Part shown: positions 1 to 48,569 of the stretch, piece after piece
Numbering within the stretch: the stretch's first letter is position 1
Layout: every line of letters starts with the position of its first letter
Assembly: GCA_964293155.1 (NCBI GenBank)
Contig: CAXYYA010000028.1
Location: 1-48,569, forward strand
Reading direction: 5' to 3'
DNA: 48,569 nt
Source of the DNA: an uncultured Bacteroidales bacterium
Lineage (GTDB): Bacteria > Bacteroidota > Bacteroidia > Bacteroidales > Dysgonomonadaceae
Notes under the pieces: generated by a model
Told to the model about the DNA's origin: nothing
Databases searched by the model: none
Seen by the model: only the letters and a program-made list of their open reading frames with translations
Position numbers and translations under genes: made by a program

Positions 1-1129
1 TCCCTCCCATAATGCATTTCACCAGTGTTGATTCTCCCTCGCCGTTTTTTCCCACAAAAGCACCTTCCTCACCCCGGTTGATGGTCAGTGTTACGTTTGA
101 GAATACCTGATGATCGCCATATTTTTTGGCTAAATTTTCAGTAACGACCGGATAGGAGCCTGATCGTGGTGCAGGAGGAAACTTTAAATTCAGGCGTGAA
201 TTGTCCACTTCATCCACTTCAATGCGTTCGATTTTTTCGAGTTGTCTGATGCGTGACTGTACCTGGTTGGATTTGGTGGCTTTGTATCGAAATCGTTCGA
301 TGAATGCCTCGGTATCCTGAATTTGTTTCTGCTGATTTTCGTAAGCCCGTTGCTGTTGTTCACGCCTCTCTTTTCTAAGTTCGAGGTATTTGGAGTAATT
401 TACTTTGTAATCGTGGATATTCCCCAACACAATTTCGATAGTGCGGTTGGTTACGTTGTCTAAAAAAGCTTTGTCGTGTGAAACCAGCATCACGGCATTG
501 GTTCGTGAGATAAGGAAGGTCTCTAGCCATTGGATAGATTCAATGTCCAGGTGGTTGGTCGGCTCATCCAGCAGGAGTACGTCGGGTGATTGGAGCAGAA
601 TCTTGGCCAGCTCAATGCGCATCCGCCATCCACCGCTGAATTCTTGCGTCGGGCGGTTAAAGTCGGAACGATTGAATCCTAACCCCAGTAATGTTTTCTC
701 GGTTTCGGCTTCAAAATCATTGATGCCCGACATCAGAAGCAACTCCTGCACGTCGGTGGATCGTTGAATAATATGGTGGTATTCGTCCGATTCATAATCG
801 GTCCGTTCAGCCAATTGCCGGTGAAGCACTTCCAGTTCCTGTTCCAGTTTTTTTAAGTGCTCGAACGCAAGTGCTGCCTCTTCCTTTACCGTTCGTTCAT
901 TGCTGAGCTTCATCTGTTGTGGCAGGTAGCCCACCGTGACTTCTTTCGGGTACGAAATGATGCCGCTTGTAGGCTGTTGTGCTCCCGCCATAAGTTTCAG
1001 TAACGTGGATTTTCCCGCGCCGTTTTTCCCGGCGAGTGCAATTCGTTCGTTCTTGTTGAGAACAAAAGAAATACTGTCGAGTAACGTAAAGCCGCCGAAT
1101 TCAACGGTGAGGTTATCAATGGAAATCAT
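1..1129 (-). CDS. ABC-F family ATPase (soluble two-NBD ABC protein); its 3' end runs off the window
   Basis: Absent from the ORF track because it is truncated. My reverse translation from ATG at 1129 gives MISIDNLTVEFGGFTLLDSISFVLNKNERIALAGKNGAGKSTLLKLMAG (Walker A). Further on it gives FSGGWRMRIELAKILLQSPDVLLLDEPTNHLD (ABC signature plus Walker B). Plus-strand ORFs 441..767 and 936..1133 are antisense shadows of it. Confidence 0.9.
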   Translation of the reverse strand, partial: MISIDNLTVEFGGFTLLDSISFVLNKNERIALAGKNGAGKSTLLKLMAGAQQPTSGIISYPKEVTVGYLPQQMKLSNERTVKEEAALAFEHLKKLEQELEVLHRQLAERTDYESDEYHHIIQRSTDVQELLLMSGINDFEAETEKTLLGLGFNRSDFNRPTQEFSGGWRMRIELAKILLQSPDVLLLDEPTNHLDIESIQWLETFLISRTNAVMLVSHDKAFLDNVTNRTIEIVLGNIHDYKVNYSKYLELRKERREQQQRAYENQQKQIQDTEAFIERFRYKATKSNQVQSRIRQLEKIERIEVDEVDNSRLNLKFPPAPRSGSYPVVTENLAKKYGDHQVFSNVTLTINRGEEGAFVGKNGEGESTLVKCIMGG

Positions 1130-1303
1130 CTGATCGAAATTTTGTGCAAAGAAACATCATTATAACCAAACACGGAATTATTTAACTTATATATTTAAGA
1201 AAACAATGTTAAAACATAAATTTAGGCAACTTCATGCAAACGATTGCATCCGATGTGAAGTACAAATAAATCAAAAGATATATATAAATCAATGAAAAAA
1301 ATG

Positions 1304-1311
1304 TAAATTTG
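1304..1311 (+). promoter_or_regulatory. Candidate -7 promoter box TAaaTTTG upstream of the susC-like gene
   Basis: Exact match to the Bacteroidota primary-sigma -7 consensus TAnnTTTG, 62 nt before ATG 1373. A second match, TAatTTTG, lies at 1358..1365. Confidence 0.3.
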
Positions 1312-1372
1312 TAAAAAATGGATTTTATTGAGTGAAATGTCTGATTTTTATAACTTCTAATTTTGAACGATT

Positions 1373-4315
1373 ATGACAAAAAGTGAAAAACAAAATTTAT
1401 CACAGCTGCGGAAAGCAATCATAATTTTATTTTTATGCATGTTTTCTTTTGGTATGATGGCTCAGAGTCATACGGTTACCGGTACGGTGAAAGACAACAA
1501 AGGTGAGCCACTTATTGGTGTTACGGTTCAGGTTCAGGGAACTACAACAGGTACGGTTACGGATATTGACGGAAATTTCGCAATTCAAAATGTGAGGCCA
1601 AATGATAATTTGGAGTTTTCGTATGTGGGAATGAAATCGCAAGTTATTCCTGTTCAAGGCAAGACGAATATTCAGGTAACTTTATCGGATGATTCAGAGT
1701 TGCTGGACGAGGTGGTTGTTGTAGGTTATGGTACGCAAACAAGAAGGGAGATTACCGGATCGGTGGCGAATGTAACCGAAAAAGACTTTAATCAGGGTGT
1801 TACCCGTAATGCAGCTGATTTACTGCAAGGTAAAGTTGCAGGGTTGTCCATTACTTCTGCCAGTGGTGACCTAAACGATAACCCGATTATCAGACTCCGT
1901 GGTGTGAATACGTTACAGCGGGACAACGGCCCGTTCATCGTTATTGACGGAGTTCCCGGAGGAGACTTGTCTTCTGTGGCGCCTCAGGACATCGAATCAA
2001 TATCGGTATTGAAAGATGCATCTTCTGCAGCTATTTATGGATCGAGATCGGCCGGAGGTGTTATTCTCATCACCACAAAACGCGGATCGGGAAGCACACA
2101 ACGAATTTCGTACGATGGTTACCTGGCATTCTCGAATGCGGCGAACAAACCCGATATGTTGTCGGCGCAGGATTGGCGTGATTATGTGAACAAGAATAAT
2201 TTGCAAGAGCAAGCTAAAGCTTTTGACAGGTATAATGCCGATACCGATTGGTTCGGCGAAATTATGCGGACGGGAATTTCACACAACCACTCCTTATCGC
2301 TTTCAGGCGGCGGATCGGCTCACAATTACAGGGCTTCCGTAAACTACCGGAATATGGAAGGAATTATGAAAGACAATAGTTTCGAAAACATAAACTTCCG
2401 TTTCCAATTCAGTCAAAGGGCGATAAATAATAAATTGAGAGTAGGGTTAACAGGAGTTGCCAATATCCGGAACATATCTCCCAGTAATAAAACCAATACG
2501 ATGCTGGCATCCAATTTCCTGCCCGTTTATCCGGTTTATAATCCCGACGGTAGTTGGTTTGATTTAACGGAATGGAACCAAGGCAACCCATTGCGACAGA
2601 TCGCTGAAAATTACAGAGATATCAAAAATGTGGATTTCTATGGAAACGGCGATGTCGAGTTTAATTTTACGGAAGATTTGATTGGTAAATTAACGCTTTA
2701 CAAACAGCGCATGGGATTCGATTATGCGCAGTACGACAGTAGTGAGACCTATTCGGGAAGAGACCCGAAAGGATTTGCCAACCGCTCGGCTTTCACCAGA
2801 AATAAAGATTTGTTGGAATCAACATTAACCTACAATACCAGGTTGGGAGATGCTCACAAAATAACTCTTCTCGGAGGTTACTCGTGGGAGCAAAACGATT
2901 TTCAACGGGTTTATGCACAAAACAGGTTCTTTATTACCAATTTATTGGGAGCAAATGACTTGCAGTCGGGGCAAAATCTTTTGCCCGAAGATGTTGGATC
3001 GGAAAAGAACATGTTCCGTCTTATATCATTCTTCACCAGAGCTAATTATGCGTTTAAAGAACGCTACATGTTAACGGCTACATTGCGCTATGACGGATCT
3101 TCAAAATTCGGGCCGAATAACAAATGGGGTACTTTCCCATCAATTTCGGCTGCATGGGGAATTTCACAGGAAGAATTCATGAAAGACGTAAACTGGCTGG
3201 ATGATCTTAAATTGCGTGTTGGTTATGGAGTTACAGGCAACCAGGACGGACTTGATCCGTACAGAACGCTGGAACTTTATGGCCGGTACGGTTCGTATTA
3301 CGATTCGGGAAATTGGTACACCGCTTACAGAATTTCGCAGAATGCCAACCCCGACCTTAAATGGGAACAAACATCTTCCTTCAACATTGGTTTGGACTTT
3401 GTTCTGCTAAAAAACAGGTTGAGCGGAACGGTGGAGTGGTACAAAAAGAATACTTCGGACATGTTGTATGAATACACGGTACCAACGCCTCCTTTTTTGC
3501 ATGACAGAATTATGGCGAATGTTGGCGATATGTTGAACACAGGTATCGAGTTCGCTCTCACGGCCGGAATCATACAAACCAAGGACTTCGGCTGGACTAC
3601 ATCGTTCAACGGCGCATTCAACAGAAACAAAGTTACGAAACTTTCAAACGATTTATATTCAACCAATAGATTGTATGTGGGAGACGTTGGCGGAATTCGC
3701 GGTATGTCGGCCACCACTTCAACAATCATCGAAGAAGGTTACCCTGTAGGTCAGTTTTACATGTTGAAATGTGATGGAATTGATTCCAACGGAAAGTATA
3801 TCATAGAAGATATTGATAAAGATGGCACCATTTCCGATGCCGATCGTACGTATGTTGGAAATCCTCAACCCGATTTTGTTTTCGGTTGGCAAAACACGTT
3901 GAACTATAAGAATTGGGATTTATCGTTCTTTTTCAGAGGAACTTATGGGAATGATGTGTTGAATATCGGAAAAATAGCATACTCCAATTTGCAAAGTTTA
4001 ATCGGTGCAAATGTAAGAAAAGAAGCTATCGCAATAGGATTAAATCAAGCTCCCCAACTCTGCAGCTATTATGTTGAAGATGGTTCCCACATAAGGTTAG
4101 ACAACGCAACATTGGGATACACTTTCAATACTTCCAAACTGGGATGGCTCAATTCGGCAAGATTATACCTAACGGGTCAGAATTTGTTTGTTCTCACAAA
4201 ATACACAGGGCTTGATCCCGAAGTTCGTATGGATGGTGTCGACCCAGGGAAAGAGGAAAGGGAATTTTATCCGAAAGCAAGGACATTTACATTCGGAGTA
4301 AGCTTAAATTTCTAA
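1373..4315 (+). CDS. SusC/RagA-family TonB-dependent outer-membrane receptor
   Basis: 980 aa with a signal peptide. Carboxypeptidase-regulatory-like N-domain (VTGTVKDNKGEPLIGVTVQVQGTTTGTVTDIDGNF). Plug motifs (VVVGYGTQ, SISVLKDASSAAIYGSRSAGGVILITTKRG). Long barrel ending in F. A SusD-like gene follows directly. Confidence 0.95.
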   Translation: MTKSEKQNLSQLRKAIIILFLCMFSFGMMAQSHTVTGTVKDNKGEPLIGVTVQVQGTTTGTVTDIDGNFAIQNVRPNDNLEFSYVGMKSQVIPVQGKTNIQVTLSDDSELLDEVVVVGYGTQTRREITGSVANVTEKDFNQGVTRNAADLLQGKVAGLSITSASGDLNDNPIIRLRGVNTLQRDNGPFIVIDGVPGGDLSSVAPQDIESISVLKDASSAAIYGSRSAGGVILITTKRGSGSTQRISYDGYLAFSNAANKPDMLSAQDWRDYVNKNNLQEQAKAFDRYNADTDWFGEIMRTGISHNHSLSLSGGGSAHNYRASVNYRNMEGIMKDNSFENINFRFQFSQRAINNKLRVGLTGVANIRNISPSNKTNTMLASNFLPVYPVYNPDGSWFDLTEWNQGNPLRQIAENYRDIKNVDFYGNGDVEFNFTEDLIGKLTLYKQRMGFDYAQYDSSETYSGRDPKGFANRSAFTRNKDLLESTLTYNTRLGDAHKITLLGGYSWEQNDFQRVYAQNRFFITNLLGANDLQSGQNLLPEDVGSEKNMFRLISFFTRANYAFKERYMLTATLRYDGSSKFGPNNKWGTFPSISAAWGISQEEFMKDVNWLDDLKLRVGYGVTGNQDGLDPYRTLELYGRYGSYYDSGNWYTAYRISQNANPDLKWEQTSSFNIGLDFVLLKNRLSGTVEWYKKNTSDMLYEYTVPTPPFLHDRIMANVGDMLNTGIEFALTAGIIQTKDFGWTTSFNGAFNRNKVTKLSNDLYSTNRLYVGDVGGIRGMSATTSTIIEEGYPVGQFYMLKCDGIDSNGKYIIEDIDKDGTISDADRTYVGNPQPDFVFGWQNTLNYKNWDLSFFFRGTYGNDVLNIGKIAYSNLQSLIGANVRKEAIAIGLNQAPQLCSYYVEDGSHIRLDNATLGYTFNTSKLGWLNSARLYLTGQNLFVLTKYTGLDPEVRMDGVDPGKEEREFYPKARTFTFGVSLNF

Positions 4316-4334
4316 CATTTTAATAATTACGATT

Positions 4335-5906
4335 ATGAAAAGAAAGTTTATATATATAATTAATATAGCAATTGCAGCACTGCTTTTTTCATGTACGAAT
4401 CTTAACGAAGATGTATATGATAAAATACCCGCAGACGAATTCGGAAACACTCAGGCTCAGATAAACTCCATTATTGCACCTATTTACAGGACACTGACAG
4501 GTCTGTGGCCCGGTGATGGTTTTGTTATTGCGGAAGAAGTTGGAGATATGGCCATTACACCGACAAGAACCGGTGGTGACTGGTGGGACGGCGGTATTCA
4601 CATGGAACTCGGACGTCACGTTTGGCAACCCCGAAACGGCGCGATTAACGGTTTGTGGAATACGGCAAGTAACGGCACGTCAACCTGTAATAAAATTATG
4701 GCCATTATTGAGGCAAACAAGTCGCTCGATGAAACTCAAAAACAGGCTGTGTATGCCGAGATCAGGGGCGTAAGGGCATTTTGGTATTATATTTTTCTGG
4801 ATTACTTTGGAAATGTACCTTTAGTAACGAGTTTCAATGATCAGGAGTTGCCTGCAACCAAGACCAGAAAAGAAGTATATGATTTTGTTGTAAGTGAGTT
4901 GAACGCGATAAAAGACCTGCTTCCCGCCGATGTTTCAGCCAAAACATACGGAAAGTTTACCAAAGGAGCCGCATATTTTCTGTTGGCGAAAATGTACCTC
5001 AATGCCGAGATATTTACCGGAACATTAACAGCTAACTCCTTTACAAAAGGAGCAGCCGAATGGCAAAAAACCATTGATGCCTGCGATGCGGTTTTGGACT
5101 TGCCTTATATCCTTGAACCAACATGGACACTGAATTTTGCCGTGAATAACGAAGCATCGAAAGAGATAATCTTCCCGTGTGTATTCACAAAGAAAGAATG
5201 GGGTAATTACATCCTTCACCGCACGTTGCATTACAAAGATCCCATCGCGTTGGGCATAAGTATCAGTCCTTGGAACGGTATTAGTGCAGTGCCGGATTAT
5301 GTAAACAGTTTCGATAACGCTGATAAGCGAAAAGCATGGTCGTTCCTTACCGGACCTATGATTGATCCGGCTACGGGTACCGTTTTATATACGCAGCACG
5401 GCAGGCCGTTGATTCACACCGTGGATATTCCCATGATCGCCGGAACAACGAGTAAATATGATGGTGTTTGGGGAGAAGTGGAACAAGAAGTCGGTGCAAG
5501 ATGTTTCAAATGGGCTATCGAACCCGGTATGTCGGCAACGTCTGAAAACGATTTTGCATTTTTCCGTTTAGCAGATGTTTATCTGATGAAAGCGGAAGCA
5601 TTGGCCAGACTGGGAAGAACAGCCGAAGCTTTGCCATTGGTTAACGCGGTAAGAACGCGTGCTTTTGATGATAAAACAAAATTATTGACTGCCGTAACGC
5701 TGAATGATATTTATAAAGAACGTCGTTTTGAGTTGGCGTGGGAGTGCTATACGCGTCAGGATATGATCCGTTTTGGAACGTTCACCGCTCCGCATTTTTT
5801 GAAACCGGAAGTAACGCCAATTTATCGCATCTTGTTACCGATACCTGTTCAGGCATTGGAGGCGAATAATAAACTGACACAGAATCCGGGATATCCTGGT
5901 TTATGA
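4335..5906 (+). CDS. SusD/RagB-family nutrient-binding outer-membrane lipoprotein
   Basis: 523 aa with lipoprotein signal AALLFSCTN. Starts 19 nt after the susC-like stop. Shows the helical SusD-type C-terminal region (RFELAWECYTRQDMIRFG). Confidence 0.9.
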   Translation: MKRKFIYIINIAIAALLFSCTNLNEDVYDKIPADEFGNTQAQINSIIAPIYRTLTGLWPGDGFVIAEEVGDMAITPTRTGGDWWDGGIHMELGRHVWQPRNGAINGLWNTASNGTSTCNKIMAIIEANKSLDETQKQAVYAEIRGVRAFWYYIFLDYFGNVPLVTSFNDQELPATKTRKEVYDFVVSELNAIKDLLPADVSAKTYGKFTKGAAYFLLAKMYLNAEIFTGTLTANSFTKGAAEWQKTIDACDAVLDLPYILEPTWTLNFAVNNEASKEIIFPCVFTKKEWGNYILHRTLHYKDPIALGISISPWNGISAVPDYVNSFDNADKRKAWSFLTGPMIDPATGTVLYTQHGRPLIHTVDIPMIAGTTSKYDGVWGEVEQEVGARCFKWAIEPGMSATSENDFAFFRLADVYLMKAEALARLGRTAEALPLVNAVRTRAFDDKTKLLTAVTLNDIYKERRFELAWECYTRQDMIRFGTFTAPHFLKPEVTPIYRILLPIPVQALEANNKLTQNPGYPGL

Positions 5907-5929
5907 TCATTCACTAAATATAATAGAAA

Positions 5930-5957
5930 ATGCTCAGGTTTTTCCTGAGCATTTTTT
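5930..5957 (+). terminator. Intrinsic terminator after the susD-like gene
   Basis: Nine-bp stem ATGCTCAGG / CCTGAGCAT with a TTTTT loop, followed by a T-run. Confidence 0.75.
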
Positions 5958-5973
5958 ATCATTTGCCTTAGAA

Positions 5974-5995
5974 CAAGCGAGTTCCGACTCGCTTG
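5974..5995. repeat. Short hairpin repeat, copy 1 (CAAGCGAGTTCCGACTCGCTTG)
   Basis: Eight-bp stem AAGCGAGT/ACTCGCTT with loop TCCG. A near-identical copy lies at 7432..7451 on the other side of hisS. Confidence 0.6.
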
Positions 5996-6012
5996 ATTTT
6001 TTTATTTTAAAG

Positions 6013-7374
6013 CTATTTGGAAATCGCTTTACCCAATTCTTCACCCGAAACCAATTTCTGTTCTCCCGATTTCATATCCTTCAACGTAATTTTACCTTCC
6101 TTCATTTCGTTTTCTCCCATTAACGCGACAAAAGGGATATTGTTGCTGTCGGCATACGACAGTTGTTTCTTCATTTTGGCGGCTTCGGGATAAATTTCGG
6201 CACAAATTCCTTTGTTTCGCAATTGGGCGAGGAGAGGCAAGATATAAGATTCTTCCTTATCGCCGAAATTCACAAAAAGCACATCGGTGGCGTGTGTAGA
6301 GTTTTCGGGGAAAAGGTTGAGTTGGTTGAGCACATCGTAAATGCGGTCGGCACCGAAGGAGATGCCGACACCCGATACGCCCGGCAGTCCGAAAATGCCC
6401 GTCAGGTTATCGTAACGGCCGCCGCCGGTGATGCTACCGATCTCTGCGTCAAGCGCTTTTACTTCGATAATAGCGCCGGTATAATAGTTGAGTCCGCGGG
6501 CAAGGGTAAGGTCGAGTTCAAGTTCGCAACCGATGCTTAATAAACCGGTTTTGTTGAGAATAAATTCCAGCTCCTCCACACCTTTCAATCCGGTTTGGGA
6601 GACCGAAAGCACGCTTTTCAGCGTTGCAAGTTTGTCGTTGTTCGTGCCTTCGAGCAATATGATAGGCTGCAATTGTTGAATAGCGGCTTCGGAGATTCCT
6701 TTTTCCCGAAGTTCTTCGTTCACCTTTTCCAACCCGATTTTATCCAATTTATCGATAGCCACCGTGATGTCGGTAATTTTATCGGCTTCGCCGATGATTT
6801 CGGCAATTCCCGAAAGTATTTTTCGGTTGTTGAGTTTTACGGATACACGGATATTTAATCTGCGAAAAACTTCATCAATGATCTGGATCAGTTCCACTTC
6901 GTTGAGCAGCGAATCAGAACCCACCACATCGGCGTCGCATTGAAAAAATTCGCGATAACGACCCTTTTGCGGACGGTCGGCACGCCACACGGGCTGAATC
7001 TGAAACCGCTTGAATGGAAACGAAATTTCGTTGCGGTGCATTACCACGTAGCGGGCAAACGGTACGGTAAGGTCGTATCGCAATCCTTTTTCCGAAATTT
7101 TGTTGGCGGTTTTAGCCGAGTTTCCTTCGGTAACGTCATCGGCGTGCATACTCGACAGGAAATCGCCCGAGTTCAATATCTTAAACAGCAGTTTATCGCC
7201 TTCTTCGCCGTATTTTCCCATCAATGTGGAAAGGTTTTCCATGGCGGGCGTTTCGATCTGGCGGAAGCCATATAGGCGGTACACTTCTTTAATGGTGTCG
7301 AAAATATAGTTGCGTTTCGCCATCTCTTCGGGCGAAAAATCGCGCGTTCCTTTGGGTATGGACGGTTTTTGCAT
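6013..7374 (-). CDS. hisS: Histidine--tRNA ligase
   Basis: 453 aa. N-terminus [12 protein letters not shown]. Class II motif 2 region [15 protein letters not shown]-terminal anticodon-binding domain. Confidence 0.97.
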
Positions 7375-7400
7375 CGTTGTTTGTGTTTTGATTCAGGATG

Positions 7401-7408
7401 CAAAGATA
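7401..7408 (-). promoter_or_regulatory. Candidate -7 box TAtcTTTG for hisS
   Basis: The minus strand reads CACTATCTTTGCATCC, 27 nt upstream of ATG 7374. The same CACTATCTTTG context occurs upstream of ffh. Confidence 0.45.
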
Positions 7409-7431
7409 GTGATTTTTGGGTTACGGGGGTG

Positions 7432-7451
7432 AAGCGAGTTCCAACTCGCTT
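7432..7451. repeat. Short hairpin repeat, copy 2 (AAGCGAGTTCCAACTCGCTT)
   Basis: Same stem as 5974..5995 with loop TCCA, in the same orientation. A second hairpin, AAACGAAT-CGGA-ATTCGTTT, follows at 7461..7480. Confidence 0.6.
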
Positions 7452-7639
7452 TAAAAATTCAAACGAATCGGAATTCGTTTTCAATCAGAAATCGTTTAAA
7501 AGTGACTTTAGGGTTTTGACTATTAAGTAGAGCTACAACAATAGCCTTGTGAAGTTTTCAAAATTTCTCCCCATTGTCGTAACTTTTTATTCATCATTCT
7601 TGTTATAAGTATTATTAAAATATCCGTAAAAAGAACATT

Positions 7640-9310
7640 ATGACTATTCTTCCCGAAAAAATAGAAAATTATTCCGGCATCATCGCTTTTATGCTTAAGT
7701 ATCGTAACAGCCACGTTTTTAACACCGTTGTGGATAATGCCGCGGACTTAGACGATGACGAAAAAACCGAAAGCGATGATTCAGGAATAACTCCGCAGGA
7801 TTTTGCAAACGATCTTAAACAGATGGGCCCCGTGTATGTGAAGTTGGGACAACTCTTATCCACACGTCCCGATTTATTACCCGAAGAATATTTGGATGAA
7901 CTGGCAAATTTGCAGGACGATGTAGAACCCATTGGATATGGGAAGATTGAGCGGTTGATAGAAGAGGAATTGGGTGTAAGAATTTCCAAAGCTTTCAAGA
8001 CATTTGATCCGGCACCCTTAGCCAGCGCTTCCATCGGCCAGGTACACAGGGCGGAATTGCCATCGGGCAAAAAAGTGGCCGTTAAGGTGCAGCGTCCCGG
8101 TATCCGGAAACAGTTTACGGAAGAACTGGAAACCTTAAAAAACATGGTGGACATGGCCGTAAAATACACGAAAACAGCCGATAAATACGCGCTGGACGAT
8201 GTTCTGGATGAACTCAGCCACATGTTAATGAACGAGCTGGACTATAAAATGGAGGCTCAAAGTCTGGTTATTTTGGGACAAAATCTCAAAGAATACAAGC
8301 GTCTTATCGTTCCTCAGCCGGTGATGGATTATTGCACTCCAAAAATCTTAACGATGGATTATGTGGAAGGTAAGAAAGTTACAAAAGTATCGCCATTTAC
8401 CAAAACGGAAGTGGATTTCACTCCATTGATCGATGAGTTAGTTAAGTCCTATCTTCAACAAGTGGTTATTGACGGTTTTGCACACGCCGATCCGCATCCG
8501 GGTAATGTACATTTTACTCCTGACAATAAAATAGCGCTGATAGATTTGGGCATGGTAGCCAAATTTAGCAATACGTTGAAAGATCAAATGTTGCGTTTGC
8601 TCCTTGCCATGAGTGAAATGTCGGGCGATAAGATCGTGGATATTTTACTGGGAATGAGCACGTATGACGAGACTGCAATGATAAAAGATTTCAGGAAAGA
8701 TGTTAACAGATTAGTTCTGGATAATCAAATCAGTATCGCTAAAGATTTAAAAACAGGCCGACTGATTATTCAAATGAATCGGATGGCTGCCGAGCGAAAC
8801 ATAAAAATAGCCGTAGAACTAAATCTGCTCGGCAAAATATTGTTGAATATTGATCAGATTATTGCAACATTAACTCCCGATTATGATTTTCAGAAAGCTA
8901 TAAACGAAAATGCCGAACGGTTGATGACGCAGAAAATGACGCAGGAATTGAAACCTGAAAACATGTTTAAAATGCTGTTGGAAACCAAAAAATTGGGCGA
9001 AAATTTACCGGAACGTTTAAACAAAATTTCTCAACGTTTAGCGGACAACGAGTTTGAAATTAAAGTGAATGCGATTGACGAAAAACGTTTTACCGATGGT
9101 TTTCAGAAAGTGGCTAACCGAATTACTGTGGGGTTAATAATTGCGGCACTTATTCTTGCCGCTTCTATGCTCATGCGTATGCCCACAAGTTTTACCATTC
9201 TCGGATATCCCGGGTTACCCCTTATTTTCTTTTTAATTGCATCCGGAGCAGGGATTATGTTGGTTTATAATATCATATCGAAAGACGAATATTTCCGAAA
9301 AAGAAAATAG
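7640..9310 (+). CDS. ABC1/UbiB-family atypical protein kinase with C-terminal transmembrane helices
   Basis: 556 aa. ABC1 hallmarks ASASIGQVHRA, KVQRPG and HADPHPGN. Two hydrophobic helices at the C-terminus. Confidence 0.85.
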   Translation: MTILPEKIENYSGIIAFMLKYRNSHVFNTVVDNAADLDDDEKTESDDSGITPQDFANDLKQMGPVYVKLGQLLSTRPDLLPEEYLDELANLQDDVEPIGYGKIERLIEEELGVRISKAFKTFDPAPLASASIGQVHRAELPSGKKVAVKVQRPGIRKQFTEELETLKNMVDMAVKYTKTADKYALDDVLDELSHMLMNELDYKMEAQSLVILGQNLKEYKRLIVPQPVMDYCTPKILTMDYVEGKKVTKVSPFTKTEVDFTPLIDELVKSYLQQVVIDGFAHADPHPGNVHFTPDNKIALIDLGMVAKFSNTLKDQMLRLLLAMSEMSGDKIVDILLGMSTYDETAMIKDFRKDVNRLVLDNQISIAKDLKTGRLIIQMNRMAAERNIKIAVELNLLGKILLNIDQIIATLTPDYDFQKAINENAERLMTQKMTQELKPENMFKMLLETKKLGENLPERLNKISQRLADNEFEIKVNAIDEKRFTDGFQKVANRITVGLIIAALILAASMLMRMPTSFTILGYPGLPLIFFLIASGAGIMLVYNIISKDEYFRKRK

Positions 9311-9490
9311 CGGGAACATCATTTTAAAATTAACGTGAGTTCAATACAAGAAAAGGCTCTTAATTGATTTATAATAAGGTAATAAGGTCTTTGTTCTATT
9401 TTAATTTAACTCTACTAAGGTTGCTTTTAAAAAATAAGGTTTCCAATACGCTTTGAACCCTGCCTACCGCAGGCAAGCTTATTTACAAAT

Positions 9491-9839
9491 ATGATTATCC
9501 GCATAATGTCCTACATCAATTGCCACGTCCCTTTACAGGCTGTGTAAAAAACATCGCAACAGTATCAATTTGTCATTCCGACGATAGGAGGAATCTTATT
9601 TGTCATAAATTATAGACTCTTCACTCCGCAAAGCTGCGTTCAGAGTGACAAAAAGACACCTAATTTTCATTTTTACACAGCCTCTTTAGGGCGTGGTTTT
9701 TGAGATACAGAGCAGATAGGCTTTAGCCGAAATTTATACTATTATTGGGCTGAAGCCCGTAATTCTTAGACATTATTATCCCACGACTTAAAAATCGTGG
9801 CAATAGATAAAGCCGTTAGGACACTTTGCGGATAATCAT
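9491..9839 (+). mobile_element. MITE-like element, family A, copy 1 (interrupted by a family B insertion)
   Basis: About 23-bp terminal inverted repeats: ATGATTATCCGCATAATGTCCTA ... TAGGACACTTTGCGGATAATCAT. Internal CCACG...CGTGG hairpins and GGCTTTAGCC / GGGCTGAAGCCC arms. About 95 percent identical to the uninterrupted copy at 46228..46420, which is reverse-complemented. Confidence 0.75.
9536..9684 (+). mobile_element. MITE-like element, family B, copy 1, inserted inside family A
   Basis: 149 bp with TIRs CAGGCTGTGTAAAAA ... TTTTTACACAGCCTC. Flanked by duplicated TTTA (9532..9535 and 9685..9688). The empty site CCCTTTAGGG is visible in copy 46228..46420. A second copy lies at 23143..23292. 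Confidence 0.8.
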
Positions 9840-9984
9840 TTTTACGAATAATATAACCTTAATAGGAATCAACGCAAGCAAAGTTTCAGCCTTATTAGCT
9901 TATTTACTGATTCTTATGAAATGAGTTGTGTCAAACTCACGTTAATTATTTCTTTCGCATTTTACACGGATTAGAACCGATAAT

Positions 9985-11580
9985 TTAGCTACTGCACACC
10001 TGCAAAGCGGCCGGAACAATATCAATGGTTACGGGAGTTGTGCCGCTGATCTCACCGTCAATTACCAGTTTCTGCGTCGGGTGTGTATCTAACTCCACGT
10101 GTTTCCCCTGAAAATGCTTCACGAATTCGCTACCTTCGGTAGGTTTGTCTTTGAGCAACTGCACCAATGTTTCGGCGGCATTTGCTTCGTTTTCCACGTT
10201 CACGATTACCGTCACGTCCAGCAGCCCGTCGTCCGGTAACGGTTCAGAACCTCCCTGTGCAAAAATGGATGTTTTAGGTGCAGTGTTTGCGATTGTTACG
10301 CTTCCGGTTTGAAACGTGTAGGTTTGATCATCAACTTTTAACGTTGCTTCAAAAATATCTTCTTTTTTAATGTGTTTTATTCCTCCGAGAATGTATCCGA
10401 AAGCGCCCCATTCGTCTTTTAAGCCGTCTTCGGCTTCTTCGGTCATTCCGCGCTCCAAACCTGCGCCTGCAAGCAAAACCATGTAAGAGTCGTTTATTTT
10501 CGCTATATCAATTTTGCGCGTTTTTCCCGAAGTGATCACGGCGCACGCCGTTTCAATGGGTTTCAACCGGATGCCATCGCCGTACAACATGGAAGCCAGG
10601 GCGTTGCTCGTCCCGAACGGAATTATTCCCATTACTGCGTCGGTATTTACCAAGGCTTGAGCCACCTGTGTTACGGTACCGTCGCCTCCGGCGGCAACCA
10701 CAAATTGCTTCCCTTCATTCACCAATTGTTGGGCAATGTCTTTAGCCTGATTTTGCTCTGTAGCTTCATGGAACGTGAGTTCGAAAAAGCTTTTCAACAG
10801 TTCGTTGACTTTATCCAGTTTTTCTTCTTTGGCTGTTCCTGCTGCTGCATTATAGATGATATGCAGTTCATCGGATTTCTTTTCCATGGATATCCCGAAG
10901 CTGTTCAGACTGGCGAATTGTCGTGTATTCGGCTTAACGTTCGGCCTGACTTTCCGGACTTCGTCAATCAAATCCTGATACGAACGCGACGGGTCCAGAA
11001 ATTTGAGATACGCCAAAAGTACGGTCACCGACCGACCTTGTCCCAATGCGCAGTGGATCAAAACTTCTTTTCCGTCTTTTCGTTGCTGATCAATCCATCT
11101 GACAGCCATTTCCAATTGGTTTTTCCGGGGACTATTGTGATCCATTACCGGGATGTTCAGATATTCTACATCACGTCCTAAAAATTGTGTTTCAATGGCA
11201 TCGAATTCAGCCGTAACGTCCAGTATGGCATTGATAGGACTCTCTTTGAGCGATTTCAGATCGGTGAACACCAACCGTCTGCTCAACCATAATCCGTCAC
11301 GGATTTCCTGCAATGGTGGCACATTGTCTCTTGATCGGGCGATCAGATTAAAAATGGTGGCGCCCAGCAAAACCGGAAATATGGCAATTTTTATGTAAAA
11401 CGGTAGTCGCCCGCCCTTGCTTTTAAAAAGCATTTCGCCGAAGTCGGCGAAATAAGCGATCGCGTAATAAAGCGATGAGAGCGATATCCAGATTAAAATG
11501 ATCTGTAGGATAAGAGGAGTGAAAAAACTAAGTACGGCAACAAGTACCGAAAAAATCAGGTAGATGTATCCTCTGTTCAT
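9985..11580 (-). CDS. Membrane-anchored fusion of a dual-specificity (Cys-X5-Arg) phosphatase domain and a diacylglycerol/lipid kinase catalytic domain
   Basis: 531 aa with N-terminal TM helices. Phosphatase P-loop VLIHCALGQGRSV. DAGK_cat-type motifs VVAAGGDGTVTQVAQAL and GIIPFGTSNALA. Confidence 0.75.
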   Translation of the reverse strand: MNRGYIYLIFSVLVAVLSFFTPLILQIILIWISLSSLYYAIAYFADFGEMLFKSKGGRLPFYIKIAIFPVLLGATIFNLIARSRDNVPPLQEIRDGLWLSRRLVFTDLKSLKESPINAILDVTAEFDAIETQFLGRDVEYLNIPVMDHNSPRKNQLEMAVRWIDQQRKDGKEVLIHCALGQGRSVTVLLAYLKFLDPSRSYQDLIDEVRKVRPNVKPNTRQFASLNSFGISMEKKSDELHIIYNAAAGTAKEEKLDKVNELLKSFFELTFHEATEQNQAKDIAQQLVNEGKQFVVAAGGDGTVTQVAQALVNTDAVMGIIPFGTSNALASMLYGDGIRLKPIETACAVITSGKTRKIDIAKINDSYMVLLAGAGLERGMTEEAEDGLKDEWGAFGYILGGIKHIKKEDIFEATLKVDDQTYTFQTGSVTIANTAPKTSIFAQGGSEPLPDDGLLDVTVIVNVENEANAAETLVQLLKDKPTEGSEFVKHFQGKHVELDTHPTQKLVIDGEISGTTPVTIDIVPAALQVCSS

Positions 11581-11685
11581 AGGATTAGCGATTGTATTTA
11601 TTTGAACTATAACAAAGTAAATTTAAAGAATAAACATTTTTAACACGGGCAAAGTTCAGAGAGTAAAGTTGTTTTTAAGTACGAA

Positions 11686-11722
11686 ACAAAAAGCGCATCG
11701 CAATATTTTGCGACGCGCTTTT
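11686..11722 (-). terminator. Intrinsic terminator after the phoH-like gene (usable in both directions)
   Basis: Stem AGCGCATCGCAA / TTGCGACGCGCT with one mismatch and loop TATT. Flanked by an A-run and a T-run. Confidence 0.7.
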
Positions 11723-11761
11723 TGTCTTATGTCTTATGTCTTTGTTCTTTGTTCTAACTGT

Positions 11762-13153
11762 TTACAACAGATTACTTGCCAGTTCAGAAAGCTCGCTCCG
11801 TTCACCTTTCACGAGGTTTACGTGCGCGAAAATATTTTGTCCCTTCATCTTATCAATCATATACGCAAGGCCGTTGGATTGCGAATCGAGGTAAGGTTGG
11901 TCAATTTGTTGCAGGTCGCCCGTGAACACCATTTTTGTGCCTTCGCCTGCGCGGGTGATAATGGTTTTCACTTCGTGAGGGGTGAGGTTCTGAGCTTCGT
12001 CTATAATGCAAAACGTTTCCGTGAGGCTACGGCCGCGGATGTAAGCCAAGGCTTCGATTTCCAGTTGTCCCGATTTTTGCATTTCTTCAATTACGCGCAA
12101 ATCGCCGCTGTTGGTTCCAAGTTGCGATTTGATCACGTTCAGGTTATCGAAAAGCGGTTGCATGTAAGGCGCGATTTTCTGTTTTTCGTCGCCGGGCAGG
12201 AATCCCAGGTCTTTGTTGGACAATGATACAATGGGGCGCGCAAGCAGTATCTGATGATACAGTTTGTTTTGTTTGAGCGCCGATGCCAGCGCCAAAAGGG
12301 TTTTTCCGGTTCCGGCTTTTCCGGTGAGCCCCACGAGTTTCACTTCGGGATCGTTCAACACCTTAAAAGCAAAAGCTTGTTCGGCGTTTCGCGGATGGAT
12401 GCCGAAATTGTTGTCTTTATCAACCTTTTCAACCGTTTTGGTGAACGGATTGTAGCGTGCCAATACGCTGTTGCGGTCGCTTTTAAGTATAAAACACTGG
12501 TTTGGCGCAATTTCCGTTTGAAAATTGAATTCGTCGAAATCCACCCCTTTTTGCTGTGCATAGATCTGATCAATCAAATCGGGATTCACACCCTCAATAA
12601 CGAGCTCTTCCTGTTCAAATATGTCAATGTTGGTAACTTTGTCAGTGATATAATCTTCGGCCAGCAATCCGAGCGAGCGCGCTTTCATGCGCAGGTTAAT
12701 ATCTTTGGATACTAAAATGGCTTTGGTTTTCGGATATTTTTCCGTGATGCTTTGCAAGGTGGACAGTATGCGATTATCAGGGACTCTTTCGGGGAAAGCT
12801 TGCGTAATTTTCGGATTATCAGGAATATTAACAATGTATAATTTTCCGCGTCCGACACCGAGTTCGGCTCCGTTGGTAAACAGATCATCGTCTGTTATCA
12901 GGTCCAGTTCCCGCACAAATGCGCGAGCATTAAAATTTATTTGTTCGTTGCCTTTTTTAAATTTATCCAATTCTTCCAATACCACAAAAGGAATATAAAC
13001 ATCGTTCTCTTCAAAATTATCCAAACACTTGTAGTCGTGCAGGATAACGTTGGTGTCGAGAATGAAATTCTTTTTGGGATTCCGTGAAGTTGATTTAGTC
13101 TTTACGGTTGACTTTTCGGTTGTAGCTTTCGTAGTCTTACCAGTTGTTGCCAT
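11762..13153 (-). CDS. PhoH2-type protein (N-terminal PIN domain fused to a PhoH ATPase)
   Basis: 463 aa. PIN start ILDTNVILHD. Walker A GKAGTGKT. Walker B IIDEAQN. Confidence 0.9.
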   Translation of the reverse strand: MATTGKTTKATTEKSTVKTKSTSRNPKKNFILDTNVILHDYKCLDNFEENDVYIPFVVLEELDKFKKGNEQINFNARAFVRELDLITDDDLFTNGAELGVGRGKLYIVNIPDNPKITQAFPERVPDNRILSTLQSITEKYPKTKAILVSKDINLRMKARSLGLLAEDYITDKVTNIDIFEQEELVIEGVNPDLIDQIYAQQKGVDFDEFNFQTEIAPNQCFILKSDRNSVLARYNPFTKTVEKVDKDNNFGIHPRNAEQAFAFKVLNDPEVKLVGLTGKAGTGKTLLALASALKQNKLYHQILLARPIVSLSNKDLGFLPGDEKQKIAPYMQPLFDNLNVIKSQLGTNSGDLRVIEEMQKSGQLEIEALAYIRGRSLTETFCIIDEAQNLTPHEVKTIITRAGEGTKMVFTGDLQQIDQPYLDSQSNGLAYMIDKMKGQNIFAHVNLVKGERSELSELASNLL

Positions 13154-13263
13154 GTTTCGTTGCGTTTAAAGTTTTTGTACGTTTTTTCATTTCAATAAAA
13201 ACGTAAATATACTAAGAATGTTTACACGAAACGCATTTATTTCGTTTTTTGATGCGTCGTTCC

Positions 13264-13290
13264 ACAAAAAAAGCGCCATTGGCGCTCTTT
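13264..13290 (-). terminator. Intrinsic terminator after the small lipoprotein gene
   Basis: Stem AGCGCC-ATT-GGCGCT flanked by an A-run, which reads as a T-run on the minus strand. Confidence 0.7.
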
Positions 13291-13312
13291 ATTTTCCGAT
13301 CATTATCTTCCG

Positions 13313-13720
13313 TTATGTGAAAGTGATTTCCTGAAGCCCAAGGTCGCCAATTGTCATTTTAAGCACCAGTTGGGTTAATGAGACCGAAACCACTTCGTAT
13401 CGCGTAACAATGGCCCCGTTTTTCAGGGTAAGCAATTTTCCGTCGGTTGATAATTGCCATTCTCCGCTTTGGTTGGTTTCTGCGAAACAAATATCGGAGC
13501 CAACGTTGATGGTGTAGGTGCCATCCGCTTTAAAATCCCAGACATCGTCTTTCTGACAATCCAACAGGTCAATCGGCGCTTGCGAAGTCATTTTCCAGTT
13601 TTTTACCATCATAGCCGCTTTCGTGAGGTCGCCCTGTATTTCCTCTTTCGAGCAGGACGAAACCAATATTCCGATGAGGCTGGTTAGCAGGAAAAGCGCT
13701 AAATAATTCAATTTTTTCAC
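13313..13720 (-). CDS. Small lipoprotein of unknown function
   Basis: 135 aa. Signal peptide with lipobox LVSSCS. GTG start according to the track. Confidence 0.6.
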   Translation of the reverse strand: MKKLNYLALFLLTSLIGILVSSCSKEEIQGDLTKAAMMVKNWKMTSQAPIDLLDCQKDDVWDFKADGTYTINVGSDICFAETNQSGEWQLSTDGKLLTLKNGAIVTRYEVVSVSLTQLVLKMTIGDLGLQEITFT

Positions 13721-13916
13721 AAGGATTACTTTTTTTGATTAATAAGTATAAAAATAGAAGTTGTGAACTTCAAAAACAGTTTCTTTTTAATATAAACGCG
13801 TGAAGCTTTGTGAATGTTAATGCTTTAAACATACTTTACGATAACATCTCGTTTTTTTGCGTTTACTAACGCTTTGTCGGTTTCTTTCACATCATTCCTT
13901 GTTTTCAGGATAAAGT

Positions 13917-13950
13917 TTTGAGCAGAACAATACAAAAAGTATTATCTTTG
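13917..13950 (+). promoter_or_regulatory. Candidate primary-sigma promoter for dcp (-33 TTTG, -7 TAtcTTTG)
   Basis: TTTG at 13917..13920, then 22 nt, then TATCTTTG at 13943..13950. This lies inside the track ORF that starts at 13918, so it supports ATG 13981 as the real start. Confidence 0.5.
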
Positions 13951-13980
13951 TCATCATTTTTGACTTTAAATAAAACGTTT

Positions 13981-16074
13981 ATGAAGAAAATCTTATTAGC
14001 AATTTGTTTTATGACAGCAATCACAGCTCTCCACGCGGAAGAGAATCCGTTTTTTAAACCGTACGCCACGCCTCACGAAACGCCACCGTTCGATAAAATT
14101 AAAACCGGACATTTTGAACCGGCTTTCGATAAGGCGATACAGGAACACGAACGTCAAATTGATGCTATCGCAAACAACGCCCAGGCGCCTACTTTCGCGA
14201 ACACTATTTTGGCTATGGAGTATTCCGGCGAATTGTTGAACAAAGTGAGCAGCGTGTTTTTCAATCTGTTAAGTGCCGAGAGCAACGATGAGATGATGGA
14301 AATATCGCAACGCTTGAGCCCGAAACTTTCGGAACACGGCAACAACATCAACCTCAACGAAAAACTTTTCAACCGAGTGAAAGCGGTTTATGATGTCCGC
14401 AACACATCGGGACTTACGCCGGAGCAGATCCGCTTGGTGGAAAAATATTATCAGGGGTTTGAAGACAGCGGCGCTACGCTTTCTCCCGAAGACAAAGCGA
14501 AATACAGGAAATTATCAGCGGAGTTGAGCCTGGCATCGTTGGAATTCGGGCAAAACAGTTTGAAAGAGACCAATAAGTACGAGATGCTGCTTACCGATAA
14601 AGCCGATCTTGCCGGACTTCCCGAAAGCGTGCTGGACGCCGCTGCGGCCAAAGCCAAATCGAAAGGAAAGGAAGGCTGGATGTTCGATTTGTCTGCGCCC
14701 AGTTACATCGGTTTTATGAAGTACTCATCGCGTCGCGATCTGCGCGAAAAACTCTACATGGCCTACAATACCAAAAGTGTGATGGGTGGCGAGTTCGATA
14801 ACCAACAGAACGTGGAAAAGATCGTTAACCTGCGGTTACAGATCGCTAACCTGCTCGGATACAAAACGTATGCCGATTATGCGCTGAAATACCGCATGGC
14901 AAAAAATCCCGGTGGCGTTTACAACCTGCTCAACGATCTGGCAAAAGCCTATGGCCCCGTTGCCGCAAAAGAATTCAACGATGTGCAGGCTTACGCCTCC
15001 GAAATGGAGGGAAAACCGGTTGATATTCAGCCGTGGGACTGGAGTTATTATTCCGATAAACTGAAAGACGAACGTTTTAGCGTGAACGATGAACTGGTTC
15101 GCCCGTATTTCGAGTTGGAACGTGTGAAAAAAGGCGTTTTCGGACTGGCTACCGACCTTTACGGTTTAACGTTTGTGAAAAATCCCGACATCCCCGTTTA
15201 TCATCCCGAAGTGGATGCGTATGACGTGATGGACGAAAACGGCAACTTCCTCGCCGTGCTTTTCACCGACTTCCATCCCCGCGATGGCAAGCGCGCCGGC
15301 GCCTGGATGACGGAGTATAAAAGCCAGTGGGTGAGAGACGGAAAAGACAGCCGTCCGCACGTATCGCTGGTGATGAATTTTACCCGTCCTACCGAAACCA
15401 AACCCGCATTGCTCACTTTCGACGAGGTAGAGACTTTCCTCCACGAGTTTGGACACGCCCTGCACGGAATGCTTTCGCGCGGAAACTACGAATCGCTGAG
15501 CGGAACCAACGTTTACCGCGATTTTGTGGAACTGCCGTCGCAAATCATGGAAAACTGGCTGGTGGAAAAAGATTACCTCGACAAATTTGCCGTGCACTAC
15601 AAAACAGGTGAGAAAATGCCTGCCGAACTGGTTCAAAAGATCATTGACGCGGCCAACTACAACGCCGGTTACCTTTGCCTGCGGCAATTATCGTTCGGCT
15701 ACCTGGATATGGCCTGGCACACGTTAGATAGCCCTTTCGCCGGCGATGTTCGTGCATTCGAGCATGCCGCCATGGATAAGGTGAAAGTGCTTCCGGTGAT
15801 ACCCGAAACCTGCATGTCCACATCGTTCGGACACATTTTCTCGGGCGGATACGCCGCCGGATACTACGGTTATAAGTGGGCGGAAGTGTTGGATGCCGAT
15901 GCATTTTCGGTATTCCGTAAAAACGGTATTTTCGATAAAAAAACGGCCGCATCGTTTCGCCGCAACATTCTTGAAAAAGGCAACTCGCAAGAGCCGATGA
16001 CGCTGTACAAGAATTTCCGCGGGCAGGAGCCTTCCATCGAAGCTTTGCTCCGGAGAAACGGCGTGAAAGAATAA
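13981..16074 (+). CDS. dcp: Peptidyl-dipeptidase Dcp (M3 family zinc metallopeptidase)
   Basis: Zinc motif HEFGHALHG. Signal peptide MKKILLAICFMTAITALHA begins at ATG 13981. The track's upstream TTG start at 13918 is unlikely. Confidence 0.9.
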   Translation: MKKILLAICFMTAITALHAEENPFFKPYATPHETPPFDKIKTGHFEPAFDKAIQEHERQIDAIANNAQAPTFANTILAMEYSGELLNKVSSVFFNLLSAESNDEMMEISQRLSPKLSEHGNNINLNEKLFNRVKAVYDVRNTSGLTPEQIRLVEKYYQGFEDSGATLSPEDKAKYRKLSAELSLASLEFGQNSLKETNKYEMLLTDKADLAGLPESVLDAAAAKAKSKGKEGWMFDLSAPSYIGFMKYSSRRDLREKLYMAYNTKSVMGGEFDNQQNVEKIVNLRLQIANLLGYKTYADYALKYRMAKNPGGVYNLLNDLAKAYGPVAAKEFNDVQAYASEMEGKPVDIQPWDWSYYSDKLKDERFSVNDELVRPYFELERVKKGVFGLATDLYGLTFVKNPDIPVYHPEVDAYDVMDENGNFLAVLFTDFHPRDGKRAGAWMTEYKSQWVRDGKDSRPHVSLVMNFTRPTETKPALLTFDEVETFLHEFGHALHGMLSRGNYESLSGTNVYRDFVELPSQIMENWLVEKDYLDKFAVHYKTGEKMPAELVQKIIDAANYNAGYLCLRQLSFGYLDMAWHTLDSPFAGDVRAFEHAAMDKVKVLPVIPETCMSTSFGHIFSGGYAAGYYGYKWAEVLDADAFSVFRKNGIFDKKTAASFRRNILEKGNSQEPMTLYKNFRGQEPSIEALLRRNGVKE

Positions 16075-16164
16075 TCGTCTTAGCGCGAGCGTCGTGCGGT
16101 TTTGAGCCGCAAGATGCATTCCGGAACGGCAGAAGAATGATAATTTGACAGAAATTGTCCGTAA

Positions 16165-16199
16165 ACGTCCTCAAATATCGGGGGCGTTTTTCTTTTTTA
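16165..16199 (+). terminator. Intrinsic terminator after dcp
   Basis: Seven-bp stem CGTCCTC / GGGGGCG-type with G-U pairs, followed by TTTTTCTTTTTT. Confidence 0.6.
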
Positions 16200-16252
16200 C
16201 GTTTTTTACCGAAAAAAAACAACTAAAAACGTAAGACTTAGTTTTTTATTCC

Positions 16253-16268
16253 TATCTTTGCTGCGCAA
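16253..16268 (+). promoter_or_regulatory. Promoter module P1 of the RRM-protein gene (TATCTTTGCTGCGCAA)
   Basis: Exact TAnnTTTG box followed by CTGCGCAA. The module is repeated at 16342..16356. Confidence 0.45.
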
Positions 16269-16341
16269 AAGTTTTTATAGCAGAATCGTTTTCAAATTTC
16301 TTCTCGCAACGTTAAGCAATTGGTTAACCTCTCTTATACAT

Positions 16342-16356
16342 TATCTTTCTGCGCAA
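16342..16356 (+). promoter_or_regulatory. Promoter module P2 of the RRM-protein gene (TATCTTTCTGCGCAA)
   Basis: Near-consensus -7 box plus the same CTGCGCAA, 31 nt before ATG 16387. Confidence 0.35.
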
Positions 16357-16386
16357 TTTTTAATTTATTTATTTTAATTTTTTTAC

Positions 16387-16704
16387 ATGAACATTTTCGT
16401 TGCAGGCTTGAGCTATCAGATTAGCGATGCCGATTTAAAAGAGCTTTTTGAGGAATATGGAGAAGTATCCTCAGCAAAAATTATTACAGACAGGGAAACG
16501 CGCCGTTCTAAAGGCTATGGCTTTGTAGAAATGGCTGATGAAGACGGACAACGTGCTATTGATGAATTAAACGGAGCAGAATACGACGGACGTACATTAT
16601 CGGTATCCGTGGCTCGTCCACGCGCCGAAGGCGGCGATCGCCCGCGCCACAACAACCGTGGTGGTTACGGAAATCGCGAAAACCGTGACAGAAACAGATA
16701 TTAA
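16387..16704 (+). CDS. RNA-binding protein with a single RRM domain and an Arg/Gly-rich tail
   Basis: 105 aa. RNP-2 IFVAGL, RNP-1 KGYGFVEM, and C-terminal RPRHNNRGGYGNRENRDRNRY. Confidence 0.9.
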   Translation: MNIFVAGLSYQISDADLKELFEEYGEVSSAKIITDRETRRSKGYGFVEMADEDGQRAIDELNGAEYDGRTLSVSVARPRAEGGDRPRHNNRGGYGNRENRDRNRY

Positions 16705-16813
16705 GGAACAAAAACTTCGATAGTATGAAAGACTGCTTCTGAAAATGATGCAGTCTTTTTTTATTGAACTATTTAACAGATCGAGTGTTATTAAACCAAA
16801 TTGCGACGCGCTC

Positions 16814-17509
16814 ATGAGCACTTTTTTACAAATTGAAACAGCTACACCGGTTTGTTCGGCTACCCTTTCAAAAAACGGAGAAATCGTTTACAATAAAGAA
16901 GACTTTACGGGACAATCGCATGCGGTAAAACTCGGCGTGTTTGTGGAAGAAACAATGCAACACGTCCGCCGTGAAGGGCTGCATGTGGATGCCGTTGTGG
17001 TGAGTAGCGGCCCGGGCTCTTATACCGGATTGCGCATTGGCGTGTCCGAAGCAAAAGGCCTCAGCTATGGCCTCGGCGCGCCGCTGATCGCTATCCCCAC
17101 GCCTTTGATCATGGCGCACATGTTGAAAGACGAAGTAGAAGAAGATGCTCTTCTTTGTCCGATGATAGATGCGCGGCGAATGGAAGTCTATGCCACTTTC
17201 TTCGATACTTCGCTGAACGTTGTTCGCCCCACAGCCGCCGATATTGTAACGGAAAACAGCTATTCCGACCTGTTGGAAAACCATCGCGTGGTGTTTTTCG
17301 GTAACGGAGCCGATAAGTGTAAAACGATGATCACACATCCCAACGCCCGATTTTTACCGGATGTTTATCCGCTCGCTTCGGCCATGACGGCGCTCGCCGA
17401 AAAATCTTTCACAGAAAAAGATTTCGTGGACACGGCTTATTTTGAACCTTTTTACTTAAAAGAATTTGTGGCCACCGTGCCGAAAAATAAAGTATTGTCT
17501 AATATATAA
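16814..17509 (+). CDS. tsaB: tRNA threonylcarbamoyladenosine biosynthesis protein TsaB
   Basis: Motifs LQIETATPVCS and SSGPGSYTGLRIG. ATG 16814 is preferred over the track start 16745. Confidence 0.85.
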   Translation: MSTFLQIETATPVCSATLSKNGEIVYNKEDFTGQSHAVKLGVFVEETMQHVRREGLHVDAVVVSSGPGSYTGLRIGVSEAKGLSYGLGAPLIAIPTPLIMAHMLKDEVEEDALLCPMIDARRMEVYATFFDTSLNVVRPTAADIVTENSYSDLLENHRVVFFGNGADKCKTMITHPNARFLPDVYPLASAMTALAEKSFTEKDFVDTAYFEPFYLKEFVATVPKNKVLSNI

Positions 17510-17520
17510 ATTAATTGATT

Positions 17521-17703
17521 ATGAGCGATTTTAAAATTAAAGTTCAGCCCAACGGCCCGCTTATCGTGACCGGAAAATTCAAATTGGAATTACAAAACGG
17601 AACAGTTGAAGAAAAAGAAACGGCCACGCTTTGTCGTTGTGGACATTCGCAGAATAAACCTTTTTGCGACGGATCGCACCGGAAAGTTGGTTTTGAAGGG
17701 TAG
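17521..17703 (+). CDS. CDGSH iron-sulfur domain protein
   Basis: CRCGHSQNKPFCDGSH matches the CDGSH 2Fe-2S motif. ATG 17521 is preferred over TTG 17515. Confidence 0.85.
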   Translation: MSDFKIKVQPNGPLIVTGKFKLELQNGTVEEKETATLCRCGHSQNKPFCDGSHRKVGFEG

Positions 17704-17744
17704 AGGGAAAAGGTCTGTACAACATTTGTTATAAAATTATTTTT

Positions 17745-17960
17745 ATGATTATCCGCAAAGTGTCCTAATATCAATTGCCACGGCTTTCAAGCCGTGGAAG
17801 GTATGAATTTAATTAAATTGGCTTTAGCCGAAATTTATGTAAACTTCCCGATTGCGGAATAAGTTGGGCTAAAGCCCATCTCATAGATACATCTAATTAT
17901 CCACGCCATAAATGGCGTGGCAATTGACACGGTTAATTAGGAAGGTTTGCGGATAATCAT
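17745..17960 (+). mobile_element. MITE-like element, family A, copy 2
   Basis: Same TIRs (ATGATTATCCGCAAAGTGTCCTAA ... TTTGCGGATAATCAT). Same architecture with perfect 9-bp hairpins CCACGGCTT-TC-AAGCCGTGG and CCACGCCAT-AA-ATGGCGTGG. Confidence 0.7.
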
Positions 17961-18239
17961 TATTATTTTAAACGCTAAGACGCCAAGCCGCTACGTTATT
18001 TTCTCATTTAAAAGAAAGCCTGTCTCTCAGATTATTAGTGAGGTGAAAAATAACTCTTTGCGCCTTCCCGTCTTTGCGCCTTTGCGTACATAAAACGCTT
18101 TTATATGCTGATGTGCGTTATTTTTTGATGAAATGTTGTTAGCGATGTAGTCCCTATAATTATCGGATCACTTCAAACAATGATAAATTGAAAAGATTAT
18201 CATGATTTTGATACAACTTCTTCAATTAACCATAAACTT

Positions 18240-18451
18240 AGAAACTGTTTTGAATTTTTTCTGACGATGTTTTTTATTCATTTTTTGATGGATTTGGATT
18301 CCTGCCTGCGGCAGGCGGGTTCGTTACGAATCAAATAGCGGGCTATTTGGAAGAAAGGAAAATTCAAAGACGCAAAAAAGGGCAAAAAACAGTCTGAAAG
18401 AATCAGAAAAATAGTTAAAAAACAAGATTCGTAAAATTCAAAACAGTTTCT
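18240..18451. repeat. Segment bounded by an 18-19 bp perfect inverted repeat directly upstream of the GH20-like gene
   Basis: GAAACTGTTTTGAATTTT (18241..18258) and AAAATTCAAAACAGTTTC (18433..18450). The interior contains the hairpin CCTGCCTGCGGCAGGCGGG. Confidence 0.5.
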
Positions 18452-18455
18452 TACA

Positions 18456-19535
18456 ATGCAAATGAAAACAAAATCATTTTTTTTACTCTGTTGTCTTCTG
18501 TTTGTTTCACTGGTGATTTATGCCGAAACACCTCTCACCGTAAGGGGATTATGCTTAGGTGCACCGGCTAAGGACGATGTTCCCGCATTTGTGAAACTGA
18601 TTGACGAAAAACTAGCGCCCGACAGCGTGAACACGTTGGTGCTGCGCATTGATTACCGCTACGAATACAAATCGCATCCCGAGCTGAGAGCCGATAACCC
18701 GTTATCGGAAGCCGATGTGAAAAAAATTGTGGCCGCTTGCAAGCGGCACAATATTAGGGTGATCCCGCAGGTGAATTTATTAGGGCATCAATCGTGGGCA
18801 AGCCAGACAGGCAAGTTGTTGGAAGTTTATCCGCAATTCGATGAGACCCCGTCCATTAAACTGCCGAAAGATTATAAATGGCCGAATGCCGACGGATTGT
18901 ACTGTAAAAGTTACTGTCCGCAGCATCCAGAAGTGCACGATGTTGTATTCGAGGTAGTGGATGAAATTGTGCAGGCGTTTGAATCGGATGCGTTTCACGC
19001 GGGAATGGACGAAGTGTTCTACATTGCGCATCCCGATTGTCCCCGGTGCAAAGGTGAAGACCCTGCTGTTCTGTTCGCGGGCGAAGTAACGAAAATTCGC
19101 AACCATTTAGCCGATAACGGCAAGGAGCTATGGATTTGGGGCGACCGGCTGATTGATGGAAAAACAACCGGTATCGGTTTGTGGGAAGGCAGTTACAACA
19201 ATACACACCGGGCTATTGATCTTATTCCCAAAGACGTGGTGATCAACGACTGGCATTACGAAAAACCGCATCCAACACCCGTGCTTTTTGCTGCCAAAGG
19301 TTTCGATGTGATTATTTGTCCCTGGAGAATACCCGATGTTGCCGTAAAGGAGGCTGCGATGATGAAGATGCTGCGTGAAAACGCTTCGGACGAAATGCGG
19401 CCGCGATATGCAGGCATCATGCATACCTTCTGGAGCGATGCACGCACGTTTATAGACGGGATGAACAATACTACAGAAAAAGGCAAAAACGATCCTTCCG
19501 TTCAAACATTCAAGGAATTGGTGAAGGTTTGGTAG
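18456..19535 (+). CDS. Secreted glycoside hydrolase family 20-like (beta-N-acetylhexosaminidase-like) TIM-barrel protein
   Basis: 359 aa with a signal peptide. NLLGHQSW and FHAGMDEV resemble the GH20 H-x-G-x-D-E catalytic motif. Confidence 0.5.
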   Translation: MQMKTKSFFLLCCLLFVSLVIYAETPLTVRGLCLGAPAKDDVPAFVKLIDEKLAPDSVNTLVLRIDYRYEYKSHPELRADNPLSEADVKKIVAACKRHNIRVIPQVNLLGHQSWASQTGKLLEVYPQFDETPSIKLPKDYKWPNADGLYCKSYCPQHPEVHDVVFEVVDEIVQAFESDAFHAGMDEVFYIAHPDCPRCKGEDPAVLFAGEVTKIRNHLADNGKELWIWGDRLIDGKTTGIGLWEGSYNNTHRAIDLIPKDVVINDWHYEKPHPTPVLFAAKGFDVIICPWRIPDVAVKEAAMMKMLRENASDEMRPRYAGIMHTFWSDARTFIDGMNNTTEKGKNDPSVQTFKELVKVW

Positions 19536-19577
19536 CGAATGGCCGAAAAACAAATAAAAAATCCCGGGATTTTTTTA

Positions 19578-20090
19578 TTACTGATTCTGTCCGTAATAAA
19601 CGTCCTTTTCTGTTTGCGGGATGAGGGTGGGAGAGTACTCAACCGGAGAAAGAACGTAACTGTCGCCGAAGATAACGCGTTCGTTCTCTCTGAACGTCAG
19701 TGTTGTGTCGTCCACCATCACAAACGCGCCGGAGCCTTCCAGCAGTTTATTGTTCTTCAACAGAAAGTATTTGTCAATGTTGGAAACAAATCCTTTGGAC
19801 ATGAACCGGTAAACGCCTTTCAGCGTATCGCCCGAAATAGTGCCTTTGTATTCGCCCTGCGAGTTTTCGGCGTTGCGTAGCTTATAGAACAAAAAGCCCT
19901 TAAAATTATCGCCGGTGCGTTCCAGTTCCAGTTTAACGGTGTCTCGTTTTATTGAACCTACGTAAGACAGATACTCCGTTTTCGGAGTTGTAAGCGCCGT
20001 GGAATCAACCGTTTGGGATGTTTCGCCTCCTTTTTTAGAGGTACACGAAACTGCCATCACAAGCGCAAGTGCGAAAAATAATTGTTTCAT
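19578..20090 (-). CDS. Lipoprotein of unknown function (tandem paralog 1)
   Basis: 170 aa with lipobox AVSCTS. Shares the blocks LELxRT, F.GFLFY, GEYxG.xSGDTLKGV and SN(I/V)DKYFL with the neighbouring ORF. Confidence 0.6.
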   Translation of the reverse strand: MKQLFFALALVMAVSCTSKKGGETSQTVDSTALTTPKTEYLSYVGSIKRDTVKLELERTGDNFKGFLFYKLRNAENSQGEYKGTISGDTLKGVYRFMSKGFVSNIDKYFLLKNNKLLEGSGAFVMVDDTTLTFRENERVIFGDSYVLSPVEYSPTLIPQTEKDVYYGQNQ

Positions 20091-20134
20091 AAGATAAGGA
20101 AATGAAGTGGGTATAAAAAATGAGCTAAAGTTGG

Positions 20135-20659
20135 TTATTTGTTTGTTTTCAGCTTATAGTAGAACTCCCTGTTTTGGCGGGAAATAAATTCATCCGCGCA
20201 AGTTGCCGGTTGGAGGATATAACTTTCGCCGAACTTCACCCGAGCCGTATCGGTAAAAACCAGCGAAATGGAATCTTTTTCGGTGAGCGGGCCGATTCCT
20301 TCCAACAAGTTTCCGTCTTTCATCAGAAAGTATTTATCCACGTTGGATATCATTCCTTCCGACATAAAATTGAATACACCTTTCAGCGTATCGCCCGAAA
20401 CCTTGCCGTTGTATTCTCCGATGGAACTATCGCTCTCATAACGGTCGTAAAACAGAAATCCGTTGAAATCACTATCGGTGCGTTTCAGTTCCAGTCTCAC
20501 GGAATCCCGGTTTGCCGTTCCTAAAAAACAAAGTTTTTCCGTTGCCGGAACAAGTGTTGCCACCGAGTCGGTTTGAGCTGCGCTATTCCCGCTTTTGTTG
20601 TTGGTGCATGCCATCGCAAGCAATGCGATGCTTACCAGCGGCACAAAAAAATATTTCAT
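20135..20659 (-). CDS. Lipoprotein of unknown function (tandem paralog 2)
   Basis: 174 aa with lipobox AMACTN. Colinear similarity to 19578..20090. Confidence 0.6.
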   Translation of the reverse strand: MKYFFVPLVSIALLAMACTNNKSGNSAAQTDSVATLVPATEKLCFLGTANRDSVRLELKRTDSDFNGFLFYDRYESDSSIGEYNGKVSGDTLKGVFNFMSEGMISNVDKYFLMKDGNLLEGIGPLTEKDSISLVFTDTARVKFGESYILQPATCADEFISRQNREFYYKLKTNK

Positions 20660-20729
20660 CAGTTAAGGGTATAAAATTAATTTTCCGATGTATTAACAAA
20701 TAACTGTTACCGAATGTTCTTTCGCCCCG

Positions 20730-21611
20730 TTATTTGTATATCAGTTTCTTCCCGGCCAATAAGGTGTTTTTCATCAATGAAACAATGGTCATTGGGCCAA
20801 CGCCTCCGGGAACGGGAGTGATGTACGAACATTTGGGCGCAACCTCGTCGAATGCCACATCGCCTTTCAATTTGAACCCCGATTTGGTTTTGTCGCTCGG
20901 CACACGTGTTGTGCCCACGTCAATAACCACAGCGCCTTCTTTTACCATATCGCCTTTCAAAAATTCGGGAACGCCCAGCGCAGCGATGATAATATCGGCT
21001 TGCAGACACATATCTTTGATGTTTTTTGTGCGGCTGTGGCAAACGGTTACGGTGCAATCGCCGGGATAGGCTTTTTGTAACATGAGCTGCGCCACAGGTT
21101 TACCTACGATATTGCTCCGCCCCAGCACAACACAATGCTTGCCACGGGTTTCAATTTCGTATCGTTTCAACAATTCCACGATTCCCGACGGCGTAGCCGA
21201 CAAAAAACACGGCATGCCGAGCGACATGCGGCCTACGTTCACGGGATGAAAGCCGTCAACATCTTTGCGGTAATTGATGGCTTCGGTGATTTTGTCTTCC
21301 GAAATGTGTTTGGGCAACGGCAGTTGCACGATGAAACCGTCAATATCGGCATCGTTGTTCAACCGATCTACGCAAGCGAGCAGTTCCTCTTCCGTAACAT
21401 CGTCTTCATAACGGATGAGCGTGGATTTAAAACCCACTTCTTCGCACGCTTTTACCTTGTTGGCCACGTAGGTTTCGCTGCCTCCGTCGTGTCCCACGAG
21501 AACGGCGGCCAAATGTGGCGTTTTTCCACCGTTGGCTCTAAGTTGCGTAACTTCTTCCGCGATTTCTTTTTTTATTTGGGCGGCTACGGCCTTTCCGTCG
21601 ATTAACTGCAT
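20730..21611 (-). CDS. folD: Bifunctional methylenetetrahydrofolate dehydrogenase / methenyltetrahydrofolate cyclohydrolase
   Basis: Motifs [37 protein letters not shown] and [13 protein letters not shown] 21611 is preferred over the track start 21641. Confidence 0.93.
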
Positions 21612-21628
21612 AATTATATTTTTTATTT

Positions 21629-21649
21629 GAGACGCAAGCATTGCGTCTC
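21629..21649. other. Hairpin between ffh and folD
   Basis: GAGACGCAA-GCA-TTGCGTCTC, a 9-bp stem. No U-run follows it on the minus strand, so it is not a canonical terminator. Confidence 0.4.
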
Positions 21650-21661
21650 TACAACCCGCAA

Positions 21662-22987
21662 CTATCTTCTTCTCATATTTTTCATCATCGCTTTTCCGCC
21701 GCCGGTAGTCATCATACGCATCATTTTGCGGGTCTCGTCGAACTGTTTGAGCAGTTTGTTCACTTCCTGAACACTGGTTCCGCTTCCCAAAGCGATGCGT
21801 GCGCGGCGGCTGCCGTTCAGTATCTCGGGATTGGTGCGTTCTTTCGGCGTCATTGAGCGGATGATGGCTTCGATGCCTCTGAAAGCATCGTCGTCAATAT
21901 CCATATCTTTGATCTGTTTTCCAACACCGGGTATCATGGATGCCAAATCCTTGAGGTTACCCATTTTTTTGATTTGCTGGATTTGGGAAATGAAATCGTT
22001 GAAATCGAATTGATTTTTGGCGATCTTTTTCTGTAGGCGACGGGCTTCCTCTTCGTCGTATTGTTCCTGCGCTTTCTCAACCAGCGAAACAATGTCGCCC
22101 ATGCCGAGAATACGGTCGGCCATACGTTCGGGATGGAAAACATCAATCGCATCCAGCTTTTCGCCCGTTCCCACAAACTTAATAGGTTTGTTCACAACCG
22201 AGCGAATGGAAAGCGCGGCTCCGCCGCGGGTATCGCCGTCCAGCTTGGTAAGCACAACGCCGTTGAAATCGAGCCTGTCGTTAAATTCTTTTGCGGTGTT
22301 CACCGCATCCTGTCCGGTCATGGCATCCACAACGAAAAGGATTTCCTGCGGATTTACGGCATTCTTGATGGCGGTGATCTCGTTCATCATCTGCTCGTCA
22401 ATGGCCAGACGTCCTGCCGTGTCAATGATCACGAGGTCTTTACCGTGCTGACGGGCGTATTGAATGGCGTTTTGCGCGATCTTGACCGGATTTTTGTTCT
22501 CTTCTTCCGAATACACCGGCACGCCGATTTGCTCGCCCAGCACTTTCAACTGCTCAATGGCCGCAGGACGATATACGTCGCCGGCAACCAACAACGGATT
22601 TTTGCCGCGCTTGGATTTGAGCATGTTCGCCAGCTTTCCCGAAAACGTAGTTTTACCCGAACCTTGTAACCCCGACATCAGAATAATCGCCGGATTGCCC
22701 TTGATGTTAATATCGGTGGCGGTACCGCCCATGAGGGTTGCCAACTCGTCGTGGACGATCTTAACCATCAACTGGTCGGGTTTCACGGCGGTAAGCACGT
22801 CTTGCCCCATCGCTTTCTCCTTGACGGTTTCGGTGAAATCTTTGGCAGTTTTATAGTTCACGTCGGCATCGAGCAACGCGCGGCGCACTTCTTTTAGCGT
22901 AGAAGCAACGTTAATTTCGGTGATTCTTCCTTCACCTTTCAGTATCTTGAACGACCTTTCGAGCCTGTCACTTAAATTTTCAAACAT
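21662..22987 (-). CDS. ffh: Signal recognition particle protein Ffh
   Basis: 441 aa. GTPase motifs [15 protein letters not shown] and [10 protein letters not shown]. Met-rich M domain. Confidence 0.97.
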
Positions 22988-23017
22988 CGTAATTTATCCT
23001 ATATTTTTATTGGGCTA

Positions 23018-23048
23018 CAAAGATAGTGAAAATGCTTTATTTGGCAAA
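23018..23048 (-). promoter_or_regulatory. Primary-sigma promoter for ffh (-33 TTTG, 19 nt spacer, -7 TAtcTTTG)
   Basis: The minus strand reads TTTG-CCAAATAAAGCATTTTCAC-TATCTTTG. This matches the consensus in both sequence and spacing, 31 nt before ATG 22987. Confidence 0.65.
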
Positions 23049-23057
23049 GACGTAAAG

Positions 23058-23329
23058 TTTATCCGCAATGTTTCGAGGCTGAGAATTTTCAGTAGTCATG
23101 GCTAAAGCCGGTGTTCACGTTTGCTGGGTTCTCCGCTTTAAACAGGCTGTGTAAGAAACATCGCAACAGTATCATTTTGTCATTCCGACGATAGGAGGAA
23201 TCTTTATTTGTCATAAATTATAAACTCTTCACTCCGCAAAGCTGCGTTCAGAGTGACAAAAAGACACCTAATTTTCATTTTTACACAGCCTCTAAAAGCA
23301 GGGTTATTAAGACGTATTGCGGATAATCA
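23058..23329. mobile_element. Degenerate family-A-like shell carrying a family B insertion
   Basis: Ends TTATCCGCAAT ... ATTGCGGATAA form an 11-12 bp inverted repeat matching the core of the family A TIR. The interior has a GGCTAAAGCC motif. Confidence 0.45.
23143..23292 (+). mobile_element. MITE-like element, family B, copy 2
   Basis: 150 bp with four differences from copy 1 (9536..9684). Flanked by TAAA on both sides (23139..23142 and 23293..23296). Confidence 0.8.
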
Positions 23330-23455
23330 AAAAAATGACTATTTTTGTGAACGGGAAAAACATTTGTAAATGCCCATTAATTTGGTTGATTATTAAATCG
23401 CATAAATGAAGATGTTGGCAACGATTTGTAAATGTAAACTACAAAAATTTGGTAA

Positions 23456-23659
23456 ATGGACAAGATTTGGTTAATAACAATAGCAACTGCAATTTTTTTG
23501 ATCATAAATTTTCTTTTTTATAAAACGCTCAACGTGTATTACAAAGAGGAATTTGGCAAAAAGACGTGAAAATTAGGAGGAGGGAGAATATACTTTTGGC
23601 AGGCATCAATAATTGTCAGCACAATAGGTGCGTTGATAGCAATTTATTTTTTAAAATAG
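23456..23659 (+). pseudogene. Small two-helix membrane ORF interrupted by an in-frame TGA
   Basis: ATG 23456 gives MDKIWLITIATAIFLIINFLFYKTLNVYYKEEFGKKT, then TGA (23567..23569). The same frame continues KLGGGRIYFWQASIIVSTIGALIAIYFLK to TAG 23657..23659. Below the size cut-off of the ORF track. Confidence 0.3.
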
Positions 23660-23663
23660 TAAA

Positions 23664-23891
23664 CGTTCATCACACCCTTCCCGCTTACGCGGATTTCTCG
23701 TCATAACGAGCGCACAGGTTCGAGCGGTAATCGGTGTGTGCCGCAGGCAAGAGTTTACTTCGTAACACACGCTTTGCAAAAGCGCGCGAGCACAAGCGGG
23801 ACACGAAGTTTGTAACTTCGTGAACGAAGGCACAGCCATCGTCTCCCAATAAAAAAATCCGCCAAACGCTTCATCGCTTGGCGGATTTTTT
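23664..23891 (+). ncRNA. Candidate structured RNA of unassigned family, ending at an intrinsic terminator
   Basis: GC-rich island in an AT-rich spacer. Local hairpins at 23697..23710, 23770..23784 and 23802..23822. Long-range pairs CGTTCA/TGAACG (23664-69 / 23821-26) and CCCGCTT/AAGCGGG (23680-86 / 23794-800). Terminator at 23851..23891. The only ORF (62 aa, minus strand) is Cys/Arg-rich and not protein-like. Confidence 0.35.
23851..23891. terminator. Bidirectional intrinsic terminator
   Basis: Stem ATCCGCCAAACG / CGCTTGGCGGAT with one mismatch, A7 on the left and T6 on the right. It ends the minus-strand OMP gene and would also end the plus-strand RNA candidate. Confidence 0.8.
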
Positions 23892-23912
23892 ATACAGTTG
23901 ATCTTTAAATTT

Positions 23913-24743
23913 CTACAAAGGTATTAAGTAAAATGCCGACACGGAAAACCCTGAACTTACTTTATAATCGGCAGCGCTATCTTTCGTAAACGGGAAATTG
24001 AGCGAATATCCAAATTGCAGCTCAAAATTGCCCAAATTTACACTCAAGGGGAGAAACAGCTGGACGTTTAACAAGCCGAATACTTCCTCGGGAGTGGTTG
24101 CAAGGTTTATGGTTTCTTTGGCAAAATAGCCCGAAATTTCAGGGCCGAAATAAAAACGGTTGTTTTTCCCAAAATCTAAAAAATAAAAACCGGCAAAAAC
24201 GCTCGGACTGAGCGTATAGAATGTCTGACTCCCGAAAAGCAAATTGTTGGAGATACGTGCTCCATACCAGTCTTTTCGGTACGAAAGCGTTAAGTTGGCA
24301 TTGTTTTCATAGGGATAAATGGCTGTGGTGTCGGAATTGTAAATGAGACGGCTGTATGAACCGCTGGCTCTGAAGTGCTTGCTTTTATCCAGGTAAAGGC
24401 CGTATCCAAGCGTCAGCATTGTTGTGGTGTAGCCGGGCGAAAGCTGGTCGTACCATATTCCGGATGCTCCTGCAAAGAGTCCGTATTTGCTGAAATAATA
24501 AACGTGACCACTTACATTCGCTAAGTCGGTACCGATTTCTCTGCCTGCAAAGAACGTTTTATTATTGTAATTAAGGCCTGCGTACAAAAAGTCTTTCTTT
24601 TCACTAATTATTTCAGACAATAAAGTTTCATCACTAAATATCAAATCATTTAGTAATGAGTCAATTCTATCGGTTTGAGCGGCGGCTGAAATACCGTATA
24701 GAAGGAACAATATAAAGAATGCTTTTTTCATATGTTTATTCAT
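23913..24743 (-). CDS. Putative outer-membrane beta-barrel protein, last gene of ECF regulon 1
   Basis: 276 aa with a signal peptide ending AAAQ. Alternating aromatic/polar strands rich in Y, F, G, S and N. Confidence 0.45.
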   Translation of the reverse strand: MNKHMKKAFFILFLLYGISAAAQTDRIDSLLNDLIFSDETLLSEIISEKKDFLYAGLNYNNKTFFAGREIGTDLANVSGHVYYFSKYGLFAGASGIWYDQLSPGYTTTMLTLGYGLYLDKSKHFRASGSYSRLIYNSDTTAIYPYENNANLTLSYRKDWYGARISNNLLFGSQTFYTLSPSVFAGFYFLDFGKNNRFYFGPEISGYFAKETINLATTPEEVFGLLNVQLFLPLSVNLGNFELQFGYSLNFPFTKDSAADYKVSSGFSVSAFYLIPL

Positions 24744-24916
24744 TGATTTTTACATTATGGTCACATAGCTCATTCGAACGTACGAGAGAACACGCGTTTT
24801 AATTAATCCCCTGTTTCAAAATTATTCCGGTATGGCAGTTATTCCAATACCTTTAATAAAAACTTTTGAAAGAGCGTGAGCTCTTTCAAAAGTAATTTAA
24901 TTTTCATAATTAAGGT

Positions 24917-25558
24917 TTATTTGCCGCCACCTTTCATGCCGCCACCTTTTCCACCACCTTCGCCAAGCTGCTGCATTTGTTGCTGCATTTGCTGTTGCTG
25001 GCTGCCGGTAGATATATTCTGGTGTTCTCTGATTTGGTTGCGTTGTTGTTCCTTAACCTGTTCTTTGGTTTGCGTTGCAACTCCTTTGTTCAACCGGTTT
25101 TGATCTCTATACTGCAATTTCAGCATATTGCGTTGTTCTTCCGACAGAGAATTCATAAAGGCTTCTCTTTTTTCAGCTCTGGTCATCGTTTGGTTTTGAA
25201 GCAATTCAATTTGTTCGGGGGTAAGAGAGTTCTTGAATTGTTCGCGATTTCTCTGATTTACCATGCTCTGAATATCAGCATTTACCTGATTCCCTGTTGC
25301 TGAATGTAACCGATCCCGATCCCTCTGTTGCAATTGGTCAGCATCTTCAAGCGGATCGTGAATGCGGTCTCTTGTCTGGTCTTTCAACTGATCTTTCAGT
25401 TGATCTTTAGTTTGATCTTTGGTCTGATCTTTCAATTGATCCTTTTTTTCAATTTTGGTTTGGTCTTTTGCTCTTATAGGTGTGGTTTGAGCAAATGTAT
25501 TTGCGGCTAAAAAAAGAAAAGCTACAAATAAAACTCCGAAGATTGATTTTGTTTTCAT
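24917..25558 (-). CDS. Secreted low-complexity protein with LTXXQ-type (CpxP/Spy-like) motifs and a Gly-rich tail
   Basis: 213 aa with a signal peptide. Contains (K/R)DQ(T/L) tetrapeptide repeats, then SLTPEQIELL and SLSEEQRNML. The C-terminus is QQQQMQQQMQQLGEGGGKGGGMKGGGK. Confidence 0.6.
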   Translation of the reverse strand: MKTKSIFGVLFVAFLFLAANTFAQTTPIRAKDQTKIEKKDQLKDQTKDQTKDQLKDQLKDQTRDRIHDPLEDADQLQQRDRDRLHSATGNQVNADIQSMVNQRNREQFKNSLTPEQIELLQNQTMTRAEKREAFMNSLSEEQRNMLKLQYRDQNRLNKGVATQTKEQVKEQQRNQIREHQNISTGSQQQQMQQQMQQLGEGGGKGGGMKGGGK

Positions 25559-25594
25559 AATTCTTGTTTTTAATAATTAATTCGTTTCCGTTTT

Positions 25595-25630
25595 GTATAA
25601 GATAACCGAACAAGTCTTGTAATACCCTAC
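25595..25630 (-). promoter_or_regulatory. ECF-type promoter motif, regulon 1, site 2 (GTAGGGTATT-N10-TTCGGTTA)
   Basis: The minus strand reads GTAGGGTATTACAAGACTTGTTCGGTTATC, 45 nt upstream of ATG 25558. The same two blocks at the same spacing occur upstream of the sigma gene (27461..27493). Confidence 0.55.
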
Positions 25631-25691
25631 TTTTTTATTGAGATTTTTTCAATTAAATACTTTTTTTACTTTGAAAGGCGGTTCCAGCGGT

Positions 25692-26948
25692 TTATCTTGG
25701 AGATTGTTTTCCGCCTTCTCTTCTCATTCCGCCACCTTCTTTTTCAACCGGAGTGTTGGACAACTGGTTTTTACGATTCCGTTGTTCATCTTTCACGTTC
25801 TCTTTTATTCCGTCTTTGTGAACATCTTTGCCGAATTCTATTTCAGTGTTTTGATCCCTGAGCAATTGTCTTTGTTCGTTTGTAAGGGATTTAATGAACG
25901 CTTTCTGTCTTTCAGTTCTGCTCAACGTTTTGTCTTCCAGAATGTCGAGTTGCTTTTGGGTCAGTGAGTTTCTGAATCGGTTTTTAGCCGGTTCCGCATT
26001 ATTGTCTGCTGTTTCCCCCTGGCGATTTTGAAGATTCGTGCGTTCCTGATTTTCGGTTTGCAGTTTTGTCTCCGCTTCGTCTAGTAAGTTTTTAATTTCG
26101 TTTAAATGATTTTCCTTTAGCTCATTCGACAAATTCGGTTCTACTTTTAACGGGGTTGGCTCCTGCAACTGAATTTTCTCCTGACTCATCGTTCTCTGCC
26201 TTTCCGGTTCGGGTTTCATTTCGTCTTTTGGAATGACGGCAGGTTTTTCTTCCGTGATATTCATATCTTTTTCTTCTACGGCTACAGTTACTTCCGGAGT
26301 TACCTCAGTAGGATTGTTGTGATGCTGAGAAATAATTTCGAACTGTTTATCCGCCTTCAGCCTTGCTTTCTGACCGGTCGTTATCACAACTTCGTTTTTT
26401 TCGGCAAACTCCACAAGCATCACTTTTCCATGTTCGCAATTCACCTGGTATTCATTTTCGCGAGCCGTTACCAAAAATCGTGTTCCTAAAACCACCGTTT
26501 TGGCCTTTTCAGAAACAACTTCGAACCTACTTCCGCTTTCCACTTCAAAATAAGCTTCGCCGTTTAGCTTTGTTGTCCGGCTGAACTTCCACAGCAAAGG
26601 TTTGTAGCTCAGCGACGAATTGGCGTGCAACACCACCTTGGAATTGTCCGGCAAAAGAAAACTCTTTTCAGCTATCACGGTTTTCACATTCTTTGTATAT
26701 AATGTTGCTGTAACAGCAAATGAAACCAATAAAGCGATCGAGGCTACTGCCGCGTATTTCAACAGTTGGAAATACCGGACGGGCTGAACTTTCTTCCCGG
26801 TTGGGTTAGCATCCAGTTTTGCTTCCATTTCCATCCAAATATCCTCTTTGGACCTGATCCATTGAGGTCGGGTGTTGGAAATGATATCTTCTACTTCCTT
26901 CGAAAATACGATATTTTCTTTTTCGGAATATGTATGTTTAATAATCAT
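25692..26948 (-). CDS. FecR-family anti-sigma factor with an extended low-complexity C-terminal domain
   Basis: 418 aa. One TM helix (AAVASIALLVSFAVTATLY). FecR-type periplasmic domain (LPDNSKVVLHANSSLSY ... GEAYFEV ... VLGTRFLV). The C-terminal ~100 aa are homologous to the downstream secreted protein. Confidence 0.8.
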   Translation of the reverse strand: MIIKHTYSEKENIVFSKEVEDIISNTRPQWIRSKEDIWMEMEAKLDANPTGKKVQPVRYFQLLKYAAVASIALLVSFAVTATLYTKNVKTVIAEKSFLLPDNSKVVLHANSSLSYKPLLWKFSRTTKLNGEAYFEVESGSRFEVVSEKAKTVVLGTRFLVTARENEYQVNCEHGKVMLVEFAEKNEVVITTGQKARLKADKQFEIISQHHNNPTEVTPEVTVAVEEKDMNITEEKPAVIPKDEMKPEPERQRTMSQEKIQLQEPTPLKVEPNLSNELKENHLNEIKNLLDEAETKLQTENQERTNLQNRQGETADNNAEPAKNRFRNSLTQKQLDILEDKTLSRTERQKAFIKSLTNEQRQLLRDQNTEIEFGKDVHKDGIKENVKDEQRNRKNQLSNTPVEKEGGGMRREGGKQSPR

Positions 26949-26957
26949 AGGGTTTGG

Positions 26958-27440
26958 TTATAATAATGATTTTTTCAAAAATTGTAATGCTGCACTCATT
27001 CGTTTTTCTACAGCTTTCACACTTAAGCCCAGACGTTCGGCAATTTCCCAGTATTTCAAGCCCTCAATCCTCGACATTAGAAATACGGCTCGTTGCTTTT
27101 CGTTCAAACTGTTAAGTGCGATTTTATACTTTTCAAGTAACTCTTTGTGACTCAATGTATCTTCTGTCGAAGGCTCGTTACCGTAATAACGGATCGAAGC
27201 TATATAGTTCATTTCCAATACATCACGTCTATATTTACTAACAAACATGTCACCGGCAATTTTATAGAGGAGACGTTTTGCTGTTGTTTTATCTACCTCG
27301 AATTGTTTCTCCCAAAGCCGCATAAAAACCTCCTGTGCTATGTCTGAAGCATCATCCGGCCCCGCACCTCTATAATACAGGTAACCCCGTACCGAATCGA
27401 AGTAGGTATCGAACAAATATTTAAAATCCTCTTTTGTCAA
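26958..27440 (-). CDS. ECF-type RNA polymerase sigma factor (regulon 1)
   Basis: 160 aa. Region 2 DIAQEVFMRLWE. Region 4 HTH LNEKQRAVFLMSRIEGLKYWEIAERLGLSVKAVEKRMS. TTG start, since a stop lies 5 codons upstream. Confidence 0.85.
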   Translation of the reverse strand: MTKEDFKYLFDTYFDSVRGYLYYRGAGPDDASDIAQEVFMRLWEKQFEVDKTTAKRLLYKIAGDMFVSKYRRDVLEMNYIASIRYYGNEPSTEDTLSHKELLEKYKIALNSLNEKQRAVFLMSRIEGLKYWEIAERLGLSVKAVEKRMSAALQFLKKSLL

Positions 27441-27460
27441 AATACAATGTACTTAACTTT

Positions 27461-27493
27461 GTTAGTATCCGAATGAATAAGCAAATACCCTAC
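27461..27493 (-). promoter_or_regulatory. ECF-type promoter motif, regulon 1, site 1 (GTAGGGTATT-N10-TTCGGATA), autoregulatory position
   Basis: The minus strand reads GTAGGGTATTTGCTTATTCATTCGGATAC. The -10-like block lies 26 nt upstream of the sigma start codon. Confidence 0.55.
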
Positions 27494-27708
27494 AATTTTT
27501 ATTATTATTCTTAATAAATTCCCGAAAATTATGAAAAATCAGGCATTTCAGGAAGATACCCATGAGTTTATTTCAACTTTTTTGACGATAAATAAACCGG
27601 CATTTTAAGTGGCACCGTGCTCAGCTATTTTTTCGCTGAATAAGGAATGGGCAATGCCGCAAGAAACGTTAGTGCCCGGTTTTATAATAAACAATATAAA
27701 TAAAGCGC

Positions 27709-28323
27709 TTATTTCACCAAATTCAAACCATCCTTTGCCGATTGATCCGTTGGCGAGATAATGAGAACCGTGTTGAAAAGCCGTTGCGCATCGTTCTTTT
27801 TCCCGAGGAAATATTTTGTCCAGGCGCTCATCAGCGTAGAGTAATAATCGAACGGATACATCTGTTGCACCAAATCGAAATATTTCTCGGCTTCCATAAA
27901 GTTTTTCCGATAATAATAAATGTTTCCCAGCGCGTAATTTACCCGCGAATTCACCTTGTCCAGCAAAAGAATTTTTTTGTAAACCGCTTCCAATTCATCG
28001 GTTTTTTTCTGCGCTTCCAGCGGATAGCACAGGCCGAGCAGCGCTTCAACCGCTTTAGGAGCTATGTCCACCGCTTTTTGGTAAAATTTCTTGCTGCTTT
28101 CGTAATCTTTGGAAAGATAATACAACCAACCCATTCTCAGAAATTTATGATAATCGAATCCATTCAGGCTGTTTAATTCGCTGATGGCTTTCTGGTAATC
28201 GCCTGACGACTCGTACTGATAACTGTTTGCAAAAACCTGCGAAGGATTCACCTGTGCCGATGCGGTAATTAAGCCCGCCGCCAGCAGAAAGGTGAGTACC
28301 GTTTTTTTAATTAAAAGTTCCAT
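27709..28323 (-). CDS. Secreted TPR-repeat protein
   Basis: 204 aa with a signal peptide. Repeated A-x3-Y/F-x2-A-type TPR helices. Its start overlaps the upstream gene by 13 nt. Confidence 0.7.
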   Translation of the reverse strand: MELLIKKTVLTFLLAAGLITASAQVNPSQVFANSYQYESSGDYQKAISELNSLNGFDYHKFLRMGWLYYLSKDYESSKKFYQKAVDIAPKAVEALLGLCYPLEAQKKTDELEAVYKKILLLDKVNSRVNYALGNIYYYRKNFMEAEKYFDLVQQMYPFDYYSTLMSAWTKYFLGKKNDAQRLFNTVLIISPTDQSAKDGLNLVK

Positions 28324-29696
28324 TGTAACGCGAGATTTAAAAGATGATTATTATATTTGTATGTTGTGTAATTGGTTGACGAATAGGCGTATCCTTCCCT
28401 TTGTTGCCATTGATATCCGGCCGATAACATGGTTTTTTTGATAAAATAGGAGAGGGAAGCACCCGCAAGGGCTTTAACGGGATCGTACGTGTCGTAAACT
28501 AAAAATGAGTGCCCGGTAATGTAATTTTGATGATTCCCGATGCTGAACGCCCCATCCAGCCACAGCGATTTGGCTAATTTTACACCCAAATTTTGAGAAA
28601 AAACAACTTGTGTGCCTGTCCAGGCGTTTTGGTTGTAGATGGCTGCAAGAGCGGTTGTTCCGTAAAAATCGAGGTTTCCCAGCGGATAATAAGTGAGCGA
28701 TCCTTTTGCCTGATACTGATGTCCGCCGCCGAAATTGGAATAAGCCACGGCAATTTCGGGCAAGGTGTACGCAGAGCGTTTGTTAAGAAATGCCAGCATG
28801 GAGAAAGCCGAAATCGTGTTTCCGGTTGATGCGGTGTAATATATGGAAGGATAATAAAAACCGCCTCCGCCAGGGCCCCCGCCTCCTCCACCCGGGCCGT
28901 ATCCGCCGGCACGCGTTCCCATAGTGGCAGATGCAACAGCGGTCGTAGTGTACGGGATCGCTTTATCAATCTTTTCGATGTTGTAATACGCGCCGGCAAA
29001 TCCCCAGGTAACGTTATTATCCGAGAAAAAATCAAATCCGGCGATCAATTGATGTTGAGACAATCTCTCTTCTTTTACCAATCCCGTGCTGTTTGACCGC
29101 TGAAACTTGGTGTTATACAGTTGATATCCGAGTTTTAGCTTGGCCTTGTCGGAGAGTTTAAACCCAACGCCCAGCGTAGTGAATACCATATCCTGAAACT
29201 GGTTCAGCGAATCGTAGCCCATAAAATTTGAACGCAGATCGGGTTTGTTGTCGTTCGTAAGATAACCGCCTGAGAGCGCAATAAAATCCATCGCCGAAGG
29301 CGAATATCCGATAGCGGCCTGCGTGTGTGGCGCGAGCGATTTGGCAAGTATATCGGCATTGTTTTTCTGGCCGCTCAGCAGGTAGGCGTAATACAGGCTT
29401 TCCAACAGAGCCGGCTCGGTGGAAGTTTCTGCAAGCGTTTTTTTGTAAAATTCCGCCGCTTTGGCATAATTTTTCAGTTCATAATAAGCAATAGCGGTGC
29501 GGTAATTCAGATAATAAAAATCAATGTTTTGCGCCTGCGCCTGTTTGCTGGTCTCAATCAGATTTTTATAATCCTTTTGCAGGTATTGCTGATAGGTAAT
29601 GCTGTCAATGCGGGTTGCTTCCGGGCTTTGTTGCGCCTGTAGCGCAAACGTCCACATCATCATTACCGTTGCGAATGTTATACCCATTCGATACAT
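28311..29696 (-). CDS. Outer-membrane protein with an N-terminal TPR region and a C-terminal beta-barrel
   Basis: 461 aa with a signal peptide ending ALQAQQ. TPR-like N-terminal ~110 aa. Contains the Gly tract GGYGPGGGGGGPGGGGFYYP. The barrel-like C-terminal part ends in LALQWNF (terminal aromatic residue). Confidence 0.6.
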   Translation of the reverse strand: MYRMGITFATVMMMWTFALQAQQSPEATRIDSITYQQYLQKDYKNLIETSKQAQAQNIDFYYLNYRTAIAYYELKNYAKAAEFYKKTLAETSTEPALLESLYYAYLLSGQKNNADILAKSLAPHTQAAIGYSPSAMDFIALSGGYLTNDNKPDLRSNFMGYDSLNQFQDMVFTTLGVGFKLSDKAKLKLGYQLYNTKFQRSNSTGLVKEERLSQHQLIAGFDFFSDNNVTWGFAGAYYNIEKIDKAIPYTTTAVASATMGTRAGGYGPGGGGGGPGGGGFYYPSIYYTASTGNTISAFSMLAFLNKRSAYTLPEIAVAYSNFGGGHQYQAKGSLTYYPLGNLDFYGTTALAAIYNQNAWTGTQVVFSQNLGVKLAKSLWLDGAFSIGNHQNYITGHSFLVYDTYDPVKALAGASLSYFIKKTMLSAGYQWQQREGYAYSSTNYTTYKYNNHLLNLALQWNF

Positions 29697-31849
29697 AAGA
29701 CATGTTTTTTAGTGTTAATTTCCATTCTGTTTTTTATTACCGTGATAGTTGATTCTTTCACCGGCATTTTTATATTGAACGACTTAGCGTCTATAATGCT
29801 TTGATATACAATTTTTTCAGGATAAAAAATATGATCCGATTCCGTTAATTGCGAACGGTAATTTATGGTTGTGAAAATAACAAAAGGCGCCAAAAAATCC
29901 TGAAACCAACGCGTTCCGAAGGGGTGTTCCTTGGTAAGCGGTATTTTATCGGTAACGGAGATCTCTTTTTCGTTGGACAGCAATAATTTAAAGCAACTAC
30001 GGTAAAACAAATACAACGGCGATGATTTTCTTCCTTCAAAATCGGTAAAATAGAACATGGTGCCATCGTTTTCCACGTACGCCACGGCTTTCGATTTTTC
30101 GCAACGGATGTAGGTTTTGTTGTATTCGTCGGTAGCAATTGTCCAGGGATAATTTTCGTTGTCGTAGGTAACTTTCAGCAACCGGCCCGGTTTGCCTTCG
30201 AAAGCATCTTGCGCCAGCAACGAAGGAACTACGTTGAAGATCGTAGTATCCTGTTTCGGAACCTCGCCGATGTGCAAGAGCGGCTTACCGGCTGTTTTTT
30301 CAAAGAAATAACCCATGGGGTACGCATGTGTTGCCGACCCGATTTCGGGCGACAACTGCACCTGAAAATGAAGGTGCGGCTCCGGCGAACGTCCCGAATT
30401 GCCGCATGCGGCAAGTACGGTTCCTTTTGTTACATAATCGCCGGTTCGCACGTTAAAACTGTCTTTTTTAAGGTGGCTTAGCTGCGAGTATAACCCGTTC
30501 AAATGATTGATAATGATCGTATTTCCCCAATTCTTTTTCGTGTTTACATCATTTATTTCATTGTCTTCGGTAATGTTGCTGATCATGTACACATAACCGT
30601 CGGCCGGAGCCAACACCGGTTTGTTGTAACAGTAAAAATCTTCTTTCTGCGCACACCGGCCGAAACACGTTTTTCCTTCTTCGTCCGTGATCATAAAATC
30701 CAACGCTTTTCCCCATGCGCCCAGGTGGGTTATTGTACCGTTGTAGCCCTGCGTTACACGCCATTCTCCCAAAAAAGGCAATTGCATTTTAAACAGCATG
30801 TTTTGTGCGAAACGCTGCATGTAATTCACGTTTTTATATACCGTTTTCTCGGGATTATAATATTGAATATACGGAAAAATAAAGAACCGGCTAAAGCTGC
30901 GTTGTTTGAGAATGAACAGTACGAGAATGGATAAAAGACTGAATGATAATGTGTAAGAAGACAGCCCGGTATCCGATATCAAACTCTCCACGCTGGCATA
31001 AAACAGAAACAGGGCGGGCGTGAGGCCAATGACCAGTATGTAGCTGTAGATGTTGGGGATGATAAAGAAGCTTCCGATTGCCATTCCCCAGAAAATGTAG
31101 TTAACGCCAGCCAGATCCTGCGTGAGTTCTGCGATATCCACGCCAAGCAATTTACTGATGATAAATGCAAAGAAAAATCCAAAAAATGCTACCGTGGATT
31201 TGATGCGTGAGTGAAAAAGCAATGCAACGGCTATGATGATGCCGACTAACACGCTGTCGGTAAAGAAAATGGATGCCAATGTTTTAAAATAATAAAACAA
31301 CATGGGCGGCAAGTGCGCATTATCGAGTGAGTGGACGAAAGTGTACCACGGTACTTTCATTTGCCCGGCCAACACGATGGTGAAACGGTCGAACGGAATA
31401 ATGTACTCAATGTTCGTGAACGATTTTACCGAAAGATCAACGATGAACAACGTGAAAACAAACGGCAGAGTAAGCACGGGAATATCGTGCTTCGCAAAAA
31501 CCGATTCGAGCCATACCGTGAACATGAATACCAGAATAACCGATAAAACAAAAAGAATAATGAACGAGCCGTTCACGTAAAATTTGTAAACCAGACTCAA
31601 CCCGACAAAAACGGCGTTAAATCCGTACAATCCGCTCTTGATCCTTTTCTTCGAAAATCCGAGCCCGTGCGCGATGATGTTCGTCAGAACCACAGCCGAA
31701 AGTCCGCCCAATCCCAGCCGGATGTCCAGCATGCTAAGCACCAGCAAGATGATCGCTAACCACCTGCTTTGCGAGAAAAATATCATGGCATAGCTGTTCA
31801 GCGTGCCATCGAGATACATCAACGCGTATGATTTGAGACTTTGTTTCAT
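29678..31849 (-). CDS. Polytopic membrane domain (urea-transporter-like, tentative) fused to a C-terminal M23 (LytM/lysostaphin-type) metallopeptidase
   Basis: About 330 aa of TM helices, with N-terminal LNSYAMIFFSQSRW resembling UT-family starts. M23 motifs follow: HLGAWGKALDF and GNSGRSPEPHLHFQV. ATG 31849 is preferred; the track's TTG is at 31870. The stop overlaps the next gene by 19 nt. Confidence 0.65.
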   Translation of the reverse strand: MKQSLKSYALMYLDGTLNSYAMIFFSQSRWLAIILLVLSMLDIRLGLGGLSAVVLTNIIAHGLGFSKKRIKSGLYGFNAVFVGLSLVYKFYVNGSFIILFVLSVILVFMFTVWLESVFAKHDIPVLTLPFVFTLFIVDLSVKSFTNIEYIIPFDRFTIVLAGQMKVPWYTFVHSLDNAHLPPMLFYYFKTLASIFFTDSVLVGIIIAVALLFHSRIKSTVAFFGFFFAFIISKLLGVDIAELTQDLAGVNYIFWGMAIGSFFIIPNIYSYILVIGLTPALFLFYASVESLISDTGLSSYTLSFSLLSILVLFILKQRSFSRFFIFPYIQYYNPEKTVYKNVNYMQRFAQNMLFKMQLPFLGEWRVTQGYNGTITHLGAWGKALDFMITDEEGKTCFGRCAQKEDFYCYNKPVLAPADGYVYMISNITEDNEINDVNTKKNWGNTIIINHLNGLYSQLSHLKKDSFNVRTGDYVTKGTVLAACGNSGRSPEPHLHFQVQLSPEIGSATHAYPMGYFFEKTAGKPLLHIGEVPKQDTTIFNVVPSLLAQDAFEGKPGRLLKVTYDNENYPWTIATDEYNKTYIRCEKSKAVAYVENDGTMFYFTDFEGRKSSPLYLFYRSCFKLLLSNEKEISVTDKIPLTKEHPFGTRWFQDFLAPFVIFTTINYRSQLTESDHIFYPEKIVYQSIIDAKSFNIKMPVKESTITVIKNRMEINTKKHVLCIEWV

Positions 31850-31949
31850 TTGTTTATGATTTCGGGACAAAAAACAAAGACATACGGAACAAGACTTTGC
31901 GTTGCATTATTCAACACCGGCCTGATGACGGTAAATTGCGTTGCTATTT

Positions 31950-33305
31950 TCAAAGTTTAAACCCTTTCAGATGTTCCGGTGTAACCTCCTGTTGTACAAT
32001 GGATTCCACGGTTTCGCTTTTGCGAATAAGATGCACTTTCCCCGTGGTATCAATCATGACCACATTGGGACGTAGCGTAATGAATTGCATCCATTGTGTC
32101 ATGTTGTAAGCGCCCACTTCGTGCACCACCACGCGGTCGTCCTTTTTTAACAGCGGTAAGCTAACGCTTTCGCGCAGGCAGTCAATGTTCATGCAAAGCG
32201 GCCCGTACAGCGCCATTTCTTCGGCATGCTGTGTGAAATCCTGCGCTGGCGATACTTTGTGATTGTACCAAAACGATGTGAACATGATATTTACCCCGAT
32301 ATCGAGCACGGTAGCCCGACGGCCGTTGGCCAGGCGTTTGGTTGCAAGCACGGAACCGAGCAGATAACCCGCTTCGTCAATCAATGCGCGTCCGGTTTCG
32401 AGGATCAGCAAGGGCAATTCATCGGGTTTAAAGCCGAATTGCAAAATGGTTCCGGTGATGGCTTCGGCATAATCGTCGAACGTAGGAATAACATCAGCAC
32501 CTTGCAGATACGAACCTTTGAGTGTGTTGGACGAACAGAATCCGCCACCCATATCAATGTATTTTATCTTTACGCCGGTTTTGTTTGCCGTATTTTGCGC
32601 CAGTTCGCACAGTTTGCGCGCCGCAACGGCATAAGCGTTGGCGGTGAGCATGTAGGTGCCGATGTGGGTGTGTAATCCTTCCAACTGAAGGTTTGGCTGC
32701 GTAATGATCTTCATGATCGCATTCCACGCCTGCCCGCTTTCGTAGTTGAAGCCGAACCTGTCCCACTGCGGATAAACGCCGGTGTCCATATTTACGCGAA
32801 TGGCAACACGCGCTTTTTGTGAAGTTCCTTCCAAAATCTCGATAAGCGAATAGAGCTCGTCGAAATGATCAATGTGGATGAGCGAACGGTTTTCCACGGC
32901 TATTTTCAGGTCATCGGCCGATTTATCAGGGCCGTTGAAAATGATCAGATTGCCCGGAACGCCGTTGCGAAGGGCTTTTTGGTATTCAAAACCCGATACG
33001 ACTTCCGCCCAGCTTCCTTCCTGATGGAAAACGTTGCAAACGGCATCCAGATAGTTGGTTTTGTAGCTCCAGGCGAATTGCACTTTCGGATAGCGCATTT
33101 TAAAGGCTTTTTGTGCTTTTTGATAGGTTTGGCGGATGGTTTTTTCGCTGATTACGAAGAGCGGCGAGCCGTATTCATCCATTAACCCGGCAACTGCCAC
33201 GCCATCAATTTGTTTCACAGGTATGTATTCGGTTCTGCTGCCGAATTTATTCATCAGGTTTGTGTTCAGTTTCTGAATCACAGGACGTTCGTAGGTTGGT
33301 TTCAT
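31950..33305 (-). CDS. PLP-dependent decarboxylase, Orn/DAP/Arg decarboxylase family 2 (LysA-like fold)
   Basis: 451 aa. PLP-lysine context FAWSYKTNY. Also contains DMGGGF and ETGRALI. C-terminal beta-barrel domain. Confidence 0.8.
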   Translation of the reverse strand: MKPTYERPVIQKLNTNLMNKFGSRTEYIPVKQIDGVAVAGLMDEYGSPLFVISEKTIRQTYQKAQKAFKMRYPKVQFAWSYKTNYLDAVCNVFHQEGSWAEVVSGFEYQKALRNGVPGNLIIFNGPDKSADDLKIAVENRSLIHIDHFDELYSLIEILEGTSQKARVAIRVNMDTGVYPQWDRFGFNYESGQAWNAIMKIITQPNLQLEGLHTHIGTYMLTANAYAVAARKLCELAQNTANKTGVKIKYIDMGGGFCSSNTLKGSYLQGADVIPTFDDYAEAITGTILQFGFKPDELPLLILETGRALIDEAGYLLGSVLATKRLANGRRATVLDIGVNIMFTSFWYNHKVSPAQDFTQHAEEMALYGPLCMNIDCLRESVSLPLLKKDDRVVVHEVGAYNMTQWMQFITLRPNVVMIDTTGKVHLIRKSETVESIVQQEVTPEHLKGFKL

Positions 33306-33349
33306 ATTGCCTTTGACCCCTGTAGTGGGATTTATTTAGTTATTATGAG

Positions 33350-33391
33350 CGTCCGACGGCTTGAAGTCCGTCTGACGCATATTTCAGACGG
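33350..33391 (-). promoter_or_regulatory. Three-arm alternative hairpin element between the ATP-grasp and decarboxylase genes
   Basis: Arms are CGTCCGACGG (33350-59), CCGTCTGACG (33368-77) and TCAGACGG (33384-91). The middle arm can pair with the left arm (9 of 10) or the right arm (8 of 8), but not both. The right arm abuts the ATP-grasp stop codon. Confidence 0.4.
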
Positions 33392-34447
33392 TTATCGAGC
33401 ATATTCCCCTGTTGTGGAAATCTGCTGAAATTCCGATATATCCACGATCATATCGTACGCGTAGCGGATAAATATTTTGCCGCTTTCGTACTCCGTGAAT
33501 GGTAGTACATCCTCGCTCAACGCCATTTTCACCAAAGCTTCGGCGTGATTTTGGCCGCAGCCGATAGCAAGGTACATCCAGGCGGGAAAACGGGGATTCA
33601 TTTCCAGCAGATAATATTCGTCTTTTTTTGTTTTGATAAACTCCAGTTCGCAACCGCCTTTCCATCGGCTGTTCTCAATTACGCGACGAGAAATCTCCAT
33701 GAGTTTATCGTCTTCCAACGAAACGCCCGACCATGCTTTTCCCTTGTCCGTGATGTACAATTTTCGCATCGGCACCGCGCCGATGCATCGGCCTTTTCCG
33801 TCGCCGATGGCGGTAACGTTTACTTCCGTTCCGGTTACAAACTCCTGGACGATAATGGGATATCCCCATTTGGCGACGATTTTGTAAAAATAAGAGCTGG
33901 CCTGCTCGTAGTTCGAAGCAATGTAGGCATCGTAGTATCGCCCTTTGATCACCATGGGATAATCGAGGTCATCTTCCAGTTTTTTAATTTCCGAAACCTG
34001 ATTAATGATATGGCTTTCCGGTACTTTTATATCGTATTTTTCGCCGAATTTATTCAGTTCCGATTTGTGGCGCTCTTCAAATTGCTCATGCGATGGCAGG
34101 AAAGTGGCTATCCCAAGCTCCGATTTTAATTCGTGTTGAATTTTGATGAAATTGTGCAATTCGGCATCAAAATTCGGGATGAGCACGTCAATTTTTTCCT
34201 GGCTCACGATGTATTGCAGCCGCTCTTTGAGCATGGCTGAGCCCGCGGTGGGCAAAGGCAGCTGATAGACTTTGTCCACCAATTCGTGCATATAAATTCC
34301 CGGTTCCAGCGTTTCGTACGATAAGCCGACAATGCGCACATCGAACGCCGAACTGTCTTTCAATGCACGAATAACGGGAATTCCCGGCCCGGGGCTGTCA
34401 ATGTTGTTGAGCCCAGTGACCGCTACGGTAATTTTTCGCTTATTCAT
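33392..34447 (-). CDS. ATP-grasp fold carboxylate-amine ligase
   Basis: 351 aa. Pre-ATP-grasp Rossmann-like N-terminus (KITVAVTGLNNIDSPGPG). Central VQEFVTGTEVNVTAIGDG. LLEMNPRFPAW is an E-x-N metal-binding motif. Confidence 0.8.
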   Translation of the reverse strand: MNKRKITVAVTGLNNIDSPGPGIPVIRALKDSSAFDVRIVGLSYETLEPGIYMHELVDKVYQLPLPTAGSAMLKERLQYIVSQEKIDVLIPNFDAELHNFIKIQHELKSELGIATFLPSHEQFEERHKSELNKFGEKYDIKVPESHIINQVSEIKKLEDDLDYPMVIKGRYYDAYIASNYEQASSYFYKIVAKWGYPIIVQEFVTGTEVNVTAIGDGKGRCIGAVPMRKLYITDKGKAWSGVSLEDDKLMEISRRVIENSRWKGGCELEFIKTKKDEYYLLEMNPRFPAWMYLAIGCGQNHAEALVKMALSEDVLPFTEYESGKIFIRYAYDMIVDISEFQQISTTGEYAR

Positions 34448-34685
34448 TTTCGGATAGTTGGTAGCTTTTTAACATATCCAGAAAATCGTTGAGGTCTTTC
34501 TCGGCCGTGTGGGCATCGAGTTCGTATTCATCCTGAAGTGCTTTCAAAACGGTTTCGTTACTTTCACCGTTTTTTAATTGTTGAAGAACGAAAACGCCGG
34601 TTTGGTTTACACTGAAACTGTCGCCTGTAAGTGGATTAAAGATAAATCCGTTTTCGCTGATGGCTATGTTTTTTCTAATGTTCAT
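34440..34685 (-). CDS. PqqD-family protein (peptide-binding RRE-like chaperone)
   Basis: 81 aa of typical PqqD size and pattern (F.NP.TGDSF.VN.TG.FVLQ.L..G ... L....Y.......KDL.DFL..L). Overlaps the ATP-grasp start by 8 nt. Confidence 0.65.
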   Translation of the reverse strand: MNIRKNIAISENGFIFNPLTGDSFSVNQTGVFVLQQLKNGESNETVLKALQDEYELDAHTAEKDLNDFLDMLKSYQLSENE

Positions 34686-34719
34686 AGGACGTATATCTGT
34701 TAATGGGTTATTTCCTATG

Positions 34720-35328
34720 TTACGGTTGTACGATATCGGAGAACTGTGACAAATTTAATACTTTTGGTTGATAATCAATGCCTCTGCGCGATAAATTTCG
34801 TACAAACGCCCGCAAATGGTTCTCCGAAGCGCGCAAGAGGTTGGAATAAATCCGTTGGATATCGGGATTGTCGGTTTTCTGCAAGTGCGATTGCAGGTCT
34901 TCGATATCCTGTTCTTCGATCAACGCTCCGGCTTGCAGCGCCTCGATGAGCGTTGTGCCTTTGGTGAGCTCGGTGTACATTTTCTGTAACTCACGATTGG
35001 TAAACACGCCTTCCGCTTTCGCGAGGTCTTTTAACCCATACGTATCCACAAGCCACATCATGGCGTTCTGGTGCACCGTTTCGCTACGCGAAATATTTCG
35101 GAAGATAGGGATGCTATACTGCCGGGCGTAAAACGTATAAACGTCGTGGGCAAGTTTTTCTTCTTCGCGCATGTACTCAATGCTTTGGATGTCGGCCTTC
35201 GTCAGATTTTGCGTTGAAGCCGGTATTCCCATCGTCTTATTCTGTGTGGTTTTAGCCCCATCGGCAGCTTGGGGCAACAAAAGTATTGCCCCTGCCGCGA
35301 TCAGAATGAATAAATATTTTGTTTTCAT
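34720..35328 (-). CDS. Secreted ferritin-like DUF2202-type protein (copy 2)
   Basis: 202 aa with a signal peptide. Motifs MREEEKLAHDVY, SE..H and a second half LIEEQDIEDL ... SENHLRAF. Confidence 0.6.
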   Translation of the reverse strand: MKTKYLFILIAAGAILLLPQAADGAKTTQNKTMGIPASTQNLTKADIQSIEYMREEEKLAHDVYTFYARQYSIPIFRNISRSETVHQNAMMWLVDTYGLKDLAKAEGVFTNRELQKMYTELTKGTTLIEALQAGALIEEQDIEDLQSHLQKTDNPDIQRIYSNLLRASENHLRAFVRNLSRRGIDYQPKVLNLSQFSDIVQP

Positions 35329-35332
35329 TTTT

Positions 35333-36025
35333 TTATGTGTTTATGATAGCGTTGAAATCATCGTTGCTCAATAATTGAGGTTGATATGCAATACCGTTGA
35401 ATTTGAGATTTGCGACAAAGGCTTTCAAATGAAACTGTGAAGCACGGAGTAGATTACCGTAAATTCTTTTGATAAACGGGTTTTCTGTTTCGGCTATTTC
35501 TCTTTGAAGATCAATAATATCGTGTTCTTCGATAAAAGCGCCGGCTTTGTAAGCATCTACAACTGTAAGGGCTTCGGTTGTAAGCTTTGTGTATAAATTT
35601 TGCAATTCTTCGATGTTAAATACCCCCGGTACCGTTTCGGCGGGAGTCTCAATTTTGTAGAGATTAATAAGCCAGGCGATAGCTTTTCCGTGTGCTATCT
35701 CGCTTTTGGAGATGTTGCTGAACACGGGTCTGGCGAATTTTTCGTTAAAATACACATACACATTATTGGCTAATTTTTCTTCTTCGCGCATGTACAGGAT
35801 GCTGTTTATTTCACTTTCGGTGAGTGGCGCGAGTTGCGTATTTGTCAACAAACAAAGCGAATCGGTGGTTGCAGCCAGTGTTGCATCAAGTCGCGTAGTT
35901 GAAACTGCGTTTATCAATGCGGCTTGTTCGGCATTTTCTTCCGGTGAATTTACGCTGTTCGCTTCACAACCGAAAAGCAAAATTGCAAGAAATGCCACGA
36001 CGGAAATTTTTTGATAAGTTTTCAT
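35333..36025 (-). CDS. Secreted ferritin-like DUF2202-type protein (copy 1)
   Basis: 230 aa with lipoprotein-like signal LLFGCE. Motifs MREEEKLANNVY, SKSEIAHGKA and FIEEHDIIDL ... ASQFHLKAF. Paralog of the next gene, 4 nt apart. Confidence 0.6.
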   Translation of the reverse strand: MKTYQKISVVAFLAILLFGCEANSVNSPEENAEQAALINAVSTTRLDATLAATTDSLCLLTNTQLAPLTESEINSILYMREEEKLANNVYVYFNEKFARPVFSNISKSEIAHGKAIAWLINLYKIETPAETVPGVFNIEELQNLYTKLTTEALTVVDAYKAGAFIEEHDIIDLQREIAETENPFIKRIYGNLLRASQFHLKAFVANLKFNGIAYQPQLLSNDDFNAIINT

Positions 36026-36077
36026 AATGAAAAAGTTGGTTTACTGTGATTAAGTTAATGAGATAAGCGTTTTGTAA

Positions 36078-36108
36078 GAAAAAATGGGGAGCGAATCCCC
36101 ATTTTTTT
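36078..36108 (-). terminator. Bidirectional intrinsic terminator after the Gly/Arg repeat protein gene
   Basis: ATGGGGA-GCGAA-TCCCCAT flanked by A7 and T7, 16 nt after stop codon 36124. Confidence 0.8.
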
Positions 36109-36123
36109 GTGGTTGGTGCGTGG

Positions 36124-36687
36124 TTATTTTGTGGTTTCCCTACGGTCGCAAATACCGTTTTTATTGGCGTCCACAAAATTTACCGCACTGCCTTTTCCAT
36201 TCCGAAGGCCGGTGCCTTTCCCTGTACCGCGTCCCTGGCGCGGTGTTCCGTTTTCGAAGTTGTCACAAATGCCGTCTTTGTCGGCATCTACGAAATTTGC
36301 TCCACCACCTCTGCCGTTACGCAGTCCGTTGCCATAGCCTTGTCCGCGTCCTCCACGGGGAGTTCCGTTTTCGAAATTGTCGCACACGCCATCTTTATCG
36401 GCATCCACAAAGAAGCGTCCTTGTCCTCTGCCGTTGCGTAATCCCTGGCCTTTGCCTTGTCCGCGGCCGCTACCGTCGAGCAGTCGTTGTTTGCCGTTGG
36501 CATTCGGATTTCCGGGTGTTCCGTTCTCGAAATTATCGCAAACGCCGTTGTTGTTTTTGTCCACAAATGCAGGTCCGGTTTGAGCGGTTTTCGCCGTTTC
36601 CTTTGCTGCCTGATTTTGATTTTGGGCGGTTGCTAATCCTATGGTGGCAACCAGCGCCATTGCAGTGATAAATACTTTTGTTTTCAT
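36124..36687 (-). CDS. Secreted repeat protein with four FVDxDKDG(V/I)CDNFENGTP modules separated by Gly/Arg-rich linkers
   Basis: 187 aa with a signal peptide ending ATAQ. The modules carry a DxDxDG calcium-loop-like motif and one Cys each. Linkers are of the type GRGQGYGNGLRNGRGGG. Repeats 2 and 3 are 39 aa each. Confidence 0.7.
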   Translation of the reverse strand: MKTKVFITAMALVATIGLATAQNQNQAAKETAKTAQTGPAFVDKNNNGVCDNFENGTPGNPNANGKQRLLDGSGRGQGKGQGLRNGRGQGRFFVDADKDGVCDNFENGTPRGGRGQGYGNGLRNGRGGGANFVDADKDGICDNFENGTPRQGRGTGKGTGLRNGKGSAVNFVDANKNGICDRRETTK

Positions 36688-36717
36688 AATAATCTTATTT
36701 TTAATTGTTTATTTAAT

Positions 36718-37293
36718 TTATCTGGTTTCGTTCCAATCGCGTCCGTAGCGATGCCGGTATCCGCGTCCCATACCGAGACTGTCGGTTCGGTTATATCCGT
36801 ATCCGTACCCGCGACGGGCATTCACCGTTTCATCGCGATACAACGGTAGGAATGCTCTTTCTAATTGAGCGCACTGCGCGTCGTTGCACGCCGATTTTAT
36901 CTTCAGGTAGAAATCGTTTGTAAGCTTTTTCAGTTCTGCGTGATGATTTCCGATGTGATCCGATAACGCATTTAATTTTGTTTCGTCGGGTTTCGGTTTG
37001 TTCAACTCCATGAACATTTCGTTTTTCAGCGAATCCATTTCGTAAATCAGCAGGTTGGCACGGGGTTGAAATTCCCGGTTCGCTGCGCGAAAAACATCCA
37101 TCTGATCATTGTCGAATCCCAGCCTTTGCCGAAAATACCTTCCGGTGAGCGGGGGCTGGCCTTCGTCAATAACAATTGCTGTGTTATCGTCTTTTTCCTG
37201 CTGATTGTGATAGACGATAGTTCCGATGGTTGTCAGGTTCAGCACCACAAGCAGTGCAATTACCCACATCATTATTTTATTCGTCTTATTCAT
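36718..37293 (-). CDS. Membrane-anchored periplasmic Spy/CpxP/ZraP-like protein (heavy-metal-sensor type), tentative
   Basis: 191 aa with an N-terminal TM anchor (IMMWVIALLVVLNLTTIGTIVY) and a helical periplasmic part. Occupies the usual position after an ECF sigma/anti-sigma pair. Overlaps the anti-sigma stop by 8 nt. Confidence 0.5.
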   Translation of the reverse strand: MNKTNKIMMWVIALLVVLNLTTIGTIVYHNQQEKDDNTAIVIDEGQPPLTGRYFRQRLGFDNDQMDVFRAANREFQPRANLLIYEMDSLKNEMFMELNKPKPDETKLNALSDHIGNHHAELKKLTNDFYLKIKSACNDAQCAQLERAFLPLYRDETVNARRGYGYGYNRTDSLGMGRGYRHRYGRDWNETR

Positions 37294-37579
37294 AATCGTC
37301 GAAATTATAATAGCCTAAATTCTCGATCTGACTGTCGTTTATGTTCATCGTAAACTCGTGAGAAACGCTTTTCTGGTAACTGTTACCGATGCTTACGCCT
37401 AAAAATGCAACGGCAGCAAGGCTGGCAGCCACAACCACAGTTTGCCAAACGGGCGTTCTGCGACGCTCCGGTTGTTGCCTTTTTTCGATTTCGGCCATCA
37501 CCCGCGTACTCAGGAACGGATTATGTTCCGTTTGCTTTTCGCGTTTGATGAAATCGTCTATGTACTGTTCCGTTTTCAT
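37286..37579 (-). CDS. Small single-pass anti-sigma factor (regulon 2)
   Basis: 97 aa with one TM helix (WQTVVVAASLAAVAFLGVSIG). Lies immediately downstream of the ECF sigma gene. Confidence 0.6.
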   Translation of the reverse strand: MKTEQYIDDFIKREKQTEHNPFLSTRVMAEIEKRQQPERRRTPVWQTVVVAASLAAVAFLGVSIGNSYQKSVSHEFTMNINDSQIENLGYYNFDDYE

Positions 37580-37596
37580 TTTTTGTTCGTTTTATA

Positions 37597-37626
37597 GGTT
37601 AGACATTTGTATTGATTATTTCCTAC
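37597..37626 (-). promoter_or_regulatory. ECF-type promoter motif, regulon 2, internal site (GTAGGAAA-N13-TGTCTAA)
   Basis: The minus strand reads GTAGGAAATAATCAATACAAATGTCTAACC. The -35-like block overlaps the last codons and stop of the sigma gene. The -10-like block is 20 nt before the anti-sigma ATG 37579. Confidence 0.6.
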
Positions 37627-38161
37627 GGTCATATTCTAATTTTTTTTGCAGAGTGCTTTTTGCACGTTGTAAAAGTTGTTCCACAGCGCCTTCCGATTTT
37701 TTCATGACGGCGGCAATTTCTTTCTGCGGTAATTCTTCGTATTTACTCAGGATGAAAGCTGTTCGTTGCGAATCGGGCAGGGAATTGATGGCGTTTTTTA
37801 TCCGCTTGTCCCGTTCCGATTGTTCCAATCGTTCCAACGGCGTCTTTTCCTCACTCTGTTTGTGAAAGATGTTTTCCAACGATTCCACCACGCGGTTCTT
37901 CTTTTTTCGATTCACAAAATTGATACTCGCGTTTACGGTAATCCGGTACAGCCATGTAACAAATTGGGCTTCGCCCTTGAAATCGGGCAACGATTGATAT
38001 ATTTTAATGAAAACTTCCTGCGTGATATCTTCCGCATCTGCTTTGGAGTGCACAAAACCCAACGTCGTTCGGAACACCATACCCTGGTATTTCTCCATAA
38101 GTTCTTTAAAGACAATGGTGTTACCTGAAATTATTTCTTGTATGAGTTGCTCGTCCGACAT
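37616..38161 (-). CDS. ECF-type RNA polymerase sigma factor (regulon 2)
   Basis: 181 aa. Region 2 EDITQEVFIKIYQ. Region 4 LPDSQRTAFILSKYEELPQKEIAAVMKKSEGAVEQLLQRA. Confidence 0.9.
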   Translation of the reverse strand: MSDEQLIQEIISGNTIVFKELMEKYQGMVFRTTLGFVHSKADAEDITQEVFIKIYQSLPDFKGEAQFVTWLYRITVNASINFVNRKKKNRVVESLENIFHKQSEEKTPLERLEQSERDKRIKNAINSLPDSQRTAFILSKYEELPQKEIAAVMKKSEGAVEQLLQRAKSTLQKKLEYDRRK

Positions 38162-38183
38162 GTGCAGCAGTTCTTTTTCGTTT

Positions 38184-38213
38184 GTTTAGACAACGAAGAC
38201 CGGTTTTTCCTAC
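38184..38213 (-). promoter_or_regulatory. ECF-type promoter motif, regulon 2, autoregulatory site (GTAGGAAA-N13-TGTCTAA)
   Basis: The minus strand reads GTAGGAAAAACCGGTCTTCGTTGTCTAAAC. Blocks and spacing are identical to 37597..37626. The -10-like block is 25 nt before ATG 38161. Confidence 0.6.
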
Positions 38214-38251
38214 GGTTGGTGATAATTTAACATTGCAATTTCGTTAAAAAA

Positions 38252-38282
38252 TTTGGAACTAAAAAAAGTTTTTTTATTTTTG
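38252..38282 (+). promoter_or_regulatory. Primary-sigma promoter for the fimbrillin-like gene (-33 TTTG, 19 nt spacer, -7 TAttTTTG)
   Basis: TTTG at 38252..38255 and TATTTTTG at 38275..38282, with consensus spacing. Divergent from the ECF sigma gene. Confidence 0.6.
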
Positions 38283-38392
38283 CAAAAGATAATGTTCTAT
38301 CGAACAACCGATATCATGATGTGTTAGTTTCTCTTTCGACTGCCGTCTCAGGCAGGTATTTTTTTAGCGCTACTGATTTAAACCAACCAGCT

Positions 38393-39664
38393 ATGAAAAC
38401 GAATTTTTTTATTTTTGGCATAATATCCCTTATGCTTGTATCCTGTTATCAGGAATATCCTGCACATTTTAGGCAGTATATTGATGTGAATGCTTCCATT
38501 GATGGGCTGAAAACCCGCGCCACAAATGCCTCATGGGAAGCGAATGATGCCATCGGAATTTATATGAAAATCAGTGGAGAGGGTTTGTCTGTACCAGCTT
38601 TGGCTGAAAATTCGAAATATATTACCGACGGAACGTCCGCTTTTCAGTCTGCTACGGCCGATGGAGCTATCAGCTTTCCGCTCGACGGCACTGATGTGGA
38701 TTTCATCGCGTATTATCCACATCAAACAACAATCACGGACTTAACGTATCCGGTAAATGTTTCCGATCAAAGCAGCCTGCCGGCTATTGACTTGTTGTAT
38801 TCAAACAATGCCGCGGGGCTAAATTCTCAAAATCCGGATGTTGGGCTGACTTTCGTTCACCAATTATCGAAGATAAACGTGCTAATTATGCCCGAAGATG
38901 CAACGTCTGATTTAAGCGGTTTAACCGTAACGATGACCGGTGTGGGAACCTCCGCAACATTTTCATTAGCCGACGGAACGCTTTCGGCGCCCGCTATCAC
39001 GGGTAATGTCGCATTCAATATGAGTTCCGACGGACGCACTGCTCAGGCTATTCTATTGCCGATGGCCGATTTCACGGGTAAATCGCTTATTATCGCTTTT
39101 GGATCCAATTCTTACGAATTCCCGTTGACTCAAGGGGTAAATATCACTTCTTTCGAAAAAGCAACGCAATACACGTATAACGTTACGCTTTCATCGCAAG
39201 CACTGTCGGTTTCCAACGCAACCATCACCGATTGGGTTACCGGCCCGTCGGAAAATGTGATCATCGGAAGCGTCGGAACGGCGCCTGTAACCGGCGGAAC
39301 ACTCGATGATCCGTTTACTATTGAGGAGGCAATTGCCAATCAGGGGTTGATGGATAGATGGGTAAGAGGGTTTATTGTGGGTTACTATAAAACGACTTCC
39401 TATAAATCATTTACCACAAGTGTAGATGATGTGACGAGCACCACCAACATTGCTTTAGCAACAGTTAGCACAGAGACCGATTCAACCAAAACGTTTCCTG
39501 TACAATTGTCTGCTACCCAAATCAGAGATACACTCAATCTGCTGGATCATCCTGAAAATTTGGGCAGAGAAGTTCTGGTACGAGGAGATTTGGCAACTTA
39601 TCAATACATTGCCGGAATGAAGGCGGCTGATGGAGCAGTAATTAACGGAGATACCATTCCCTAA
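38393..39664 (+). CDS. Fimbrillin-family (Mfa/FimA-like) lipoprotein with an additional C-terminal domain
   Basis: ATG 38393 gives MKTNFFIFGIISLMLVSCYQ (lipobox). Fimbrillin-like blocks SWEANDAIGIYM and DFIAYYPH. The C-terminal ~130 aa (DPFTIEEAIANQG ... VLVRGDLATYQ) look like a separate OB-like module. The track start 38321 is unlikely. Confidence 0.6.
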   Translation: MKTNFFIFGIISLMLVSCYQEYPAHFRQYIDVNASIDGLKTRATNASWEANDAIGIYMKISGEGLSVPALAENSKYITDGTSAFQSATADGAISFPLDGTDVDFIAYYPHQTTITDLTYPVNVSDQSSLPAIDLLYSNNAAGLNSQNPDVGLTFVHQLSKINVLIMPEDATSDLSGLTVTMTGVGTSATFSLADGTLSAPAITGNVAFNMSSDGRTAQAILLPMADFTGKSLIIAFGSNSYEFPLTQGVNITSFEKATQYTYNVTLSSQALSVSNATITDWVTGPSENVIIGSVGTAPVTGGTLDDPFTIEEAIANQGLMDRWVRGFIVGYYKTTSYKSFTTSVDDVTSTTNIALATVSTETDSTKTFPVQLSATQIRDTLNLLDHPENLGREVLVRGDLATYQYIAGMKAADGAVINGDTIP

Positions 39665-40782
39665 TTTACGTGATACCCCTGGCTATGCATTTCCGATGCA
39701 CGAAAGAGGGTGTATTTTTCCTCGTTTAGCGGATAATCCCAGCAACCGAGGCTGTGATAGATTTCGCCGCCGAAACCCGATTTGAATTTATACAACCCGT
39801 ACATCGGGTGTTCGGGATCGGGCGTGGGCGATATGCCGAACATATCATACTGGGTGCAGCCTGCGGCTTTCGATAGCCGGATGGCTTCCCACTGCAACGC
39901 GTATGCAGCCATCAGGTTCCGGTTTTCCGACGAAGAGGCGCCATACAAATACGAACCCCTGTTTCCCGAAATTACCAGAAACATGGCTGCGAGCGGTTTT
40001 TGGTTATATTCCGCAATCAAAAGACGCACACGCGCCGGTGAACGTGTATTATCGGCTTTTGCCGAAAGCACGGCTTCAAAGTATTTTATATCGTTTAGCA
40101 GGATACCGTTTCGTGCCGCCGTCTCTTTGTAGAGTTCATACCACGTGGAAATTTCCTCCATCCCTGCCGATTTTACGGTTGCGCCGCGACGTTGTGCCAG
40201 ACGGATGTTGTAGCGGGTTTTCGGTTTCATGCGTTGCAGGATGCTTTCTTCGTCTTGTCTTAGGTTCAGATAAACGGTACTTGCCGGAAGTATGTTGGAA
40301 AGCGCTTTTTTGAAATTCCAGTTTTCCGTATTGAAATTGAACCGGAATTCTTGTGTGCGTAATTCCGGTTCGCCTTTCCATAAGCCGTTTTCATCAAAAT
40401 TATCGGCTTCTTTTGTCCAGTATGATTCCCAACAAAGATCATAGCGAATGAGGATGCAGTTATTCGGTAAATACGGGCGAATGCTTTCCGATAATTCTTC
40501 CAGAAAAAGGCTTTGAAATTCATCGGATGGTTCCAGTTCAGGGCCGTAAGGCACATACGCCACAGAATGATTCCTGTCGATTTGTTGCAGGACGATCAGC
40601 AGGTCTGAAACCAGCAATTTATCGCTCCTGGAATGAAAAATATCCGACTCCCTCGATTTAAACCCGACAGCAAGCGTTTCGGCGCCCAGCTTGTTCTTTA
40701 CTTCCGACCAAAATGCCGTCTGTTGCAGAATGGGCGTTTTGTTCAGTTCGTCCGTGTCTTTTTTCCGAATATCTAACAGCAT
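39661..40782 (-). CDS. FemAB-family (aminoacyl-tRNA-dependent peptidyltransferase fold, GNAT-like) protein
   Basis: 373 aa. The C-terminal half has NRGSYLYGASSSENRNLMAAYALQWEAIRLSKAAGCTQYDMFGI, typical of FemAB/FemX-like proteins. Confidence 0.65.
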   Translation of the reverse strand: MLLDIRKKDTDELNKTPILQQTAFWSEVKNKLGAETLAVGFKSRESDIFHSRSDKLLVSDLLIVLQQIDRNHSVAYVPYGPELEPSDEFQSLFLEELSESIRPYLPNNCILIRYDLCWESYWTKEADNFDENGLWKGEPELRTQEFRFNFNTENWNFKKALSNILPASTVYLNLRQDEESILQRMKPKTRYNIRLAQRRGATVKSAGMEEISTWYELYKETAARNGILLNDIKYFEAVLSAKADNTRSPARVRLLIAEYNQKPLAAMFLVISGNRGSYLYGASSSENRNLMAAYALQWEAIRLSKAAGCTQYDMFGISPTPDPEHPMYGLYKFKSGFGGEIYHSLGCWDYPLNEEKYTLFRASEMHSQGYHVN

Positions 40783-40804
40783 GATTATTTTTATTTTACG
40801 GGTG

Positions 40805-40835
40805 CAAAGGTAGGCATTATTTCCATGTAAACAAA
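40805..40835 (-). promoter_or_regulatory. Primary-sigma promoter for the FemAB-like gene (-33 TTTG, 19 nt spacer, -7 TAccTTTG)
   Basis: The minus strand reads TTTG-TTTACATGGAAATAATGCC-TACCTTTG, 23 nt before ATG 40782. Confidence 0.6.
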
Positions 40836-40861
40836 ACGGCGCAAACCCGAAAATTTGCGCC
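40829..40861 (-). terminator. Intrinsic terminator after the TonB-dependent receptor gene
   Basis: GGCGCAAA-loop-TTTGCGCC, an 8-bp stem, followed on the minus strand by GTTTTGTTT. Confidence 0.7.
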
Positions 40862-40872
40862 GAAAGCTTTTC

Positions 40873-43191
40873 CTATATTGTGAATTTTAACCCGGTAAAG
40901 AACGTGCGCGGTAAAGACGGGCCGTACATGTAGCCGGCGTCGCGAAGCGCTCCCTGATCAAAATCCTGCTGAAAGCTATTGAAAAGGTTCTGTATACCTG
41001 CGTTAAGTTGCACAAAAGTGCTAGTCGTTAAGCGAAAATCTTTTGCTACTTTAACAGTAAGGTCGAAAAAATCCGGTGTTCGCACCGCGACATCTTCCGG
41101 CACATACCCGGCAAAGTGTTGTACCCACATAGGTCCTGTATATACGCCTGAAACTGAAATGTTGAACGTTTCAACCGGTAATATATTGGCAGTAAGGTAG
41201 CCATAAACATCTGGTGTGCGAAACATATTTCGTTTCGGTACCACATCGGGATTGTTGCTCCACGATTCAGCTTCGTCATACAAACTCTCTTGAACTGTTG
41301 CGCCCAACTGAAGTTGAAATTTACGGCTTGGAGCTATTTTTCCTTCCATGTTTAGGCCTTTAACCACTGCCCCTGATCCGTTTCTCCTTTCCTGTAATAA
41401 ATTTCCTTGCTCATCTCTTCCGATCTCTTCCAGCAGAAACACGTCTTTCAGGTGCGTATAAAACCCTTCGATCAGCAGGTTGGCTTGCACAACGCCGAAT
41501 GTTCTGTAGATATCGGCCGATATACTGAAAGTTTGTGACCGCTCGGGTTTGAGATCAGGAGAGAGCTGAATGATGCATACCTCTCCGCCTACGGCGGTAA
41601 TGTGCAAGTCTTCATCGAAAGCCTGCGGAGCCCGAAAACCAGTGGAATATCCGCCGCGAAACACGATAAACGGGTTAGGAGTATAACGCACGTTTATCCT
41701 CGGACTAAAAATAGCATCCTGTATCAGGTTGTGCTTATCTAAGCGGGCGCCTAGTAAGATACTCCATTGCTCGTTTTTCCATTCGTTCTGGGCAAAAACA
41801 CTCTGTATATTCACCGATTGATCCAGAATGCGGTTATATCCGAGCATTTGGTCGTGCATTACGTTATAATTCATTTCCAATCCAGCGGTGATTATTGAAG
41901 GCATAAACAGAAAACGATCCGCACTGTAGTTGTATTGCATGCCGCCCATCATGCTTTTATCGTTTGTTGTTCCGTAAGCATTCGGGTCTTTCTGCGCGCC
42001 GTAGTAACTTTGTCTGTCTATAAATTGCCCTGAGAGATACAGGTTTACCTTGTGTTTGTAATCGCGCGACAACACGTTATAGTTTATGTTTGCGGAGTGA
42101 ATGTTATGTTCCGCTTGTTCGGTGATATCGGTTTCGTGTGGTGGTTTATGGAGCAGATTACCGCCACGACGGAATTCGTTGATAAAATGATATTCGGCTT
42201 TGAGTTTATGATAGTTGTTGAAATTATAAAACCCGCGAAGCCCGATATTGCTGCTATTCAATTTGCCAATTTCGGTAAATCCGTCGCCGTCGTAATCCAG
42301 CGCAGCGCGCTGGCGTGAGGAGCCGAAGATCATCATGCCCGTTTTTAAATTGCCGTTTACCAGTGAGGTGTGAAAGGAGAGGTTGTTGTCCGGTGATTTT
42401 CCGTTGATAATATTTGTAACATTGTTAATAGATAATGAGTTGGCTTTGGGCTCTTTTGTTATGATATTTATAGTCCCCGCTATAGCGTTAGAGCCGAACA
42501 AAGCCGATCCGCCGCCGCGTACAACTTCAACACGCTCAATCATATTGGCGGGAATCTGCTCGATGCCGTACACGCCGGCCAATGCGCTAAAGATAGGACG
42601 GCTGTCAATAAGGATTTGTGAATATGGACCGTCTAGTCCGTTGATGCGAACCTGCTGAAATCCGCAATTCTGACAGTTGCTTTCTACACGTAATCCCGGC
42701 TGAAAGTTCAATCCCTGCGCCAGCGTTACGGAATTGGTGTTTTCCATAAGCAACGGAGTGATAACGTTTACTATCGTGGGCGCTTCTCTGCGTTTAGTTT
42801 CTGTGCGGTTGGCAGATACAACTACCGTTTCAAGTATTATCTCGTCGTCATCTACTTCGAAATTTACTTCAATGGTTTCACTCTCCTGTAAAGTAACAGA
42901 TTTTTCTACCGGCTTATATCCTATACCGGAGACCATTAGCGTGAAATTTCCTTCGGGCAGGTTTTTTAGGTAATAATGTCCCGATGCGTCGGTTGAAGTG
43001 CCGAAGTGGGTTCCTTTTAAAGATACAGTTACAAAGGGAATATGTTCCTTTGTGGATTTATTGAGCACGTGTCCAATAATATTGGCATCGCTACTTCTTT
43101 GTCGATTACGATGCTGATGTCTGTTTTGTTGTGGAAATACAGCGGTTGTTATGCTGAACAAGATGCACAGCACTATAATAATTTTTTTCAT
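40873..43191 (-). CDS. TonB-dependent outer-membrane receptor with a carboxypeptidase-regulatory-like N-domain
   Basis: 772 aa with a signal peptide, then His/Arg/Gln-rich QQNRHQHRNRQRSS. CarbopepD_reg-like block GHVLNKSTKEHIPFVTVSLKG...GHYYLKNLPEGNFTLMVSGIGYKP. Plug and barrel follow. Confidence 0.9.
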   Translation of the reverse strand: MKKIIIVLCILFSITTAVFPQQNRHQHRNRQRSSDANIIGHVLNKSTKEHIPFVTVSLKGTHFGTSTDASGHYYLKNLPEGNFTLMVSGIGYKPVEKSVTLQESETIEVNFEVDDDEIILETVVVSANRTETKRREAPTIVNVITPLLMENTNSVTLAQGLNFQPGLRVESNCQNCGFQQVRINGLDGPYSQILIDSRPIFSALAGVYGIEQIPANMIERVEVVRGGGSALFGSNAIAGTINIITKEPKANSLSINNVTNIINGKSPDNNLSFHTSLVNGNLKTGMMIFGSSRQRAALDYDGDGFTEIGKLNSSNIGLRGFYNFNNYHKLKAEYHFINEFRRGGNLLHKPPHETDITEQAEHNIHSANINYNVLSRDYKHKVNLYLSGQFIDRQSYYGAQKDPNAYGTTNDKSMMGGMQYNYSADRFLFMPSIITAGLEMNYNVMHDQMLGYNRILDQSVNIQSVFAQNEWKNEQWSILLGARLDKHNLIQDAIFSPRINVRYTPNPFIVFRGGYSTGFRAPQAFDEDLHITAVGGEVCIIQLSPDLKPERSQTFSISADIYRTFGVVQANLLIEGFYTHLKDVFLLEEIGRDEQGNLLQERRNGSGAVVKGLNMEGKIAPSRKFQLQLGATVQESLYDEAESWSNNPDVVPKRNMFRTPDVYGYLTANILPVETFNISVSGVYTGPMWVQHFAGYVPEDVAVRTPDFFDLTVKVAKDFRLTTSTFVQLNAGIQNLFNSFQQDFDQGALRDAGYMYGPSLPRTFFTGLKFTI

Positions 43192-43364
43192 TTTTATTTG
43201 TTGTCAATTATACGATTAATGAGAGTGCATCAAAAGCAAGACTATCGCTTTAAATTGTTATAGCAACGTGAAAACCATATTCACTTCGCGAACGAGCAAA
43301 TAGTGATACGATAACAGTTTTTCACTTCTGGCAGTCTCTGTGAATTATGTGCGAAAAAATCCGC

Positions 43365-43739
43365 TTAAAAAGAATAAAACGTAGAATTGAAAGGTGGAGC
43401 GCGCAATCCGTTAGAGTGAATGAAAATGTTTTTTTGCGCGATATGTTGTGCTTTTGGGTATCGTGAAATGCAGATGTAACGGTTAAATGCATCAACGGAA
43501 ACATCGAAATGCAAGCCGAGAGAAAAGAAATGAGACAGAACATGAATAAGATTAAACGACGACGTGTTGTGTTGATGATCGGCTTTGTTTCCGTCGTGAA
43601 CCGGAAAATGCAGATGCGAGTGTATTACGCGTTCGCCGTTAACGGTATGAGTGTGAGTAAATAAAGAAATACTTCCGTAATAGCTTGCAAAAAGCATTAA
43701 CAGAAAATATCCCGATAGTATTCTAACCCTTTGTCTCAT
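43365..43739 (-). CDS. Small His-rich membrane/periplasmic protein upstream of the TonB-dependent receptor
   Basis: 124 aa with an N-terminal hydrophobic helix. Contains THTHTVNGERVIHSHLHFPVHDGNKADHQH, which has 10 His in 30 residues. Confidence 0.55.
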   Translation of the reverse strand: MRQRVRILSGYFLLMLFASYYGSISLFTHTHTVNGERVIHSHLHFPVHDGNKADHQHNTSSFNLIHVLSHFFSLGLHFDVSVDAFNRYICISRYPKAQHIAQKNIFIHSNGLRAPPFNSTFYSF

Positions 43740-43747
43740 TGCGATGG

Positions 43748-43755
43748 CAAAGATA
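43748..43755 (-). promoter_or_regulatory. Candidate -7 box TAtcTTTG for the His-rich protein / TonB receptor operon
   Basis: The minus strand reads CGTATCTTTGCCATCGCA-ATG. The box ends 8 nt before ATG 43739. Confidence 0.4.
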
Positions 43756-43844
43756 CGATTATTTAGAATAAGTTTAAATAGTATTGATAAAATTGATTAC
43801 AAACCGACCGTAATTGCGAGCGCCTATGCCGTAAAAAAACTCCT

Positions 43845-44831
43845 TTACAATTTCGATAAAACCTCTTCTGATAATTTAAGGGAAGGCTTTGACTTTTTTG
43901 CCGACACCGCAAGCACTTCGCACGCGAGGTGTTCTCCCGGCCTCATTTTCCGGAGATAAAGCCTCACGGTATCTATTTTTTTGCCATAGATACTTTCGGT
44001 TATCTCCAGCGAACACCGGTACTTGTCTTGCAGCAGGTAAGCTTTGCCGTTGTATTCATCGGCAATGACGGTTATATCTACAACCGTGTTTACGAGGGCG
44101 GCAAGTTGCTCCCGCTCTTCCTGCGACAGATCGGGTTCGGCTTCCTCACGTGGTTTGCGCCTGTTGAAACATCTTGGCGAGACATATTGCGTGCTGTCCG
44201 TGGTATTACGAATACCGTCAACGGCAACGGGAACGACTTCCGCGGCAGTTTCTCGAAATTCAAGGGTCTGTTTCTTTTCTGAAAACGCCAGAAAACGCAC
44301 TTGCCCGGCTTTCATGTTGGCAATGGTAGCTTTTCCTTTCAGGTTTTCCGCCGGAATAAAACCGTGCACTGATCCGCATTTCCATCCGAAATGAAGCCCC
44401 AGCTCTACGTGCACGCCTTTAGATGATGTTTGCAGGATGATCCCCTTGTATATGCTGCCCGGTTTCAGGTCGGGCACACAGGCTCTGTTCACCACTGCGT
44501 CCACAAGAACGAAATTCCGTTGCGGAAAGGCTTCATATACCGAGCCGAGGAAAGAGTGCATCACCAGATAGGGCGCAGCGTTGTGCCACCACTCCATATT
44601 GGGGTACGACCATGCCATGTGGCCATACGATACGAAACCGGAAATTTTTTCAACGCGTATGTTGAATCCTTTTTTGTTAAACGACCTTATCTCGAAAGGG
44701 AAAATTTCACCCGATGCTTCAGCCACGAGCATCCGGTTAAACTTGTCTTCTTCGGGCTCGTCTTTCTGTTTCCAGAAATCGTTGCGCTCTGACGGGCGAA
44801 ACCATCGCGCCAATATATCAATTATTTTCAT
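43845..44831 (-). CDS. Hypothetical protein with S1/OB-fold-like segments
   Basis: 328 aa. GEIFPFEIRSFNKKGFNIRVEKISGFV and GSIYKGIILQTSSKGVHVELG...GFIPAENL resemble S1 RNA-binding domain strands. No other motif recognised. Confidence 0.4.
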   Translation of the reverse strand: MKIIDILARWFRPSERNDFWKQKDEPEEDKFNRMLVAEASGEIFPFEIRSFNKKGFNIRVEKISGFVSYGHMAWSYPNMEWWHNAAPYLVMHSFLGSVYEAFPQRNFVLVDAVVNRACVPDLKPGSIYKGIILQTSSKGVHVELGLHFGWKCGSVHGFIPAENLKGKATIANMKAGQVRFLAFSEKKQTLEFRETAAEVVPVAVDGIRNTTDSTQYVSPRCFNRRKPREEAEPDLSQEEREQLAALVNTVVDITVIADEYNGKAYLLQDKYRCSLEITESIYGKKIDTVRLYLRKMRPGEHLACEVLAVSAKKSKPSLKLSEEVLSKL

Positions 44832-44952
44832 TTGGGTTTATAACAGGTTTGCCGACCGATGCCGCGGTTTACGGCAAAGGGGAGGAACTAAAAACGGATG
44901 CGGATCGTAAAACCCGCACCCTTTAATAACAGAAAATTCCAATCTTCTTTCC

Positions 44953-45702
44953 TTAAGCGCCCGGCGGCAACGGAATATCGGGTTCGCTGCTTCCCTTACC
45001 GTCTTTTGCTTTGCGTATGGCCAGCATGTTTTTGTAATAGCTGATCAATTCATTTATCTTCCCAATGATGTTTTGGTACACTTCCGCATCGCCCACCAGC
45101 GAAAGGCCGTTTATGGCGGTTACAATTTTTTTGTAAGCTTCATCAACTGCTCCGCGGGTTTTGGAAACGTTGCCGCTACCGCGGGAGGCCTGCTCGTCGT
45201 TGCGCGAACCGAATCGGGTGATGAAATCGTCGTTGGCTTCTTTTAATTTGGTAACCAGCGTTGTTTGTTCGGTAACGGCAAGGTCACCGGCATAATTGGT
45301 TATAAGTTGATCTACGAGGCTGGTAAGGGCTTTACTTTCCTCCGGATAGGGGTCGCGGCTCACGTATCCCACCTGATCTACGATGCGCCGGATGTTATCG
45401 GCGGCGGCGCGCACATCGGGGTCAAACCAATTGATCTTGGCATTAAGATCGTTAATGAAAGCGCTGTAAATCTCGTCGCGATACTCATCGGCGGCAGCGA
45501 TGCCTGAGGTCAGGCGGCTGCCCGATTCCACGTTAATGGTGTTGATTTCGGTTTGTAGCGCTTTCACATAGGCAGGGTAGATTTTGATAATACCCAGTTT
45601 TTCGGCAGTTTCTTCCTCTATATATTTTTTCACCAAGTCGTGAAATTGTGCATGTTCTTTGTCACGGTAGCGTGAGAGGTCAAATCGTTGAATCTGTTCC
45701 AT
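44953..45702 (-). CDS. Hypothetical all-helical protein
   Basis: 249 aa with no signal peptide and no motif I recognise. The ORF is clean, with a near-consensus -7 box (TAaaTTgG, 45709..45716) just upstream. Confidence 0.5.
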   Translation of the reverse strand: MEQIQRFDLSRYRDKEHAQFHDLVKKYIEEETAEKLGIIKIYPAYVKALQTEINTINVESGSRLTSGIAAADEYRDEIYSAFINDLNAKINWFDPDVRAAADNIRRIVDQVGYVSRDPYPEESKALTSLVDQLITNYAGDLAVTEQTTLVTKLKEANDDFITRFGSRNDEQASRGSGNVSKTRGAVDEAYKKIVTAINGLSLVGDAEVYQNIIGKINELISYYKNMLAIRKAKDGKGSSEPDIPLPPGA

Positions 45703-45724
45703 TGTATTCCAATTTAGTTAAAAA

Positions 45725-46112
45725 TTTATTCAGCGGCAGCATTGCCGGTAACAATAAAGAGCATCAGCTCTTTCTTTAGTGCGATGCTGCGGGATGCTTT
45801 CGGGTTGCCCCGAAGAGGCGCCGCATGACCGCAGACTGCATTGTAACTTCCCGATATCGTGCCGCAATCGTGCGGCTGTCTTTCGTACATTCCCGATGGT
45901 TCCCCGCACGCGTGCGGGAACATTTCTGGGCGCCCCCAAAGTGGGCCGCCCGCCTGCGGGAAGGGTTCGTTAATTCCCCCAAACATGCTGCAAAGCTGTG
46001 GCTTAATTTCGGGGTTTTACGGATGCGGCCGCACTGTTTTTCTCCTTTCTTCTGCCGCATGCCCTACGTTAATCCGCGTTTGCAGCCCGGTTCCGGGCAT
46101 CTAAAGATCGCT
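45725..46112 (-). ncRNA. Candidate large (~390 nt) structured RNA of unassigned family
   Basis: GC-rich island open in several frames on both strands. At least nine short GC helices, for example 45799..45814, 45861..45876, 45903..45918, 45928..45951, 46023-29/46054-60 and 46085..46098. 5'/3' closing complementarity GCGAT/ATCGC. Two 3' hairpins (45756..45773, 45734..45747) followed by a T-run on the minus strand. A promoter box lies at 46119..46126. Confidence 0.4.
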
Positions 46113-46118
46113 TATGCG

Positions 46119-46150
46119 CAAATATATATGTTAAAAACGTCATTTGCAAG
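46119..46150 (-). promoter_or_regulatory. Candidate primary-sigma promoter for the GC-rich RNA (-33 cTTG, 20 nt spacer, -7 TAtaTTTG)
   Basis: The minus strand reads CTTG-CAAATGACGTTTTTAACATA-TATATTTG, directly upstream of the GC island. Confidence 0.4.
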
Positions 46151-46227
46151 TAAATTAACAGATAATATTTTATGTTTTAGAGCAGGTTTTTTGGGAAAAA
46201 TGATAAGGTTAACCATCAATTTTTCAC

Positions 46228-46420
46228 ATTATCCGCGAAGTGTTCTAACGGCTTTATCCATTGCCACGACTTTTAAGTCGTGGGATAATGATGTCTAAGA
46301 ATTACGGGCTTTAGCCCAATAATAGTATAAATTTCGGCTAAAGCCTATCTGCTCTGTATCTCAAAAACCACGCCCTAAAGGGACGTGGCAATTGATGTAG
46401 GACATTATACGGATAATCAT
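46228..46420 (-). mobile_element. MITE-like element, family A, copy 3 (uninterrupted, reverse orientation)
   Basis: Its reverse complement aligns end to end with 9491..9839 minus the family B insert. It shows the empty target site CCCTTTAGGG. Confidence 0.75.
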
Positions 46421-46523
46421 ATTAAATTATTATTCATGTCATTTCCTCTTTATGCCCAATTTTGGGTGGGGACGTGACAAGATGAAACTGTTCTTGCTCT
46501 TTTGATACTGCCTCTTTTATTGT

Positions 46524-48026
46524 TTATTTTTCAATCGTATTCTTTTTGGGCGCGTTTACCGGAGATTCCTTTTCAATAGGAATAGTTTCTGTTGTTTCTT
46601 TGCCTTTCAGGTAATTGGGCAACTGCATTCCCGCCATATTGAACAAGTCGTCCAATGGTGGAATGGTTCGCATTAACCCCGAAAGAAAGTTCGCGGTAGA
46701 GCCTTTACCATCTGCATTATTTCCCGAATCCCAAACGGTAACTTTATCAATTTTCAGGTTTTTAACCGCTTCAACCTGTGTTCTGATGAGTTCCGGTAAT
46801 TTCTCGATCATCAGCAACTGATACGCTTTATCGGGATCGCCGCCGGCGGCCGAAACCACATCTTTGTACCCTTGCGCCTGCTTGCTCAGAATCTCGAACA
46901 AACCGCGCGCTTCGGCGTCCATTTTGGCGAAGATGGCATCGGCATCGCCTTTAGCTTGAACGCGAGTGCGTTCGGCCACGGCTTGTGCGTCAATAATGGC
47001 TTTTTGTTTGGCGATCTCGGCCGGAACCACAATGTTGGCGGTTTCGGTAGAACGTTCGCGTTCGGCGCGGGCATTTTCGGCCAACTTTTCAGCCACATAA
47101 GCTTCTTCCAGCGCTTTTGCCTGTTGCACTTTCTCGGCCGCGATAGCCAGACGCGCAGCCTCGGCTTCTTTTTCGCGACGTGCCGCATCGGATTGGGCGA
47201 TGGTAATTTTTGCCGTATTTTCACCCTGAACGGCTATGGAGTTTGCTTCGGATGTTTTGATACGCGTTAGTTTATCGGCTTCGGCCTTTCCGATCAATTC
47301 GTCTTTCTTAGCCGATGCAATATTTACCTCGCGGTCTTTATCGGCCTCAGCTTTACCGGTCTCACCGATCTTTTCTTGTTGTGCCACGCTGATTTTGGCT
47401 TCGTTTATGGCCTTTGCTGCGGCTTCTTTTCCCAACGCTTCAATGTATCCCGACTCGTCTTTGATATCGGTAACGTTCACGTTGATCAATTTCAGACCGA
47501 CTTTCTTCAATTCCGAATCCACTGTTTTGGAGATGGCTTCAAGGAATTTATCGCGGTCGGAGTTGATTTCTTCGATCGTCATGGTGGCGATCACCAAACG
47601 CAGTTGTCCGAAGAGAATGTCGGAAGCCAGTTCTTTTATTTTATCGGGTGTAAGCCCCAACAACCTTTCGGCGGCCGTGTTCATCAGATCGGGTTCGGAC
47701 GAAATGGCAATGGTAAACCGTGAGGGTACATCCACGCGAATATTCTGACGGCTGAGCGCGTTGGTGAGGTTGGCCTCGATGGACAATGGCTTCAGATCGA
47801 GGTAAGCGTAGTCCTGAATTACCGGCCACACAAAAGCGCCTCCGCCAGGAATACAACGAGCCGAGGAGCCGCCTGTTTTTCCGTAAACCACCAGAATTTT
47901 ATCGGAAGGACATCTTTTAAAACGCGATGCCAGCGCCAGAATAGTAACAAAAATAACTACCGCCAGTATGATGATCAGGAACAATGGCGATGAAAGCGTC
48001 TCCGTCGGTAATCGCATCCAGTTCAC
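46524..48026 (-). CDS. Flotillin-family SPFH/band-7 protein (YqiK-like)
   Basis: 500 aa. N-terminal TM helix, then SRFKRCPSDKILVVYGK, an SPFH domain and an Ala/Glu-rich coiled coil (EAEAARLAIAAEKVQQAKALEEA). The start may be GTG 48026 or ATG 48017. Confidence 0.9.
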   Translation of the reverse strand: MNWMRLPTETLSSPLFLIIILAVVIFVTILALASRFKRCPSDKILVVYGKTGGSSARCIPGGGAFVWPVIQDYAYLDLKPLSIEANLTNALSRQNIRVDVPSRFTIAISSEPDLMNTAAERLLGLTPDKIKELASDILFGQLRLVIATMTIEEINSDRDKFLEAISKTVDSELKKVGLKLINVNVTDIKDESGYIEALGKEAAAKAINEAKISVAQQEKIGETGKAEADKDREVNIASAKKDELIGKAEADKLTRIKTSEANSIAVQGENTAKITIAQSDAARREKEAEAARLAIAAEKVQQAKALEEAYVAEKLAENARAERERSTETANIVVPAEIAKQKAIIDAQAVAERTRVQAKGDADAIFAKMDAEARGLFEILSKQAQGYKDVVSAAGGDPDKAYQLLMIEKLPELIRTQVEAVKNLKIDKVTVWDSGNNADGKGSTANFLSGLMRTIPPLDDLFNMAGMQLPNYLKGKETTETIPIEKESPVNAPKKNTIEK

Positions 48027-48489
48027 GCACAGAACCCCTCACACTGATCAGAATTTTTCCTTTGCCCGACCGTTGAGGCGGAATGGTAAGATACACTTCC
48101 GCCGTTTTATTCAGCGTTTCTTCCATTTTAAACGAATCGTTTTCGGCCAGTCGCATAAATTGCTTTATGATGAAGAAAAACAGCGCCACAAAAATAATGC
48201 CGACCAGTGTAGCTACAAAAATCAACAAAATTTTGTTGGAAATAAGCGGATAAAACACAATTCCCGACCAACTGAAACCGAGTAGAAAATTGATGAGATT
48301 GCGCAGCGAAAACAATTGAAACGGCGCATCGGTATCGCTGAAATCACCATCGAAATCGGCGTCCACGCCATCCATGGAGTTGCCACCGATAAAGGTCATG
48401 ATGGCCTGAATGATAAAAATCAAACTAACGGGAATGGCGATATACCAAAAGGTTCTCAACAAGGGTTCCAGGTTTTGTAATGCATCCAT
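47917..48489 (-). CDS. YqiJ/NfeD-like inner-membrane protein (partner of flotillin)
   Basis: 190 aa. TM helices, an acidic loop DGVDADFDGDFSDTDAP, and a C-terminal OB-like GKGKILISVRGSVRELDAITDGDA. The last ~30 codons overlap the flotillin start out of frame. Confidence 0.65.
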   Translation of the reverse strand: MDALQNLEPLLRTFWYIAIPVSLIFIIQAIMTFIGGNSMDGVDADFDGDFSDTDAPFQLFSLRNLINFLLGFSWSGIVFYPLISNKILLIFVATLVGIIFVALFFFIIKQFMRLAENDSFKMEETLNKTAEVYLTIPPQRSGKGKILISVRGSVRELDAITDGDAFIAIVPDHHTGGSYFCYYSGAGIAF

Positions 48490-48509
48490 AGTGTTAAAAT
48501 TTAACTTTC

Positions 48510-48517
48510 CAAAGATA
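48510..48517 (-). promoter_or_regulatory. Candidate -7 box TAtcTTTG for the yqiJ-like/flotillin operon
   Basis: The minus strand reads ACTTATCTTTGGAAAG, 20 nt upstream of ATG 48489. Confidence 0.4.
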
Positions 48518-48569
48518 AGTAATCAATAAAAATTAATGTTATATTTTTCGTGTCCAATATTTTTTAATA

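What the first reader, a model, noticed from the sequence alone, without database searches (positions are those of the whole stretch)
36124..36687. Secreted four-module DxDxDG-Cys / Gly-Arg linker repeat protein in ECF regulon 2
The protein is almost entirely FVD(A/K)(D/N)K(D/N)G(V/I)CDNFENGTP modules alternating with linkers such as GRGQGKGQGLRNGRGQG. Each module has a calcium-loop-like DxDxDG (as in thrombospondin type 3 / EF-hand-like loops) and exactly one Cys. The opposite strand is also open (ORFs 36084..36668 and others), but only the minus frame has a signal peptide and a coherent repeat. Its position after sigma, anti-sigma and a Spy-like protein suggests a metal-buffering or envelope-stress effector. 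The Gly-rich linkers are also plausible substrates for the M23 peptidase encoded 4 kb downstream; that link is speculation.
Basis: partly seen in the sequence, partly recalled or inferred. Interest (0 to 1): 0.5.

Follow-up and report, generated by a model that had tools for sequence, protein, structure and literature searches.

The report
ECF-controlled secreted metal-loop repeat protein
This is a real gene for a small, secreted, largely disordered protein built from four calcium-loop-like modules that each carry one cysteine; it is the last gene of a stress-sensor operon that resembles a known metal-sensing system, and it belongs to a large family in anaerobes that nobody has studied, most likely a periplasmic metal-binding buffer.

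Summary
ORF 36124-36687 (-) encodes a 187-aa protein with a Sec signal peptide and four modules, [FY][VI]-D-x-[DN]-x-[DN]-G-[IV]-C-D-x-x-E, separated by Gly/Arg/Asn linkers. Substitutions against 21 homologues fall mostly on its third codon positions, so this frame is the coding one and the opposite-strand ORF is not.

It belongs to an uncharacterised family (about 2,000 clusters at 50% identity), mostly in Bacteroidales but also in Clostridia and archaea. In 46 of 56 species loci an ECF-type sigma gene is adjacent; 36 have the order sigma, anti-sigma, Metal_resist protein, repeat protein. A conserved promoter motif, GTAGGAAA-N16-TGTCTAA, occurs only before the sigma and anti-sigma genes. The Metal_resist neighbour's model best matches CnrX, the Ni/Co sensor of Cupriavidus. 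In other genomes the gene directly follows a copper-exporting ATPase.

Best reading (about 0.45): an inducible, disordered periplasmic metal buffer, comparable in role to SilE, that uses EF-hand-like loops with a thiolate. Metal binding, and which metal, are untested.

The proposed M23 peptidase link has no support. A role as RiPP precursor for the neighbouring PqqD/ATP-grasp genes is unlikely. The four-module form arose by a recent 117-nt tandem duplication.

The parts
38183..38216 (-). ECF-type promoter motif P1 (ACCGTAGGAAAAACCGGTCTTCGTTGTCTAAACA), about 55 nt upstream of the sigma start codon
   Evidence: A motif GTAGGAAA-N16-TGTCTAA was found upstream of sigma genes in 18 of 41 related loci. 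The weight-matrix score here is 35.2 bits, one of only two hits above 14 bits in the whole window on both strands.
37616..38161 (-). ECF sigma factor, 181 aa
   Evidence: Pfam Sigma70_r2 (4.7e-16) and Sigma70_r4_2 (8.1e-16); NCBIfam TIGR02937 sigma70-ECF at 120 bits against a cut-off of 42.9.
37596..37629 (-). Second ECF-type promoter motif P2 (ACCGTAGGAAATAATCAATACAAATGTCTAACCT). It overlaps the 3' end of the sigma gene and lies just upstream of the anti-sigma gene.
   Evidence: Weight-matrix score 34.6 bits. The matrix was trained only on sigma-upstream sites, yet an equivalent site precedes the anti-sigma gene in 47 related loci.
37286..37579 (-). Small single-pass anti-sigma factor, 97 aa
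   Evidence: Weak NCBIfam anti-sigma hit (1.6e-4). It has a hydrophobic segment VVVAASLAAVAFLGVSIG. Its position is conserved in 33 of 56 species loci. Orthologues in the sister clade carry a zf-HC2 domain.
36718..37293 (-). Membrane-anchored CnrX/ZraP/CpxP-fold protein (Pfam Metal_resist), 191 aa, with a disordered Gly/Arg/Tyr-rich tail
   Evidence: Pfam PF13801 at 30.4 bits against a cut-off of 29.2. AlphaFold2 model has pLDDT 80.5, with an N-terminal helix followed by a helical hairpin. The top Foldseek matches in the PDB are CnrX (target-normalised TM 0.68-0.73, probability 1.0, E 0.06-0.2), then NccX, ZraP, CpxP and Spy. H118 is invariant and C136 near-invariant.
36124..36687 (-). The repeat protein gene, 187 aa: signal peptide (aa 1-21, window 36625-36687) followed by four modules and Gly/Arg/Asn linkers
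36526..36567 (-). Module 1, FVDKNNNGVCDNFE (aa 41-54)
   Evidence: family logo.
36370..36411 (-). Module 2, FVDADKDGVCDNFE (aa 93-106)
   Evidence: It lies in the extra unit that three-module homologues lack.
36253..36294 (-). Module 3, FVDADKDGICDNFE (aa 132-145)
36136..36177 (-). Module 4, FVDANKNGICDRRE (aa 171-184), the C-terminal module type conserved across Bacteroidales
36245..36465 (.). 117-nt tandem duplication (module plus linker) that turns the usual three-module protein into four modules
   Evidence: Tandem Repeats Finder: period 117, 1.9 copies, 78% matches, score 279. Alignment A1 shows a 39-42 aa insertion relative to homologues of about 145 aa.
36079..36107 (-). Terminator-like hairpin (AAAAAAUGGGGA-UUCGC-UCCCCAUUUUUU) 17 nt after the stop codon
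   Evidence: RNA fold -15.4 kcal/mol, z-score -5.3, 0 of 200 shuffles fold as well. The simple terminator scan did not list it. Similar hairpins follow only 14 of 79 homologous genes, against 5 of 79 control segments.
34720..36025 (-). Two DUF2202 ferritin-like genes (35333-36025 and 34720-35328). They are frequent neighbours of the family but probably a separate transcription unit.
   Evidence: Pfam DUF2202 at 1.4e-38 and 4.7e-43. Homologous to the solved MJ0754 structure, PDB 3Q4O, E 8.7e-35. A DUF2202 gene lies within 3 kb in 14 of 56 species loci. No ECF-promoter hit in front of them.

Best explanation
Proposed function. The gene encodes a Sec-exported, intrinsically disordered periplasmic protein. 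Its four short loops, D-x-[DN]-x-[DN]-G-[IV]-C-D-x-x-E, are EF-hand-like cation sites that each add one thiolate. The basic Gly/Arg/Asn linkers keep the chain flexible.

Proposed regulation. It is the only non-regulatory product of a four-gene operon: ECF sigma, single-pass anti-sigma, membrane-anchored CnrX-like periplasmic sensor, repeat protein. The operon is driven by two copies of an ECF-type promoter, GTAGGAAA-N16-TGTCTAA.

Proposed sequence of events. An envelope signal is sensed by the CnrX-like protein. The signal is most likely excess metal, with copper or another thiophilic or divalent metal as candidates. The anti-sigma factor then releases the sigma factor, and the operon induces itself. 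The repeat protein accumulates in the periplasm and binds metal at several sites, acting as a buffer or as a hand-off chaperone. In role this resembles SilE/PcoE.

What is shown: the coding frame, the repeat anatomy, the family, the conserved gene order, the promoter motif, the fold class of the neighbour, predicted disorder, and the copA pairing in other genomes.

What is inferred: export, that the motif is the sigma's own promoter, metal binding, which metal, and the buffering role.
For: - Loop pattern. In 493 modules from 204 proteins, positions 3 and 5 are only D or N, position 6 is G in 95%, position 7 is I/V in 95%, and position 12 is E in 66%. The regex that collected the modules fixed D1 and C8 and allowed only D or E at position 9, so those three are not independent there; D1 and C8 are independently invariant in the alignments.
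- Link to known Ca-binding loops. The family profile also hits the loop 'YIDANNNGVADAGE' of an SdrD_B repeat protein. Such B repeats bind Ca2+ (PMC3775735, citing Josefsson 1998).
- Precedent for loops without flanking helices. EF-hand-loop-like motifs bind Ca2+ in disordered proteins (PMC8391695).
- Disorder. The AlphaFold2 model has mean pLDDT 47, rising to about 60 only at the modules.
- Gene order. In 46 of 56 species loci an ECF-type sigma gene is adjacent on the same strand. 36 have the order sigma, anti-sigma, Metal_resist, repeat. The association survives other gene orders and other phyla.
- Promoter motif. All 92 hits in 1.65 Mb of related loci lie on the operon strand: 39 before sigma, 47 before anti-sigma, 1 before a repeat gene that has no sigma nearby, and 5 with no recognised gene downstream. 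None lies on the opposite strand. The window has two hits, both in this operon.
- Neighbour. Its model matches the ECF-coupled Ni/Co sensor CnrX best.
- Copper link. In six loci without the cassette, the repeat gene directly follows a copper-type P1B ATPase (TIGR01511, 610 bits against a cut-off of 397).
- Published context. An ECF group with a heavy-metal-resistance protein at +2 has been described as metal-related (ECF281, PMC7826278).
- Functional analogue. SilE is a disordered periplasmic metal sponge (PMC5008109).
Against: - No experiment or solved structure exists for any family member.
- Foldseek E-values for the neighbour are weak (0.06 or worse), and only one His is invariant in it, so its metal site is unproven.
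- Position 12 is Glu in only 66% of modules.
- Asn outnumbers Asp at positions 3 and 5, which suggests modest affinity.
- The mature protein is net basic (+7), unusual for a cation buffer.
- Many cassettes of the sister clade sit beside thioredoxin, Trx-TrxR, OsmC and Crp/Fnr genes. That points to redox rather than metal stress.
- The sigma factor was not shown to use the motif.
Confidence: 0.45

Rival explanations
1. Thiol/redox effector. The invariant cysteines are the functional groups. They might act as a periplasmic sacrificial or signalling thiol, or form disulfides that staple loop pairs. The operon would then respond to oxidative or thiol-reactive stress rather than to metal load.
For: - Cys is invariant in every module.
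- Orthologous anti-sigma factors in the sister clade carry a zf-HC2 (ZAS-type) domain.
- Those cassettes lie beside Crp/Fnr (10 loci), a thioredoxin-like gene (8), Trx-TrxR fusions (16) and OsmC (5).
- P0091 loci carry thioredoxin and a persulfide-reductase-like gene.
- The CnrX-like neighbour also has a near-invariant Cys.
Against: - The strict D-x-[DN]-x-[DN]-G geometry around the Cys is a cation-loop signature, not a redox motif.
- Three-module proteins with exactly three Cys are common (39 proteins), so simple intramolecular pairing cannot be general.
- The copA pairing and the CnrX-like fold point to metal.
- Copper stress is itself thiol-reactive, so the two readings overlap.
Confidence: 0.17
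2. Signalling component rather than effector. The disordered protein would be a ligand or feedback modulator of the CnrX-like sensor, as CpxP is for CpxA. It might bind the sensor through the conserved G-L-R-N-G-K-G motif and be released or degraded when cations bind.
For: - It is always encoded directly after the sensor, and the operon has no other output gene.
- A linker motif, G[LMF]RNGxG, lies at a fixed 11-residue distance before the next module in 76 modules, which suggests a binding element.
- CpxP/Spy-fold proteins bind unfolded clients (established knowledge).
- The linkage persists with a different anti-sigma type (RsgI-like) in Clostridia.
Against: - Family members occur without any sigma cassette: next to copA, or alone.
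- The linker motif is present in only about 37% of family proteins.
- Module number varies from 1 to 15, which fits a capacity function better than a specific ligand.
Confidence: 0.15
3. RiPP-like precursor. The repeats would be core peptides recognised by the PqqD-type protein and modified by the ATP-grasp ligase and decarboxylase encoded 1.5-4 kb downstream, as in graspetides with repeated cores.
For: - In close relatives the repeat gene lies just upstream of PqqD, ATP-grasp and decarboxylase, sometimes only 2-80 nt away (L017, L025, L096-L128).
- The modules are rich in Asp, Lys and Thr.
Against: - Only 6 of 56 species loci of the family have the trio.
- Of the 80 loci fetched with the ATP-grasp, all 47 with 68% identity or less keep the trio but lack the repeat gene.
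- The protein has a Sec signal peptide, whereas ATP-grasp enzymes are cytoplasmic.
- Asn replaces Asp freely at loop positions 3 and 5 and Lys is not conserved. That fits metal ligation, not ester or amide cross-links.
- No ECF-promoter hit precedes the trio.
Confidence: 0.03
4. Substrate of the M23 peptidase: the Gly-rich linkers would be cut by the UT+M23 protein encoded at 29678-31870.
For: - The linkers are 28% Gly.
- An M23 domain is encoded 4.3 kb downstream.
Against: - The M23 gene accompanies the PqqD/ATP-grasp/decarboxylase cluster, not the repeat gene.
- It is absent from most family loci.
- Its best NCBIfam matches are peptidoglycan metallopeptidases.
- Gly-Gly bonds are rare in the linkers.
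Confidence: 0.02

Closest known systems
EF-hand-type Dx[DN]xDG calcium loops, especially the loop of SdrD B repeats, thrombospondin type 3 repeats and the Excalibur motif DxDxDGxxCE
   Same: - It is a 12-residue loop with D at position 1, D/N at 3 and 5, G at 6, D at 9 and E at 12. The window's modules match 12 of the 13 positions of PROSITE PS00018 as I recall it.
- The family profile hits an SdrD_B loop.
- Like TSP3 and Excalibur, it has a Cys next to the loop and is extracytoplasmic.
- Like the Excalibur-like motifs of disordered proteins, it has no flanking helices (PMC8391695).
   Different: - There is no helix-loop-helix, no beta-sandwich and no Excalibur or TSP_3 Pfam match.
- The Cys is at loop position 8, one residue earlier than in Excalibur, and is invariant.
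- The modules are only about 14-18 residues long and are embedded in basic Gly/Arg/Asn linkers.
- Binding has not been tested.
SilE / PcoE periplasmic 'molecular sponge' proteins (PMC5008109)
   Same: - It is small, Sec-exported and predicted to be disordered.
- It has several short repeated metal-ligand motifs.
- It is encoded with, and presumably induced by, a metal-stress regulatory system.
- In other genomes the family gene is paired with a Cu-type P1B ATPase.
   Different: - There is no sequence similarity.
- The ligands would be Asp/Asn/Cys rather than His/Met.
- Control is by an ECF sigma, not a two-component system.
- It is found in anaerobes.
CnrYXH (Cupriavidus metallidurans) and the computationally defined group ECF281 (PMC7826278), as models for the operon
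   Same: - It has an ECF sigma, a small membrane anti-sigma and a membrane-anchored periplasmic protein with a CnrX/Metal_resist fold.
- ECF281 is described as sigma, zinc-finger anti-sigma at +1 and heavy-metal-resistance protein at +2. That is the order seen in the sister clade.
   Different: - The gene order differs from cnrYXH.
- No efflux pump lies in the operon; the repeat protein at +3 is the only output.
- The CnrX ligand set could not be verified.
- The window's anti-sigma lacks the zinc finger.
- ECF group membership could not be tested here.
Pfam DUF6520 (PF20130) and PF27309 'MJ0753_N'
   Same: - 54 of 120 homologues match DUF6520 at E<=0.01, and some are named 'DUF6520 family protein' by NCBI.
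- Many homologues carry a precomputed PF27309 hit.
   Different: - The window protein scores 20.9 bits against the DUF6520 cut-off of 25.4, and only over its signal-peptide region.
- The PF27309 hit is marked 'faint', and that model is not in the local Pfam copy.
- Neither family has a known function.

Membership tests
EF-hand domain (Pfam EF-hand_1 / PROSITE PS00018) | 12-residue loop D-x-[DNS]-x-[DNS]-G-x-[ILVC]-[D..]-x-x-[DE] | tested here: met
   Module logo from 493 modules and the window modules. Only the hydrophobic residue after E12, which the PROSITE pattern as I recall it requires, is missing.
EF-hand domain (Pfam EF-hand_1 / PROSITE PS00018) | Helix-loop-helix with flanking helices, and a significant profile match | tested here: not met
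   The AlphaFold2 model shows no flanking helices. No EF-hand hit for the window protein. Only 2 of 120 homologues give weak hits (best E 0.0037).
Excalibur (PF05901) | DxDxDGxxCE motif and a Pfam match | tested here: not met
   The motif here is DxDxDGxCD, with the Cys one residue earlier. There is no PF05901 hit in the window protein or in 120 homologues.
Thrombospondin type 3 repeat | DxDxDGxxDxxD loops stapled by paired cysteines, and a Pfam TSP_3 match | tested here: not met
   The loop spacing is the same, but there is no TSP_3 hit. Cys counts are often odd, with 39 proteins having three modules and three Cys.
SdrD_B / CarboxypepD_reg-like domain | Ca loop at the start of a roughly 110-aa beta-sandwich domain | tested here: not met
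   Only the loop is shared. 2 of 120 homologues hit weakly (E 0.0053). The predicted structure has no beta-sandwich.
DUF6520 (PF20130) | Score above Pfam's gathering cut-off of 25.4 bits | tested here: not met
   20.9 bits, over residues 1-35 only. 54 of 120 relatives match at E<=0.01.
PF27309 MJ0753_N | Match to the Pfam model | not testable with these tools
   The model is absent from the local Pfam copy. The precomputed hit for this protein is marked 'faint'.
SilE/PcoE metal sponge | Periplasmic and intrinsically disordered | tested here: met
   Signal peptide with a conserved Gln at +1. AlphaFold2 mean pLDDT is 47. Both are predictions only.
SilE/PcoE metal sponge | Repeated His/Met motifs and sequence homology to SilE | tested here: not met
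   The mature protein has no His or Met, and there is no Pfam match.
CnrYXH-type ECF metal-sensing module (the operon) | ECF sigma, small membrane anti-sigma and a periplasmic CnrX-fold sensor with an N-terminal anchor | tested here: met
   Metal_resist scores 30.4 against a cut-off of 29.2. CnrX is the top Foldseek match, but with E of 0.06 or worse.
CnrYXH-type ECF metal-sensing module (the operon) | CnrX metal ligands (three His, Glu, Met) and control of an efflux pump | tested here: inconclusive
   Only H118 is invariant; C136, E96 and D103 are conserved in 90% or more. There is no pump in the operon.
ECF281 (Casas-Pastor et al. 2021) | Sigma falls in the ECF281 clade; zinc-finger anti-sigma at +1; heavy-metal-resistance protein at +2 | not testable with these tools
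   The gene order fits the description in PMC7826278. No ECF group models were available. The window's anti-sigma lacks zf-HC2, whereas sister-clade orthologues have it.
Graspetide / RiPP precursor | Obligate co-occurrence with the modifying ATP-grasp, a cytoplasmic leader, and conserved acceptor and donor residues | tested here: not met
   see the rival explanations.

The most novel reading that the evidence does not exclude
The family defines a new class of extracytoplasmic metal site, a 'thio-EF loop' (D-x-[DN]-x-[DN]-G-[IV]-C-D). This is an EF-hand-geometry loop with an invariant thiolate, strung on disordered basic linkers. It would serve across anaerobic Bacteroidales, Clostridia and archaea as the dedicated output of sigma/anti-sigma envelope sensors, binding thiophilic metals such as Cu+, Zn2+, Fe2+ or Cd2+ and folding when it does. 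The cassette, with its promoter GTAGGAAA-N16-TGTCTAA, would be a self-contained sensor-plus-sponge module.
Probability: 0.3. Interest if true: 0.65.

Novelty: new variant of a known kind. Interest (0 to 1): 0.5.

Why it matters
Metal and envelope-stress handling in anaerobic Bacteroidales, which include gut and digester organisms, is poorly known.

This finding links four things:
- a large unstudied protein family, about 2,000 clusters at 50% identity;
- a CnrX-like ECF signalling cassette;
- a defined promoter motif;
- in other genomes, a copper exporter.

That gives a concrete and cheap set of experiments. If the loops do bind metal through Asp/Asn plus Cys, this would be a new sequence solution for a periplasmic metal buffer. 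It would also give a functional handle on DUF6520 / MJ0753_N-type proteins and on an ECF group known only from computation.

Tried and rejected
- Solved structures. A search with the family profile returned only artificial Gly-Ser linkers and RGG tails, so there is no real homologue.
- Literature. Searches for DUF6520, MJ0753, PF27309 and ECF281 found nothing on this family. The supplement of the ECF classification paper is not held.
- Structure of the repeat protein. The AlphaFold2 model had pLDDT 47, too low for a fold search, so none was run.
- Fusion with DUF2202. None was found among 120 DUF2202 homologues. The link suggested by the Pfam name MJ0753_N remains unverified.
- RiPP-precursor idea. 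Tested by a reverse neighbourhood search from the ATP-grasp gene and rejected.
- M23 link. Rejected on neighbourhood grounds.
- Terminator. The hairpin after the gene is real in the window but is not a family feature (14 of 79 against 5 of 79 controls). The consensus terminator scan missed it.
- Opposite-strand ORF. Rejected by the distribution of substitutions over codon positions.
- Promoter in the sister clade. The motif was not found upstream of sigma genes in the zf-HC2 clade. There it lies only between the sigma and anti-sigma genes.
Full report
**Observation**

ORF 36124-36687 on the minus strand encodes 187 aa. The N-terminus, MKTKVFITAMALVATIGLATA|QNQ, has the shape of a Sec/SPI signal peptide. 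The Gln after the predicted cut is at least 90% conserved in family alignments, which fits the Bacteroidetes Q-rule (PMC5837995).

The mature part consists of four modules: FVDKNNNGVCDNFE, FVDADKDGVCDNFE, FVDADKDGICDNFE and FVDANKNGICDRRE. Each has one Cys, so there are four Cys in all. The modules are acidic and the linkers basic, with Gly at 22% of the mature chain, pI 9.5 and net charge +7.

At the DNA level a 117-nt unit is tandemly duplicated. Close homologues of about 145 aa have three modules and lack exactly this unit. The four-module form is therefore a recent expansion. This exact protein was seen in only a handful of assemblies, and a near-identical one is annotated as hypothetical in a Petrimonas sp. 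MAG.

**Which strand is coding**

The opposite-strand ORF 36084-36668 exists. In codon-threaded alignments with 21 homologous genes, substitutions fall 671/369/1642 on positions 1/2/3 of the minus frame. Position 3 of the minus frame is position 2 of that plus-strand ORF, so the plus ORF is not under coding constraint.

The plus ORF stays open because the sense gene has almost no TTA, CTA or TCA codons. Long open antisense stretches are typical of the whole family.

**The family**

A search of 5.8 billion proteins gave 678 hits. A profile search of 1.84 billion cluster representatives gave 2,074 at E<=1e-3 and 546 at E<=1e-10. Typical members are 100-150 aa with two modules, and the range is 1 to 15 modules.

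Among GTDB species genomes, at least 249 loci encode a relative. Most are in Bacteroidales: Dysgonomonadaceae, Paludibacter, Rikenellaceae, Prolixibacteraceae, Marinilabiliaceae and Salinivirgaceae. Others are in Clostridia, Ignavibacteria, Chloroflexota, Planctomycetota, Hydrogenedentes, Nitrospinota, Theionarchaea and Methanosarcinales.

In 493 modules the pattern is [FY][VI]-D-x-[DN]-x-[DN]-G-[IV]-C-D-x-x-E. Positions 3 and 5 are never anything but D or N, Gly6 is at 95% and Glu12 at 66%. The regex fixed D1 and C8. Their invariance is independently seen in alignments.

Outside the modules the sequence changes freely. Linkers are Gly/Arg/Asn-rich in Bacteroidales and Cys-rich in Clostridia. 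A clade-specific motif, G[LMF]RNGxG, sits exactly 11 residues before the next module in 76 cases.

**What the module resembles**

The loop has the spacing of the EF-hand / Dx[DN]xDG calcium loop and of thrombospondin type 3 repeats. The family profile picks up the loop 'YIDANNNGVADAGE' that opens each SdrD_B repeat of a 1,693-aa protein. Sdr B repeats carry a functional Ca2+-binding EF-hand loop (PMC3775735).

The Excalibur motif DxDxDGxxCE also pairs such a loop with a Cys, and EF-loop-like motifs bind Ca2+ at about 100 uM in disordered proteins (PMC8391695).

None of these families is matched by profile, and the Cys register differs from Excalibur. The protein therefore works like them at the motif level but is not a member of any.

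The AlphaFold2 model is disordered, with mean pLDDT 47. Confidence rises to about 60 only at the modules, which form small local turns. No solved structure is related. Pfam offers only DUF6520, which is below threshold here and covers only the signal-peptide region, plus a precomputed faint hit to PF27309 'MJ0753_N'. I found no literature on either.

**Genomic context**

In the window the gene is the fourth in a minus-strand row:
- an ECF sigma (37616-38161);
- a 97-aa single-pass anti-sigma (37286-37579);
- a 191-aa Metal_resist protein with an N-terminal membrane anchor (36718-37293);
- the repeat gene.

Gaps between these genes are 36, -8 and 30 nt. A strong hairpin follows the stop codon.

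I compared 56 species-representative loci that have at least 2 kb on both sides:

| Feature | Loci |
|---|---|
| ECF-type sigma gene adjacent on the same strand | 46 |
| Order sigma, anti-sigma, Metal_resist, repeat | 36 |
| Sigma directly downstream of the repeat gene | 11 |
| DUF2202 gene within 3 kb | 14 |
| PqqD/ATP-grasp/decarboxylase trio downstream | 6 |

The 11 loci with sigma downstream include Clostridia in which an RsgI-like anti-sigma follows. A distant two-module homologue that is abundant in gut-type Bacteroidales sits in the same four-gene cassette, with entirely different genes on either side. In six loci without the cassette, the repeat gene directly follows a copper-type P1B ATPase.

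**Promoter**

Upstream of the sigma genes of the window's clade I found a bipartite motif, GTAGGAAA-N16-TGTCTAA. A weight matrix built only from those sites gives exactly two hits in the 48.6-kb window. One lies 55 nt upstream of the sigma gene (38183-38216). The other overlaps the end of the sigma gene, just upstream of the anti-sigma gene (37596-37629).

Across 1.65 Mb of related loci, all 92 hits lie on the operon strand. 39 precede sigma and 47 precede anti-sigma, including in the sister clade that contributed no training sites. 5 have no recognised gene downstream. One directly precedes a repeat gene in a locus with no sigma nearby.

The shape (GGAA at -35, GTC at -10) is ECF-like. That this sigma uses the motif is an inference. 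No hit precedes the DUF2202 genes or the PqqD cluster. Within the window, the detectable regulon is therefore the four-gene operon, and the repeat protein is its only non-regulatory product.

**The neighbour**

The Metal_resist protein passes Pfam's threshold narrowly (30.4 against 29.2 bits). Its AlphaFold2 model is confident (pLDDT 80.5). It shows a transmembrane helix, a helical hairpin domain and a disordered Gly/Arg/Tyr tail.

The best PDB matches are the periplasmic Ni/Co sensor CnrX of the CnrYXH ECF system (target-normalised TM 0.68-0.73), then NccX, ZraP, CpxP and Spy. E-values are only 0.06-1. H118 is invariant, and C136, E96 and D103 are conserved in at least 90% of sequences.

A published ECF classification describes group ECF281 as sigma, zinc-finger anti-sigma at +1 and heavy-metal-resistance protein at +2, and calls it metal-related (PMC7826278). 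That matches the sister-clade cassettes. I could not test group membership.

**Mechanism and rivals**

The most economical reading is an inducible periplasmic metal buffer or chaperone. The CnrX-like protein senses the signal, the sigma is released, the operon induces itself, and the disordered multi-site protein binds metal through Asp/Asn oxygens and one thiolate per loop. SilE is the closest functional analogue (PMC5008109). The copA pairing suggests copper or another thiophilic metal, while the loop geometry suggests Ca2+-like coordination. The metal is unresolved. I put this reading at about 0.45.

The rivals are:
- A thiol/redox effector (about 0.17). It is supported by thioredoxin, Trx-TrxR, OsmC and Crp/Fnr genes beside many cassettes and by ZAS-type anti-sigma factors.
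- A feedback ligand of the sensor (about 0.15).
- A RiPP precursor for the downstream PqqD/ATP-grasp/decarboxylase genes (about 0.03).

I tested the RiPP idea from the other direction. All 80 loci fetched with the ATP-grasp keep the trio. Only close relatives (75% identity or more) carry the cassette and repeat gene. None of the 47 more distant loci (68% identity or less) has the repeat gene, and two of them have sigma plus Metal_resist only. The repeat protein is therefore not the trio's obligate partner.

The M23 idea has no neighbourhood support.

**Verdict**

The object is an uncharacterised, widespread family whose regulation can be stated precisely but whose chemistry is untested. It is a new variant of known kinds (EF-loop metal sites, disordered periplasmic sponges, CnrX-type ECF modules) rather than something categorically new.

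Noticed in passing
window 31950-34685 (-): The PqqD-like (34440-34685), ATP-grasp (33392-34447) and PLP Orn/DAP-type decarboxylase (31950-33305) genes form a tightly conserved trio. The order is the same in all 80 metagenome loci fetched with the ATP-grasp (56-89% identity). In the window's relatives it abuts the ECF cassette, and in two distant loci it follows sigma plus Metal_resist without a repeat gene. The product is unknown; it could be RiPP-like or a metallophore.
   Followed up: partly
window 29678-31870 (-): A fusion of a urea-transporter-like membrane domain with an M23 peptidase domain follows the trio. The M23 part matches peptidoglycan metallopeptidases best.
   Followed up: partly
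window 34720-36025 (-): Two tandem DUF2202 ferritin-like genes are clear homologues of the solved but uncharacterised MJ0754 (PDB 3Q4O, E 8.7e-35). The Pfam name of the repeat family, MJ0753_N, hints that the neighbouring gene in M. jannaschii carries the module, which would make this an ancient gene pair. I could not verify that. In L089 a DUF4405 gene lies between two DUF2202 genes; both families are listed in ferrosome gene clusters (bioRxiv 10.1101/2020.01.10.902569).
   Followed up: partly
window 37596-37629 (-): A second copy of the ECF-type promoter motif lies inside the 3' end of the sigma gene. It would allow anti-sigma, sensor and repeat protein to be transcribed without sigma. In the zf-HC2 sister clade this internal site is the only one detected.
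   Followed up: yes
L013, L024, L033, L046, L065, L093: These loci have pairs of copA (copper-type P1B-1 ATPase with an HMA domain) followed about 115 nt later by a two-module family member, with no sigma cassette.
   Followed up: partly
L049, L060, L074, L076, L085, L088 (Clostridia); L066 (Hydrogenedentes): These are family members from other phyla, with Cys-rich rather than Gly/Arg-rich linkers. The regex counted up to 15 modules in one protein of the set, but the count was not made locus by locus. In the Clostridia loci an ECF-like sigma gene follows directly. An RsgI-like anti-sigma, confirmed by Pfam for L060, belongs to a cluster found in six loci.
   Followed up: partly
L038, L047, L067, L077, L078, L080, L090 and others: Cassettes of the zf-HC2 clade are flanked by a Crp/Fnr regulator (about 2.4 kb upstream), a thioredoxin-like gene, thioredoxin-thioredoxin-reductase fusions and OsmC. 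This suggests a redox-stress neighbourhood.
   Followed up: partly
window 38321-43191: A Mfa-like fimbrillin with a DUF6359 domain (38321-39664, +) lies upstream of the operon. It is followed by a FemAB-family transferase (39661-40782, -) and a TonB-dependent receptor (40873-43191, -). The FemAB gene is not conserved next to the cassette in relatives.
   Followed up: no
window 36718-37293 (-), aa 163-191: The CnrX-like neighbour ends in its own disordered Gly/Arg/Tyr-rich tail (RRGYGYGYNRTDSLGMGRGYRHRYGRDWNETR). Its composition is reminiscent of the repeat protein's linkers.
   Followed up: no

Follow-up and report, generated by a model that had tools for sequence, protein, structure and literature searches.

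A predicted pair of ECF-type promoters, 5′ of a sigma factor gene and across its stop codon, in a conserved Bacteroidota operon

Introduction

In Escherichia coli the sigma factor gene rpoE is followed by the anti-sigma gene rseA, and a sigma-E promoter located inside rpoE, rseA P3, gives rise to an rseABC transcript that lacks the sigma gene; according to the section of PMC8595263 that deals with this locus, rseA P3 acts alongside the sigma-E-dependent rpoE promoter. In Corynebacterium glutamicum the SigH-dependent promoter PrshA transcribes only rshA, and a role in rapid shut-down of the response was proposed (Busche et al. 2012, PMC3489674). Modelling has shown the behaviour of such networks to depend on how much sigma is synthesised relative to anti-sigma. 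The promoter specificities of ECF sigma factors from the Bacteroidota are nearly unknown; as of 2020 the EcfO motif of B. fragilis was the sole one identified and there was none for B. thetaiotaomicron.

Here we describe a two-block motif that occurs twice around an ECF sigma gene in a 48,569-base stretch of Bacteroidales DNA (the window, by which we mean the whole stretch analysed). The design itself is not new, with rseA P3 of E. coli and PrshA of C. glutamicum as established precedents, and is encountered here in a different phylum and a different ECF group. Like the E. coli rpoE-rseA locus, as presented in the part of PMC8595263 concerned with it, the operon described here has a sigma gene and then a (putative) anti-sigma gene, with a site of the sigma factor's own type both 5′ of and within the sigma gene. 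It further resembles the sigma-E system in having a nearly identical -10 (TCTAA), the same spacing between -35 and -10, and a related sigma protein. The -35 was found to differ, being GTAGGAA here and GGAACTT in E. coli, and the 97-aa putative anti-sigma is unrelated to RseA. Whereas rseA P3 is described as lying 228 nt before rseA, with a long sRNA-regulated leader (PMC8595263, same section), the site here is on the stop codon, with a predicted leader of ~14 nt. Conservation of the position across a clade is seen here and does not form part of the E. coli account, as far as that section goes.

The C. glutamicum PrshA promoter is likewise a site of the sigma factor's own consensus just 5′ of the anti-sigma gene (putative in our case) that excludes the sigma gene (PMC3489674). 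However, sigH is transcribed from housekeeping promoters and is not autoregulated, whereas the upstream site described here is predicted to be autoregulatory; RshA is a cytoplasmic zinc-binding anti-sigma, whereas the protein here is a single-pass membrane protein; and transcription in C. glutamicum was mapped to start sites 62 and 66 nt 5′ of rshA (PMC3489674), compared with the ~14-nt leader predicted here. Three features set this locus apart, namely the fusion of the -35-like block to the stop codon, the very short predicted leader and the clade-wide arrangement. No description of the motif or of the arrangement in Bacteroidota was found in the literature searched, although such an absence is not proof.

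Methods

A total of 166 loci carrying homologues of the sigma gene were gathered, 80 from a genome collection (among the matches listed), 80 from metagenomes and six by exact-protein look-up. The genome-collection loci were mostly distant paralogues with few orthologues and served as negative controls; the close relatives came from the metagenome scan and the exact-protein look-ups. The scans covered 48.5 kb of the source genome and up to 20 kb per relative. An orthologous operon was defined as one in which the sigma factor was at least 47% identical to that of the window and the same genes followed it; 21 distinct loci fitted this definition. Individual loci are referred to by number (L001 and so on).

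The motif was searched for as the regular expression TAGGA-N15-17-GTC[TA]A and with a position weight matrix (PWM) built from 30 distinct sites at orthologous loci, CC(G/A)TAGGAAA-N13-TGTCTAA. As the training sites were collected with the regular expression, the invariance of TAGGA and GTC in the PWM is partly built in; this does not affect the conserved flanking positions or the enrichment by position. A scan for sigma-70-type promoters and terminators, which is not designed for Bacteroidota, gave output at the level of shuffled sequence.

Results

Direct reading of the minus strand revealed two exact copies of CCGTAGGAAA-N13-TGTCTAA, designated P1 and P2 (Table 1). In a shorter form, GTAGGAAA-N13-TGTCTAA, the copies ran from 38213 to 38186 and from 37626 to 37599. 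These were the sole exact matches in the 48,569 bases of the window and there were none in 100 dinucleotide-preserving shuffles, which bore out the original prediction of an identical bipartite motif, equally spaced, at both places. The prediction had also recognised the -35-like block but not its full length; the block common to the two copies was the 11-nt ACCGTAGGAAA, which formed direct repeat D5 with a 587-nt spacing. The distances between TGTCTAA and the following ATG, previously put at 25 nt and 20 nt, were measured as 24 nt (P1 to the sigma gene) and 19 nt (P2 to the 97-aa gene). When up to three mismatches were allowed one extra site was found in the window, at 18238, which is the chance level, and a PWM scan of both strands of the window showed no other site of 12 bits or more. 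The two 13-nt spacers had the same base at only 1 of 13 positions, so the copies are not a duplicated segment; a segmental duplication was therefore rejected, as nothing beyond the 11-nt and 7-nt blocks was shared.

The -35-like block of P2 was encoded by the end of the sigma ORF (38161..37616), CGT AGG AAA TAA (R R K stop), as had been proposed, and the first bases of the P2 spacer were the TAA stop codon of the sigma gene.

Table 1. Predicted promoters and genes of the operon, with their positions in the window
Feature	Position	Strand	Evidence
P1, predicted ECF-type promoter 5′ of the sigma gene	38186..38215	-	Exact match; PWM 32.1 bits
P1 blocks	CCGTAGGAAA 38215..38206; 13-nt spacer 38205..38193; TGTCTAA 38192..38186	-	
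P2, predicted promoter spanning the sigma stop codon	37599..37628	-	Exact match; PWM 32.9 bits
P2 blocks	CCGTAGGAAA 37628..37619, encoding (D)RRK; spacer 37618..37606; TGTCTAA 37605..37599	-	
ECF (group 4) sigma factor, 181 aa	37616..38161	-	Pfam, NCBIfam
Putative anti-sigma, 97 aa	37286..37579	-	Position, topology, weak profile matches
Metal_resist (Spy/CpxP-like) protein, 191 aa	36718..37293	-	PF13801, 30.4 bits (cut-off 29.2)
Small secreted protein, 187 aa, fourth gene of the core unit	36124..36687	-	ORF; weak DUF6520 match
Two DUF2202 (ferritin-like) genes	34720..36025	-	PF09968, 132.7 and 147.2 bits

Pfam analysis of the sigma protein identified Sigma70_r2 (58.8 bits, residues 21-88) and Sigma70_r4_2 (57.9 bits, residues 120-171) with no match to region 3, and NCBIfam TIGR02937 scored 120 bits against a cut-off of 42.9. 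ECF (group 4) sigma factors have regions 2 and 4, lack regions 1.1 and 3 and measure ~180-200 aa; the 181-aa protein fits this description, and the gene had been called correctly. Its closest solved structures were AlgU, E. coli sigma-E (1or7 and 6jbq; E=4e-20) and SigW. Comparison with 20 reference ECF sigma factors from Rhodius 2013, sampled from groups 01-34, gave ECF04 as the best match (38-43% identity, 123-129 bits), the remaining references reaching 91 bits at most and an ECF20 reference falling below ECF04. The ECF04 references are from Chlorobi and their identity to the sigma here is low; the Rhodius 2013 library lists no promoter for ECF04. According to the main text of Casas-Pastor et al. 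2021 (PMC7826278), ECF04 is now a minor part of ECF249, and hints in that text point to ECF281/ECF290 or to ECF03/ECF249. The gene order here resembles that given there for ECF281 and ECF290, in which the sigma gene is followed by an anti-sigma gene at +1 (putative here) and a PF13801 protein at +2; the +1 protein is a zinc-finger anti-sigma in ECF281 and RskA-like in ECF290 (PMC7826278, main text), whereas the 97-aa protein matched neither in Pfam or NCBIfam.

The 97-aa protein had a single transmembrane helix, preceded by a cytoplasmic N-terminus of ~44 aa and followed by a short tail that was conserved, and its gene adjoined the sigma gene at +1 in all orthologous loci. Two profile matches fell below their cut-offs: NCBIfam 'antisigma' (21.7 bits against 100, E=1.6e-4) and DUF5056 (18.3 bits against 28, E=0.003). 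Its position, topology and these weak matches suggest that it is the putative anti-sigma of the neighbouring sigma factor. The Metal_resist gene, whose +2 position was also conserved, overlapped the 97-aa gene by 8 nt and encoded an N-terminal membrane anchor or signal. The fourth position was occupied in L161, L163 and L165 by a gene of 138-148 aa. The DUF2202 genes were present downstream in L161 and L089 and absent from L163 and L165; in the window they may be cotranscribed with the sigma operon. No terminator-like site was predicted on the minus strand between 38161 and 31576, in a scan whose output was at shuffle level and which is not designed for Bacteroidota.

Homologues of the sigma factor were found in Dysgonomonadaceae and other Bacteroidales. 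All 21 orthologous loci encoded a homologue of the 97-aa protein 3′ of the sigma gene, and all except L088 encoded the Metal_resist protein. The stop-codon site was present in 20 of the 21 and the upstream site in 17, where it lay 46-67 nt before the sigma ATG. L008, L088 and L092 had the stop-codon site alone, with no P1 within 150 nt of the sigma start, and L005 had neither site (again with no P1 within 150 nt). At most loci the site ended 19-32 nt before a start codon. The arrangement was conserved in genomes of Bacteroidales, Paludibacter and Prolixibacteraceae and in others that are Chitinophaga-like. A two-block motif with a GTC-type -10 therefore precedes the sigma gene across orthologues, as is found in autoregulated operons, and a second site of the same consensus lies between the sigma start and the start of the putative anti-sigma gene, as would be expected of an internal anti-sigma promoter.

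The regular expression matched 34 times in 2.13 Mb (both strands of the relatives' loci and the window), and 30 of these matches were either 46-67 nt 5′ of a sigma ATG or at a sigma stop codon. Those 30 were confined to loci whose sigma was at least 47% identical to that of the window, and no match was found in loci with more distant sigma factors. With the PWM, 48 sites of at least 16 bits were identified in 2.24 Mb, every one of them on the strand of the sigma gene, and 46 fell where P1 or P2 would be expected; strong conservation extended to positions left free by the regular expression, namely CC, R, AA and the T that precedes GTC. The only further site in the relatives' sequence scanned (up to 20 kb each) was at L089:184. 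A looser positional scan found a site within 60 nt of the stop codon at 17/22 loci and within 120 nt 5′ of the start at 14/21, with 0-1 matches in each control window and, for the upstream region, none in the controls. The occurrence of the motif at the same two places in several Bacteroidota lineages, and nearly nowhere else, supports the proposal that both copies are sigma-type promoters. When the two sites of a locus were compared, P2 outscored P1 in 11 of 15 pairs and tied in one, which is in keeping with P2 mattering no less than P1.

An alignment of the sigma 3′-regions showed TAGGA and TGTCTAA to be invariant and the spacer and flanks to be variable; such confinement of conservation to the two blocks again favours the promoter proposal, as does the retention of the 3′-end block in differing reading registers. 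In the window and L001 the block reads cgt agg aaa TAA (RRK*). In L002, L084 and L086 it is read as gta gga aaa/aat TAA (VGK* or VGN*) and in L003 as gta gga TAA (VG*). The stop codon is inside the block in L081, L085, L161 and L165 (ccg TAG gaaa) and in L087, L088, L091 and L008, which have cca or gca in place of ccg. In L082 and L092 the block is 3′ of the stop codon (TAA ccgtaggaaa or TAG ccataggatt), and in L004 it is seven codons before it (ata gga aaa tca aaa aaa TAG tgtctaa). The C-termini of 120 sigma homologues, of which 51 ended in P, 34 in [VI]G[KN] and seven in RRK, formed classes that match these registers, and the tail following region 4.2 varied in both length and sequence. The site stayed on the sigma stop codon in L165 despite an intergenic gap of 128 nt, placing it ~100 nt from the next ATG, and in L006 it was 54 nt beyond the stop codon. 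The -35-like block is thus found in no fewer than five registers with respect to the stop codon, and the constraint at the sigma 3′-end, judged from these alignments, is therefore on the DNA and not on the protein; the register pattern is explained by a DNA-binding event and by no protein-level or translational constraint.

The sites were compared with known promoter types. The AAC core is typical of the -35 of ECF promoters. It was absent from the block here, CC(G/A)TAGGA(A/T)(A/T), so the assignment of this -35 to region 4 of the sigma factor is by position only. The -10 was of the RpoE type, with (T)GTC(T/A)AA located 16 nt from the 7-nt -35 and TGTCTAA invariant. GTAGGAA-N16-TCTAA has the geometry of E. 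coli PrpoE, GGAACTT-N16-TCTAA, in which +1 is six bases after TCTAA. By analogy with PrpoE, transcription is predicted to start near 38180 (P1) and 37593 (P2), which would give leaders of ~19 nt to the sigma ATG and ~14 nt to the next ATG respectively. The recognition helix of region 4.2 is AVEQLLQRAK here and TVRSRIFRAR in E. coli sigma-E. The -35 also had variants, CCATAGGAT in L087-L092 and, among the more distant homologues, cGAAGGAA, and the region 4.2 helix differs between the sigma groups that have different -35 variants. The joint change of -35 and helix is suggestive, although phylogeny could account for it.

Discussion

We propose that RNA polymerase with the ECF sigma factor encoded between the two sites uses both of them as promoters, and we put the probability of this reading, together with the circuit that follows from it, at about 80%. 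P1 would be autoregulatory and would transcribe the sigma gene and all downstream genes. P2 would give a second transcript, starting ~14 nt 5′ of the 97-aa gene and leaving out the sigma gene, that would carry the genes for the putative anti-sigma, for the Spy/CpxP-like periplasmic protein and for the secreted proteins that follow. Upon release of the sigma factor both promoters would fire, so that the anti-sigma and effectors would be made from two promoters and the sigma factor from one. With two promoters for the anti-sigma against one for the sigma, negative feedback would outweigh positive feedback, and this could give a tight off state and a quick shut-down of the response. Since the layout is kept in relatives, the putative anti-sigma and its partner proteins probably have a sigma-dependent start of their own, which lends comparative support to the earlier suggestion that they can be transcribed without the sigma gene.

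The motif could instead be read by a paralogous ECF sigma factor encoded elsewhere, the operon then being a target of cross-regulation. Bacteroidota average ~22 ECF sigma factors per genome, and the link between the operon's sigma factor and the motif is itself drawn from sequence. However, the motif tracks the sigma orthologues and vanishes below ~45% identity, one of the sites is in the classical autoregulatory position, and the -35 variants change along with the region 4.2 helix of the operon's own sigma factor; we therefore regard a paralogue as unlikely. We hold it to be slightly less likely still that a separate DNA-binding regulator, a repressor or activator, binds the two blocks and that they are not promoter elements. 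The block centres are approximately two helical turns apart, which could suit a dimeric protein, and another factor could act at these loci given the absence of the canonical Bacteroidetes primary-sigma box, TAnnTTTG, from the 300 nt 5′ of the sigma gene on its own strand in all 19 loci searched, although with ~2.5 boxes expected by chance this is weak evidence. Against a regulator of this kind, the two blocks do not repeat one another in either direct or inverted orientation, the PWM sites are without exception on the coding strand and mostly end a short distance before a start codon, TGTCTAA and its spacing to the -35 fit sigma-E-type promoters, and no regulator gene was conserved in the operon in the neighbourhoods of L161, L163 and L165.

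Two further readings concern the P2 copy in particular or the transcript. P2 overlaps the last sigma codons and is just 5′ of the next start codon, a place at which selection could act on translational signals, and it is conceivable that P1 alone works and that coding, stop-codon or translational constraints preserve the other copy. The same DNA is nevertheless retained whether it encodes RRK, VGK, VGN or VG, supplies the stop codon or encodes no protein, the sigma tail varies, the sites of L165 and L006 are remote from the next ATG and from the stop codon respectively, and P2 is usually the higher-scoring of the pair, so that we consider this very improbable. The least credible of the alternatives is action of the motif in RNA, where it would form, for example, a structure or a processing site of the sigma/anti-sigma mRNA. 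There is no doubt that the sigma mRNA includes the second copy, but neither site region folded better than shuffled sequence (z = +0.60 and +0.51), no Rfam family matched at either site, the blocks never vary and hence offer no covariation backing a helix, and the upstream copy is placed where a promoter and not a transcript is expected. An RNA element was rejected on the lack of a stable fold and of an Rfam match. The reading we prefer remains that of two promoters recognised by the operon's own sigma factor.

If that reading holds, the locus gives a testable promoter model, CC(G/A)TAGGAAA-N13-TGTCTAA, for a widespread and uncharacterised module of sigma factor, putative anti-sigma and Spy-like protein. 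The comparisons suggest that a separate sigma-dependent promoter for the anti-sigma, as in E. coli and C. glutamicum, is conserved here at the scale of a clade. The understanding of ECF signalling is unchanged by the finding. With the promoter compressed onto the sigma stop codon, selection on the DNA would dictate the last residues of a protein. Possible uses include a compact orthogonal promoter for synthetic biology and an annotation rule for internal promoters of this kind.

More distant homologues, 34-44% identical to the sigma factor of the window, were also compared. GGA(A/T)-N14-17-(C/T)GTC was present at the sigma stop codon in 19/132 of these loci, whereas 5′ of the sigma start it was present in 3/129, which is the background level. 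The distant site is cGAAGGAA-N13-CGTCTAA, and the distant sigma tails RRK*, EGK*, EGN* and EG* correspond to cGAAGGAA read in two frames. These counts and tails, together with the three orthologues that have the stop-codon site alone, raise the possibility that in a broad Bacteroidota clade the primary target, and the ancestral one, is the stop-codon promoter and that sigma autoregulation is later or optional, a view we hold tentatively and with rather more doubt than confidence. If true, negative feedback would come first in the circuit, and the sigma factor would owe its variable C-terminal tail to the promoter DNA and not to selection for a peptide. The layout of these distant relatives, with a stop-codon site and no upstream site, is closer to that of C. 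glutamicum.

A stop-codon site in distant sigma homologues

Among the more distant ECF sigma homologues (34–44% identity), the 3′-end of the sigma gene carried a site of the form cGAAGGA(A/T)-N13/14-(C/T)GTC(T/A)A, in which the gene ended as RRK*, EGK*, EGN* or EG*. This site was enriched at the sigma stop codon (19 of 132 loci), and no enrichment was seen ahead of the sigma start (3 of 129 loci). Loci with this type of stop-codon site included L011, L015, L021, L026, L029, L030, L031, L035, L038, L053, L061 and L079, and the homologues concerned came from Cytophagales, Saprospiraceae, Flavobacteriales and Chitinophagales, among others.

Sequences preceding the sigma gene

Some sequence was shared between loci in the 25 nt on the 5′ side of the -35 block of P1, the motif copy before the sigma gene. 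In the closest relatives (L001, L081, L082 and L161), AAAAAT(T/C)GTA(A/C/T)CTTTA abutted the upstream side of CC(G/A)TAGGAAA; the window and L084–L086 had only GAAATTGCA in common, which lay farther from the -35 block (about 38244..38236). The shared sequence could be an UP-like element or could simply reflect recent common descent.

The primary sigma factor of Bacteroidetes has TAnnTTTG as its -7 element. All of 19 loci (38162..38392 of the window and the equivalent regions of 18 others) lacked such a box on the sigma strand in the 300 nt preceding the sigma gene, an absence that is weak evidence because about 2.5 boxes would be expected by chance. The opposite strand of the same 19 loci contained 13 boxes, for divergent genes. 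If the absence is real, basal expression of the sigma gene may come from a non-canonical promoter or from P1 itself.

Gene content of the operon and its surroundings

A third copy of the motif was found in locus L089, on the sigma-gene strand and 2.6 kb before the sigma gene, with a DUF6799 gene approximately 70 nt downstream of it; this gene is a candidate further member of the regulon. In two orthologous loci, L004 and L005, the sigma gene was separated from the gene for the 97-aa protein homologue by an extra small Cys-containing ORF (e.g. MNCSICERKLNDYLEG...), the product of which may be a zinc-finger-type anti-sigma factor.

Features of the window and of related loci
Feature	Location	Strand	Score
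Third motif copy, CCATAGGATT-N14-TGTCAAA	L089:184-215	sigma-gene strand	18.4 bits
Small Cys-containing ORF	L004:4603-4757		
Small Cys-containing ORF	L005:4576-4728		
PqqD, ATP-grasp enzyme, Orn/DAP-type PLP decarboxylase, urea-transporter/M23 peptidase fusion	window 29678..34685	-	
Mfa-like fimbrillin lipoprotein, divergent upstream neighbour	window 38321..39664	+	
FemAB-family protein, upstream neighbour	window 39661..40782	-	
TonB-dependent receptor, upstream neighbour	window 40873..43191	-	

The motif was absent from the three upstream neighbours in the window, of which the fimbrillin lipoprotein gene probably has its true start near 38393. On the downstream side, the set running from PqqD to the M23 fusion directly adjoined the operon, and L161 and L165 retained it in the corresponding position behind their sigma operons. 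The set resembles a small cluster of peptide-modification or amine-related genes.

Follow-up and report, generated by a model that had tools for sequence, protein, structure and literature searches.

Tandem arrays of hairpin units with a period of about 42 nt upstream of DUF6261 genes in Bacteroidota

Repeated RNA modules set at a regular spacing can offer many equivalent sites to an RNA-binding protein, as they do in the CsrB and RsmZ sponges and in the TRAP-binding trp leader. In type III toxin-antitoxin loci the repeats are 36 nt (toxIN), 45 nt (cptIN) or 37 nt (tenpIN) long. Three families of such loci have been described, all with ToxN-like toxins and with a terminator before the toxin gene, and a Rho-independent terminator between repeats and toxin gene serves as a criterion for the type (Blower et al., 2012, as restated in PMC12283969). 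The element described here is laid out much as type III loci are, with a promoter, tandem direct repeats of a fixed, family-specific length (41–43 nt) and then one protein gene, all in the same order on one strand. As in type III loci, too, members of one protein family share a repeat length, each locus and lineage has a repeat sequence of its own, and the two-part cassette occurs in varied contexts, including a CTnDOT-like conjugative element. The points on which it departs from them are taken up below.

The window analysed here is a 48.5-kb stretch of a contig from an uncultured bacterium of the Dysgonomonadaceae. An 820-nt intergenic gap between two of its minus-strand genes, one encoding a Band_7/flotillin protein and the other a DUF6261 protein, holds an island in which GC content rises abruptly to 0.59–0.62 (positions 45780–46110), against 0.44 for the window and 0.33–0.41 for the flanks. 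The original prediction had pictured this island as a single multi-helix RNA domain of ~390 nt. We agree that the segment is non-coding, structured, evolutionarily conserved and outside the described RNA classes, but find a modular array instead of a single domain: on the minus strand, and so in the sense orientation of the flanking genes, five degenerate tandem 42-nt hairpin units and a short leader lie upstream of the DUF6261 gene (Table 1), an anatomy in which we have high confidence. The individual helices listed in the prediction, and a 16-nt palindrome (45903–45918), are all there; the closing of a domain by GCGAT and ATCGC, on the other hand, has no comparative support. The folding energy is only marginally better than that of shuffled sequences, by about two standard deviations whichever strand is folded (z = -2.15 for the minus strand, -2.36 for the plus strand), so that the impression of many helices is weak evidence when taken alone.

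Table 1. Features of the island and its neighbourhood in the window.
Feature	Position	Strand	Basis or remark
Band_7/flotillin gene	46524–48026	minus	borders the island gap on the side away from DUF6261
CTTG, possible -33-like element	46147–46150	minus	20 nt upstream of -7 box; consensus resemblance only
Bacteroidetes-type -7 box TATATTTG (TAnnTTTG)	46119–46126	minus	sequence; predicted transcript start near 46112
Leader hairpin 1, GCCCGG-AA-CCGGGC	46085–46098	minus	sequence; also in MFE fold; without comparative support
Leader hairpin 2, stem ATGCGGC/GCCGCAT, 24-nt loop with GAAAGGAGAAAAA (46049–46037)	46023–46060	minus	sequence
Array unit 1, 42 nt, GCAGCATGTTTGGGGGAATTAACGAACCCTTCCCGCAGGCGG	45950–45991	minus	degenerate in window; better hairpin in sister contig L001
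Array unit 2, 42 nt, GCGGCCCACTTTGGGGGCGCCCAGAAATGTTCCCGCACGCGT	45908–45949	minus	R1 match 45904–45959 (minus), 32.6 bits
Array unit 3, 42 nt, GCGGGGAACCATCGGGAATGTACGAAAGACAGCCGCACGATT	45866–45907	minus	register from sequence; R1
Array unit 4, 41 nt, GCGGCACGATATCGGGAAGTTACAATGCAGTCTGCGGTCAT	45825–45865	minus	register from sequence; R1
Array unit 5, 42 nt, GCGGCGCCTCTTCGGGGCAACCCGAAAGCATCCCGCAGCATC	45783–45824	minus	best preserved; hairpin TTCGGG-GCAA-CCCGAA; R1 match 45779–45834 (minus), 35.7 bits
Hairpin AAAGAGC-TGAT-GCTCTTT, then ATTGTT	45756–45773	minus	directly after unit 5; sequence
Hairpin CGGCA-ATGC-TGCCG (45747–45734), then CTGAATAAA and TTTTT (45724–45720)	45720–45747	minus	sequence
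DUF6261 gene, 249 aa	44953–45702	minus	Pfam PF19775, E 2.4e-30; start codon 45702
S1-like gene, 328 aa	43845–44831	minus	downstream; weak Pfam S1 match, E 5.7e-5

The repeat is most readily seen by autocorrelation. Self-match reaches 0.494 at lag 42, the best of lags 20–80, a value attained by none of 500 dinucleotide shuffles (mean maximum 0.364, standard deviation 0.015). Each unit begins with GCGG and ends with YCCCGC, after which comes a 6-nt linker, and the palindrome CCCGCACGCGTGCGGG is simply the junction of units 2 and 3 (45918–45903). The recurrence of TTCCCGAT at 45848 and 45890 had been noticed at the outset, while the 42-nt tandem organisation behind it had been overlooked: one period of a tandem array separates the two copies, hence their distance of exactly 42 nt. 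TRF called no array in the window, nor in the related locus L016; units that are less than 70% alike escape it, and autocorrelation is needed for such arrays. A covariance model built from array units (R1) matched only 45779–45959 in the whole window, which, the window units being part of its seed, speaks for specificity within the window rather than for independent detection.

Both strands carry ORFs that overlap the island, six in all with a length of 40 aa or more, and, as had been proposed, none is protein-like. Translated searches (tblastn) matched related loci on both strands and in several registers and revealed no conserved peptide, which rules out reading the ORFs as small proteins. 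A coding tandem repeat was also rejected, since periods of 41 and 43 nt in relatives rule out a shared reading frame, translated matches fall on both strands, and in the window the DUF6261 ATG is preceded, at a distance of 18 nt, by an in-frame stop. The absence of any known RNA class was likewise borne out: the Rfam 15 covariance models gave no match at gathering score in the whole window (RNase P, tmRNA, 6S, SRP, riboswitches and ToxI included) and, at E ≤ 10, only two chance-level matches in 45400–46600, neither inside the array, while ARAGORN found neither tRNA nor tmRNA. Across 20 related loci Rfam returned a single tRNA and no family for the array. The orphan Bacteroidetes 5'-UTR motifs in Rfam are comparable in being conserved non-coding leader elements of one gene family recognised by comparative analysis only; unlike them, the element described here matches no family in the window or in these 20 loci and conserves its period and fold rather than its sequence.

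Neither a repeat search nor R1 with filters off found other copies of the array in the 48.5-kb window, and a dispersed repeat of the MITE or REP kind was rejected on the grounds of this single copy. A MITE-like element (46228–46423) does adjoin the island, but is separate from the array. A CRISPR array was rejected too, as the units are contiguous and have no unique spacers, and no cas-like gene occurs among the neighbours examined.

The TATATTTG box with its CTTG, as well as the two 3' hairpins and TTTTT, are present as originally described. Between the promoter and the array lies a leader of ~120 nt with two hairpins. In Limibacterium a hairpin occupies the position of leader hairpin 2; its stem differs (GCGAT/ATCGC), while the 13-nt loop motif GAAAGGAGAAAAA is identical, a comparison that involves two lineages only. 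The hairpin directly after unit 5, which could be a weak terminator or attenuator judging from its sequence, also has a Limibacterium counterpart at the same position (GCCCTTCAGAGGGT followed by ATTCGTTT). A terminator scan of the minus strand between 45783 and 45703 called nothing, either small hairpin included.

The window can also be compared with a MAG of the same species (GCA_028698105.1). The two sequences differ at 15 positions in 6.6 kb, nine of which fall within 68 nt of units 1–2. All nine of these clustered differences are transversions, and it is the MAG version that has the better hairpins. They could reflect real hypervariability, gene conversion between units or an artefact of repeat assembly.

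Arrays of this kind are widespread. With periods of 41–43 nt and 2–9 units, they occur upstream of DUF6261 in about 63 of 68 regions, drawn from genomes, metagenomes, three long contigs and one Prevotella nigrescens replicon. By autocorrelation the best lag (20–80) was 41–43 in 29 of 33 genome-derived and 30 of 31 metagenome-derived upstream regions, and all four further loci (L085–L087 and P. nigrescens) had arrays. In most loci TRF gave a period of 41, 42 or 43 with 2.9–7.9 copies, the array ending 47–325 nt before the ATG. The exceptions comprise contigs on which too little sequence precedes the gene, one gene that is truncated, two loci whose arrays have only about two units, and an intact DUF6261 gene in Draconibacterium (L041) that has no array. 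Copy number among loci ranges from 0 to 9. Carriers include Limibacterium, Paludibacter, Prolixibacter, Maribellus, Gaoshiqia, Sunxiuqinia, Tenuifilaceae, Prevotellaceae, Prevotella, Tannerella and Dysgonomonadaceae as well as metagenomes, and among them protein identity to the window DUF6261 is as low as 21%. The consensus units of different lineages are unrelated in sequence; their period and position are constant, and both are retained at 21–27% protein identity despite this complete turnover. Taken together, these arrays are a previously undescribed, widely distributed class of upstream elements.

The flanking genes vary from locus to locus; the conserved module is therefore the array plus DUF6261, the only gene inherited with the array across lineages. 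We have high confidence in this association, for which all loci were collected by way of the DUF6261 protein, the searches from the array side covering the 48.5-kb window and viral contigs. The check proposed at the outset, whether homologues always adjoin both the 249-aa and the S1-like genes, thus comes out positive for the first gene, with the same proviso that the loci were collected through the protein, and negative for the second: an S1-like homologue follows DUF6261 only in Limibacterium (33% identity), and elsewhere the place is taken by unrelated or convergent genes. The S1-like gene was accordingly rejected as a general partner. Detection of the family depended on the query, as a genome scan with a single protein found no homologues and an alignment query found them. 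The viral contigs held no DUF6261 relatives, and five exact unit-motif matches in them were isolated chance matches without arrays.

These distributions bear on the simplest alternative, that the array has no function. It would then have arisen as a neutral minisatellite, by decay of a GC-rich gene or as a coding repeat of 14 residues, and would lie upstream of DUF6261 by chance. Such an origin would fit the degeneracy of the window units (49% self-match), the calling of an 86-aa ORF on the array and the variation in copy number. However, the retention of period and position while the sequence was fully replaced argues strongly against it, as do double changes that preserve pairing, the single copy in the window, and the combination of 41- and 43-nt periods with both-strand tblastn matches, which excludes a conserved peptide. 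We regard this explanation as highly improbable.

For the pairing itself, 82 distinct units of the Paludibacter type, to which the window units can be aligned, were aligned without gaps. A hairpin about a fixed axis (columns i + j = 57, 15 pairs) leaves 76.9% or 74.1% of cells paired, and this drops to 28–50% when partners are slid by 1–3 columns. The covariation score was 0.31–0.35 versus 0.18–0.20 in shuffles, none of 500 of which reached it, and four apical pairs switch freely among GC, CG, UA and AU with many double changes. Two folds fit the units equally well. On the one hand, each unit can form one long imperfect hairpin, with an AGTTTT-type linker between units. On the other hand, it can form two short hairpins, one variable and one linking it to a neighbouring unit; in the window this pattern is represented by CCCGCA-CGCG-TGCGGG and GCCGCA-CGAT-TGCGGC. 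In many arrays the first unit has an inverted copy of the linker at its start, giving a perfect hairpin of ~26 bp, and other lineages have different two-hairpin units of unchanged total length. Because period and fold are conserved and sequence is not, no one covariance model can cover the entire class.

The arrangement of promoter-like sequences suggests how the arrays may be transcribed. An exact sense-strand TAnnTTTG stands 39–227 nt before the array in 28 of 47 related loci. In the 280 nt that precede the arrays, 30 boxes of this exact form lie on the sense strand and 9 on the antisense strand; from the array to the ATG the numbers are 2 and 8. About one-third of the loci have no more than ~60 nt between the end of the array and the ATG, and four of these have no more than 22 nt; in L086 the -7 box is ~25 nt before an array that ends just upstream of the ATG. 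Terminator-like sites between array and ATG were found in only three of 50 loci. Since the boxes lie upstream of the arrays and the arrays lie close to the ATG, the arrays should form the 5' portion of the DUF6261 transcript.

The original prediction had favoured a separate transcript over a leader. Such an independent RNA, of ~350 nt, would run from the TATATTTG box to the hairpins before 45720 and act in trans, with DUF6261 under a promoter of its own. In the window this would account for the two hairpins and T run between array and gene and for a weak TAnnTT-type box near the ATG, and in Limibacterium for the terminator-like hairpin that follows the array and for an exact copy of TATTTTTG, 32 nt upstream of the DUF6261 ATG. 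The box that had been assigned to the downstream gene (TAAATTGG, its end 8 nt from the ATG) does not have the consensus, and the window hairpins were not called as terminators. Family-wide, the scarcity of terminators, the position of consensus boxes upstream of the arrays instead of between array and gene, and the short distance from many arrays to the ATG all count against a separate transcript, and strict linkage to one gene family is better explained by a cis element. As a general account it seems quite improbable; in the window and the Limibacterium lineage a separate short transcript is possible, given the weak post-array hairpin and the weak box near the gene.

Our tentative preference, plausible rather than probable, is that the island is a transcribed 5' leader of tandem hairpins that acts as a multivalent protein-binding platform for the DUF6261 gene. 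Transcription would start at the Bacteroidetes-type promoter (-7 box 46126–46119), and the transcript would comprise the ~120-nt leader and then the five units (45991–45783). Each unit could form a single imperfect hairpin, whose basal GCGG/CCGC stem leads through an internal mismatch to a variable stem-loop at the apex, or alternatively the two short hairpins described above, one of them bridging neighbours. The array RNA would then present about one site per 42 nt to a protein that controls or partners the downstream gene, for which DUF6261, as the only co-inherited protein, is the candidate. Regularly spaced short modules could serve an oligomeric RNA-binding protein much as in CsrB/RsmZ and the TRAP-bound trp leader. 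Unlike those, the arrays have, judging from sequence, no GGA- or GAG-type loop motif, their units are true tandem duplications with an exact period, and they are tied in cis to a single gene family whose product is a candidate partner only.

A leader that acts as RNA has to be weighed against an element that acts as DNA, in which the units would be 42-bp imperfect palindromes bound as duplex by a dimeric or oligomeric protein and phased every four helical turns, and would serve the DUF6261 operon as an operator, a roadblock or an array of the centromere kind. A unit of 42 bp is indeed 4 × 10.5 bp, and the units are symmetric about one axis. Furthermore, the usual signature of one-strand RNA pairing, an excess of G:T over A:C, does not emerge from the counts, which were 108 versus 120 overall and 14 versus 18 in the apical stem for defined stems, 58 versus 43 in the periodic hairpins of 26 arrays, and 59 versus 52 in a first version of the test, with no significant bias in either direction in any of the three versions. 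Within one array the apical stems are mostly identical and between arrays they differ, as co-evolution of a protein with its site predicts, so the double changes between lineages could equally reflect palindromic DNA sites evolving with their protein. Direct repeats at close to whole-helical-turn spacing, upstream of an operon whose product could bind them, are also found in centromere-like and iteron arrays.

Other observations fit this less well. The arrays do not overlap the promoter; they lie 39–227 nt downstream of the -7 box, right next to the region of the start codon, and periods of 41 or 43 would be expected to rotate sites off one face of the helix over as many as 7–9 units; 41-nt units in up to ~9 copies (7.5 by TRF) would not keep to one face. 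The ~26-bp hairpin of the first unit suits a folded strand and not duplex sites. No DNA-binding domain was detected in DUF6261, and no regulator is conserved beside it. Unlike centromere-like and iteron arrays, moreover, the DUF6261 loci have no ParA, ParM or Rep gene, and their arrays lie downstream of a predicted promoter, consist of long imperfect palindromes and occupy varied chromosomal locations. We therefore think a DNA-level element unlikely, if far from negligible, and consider action at the RNA level fairly probable and the likelier of the two.

We found no literature on the DUF6261 family, whose members are acidic (pI 5–6.5) and 230–320 aa long. The AF2 model of the 249-aa window protein is all-alpha, with two stacked helical bundles (pLDDT 90), and that of a 316-aa relative has two stacked bundles plus a C-terminal beta domain (pLDDT 91.5). 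DUF6261 proteins resemble generic or sensor-type helical bundles and not known RNA binders; there is nothing nuclease-toxin-like about them, and no positive sign of nucleic-acid binding. PADLOC, NCBIfam, PHROGs and PDB sequences gave no match above noise. HEPN motifs have the spacing Rx4-6H, and a HEPN-like reading of R13-x3-H17 in DUF6261 was rejected, as both spacing and position are unlike that motif and the fold lends no support. In the long forms the C-terminal beta domain is of adhesin type and also makes up the repeats of giant proteins, the largest of 7,646 residues; this repeat swamped an exhaustive profile search, which gave no family size. At several loci the gene after DUF6261 encodes a large protein; two of these proteins have surface-type domains (Choice_anch_L; DUF5018/LRR_5), and the remainder have no Pfam match.

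The resemblance to type III toxin-antitoxin loci stops at two of their defining features, the terminator and the protein. If DUF6261 loci worked as ToxI/ToxN do, the repeat RNA would be processed into 42-nt units, each neutralising one DUF6261 'toxin' subunit. To the shared layout noted at the outset can be added the weak hairpin and T-rich tail after the last unit in the window and in Limibacterium. However, 47 of 50 loci lack a Rho-independent terminator ahead of the gene, and the window scan called none either. The acidic, all-helical bundle is not a ToxN-fold endoribonuclease, and neither Pfam, NCBIfam nor PADLOC links DUF6261 to ToxN, AbiQ, CptN or TenpN. The units are plain hairpins rather than pseudoknot-forming repeats, and a leader of 39–227 nt precedes them. 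The intact array-less homologue L041 is a mild argument against obligate toxicity, and neither the adhesin-type domain of the long forms nor the large downstream proteins, with surface-type domains in two loci, are toxin-like. Given that the terminator is absent in most loci and the protein fold is unrelated, we do not file the array and DUF6261 as a type III system, and a toxin-antitoxin-like module appears improbable. A bolder idea, which we would call doubtful, is that of a new Bacteroidota repeat-RNA/protein module with a fold unrelated to the three type III families: the array would be cut into ~42-nt hairpin RNAs, one bound to each DUF6261 subunit, and the activity of DUF6261 would be governed through this ribonucleoprotein, perhaps in defence, in addiction or in assembling the large downstream proteins.

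Regardless of mechanism, the arrays provide a first handle on DUF6261, a family that extends across several Bacteroidota families and includes members in the human oral bacterium P. nigrescens and in a conjugative transposon. They are also unusual among conserved non-coding elements: unit length, the arrangement of copies and the fold persist although the sequence is replaced, and for this reason sequence-based searches for RNA families miss them. Should the repeats bind DUF6261, they would constitute a new repeat-RNA/protein system of an interest comparable to that of type III toxin-antitoxin loci, and the existence of several cultured carriers makes the question directly testable. These are Limibacterium fermenti me31 (NZ_CP159486.1, ~1.154–1.160 Mb), Prolixibacter bellariivorans ATCC BAA-1284, Sunxiuqinia elliptica and P. 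nigrescens FDAARGOS_1486 (NZ_CP082843.1, ~416.3–416.6 kb).

Finally, gene callers mis-annotate the array as protein. In MAG GCA_028698105.1 they place the 86-aa ORF on it, and in P. nigrescens the RefSeq CDS start is extended into the array.

Across the 6.6 kb compared, the window and L001, the contig of a sister MAG of the same species, show 15 differences, nine of which are concentrated in array units 1-2 (45927-45994). All nine of these clustered differences are transversions, and the hairpins are better in L001 than in the window. The cluster could reflect an artefact of assembly, conversion between sequences or genuine hypervariability.

A leader hairpin carries a 13-nt purine-rich loop, GAAAGGAGAAAAA, that is identical in the window (46037-46049) and in the Limibacterium locus L011 (~2503-2515), while its stem differs between the two. 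The loop may serve as a recognition site that is conserved and single-stranded. At the array start of another DUF6261 locus, L022 (~2206-2265), there is an inverted copy of the linker that separates successive units (GCAAAACTGC versus GCAGTTTTGC), and such a copy is also found at the first units of L030, L050, L051, L075, L078 and L084. Because these arrays open with the inverted copy, their first unit is able to fold into a near-perfect hairpin of ~26 bp, a possible processing site.

Arrays with 41-nt units were found at two further loci. One, on contig L086 (JGI Ga0315757_1000731), belongs to a DUF6261 cassette lying within a CTnDOT-like conjugative element that encodes TraQ, TraJ, TraG, Toprim and a phage lysozyme; here the gap from promoter box to array is only ~25 nt. 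The other, in Prevotella nigrescens, precedes a gene annotated in RefSeq as 'DUF6261 family protein' (WP_004367630.1), whose annotated CDS start falls within the array; the true ATG is likely 138 nt downstream of that start. A second repeat (120 nt x 3.3) occurs just upstream of this array, within an annotated hypothetical CDS.

Coordinates of the Prevotella nigrescens array and of two features near the DUF6261 gene of the window
Feature	Location	Strand	Remarks
328-aa protein gene	window 43845-44831	minus	weak S1-domain match
MITE-like repeat	window 46228-46423		adjoins GC-rich array region; repeat search
41-nt array, ~4-5 units	L093 3708-3977 = NZ_CP082843.1 ~416.29-416.56 kb		Prevotella nigrescens

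The 249-aa DUF6261 protein of the window is without the C-terminal beta domain of long forms (e.g. P0014, residues ~240-316), a domain that is also the repeat module of giant proteins containing 10-66 copies and reaching 7,646 aa. For the 328-aa protein, family searches gave no assignment beyond the S1-domain match; Limibacterium alone keeps a homologue (33% identity) in the position after DUF6261.

The MITE-like element beside the array has terminal inverted repeats (TAGGACA...GCGGATAATCAT) and further copies in the window at 9488-9836 (inverted orientation, 96-98% identity), 17739-17960 and 23142-23336. Within the element, at a point 565 nt before the ATG of DUF6261, four publicly available contigs from the same species come to an end. 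A separate 117-nt tandem repeat of about three copies (65-80% identity) lies at 36145-36473, within overlapping ORFs (36084-36687).
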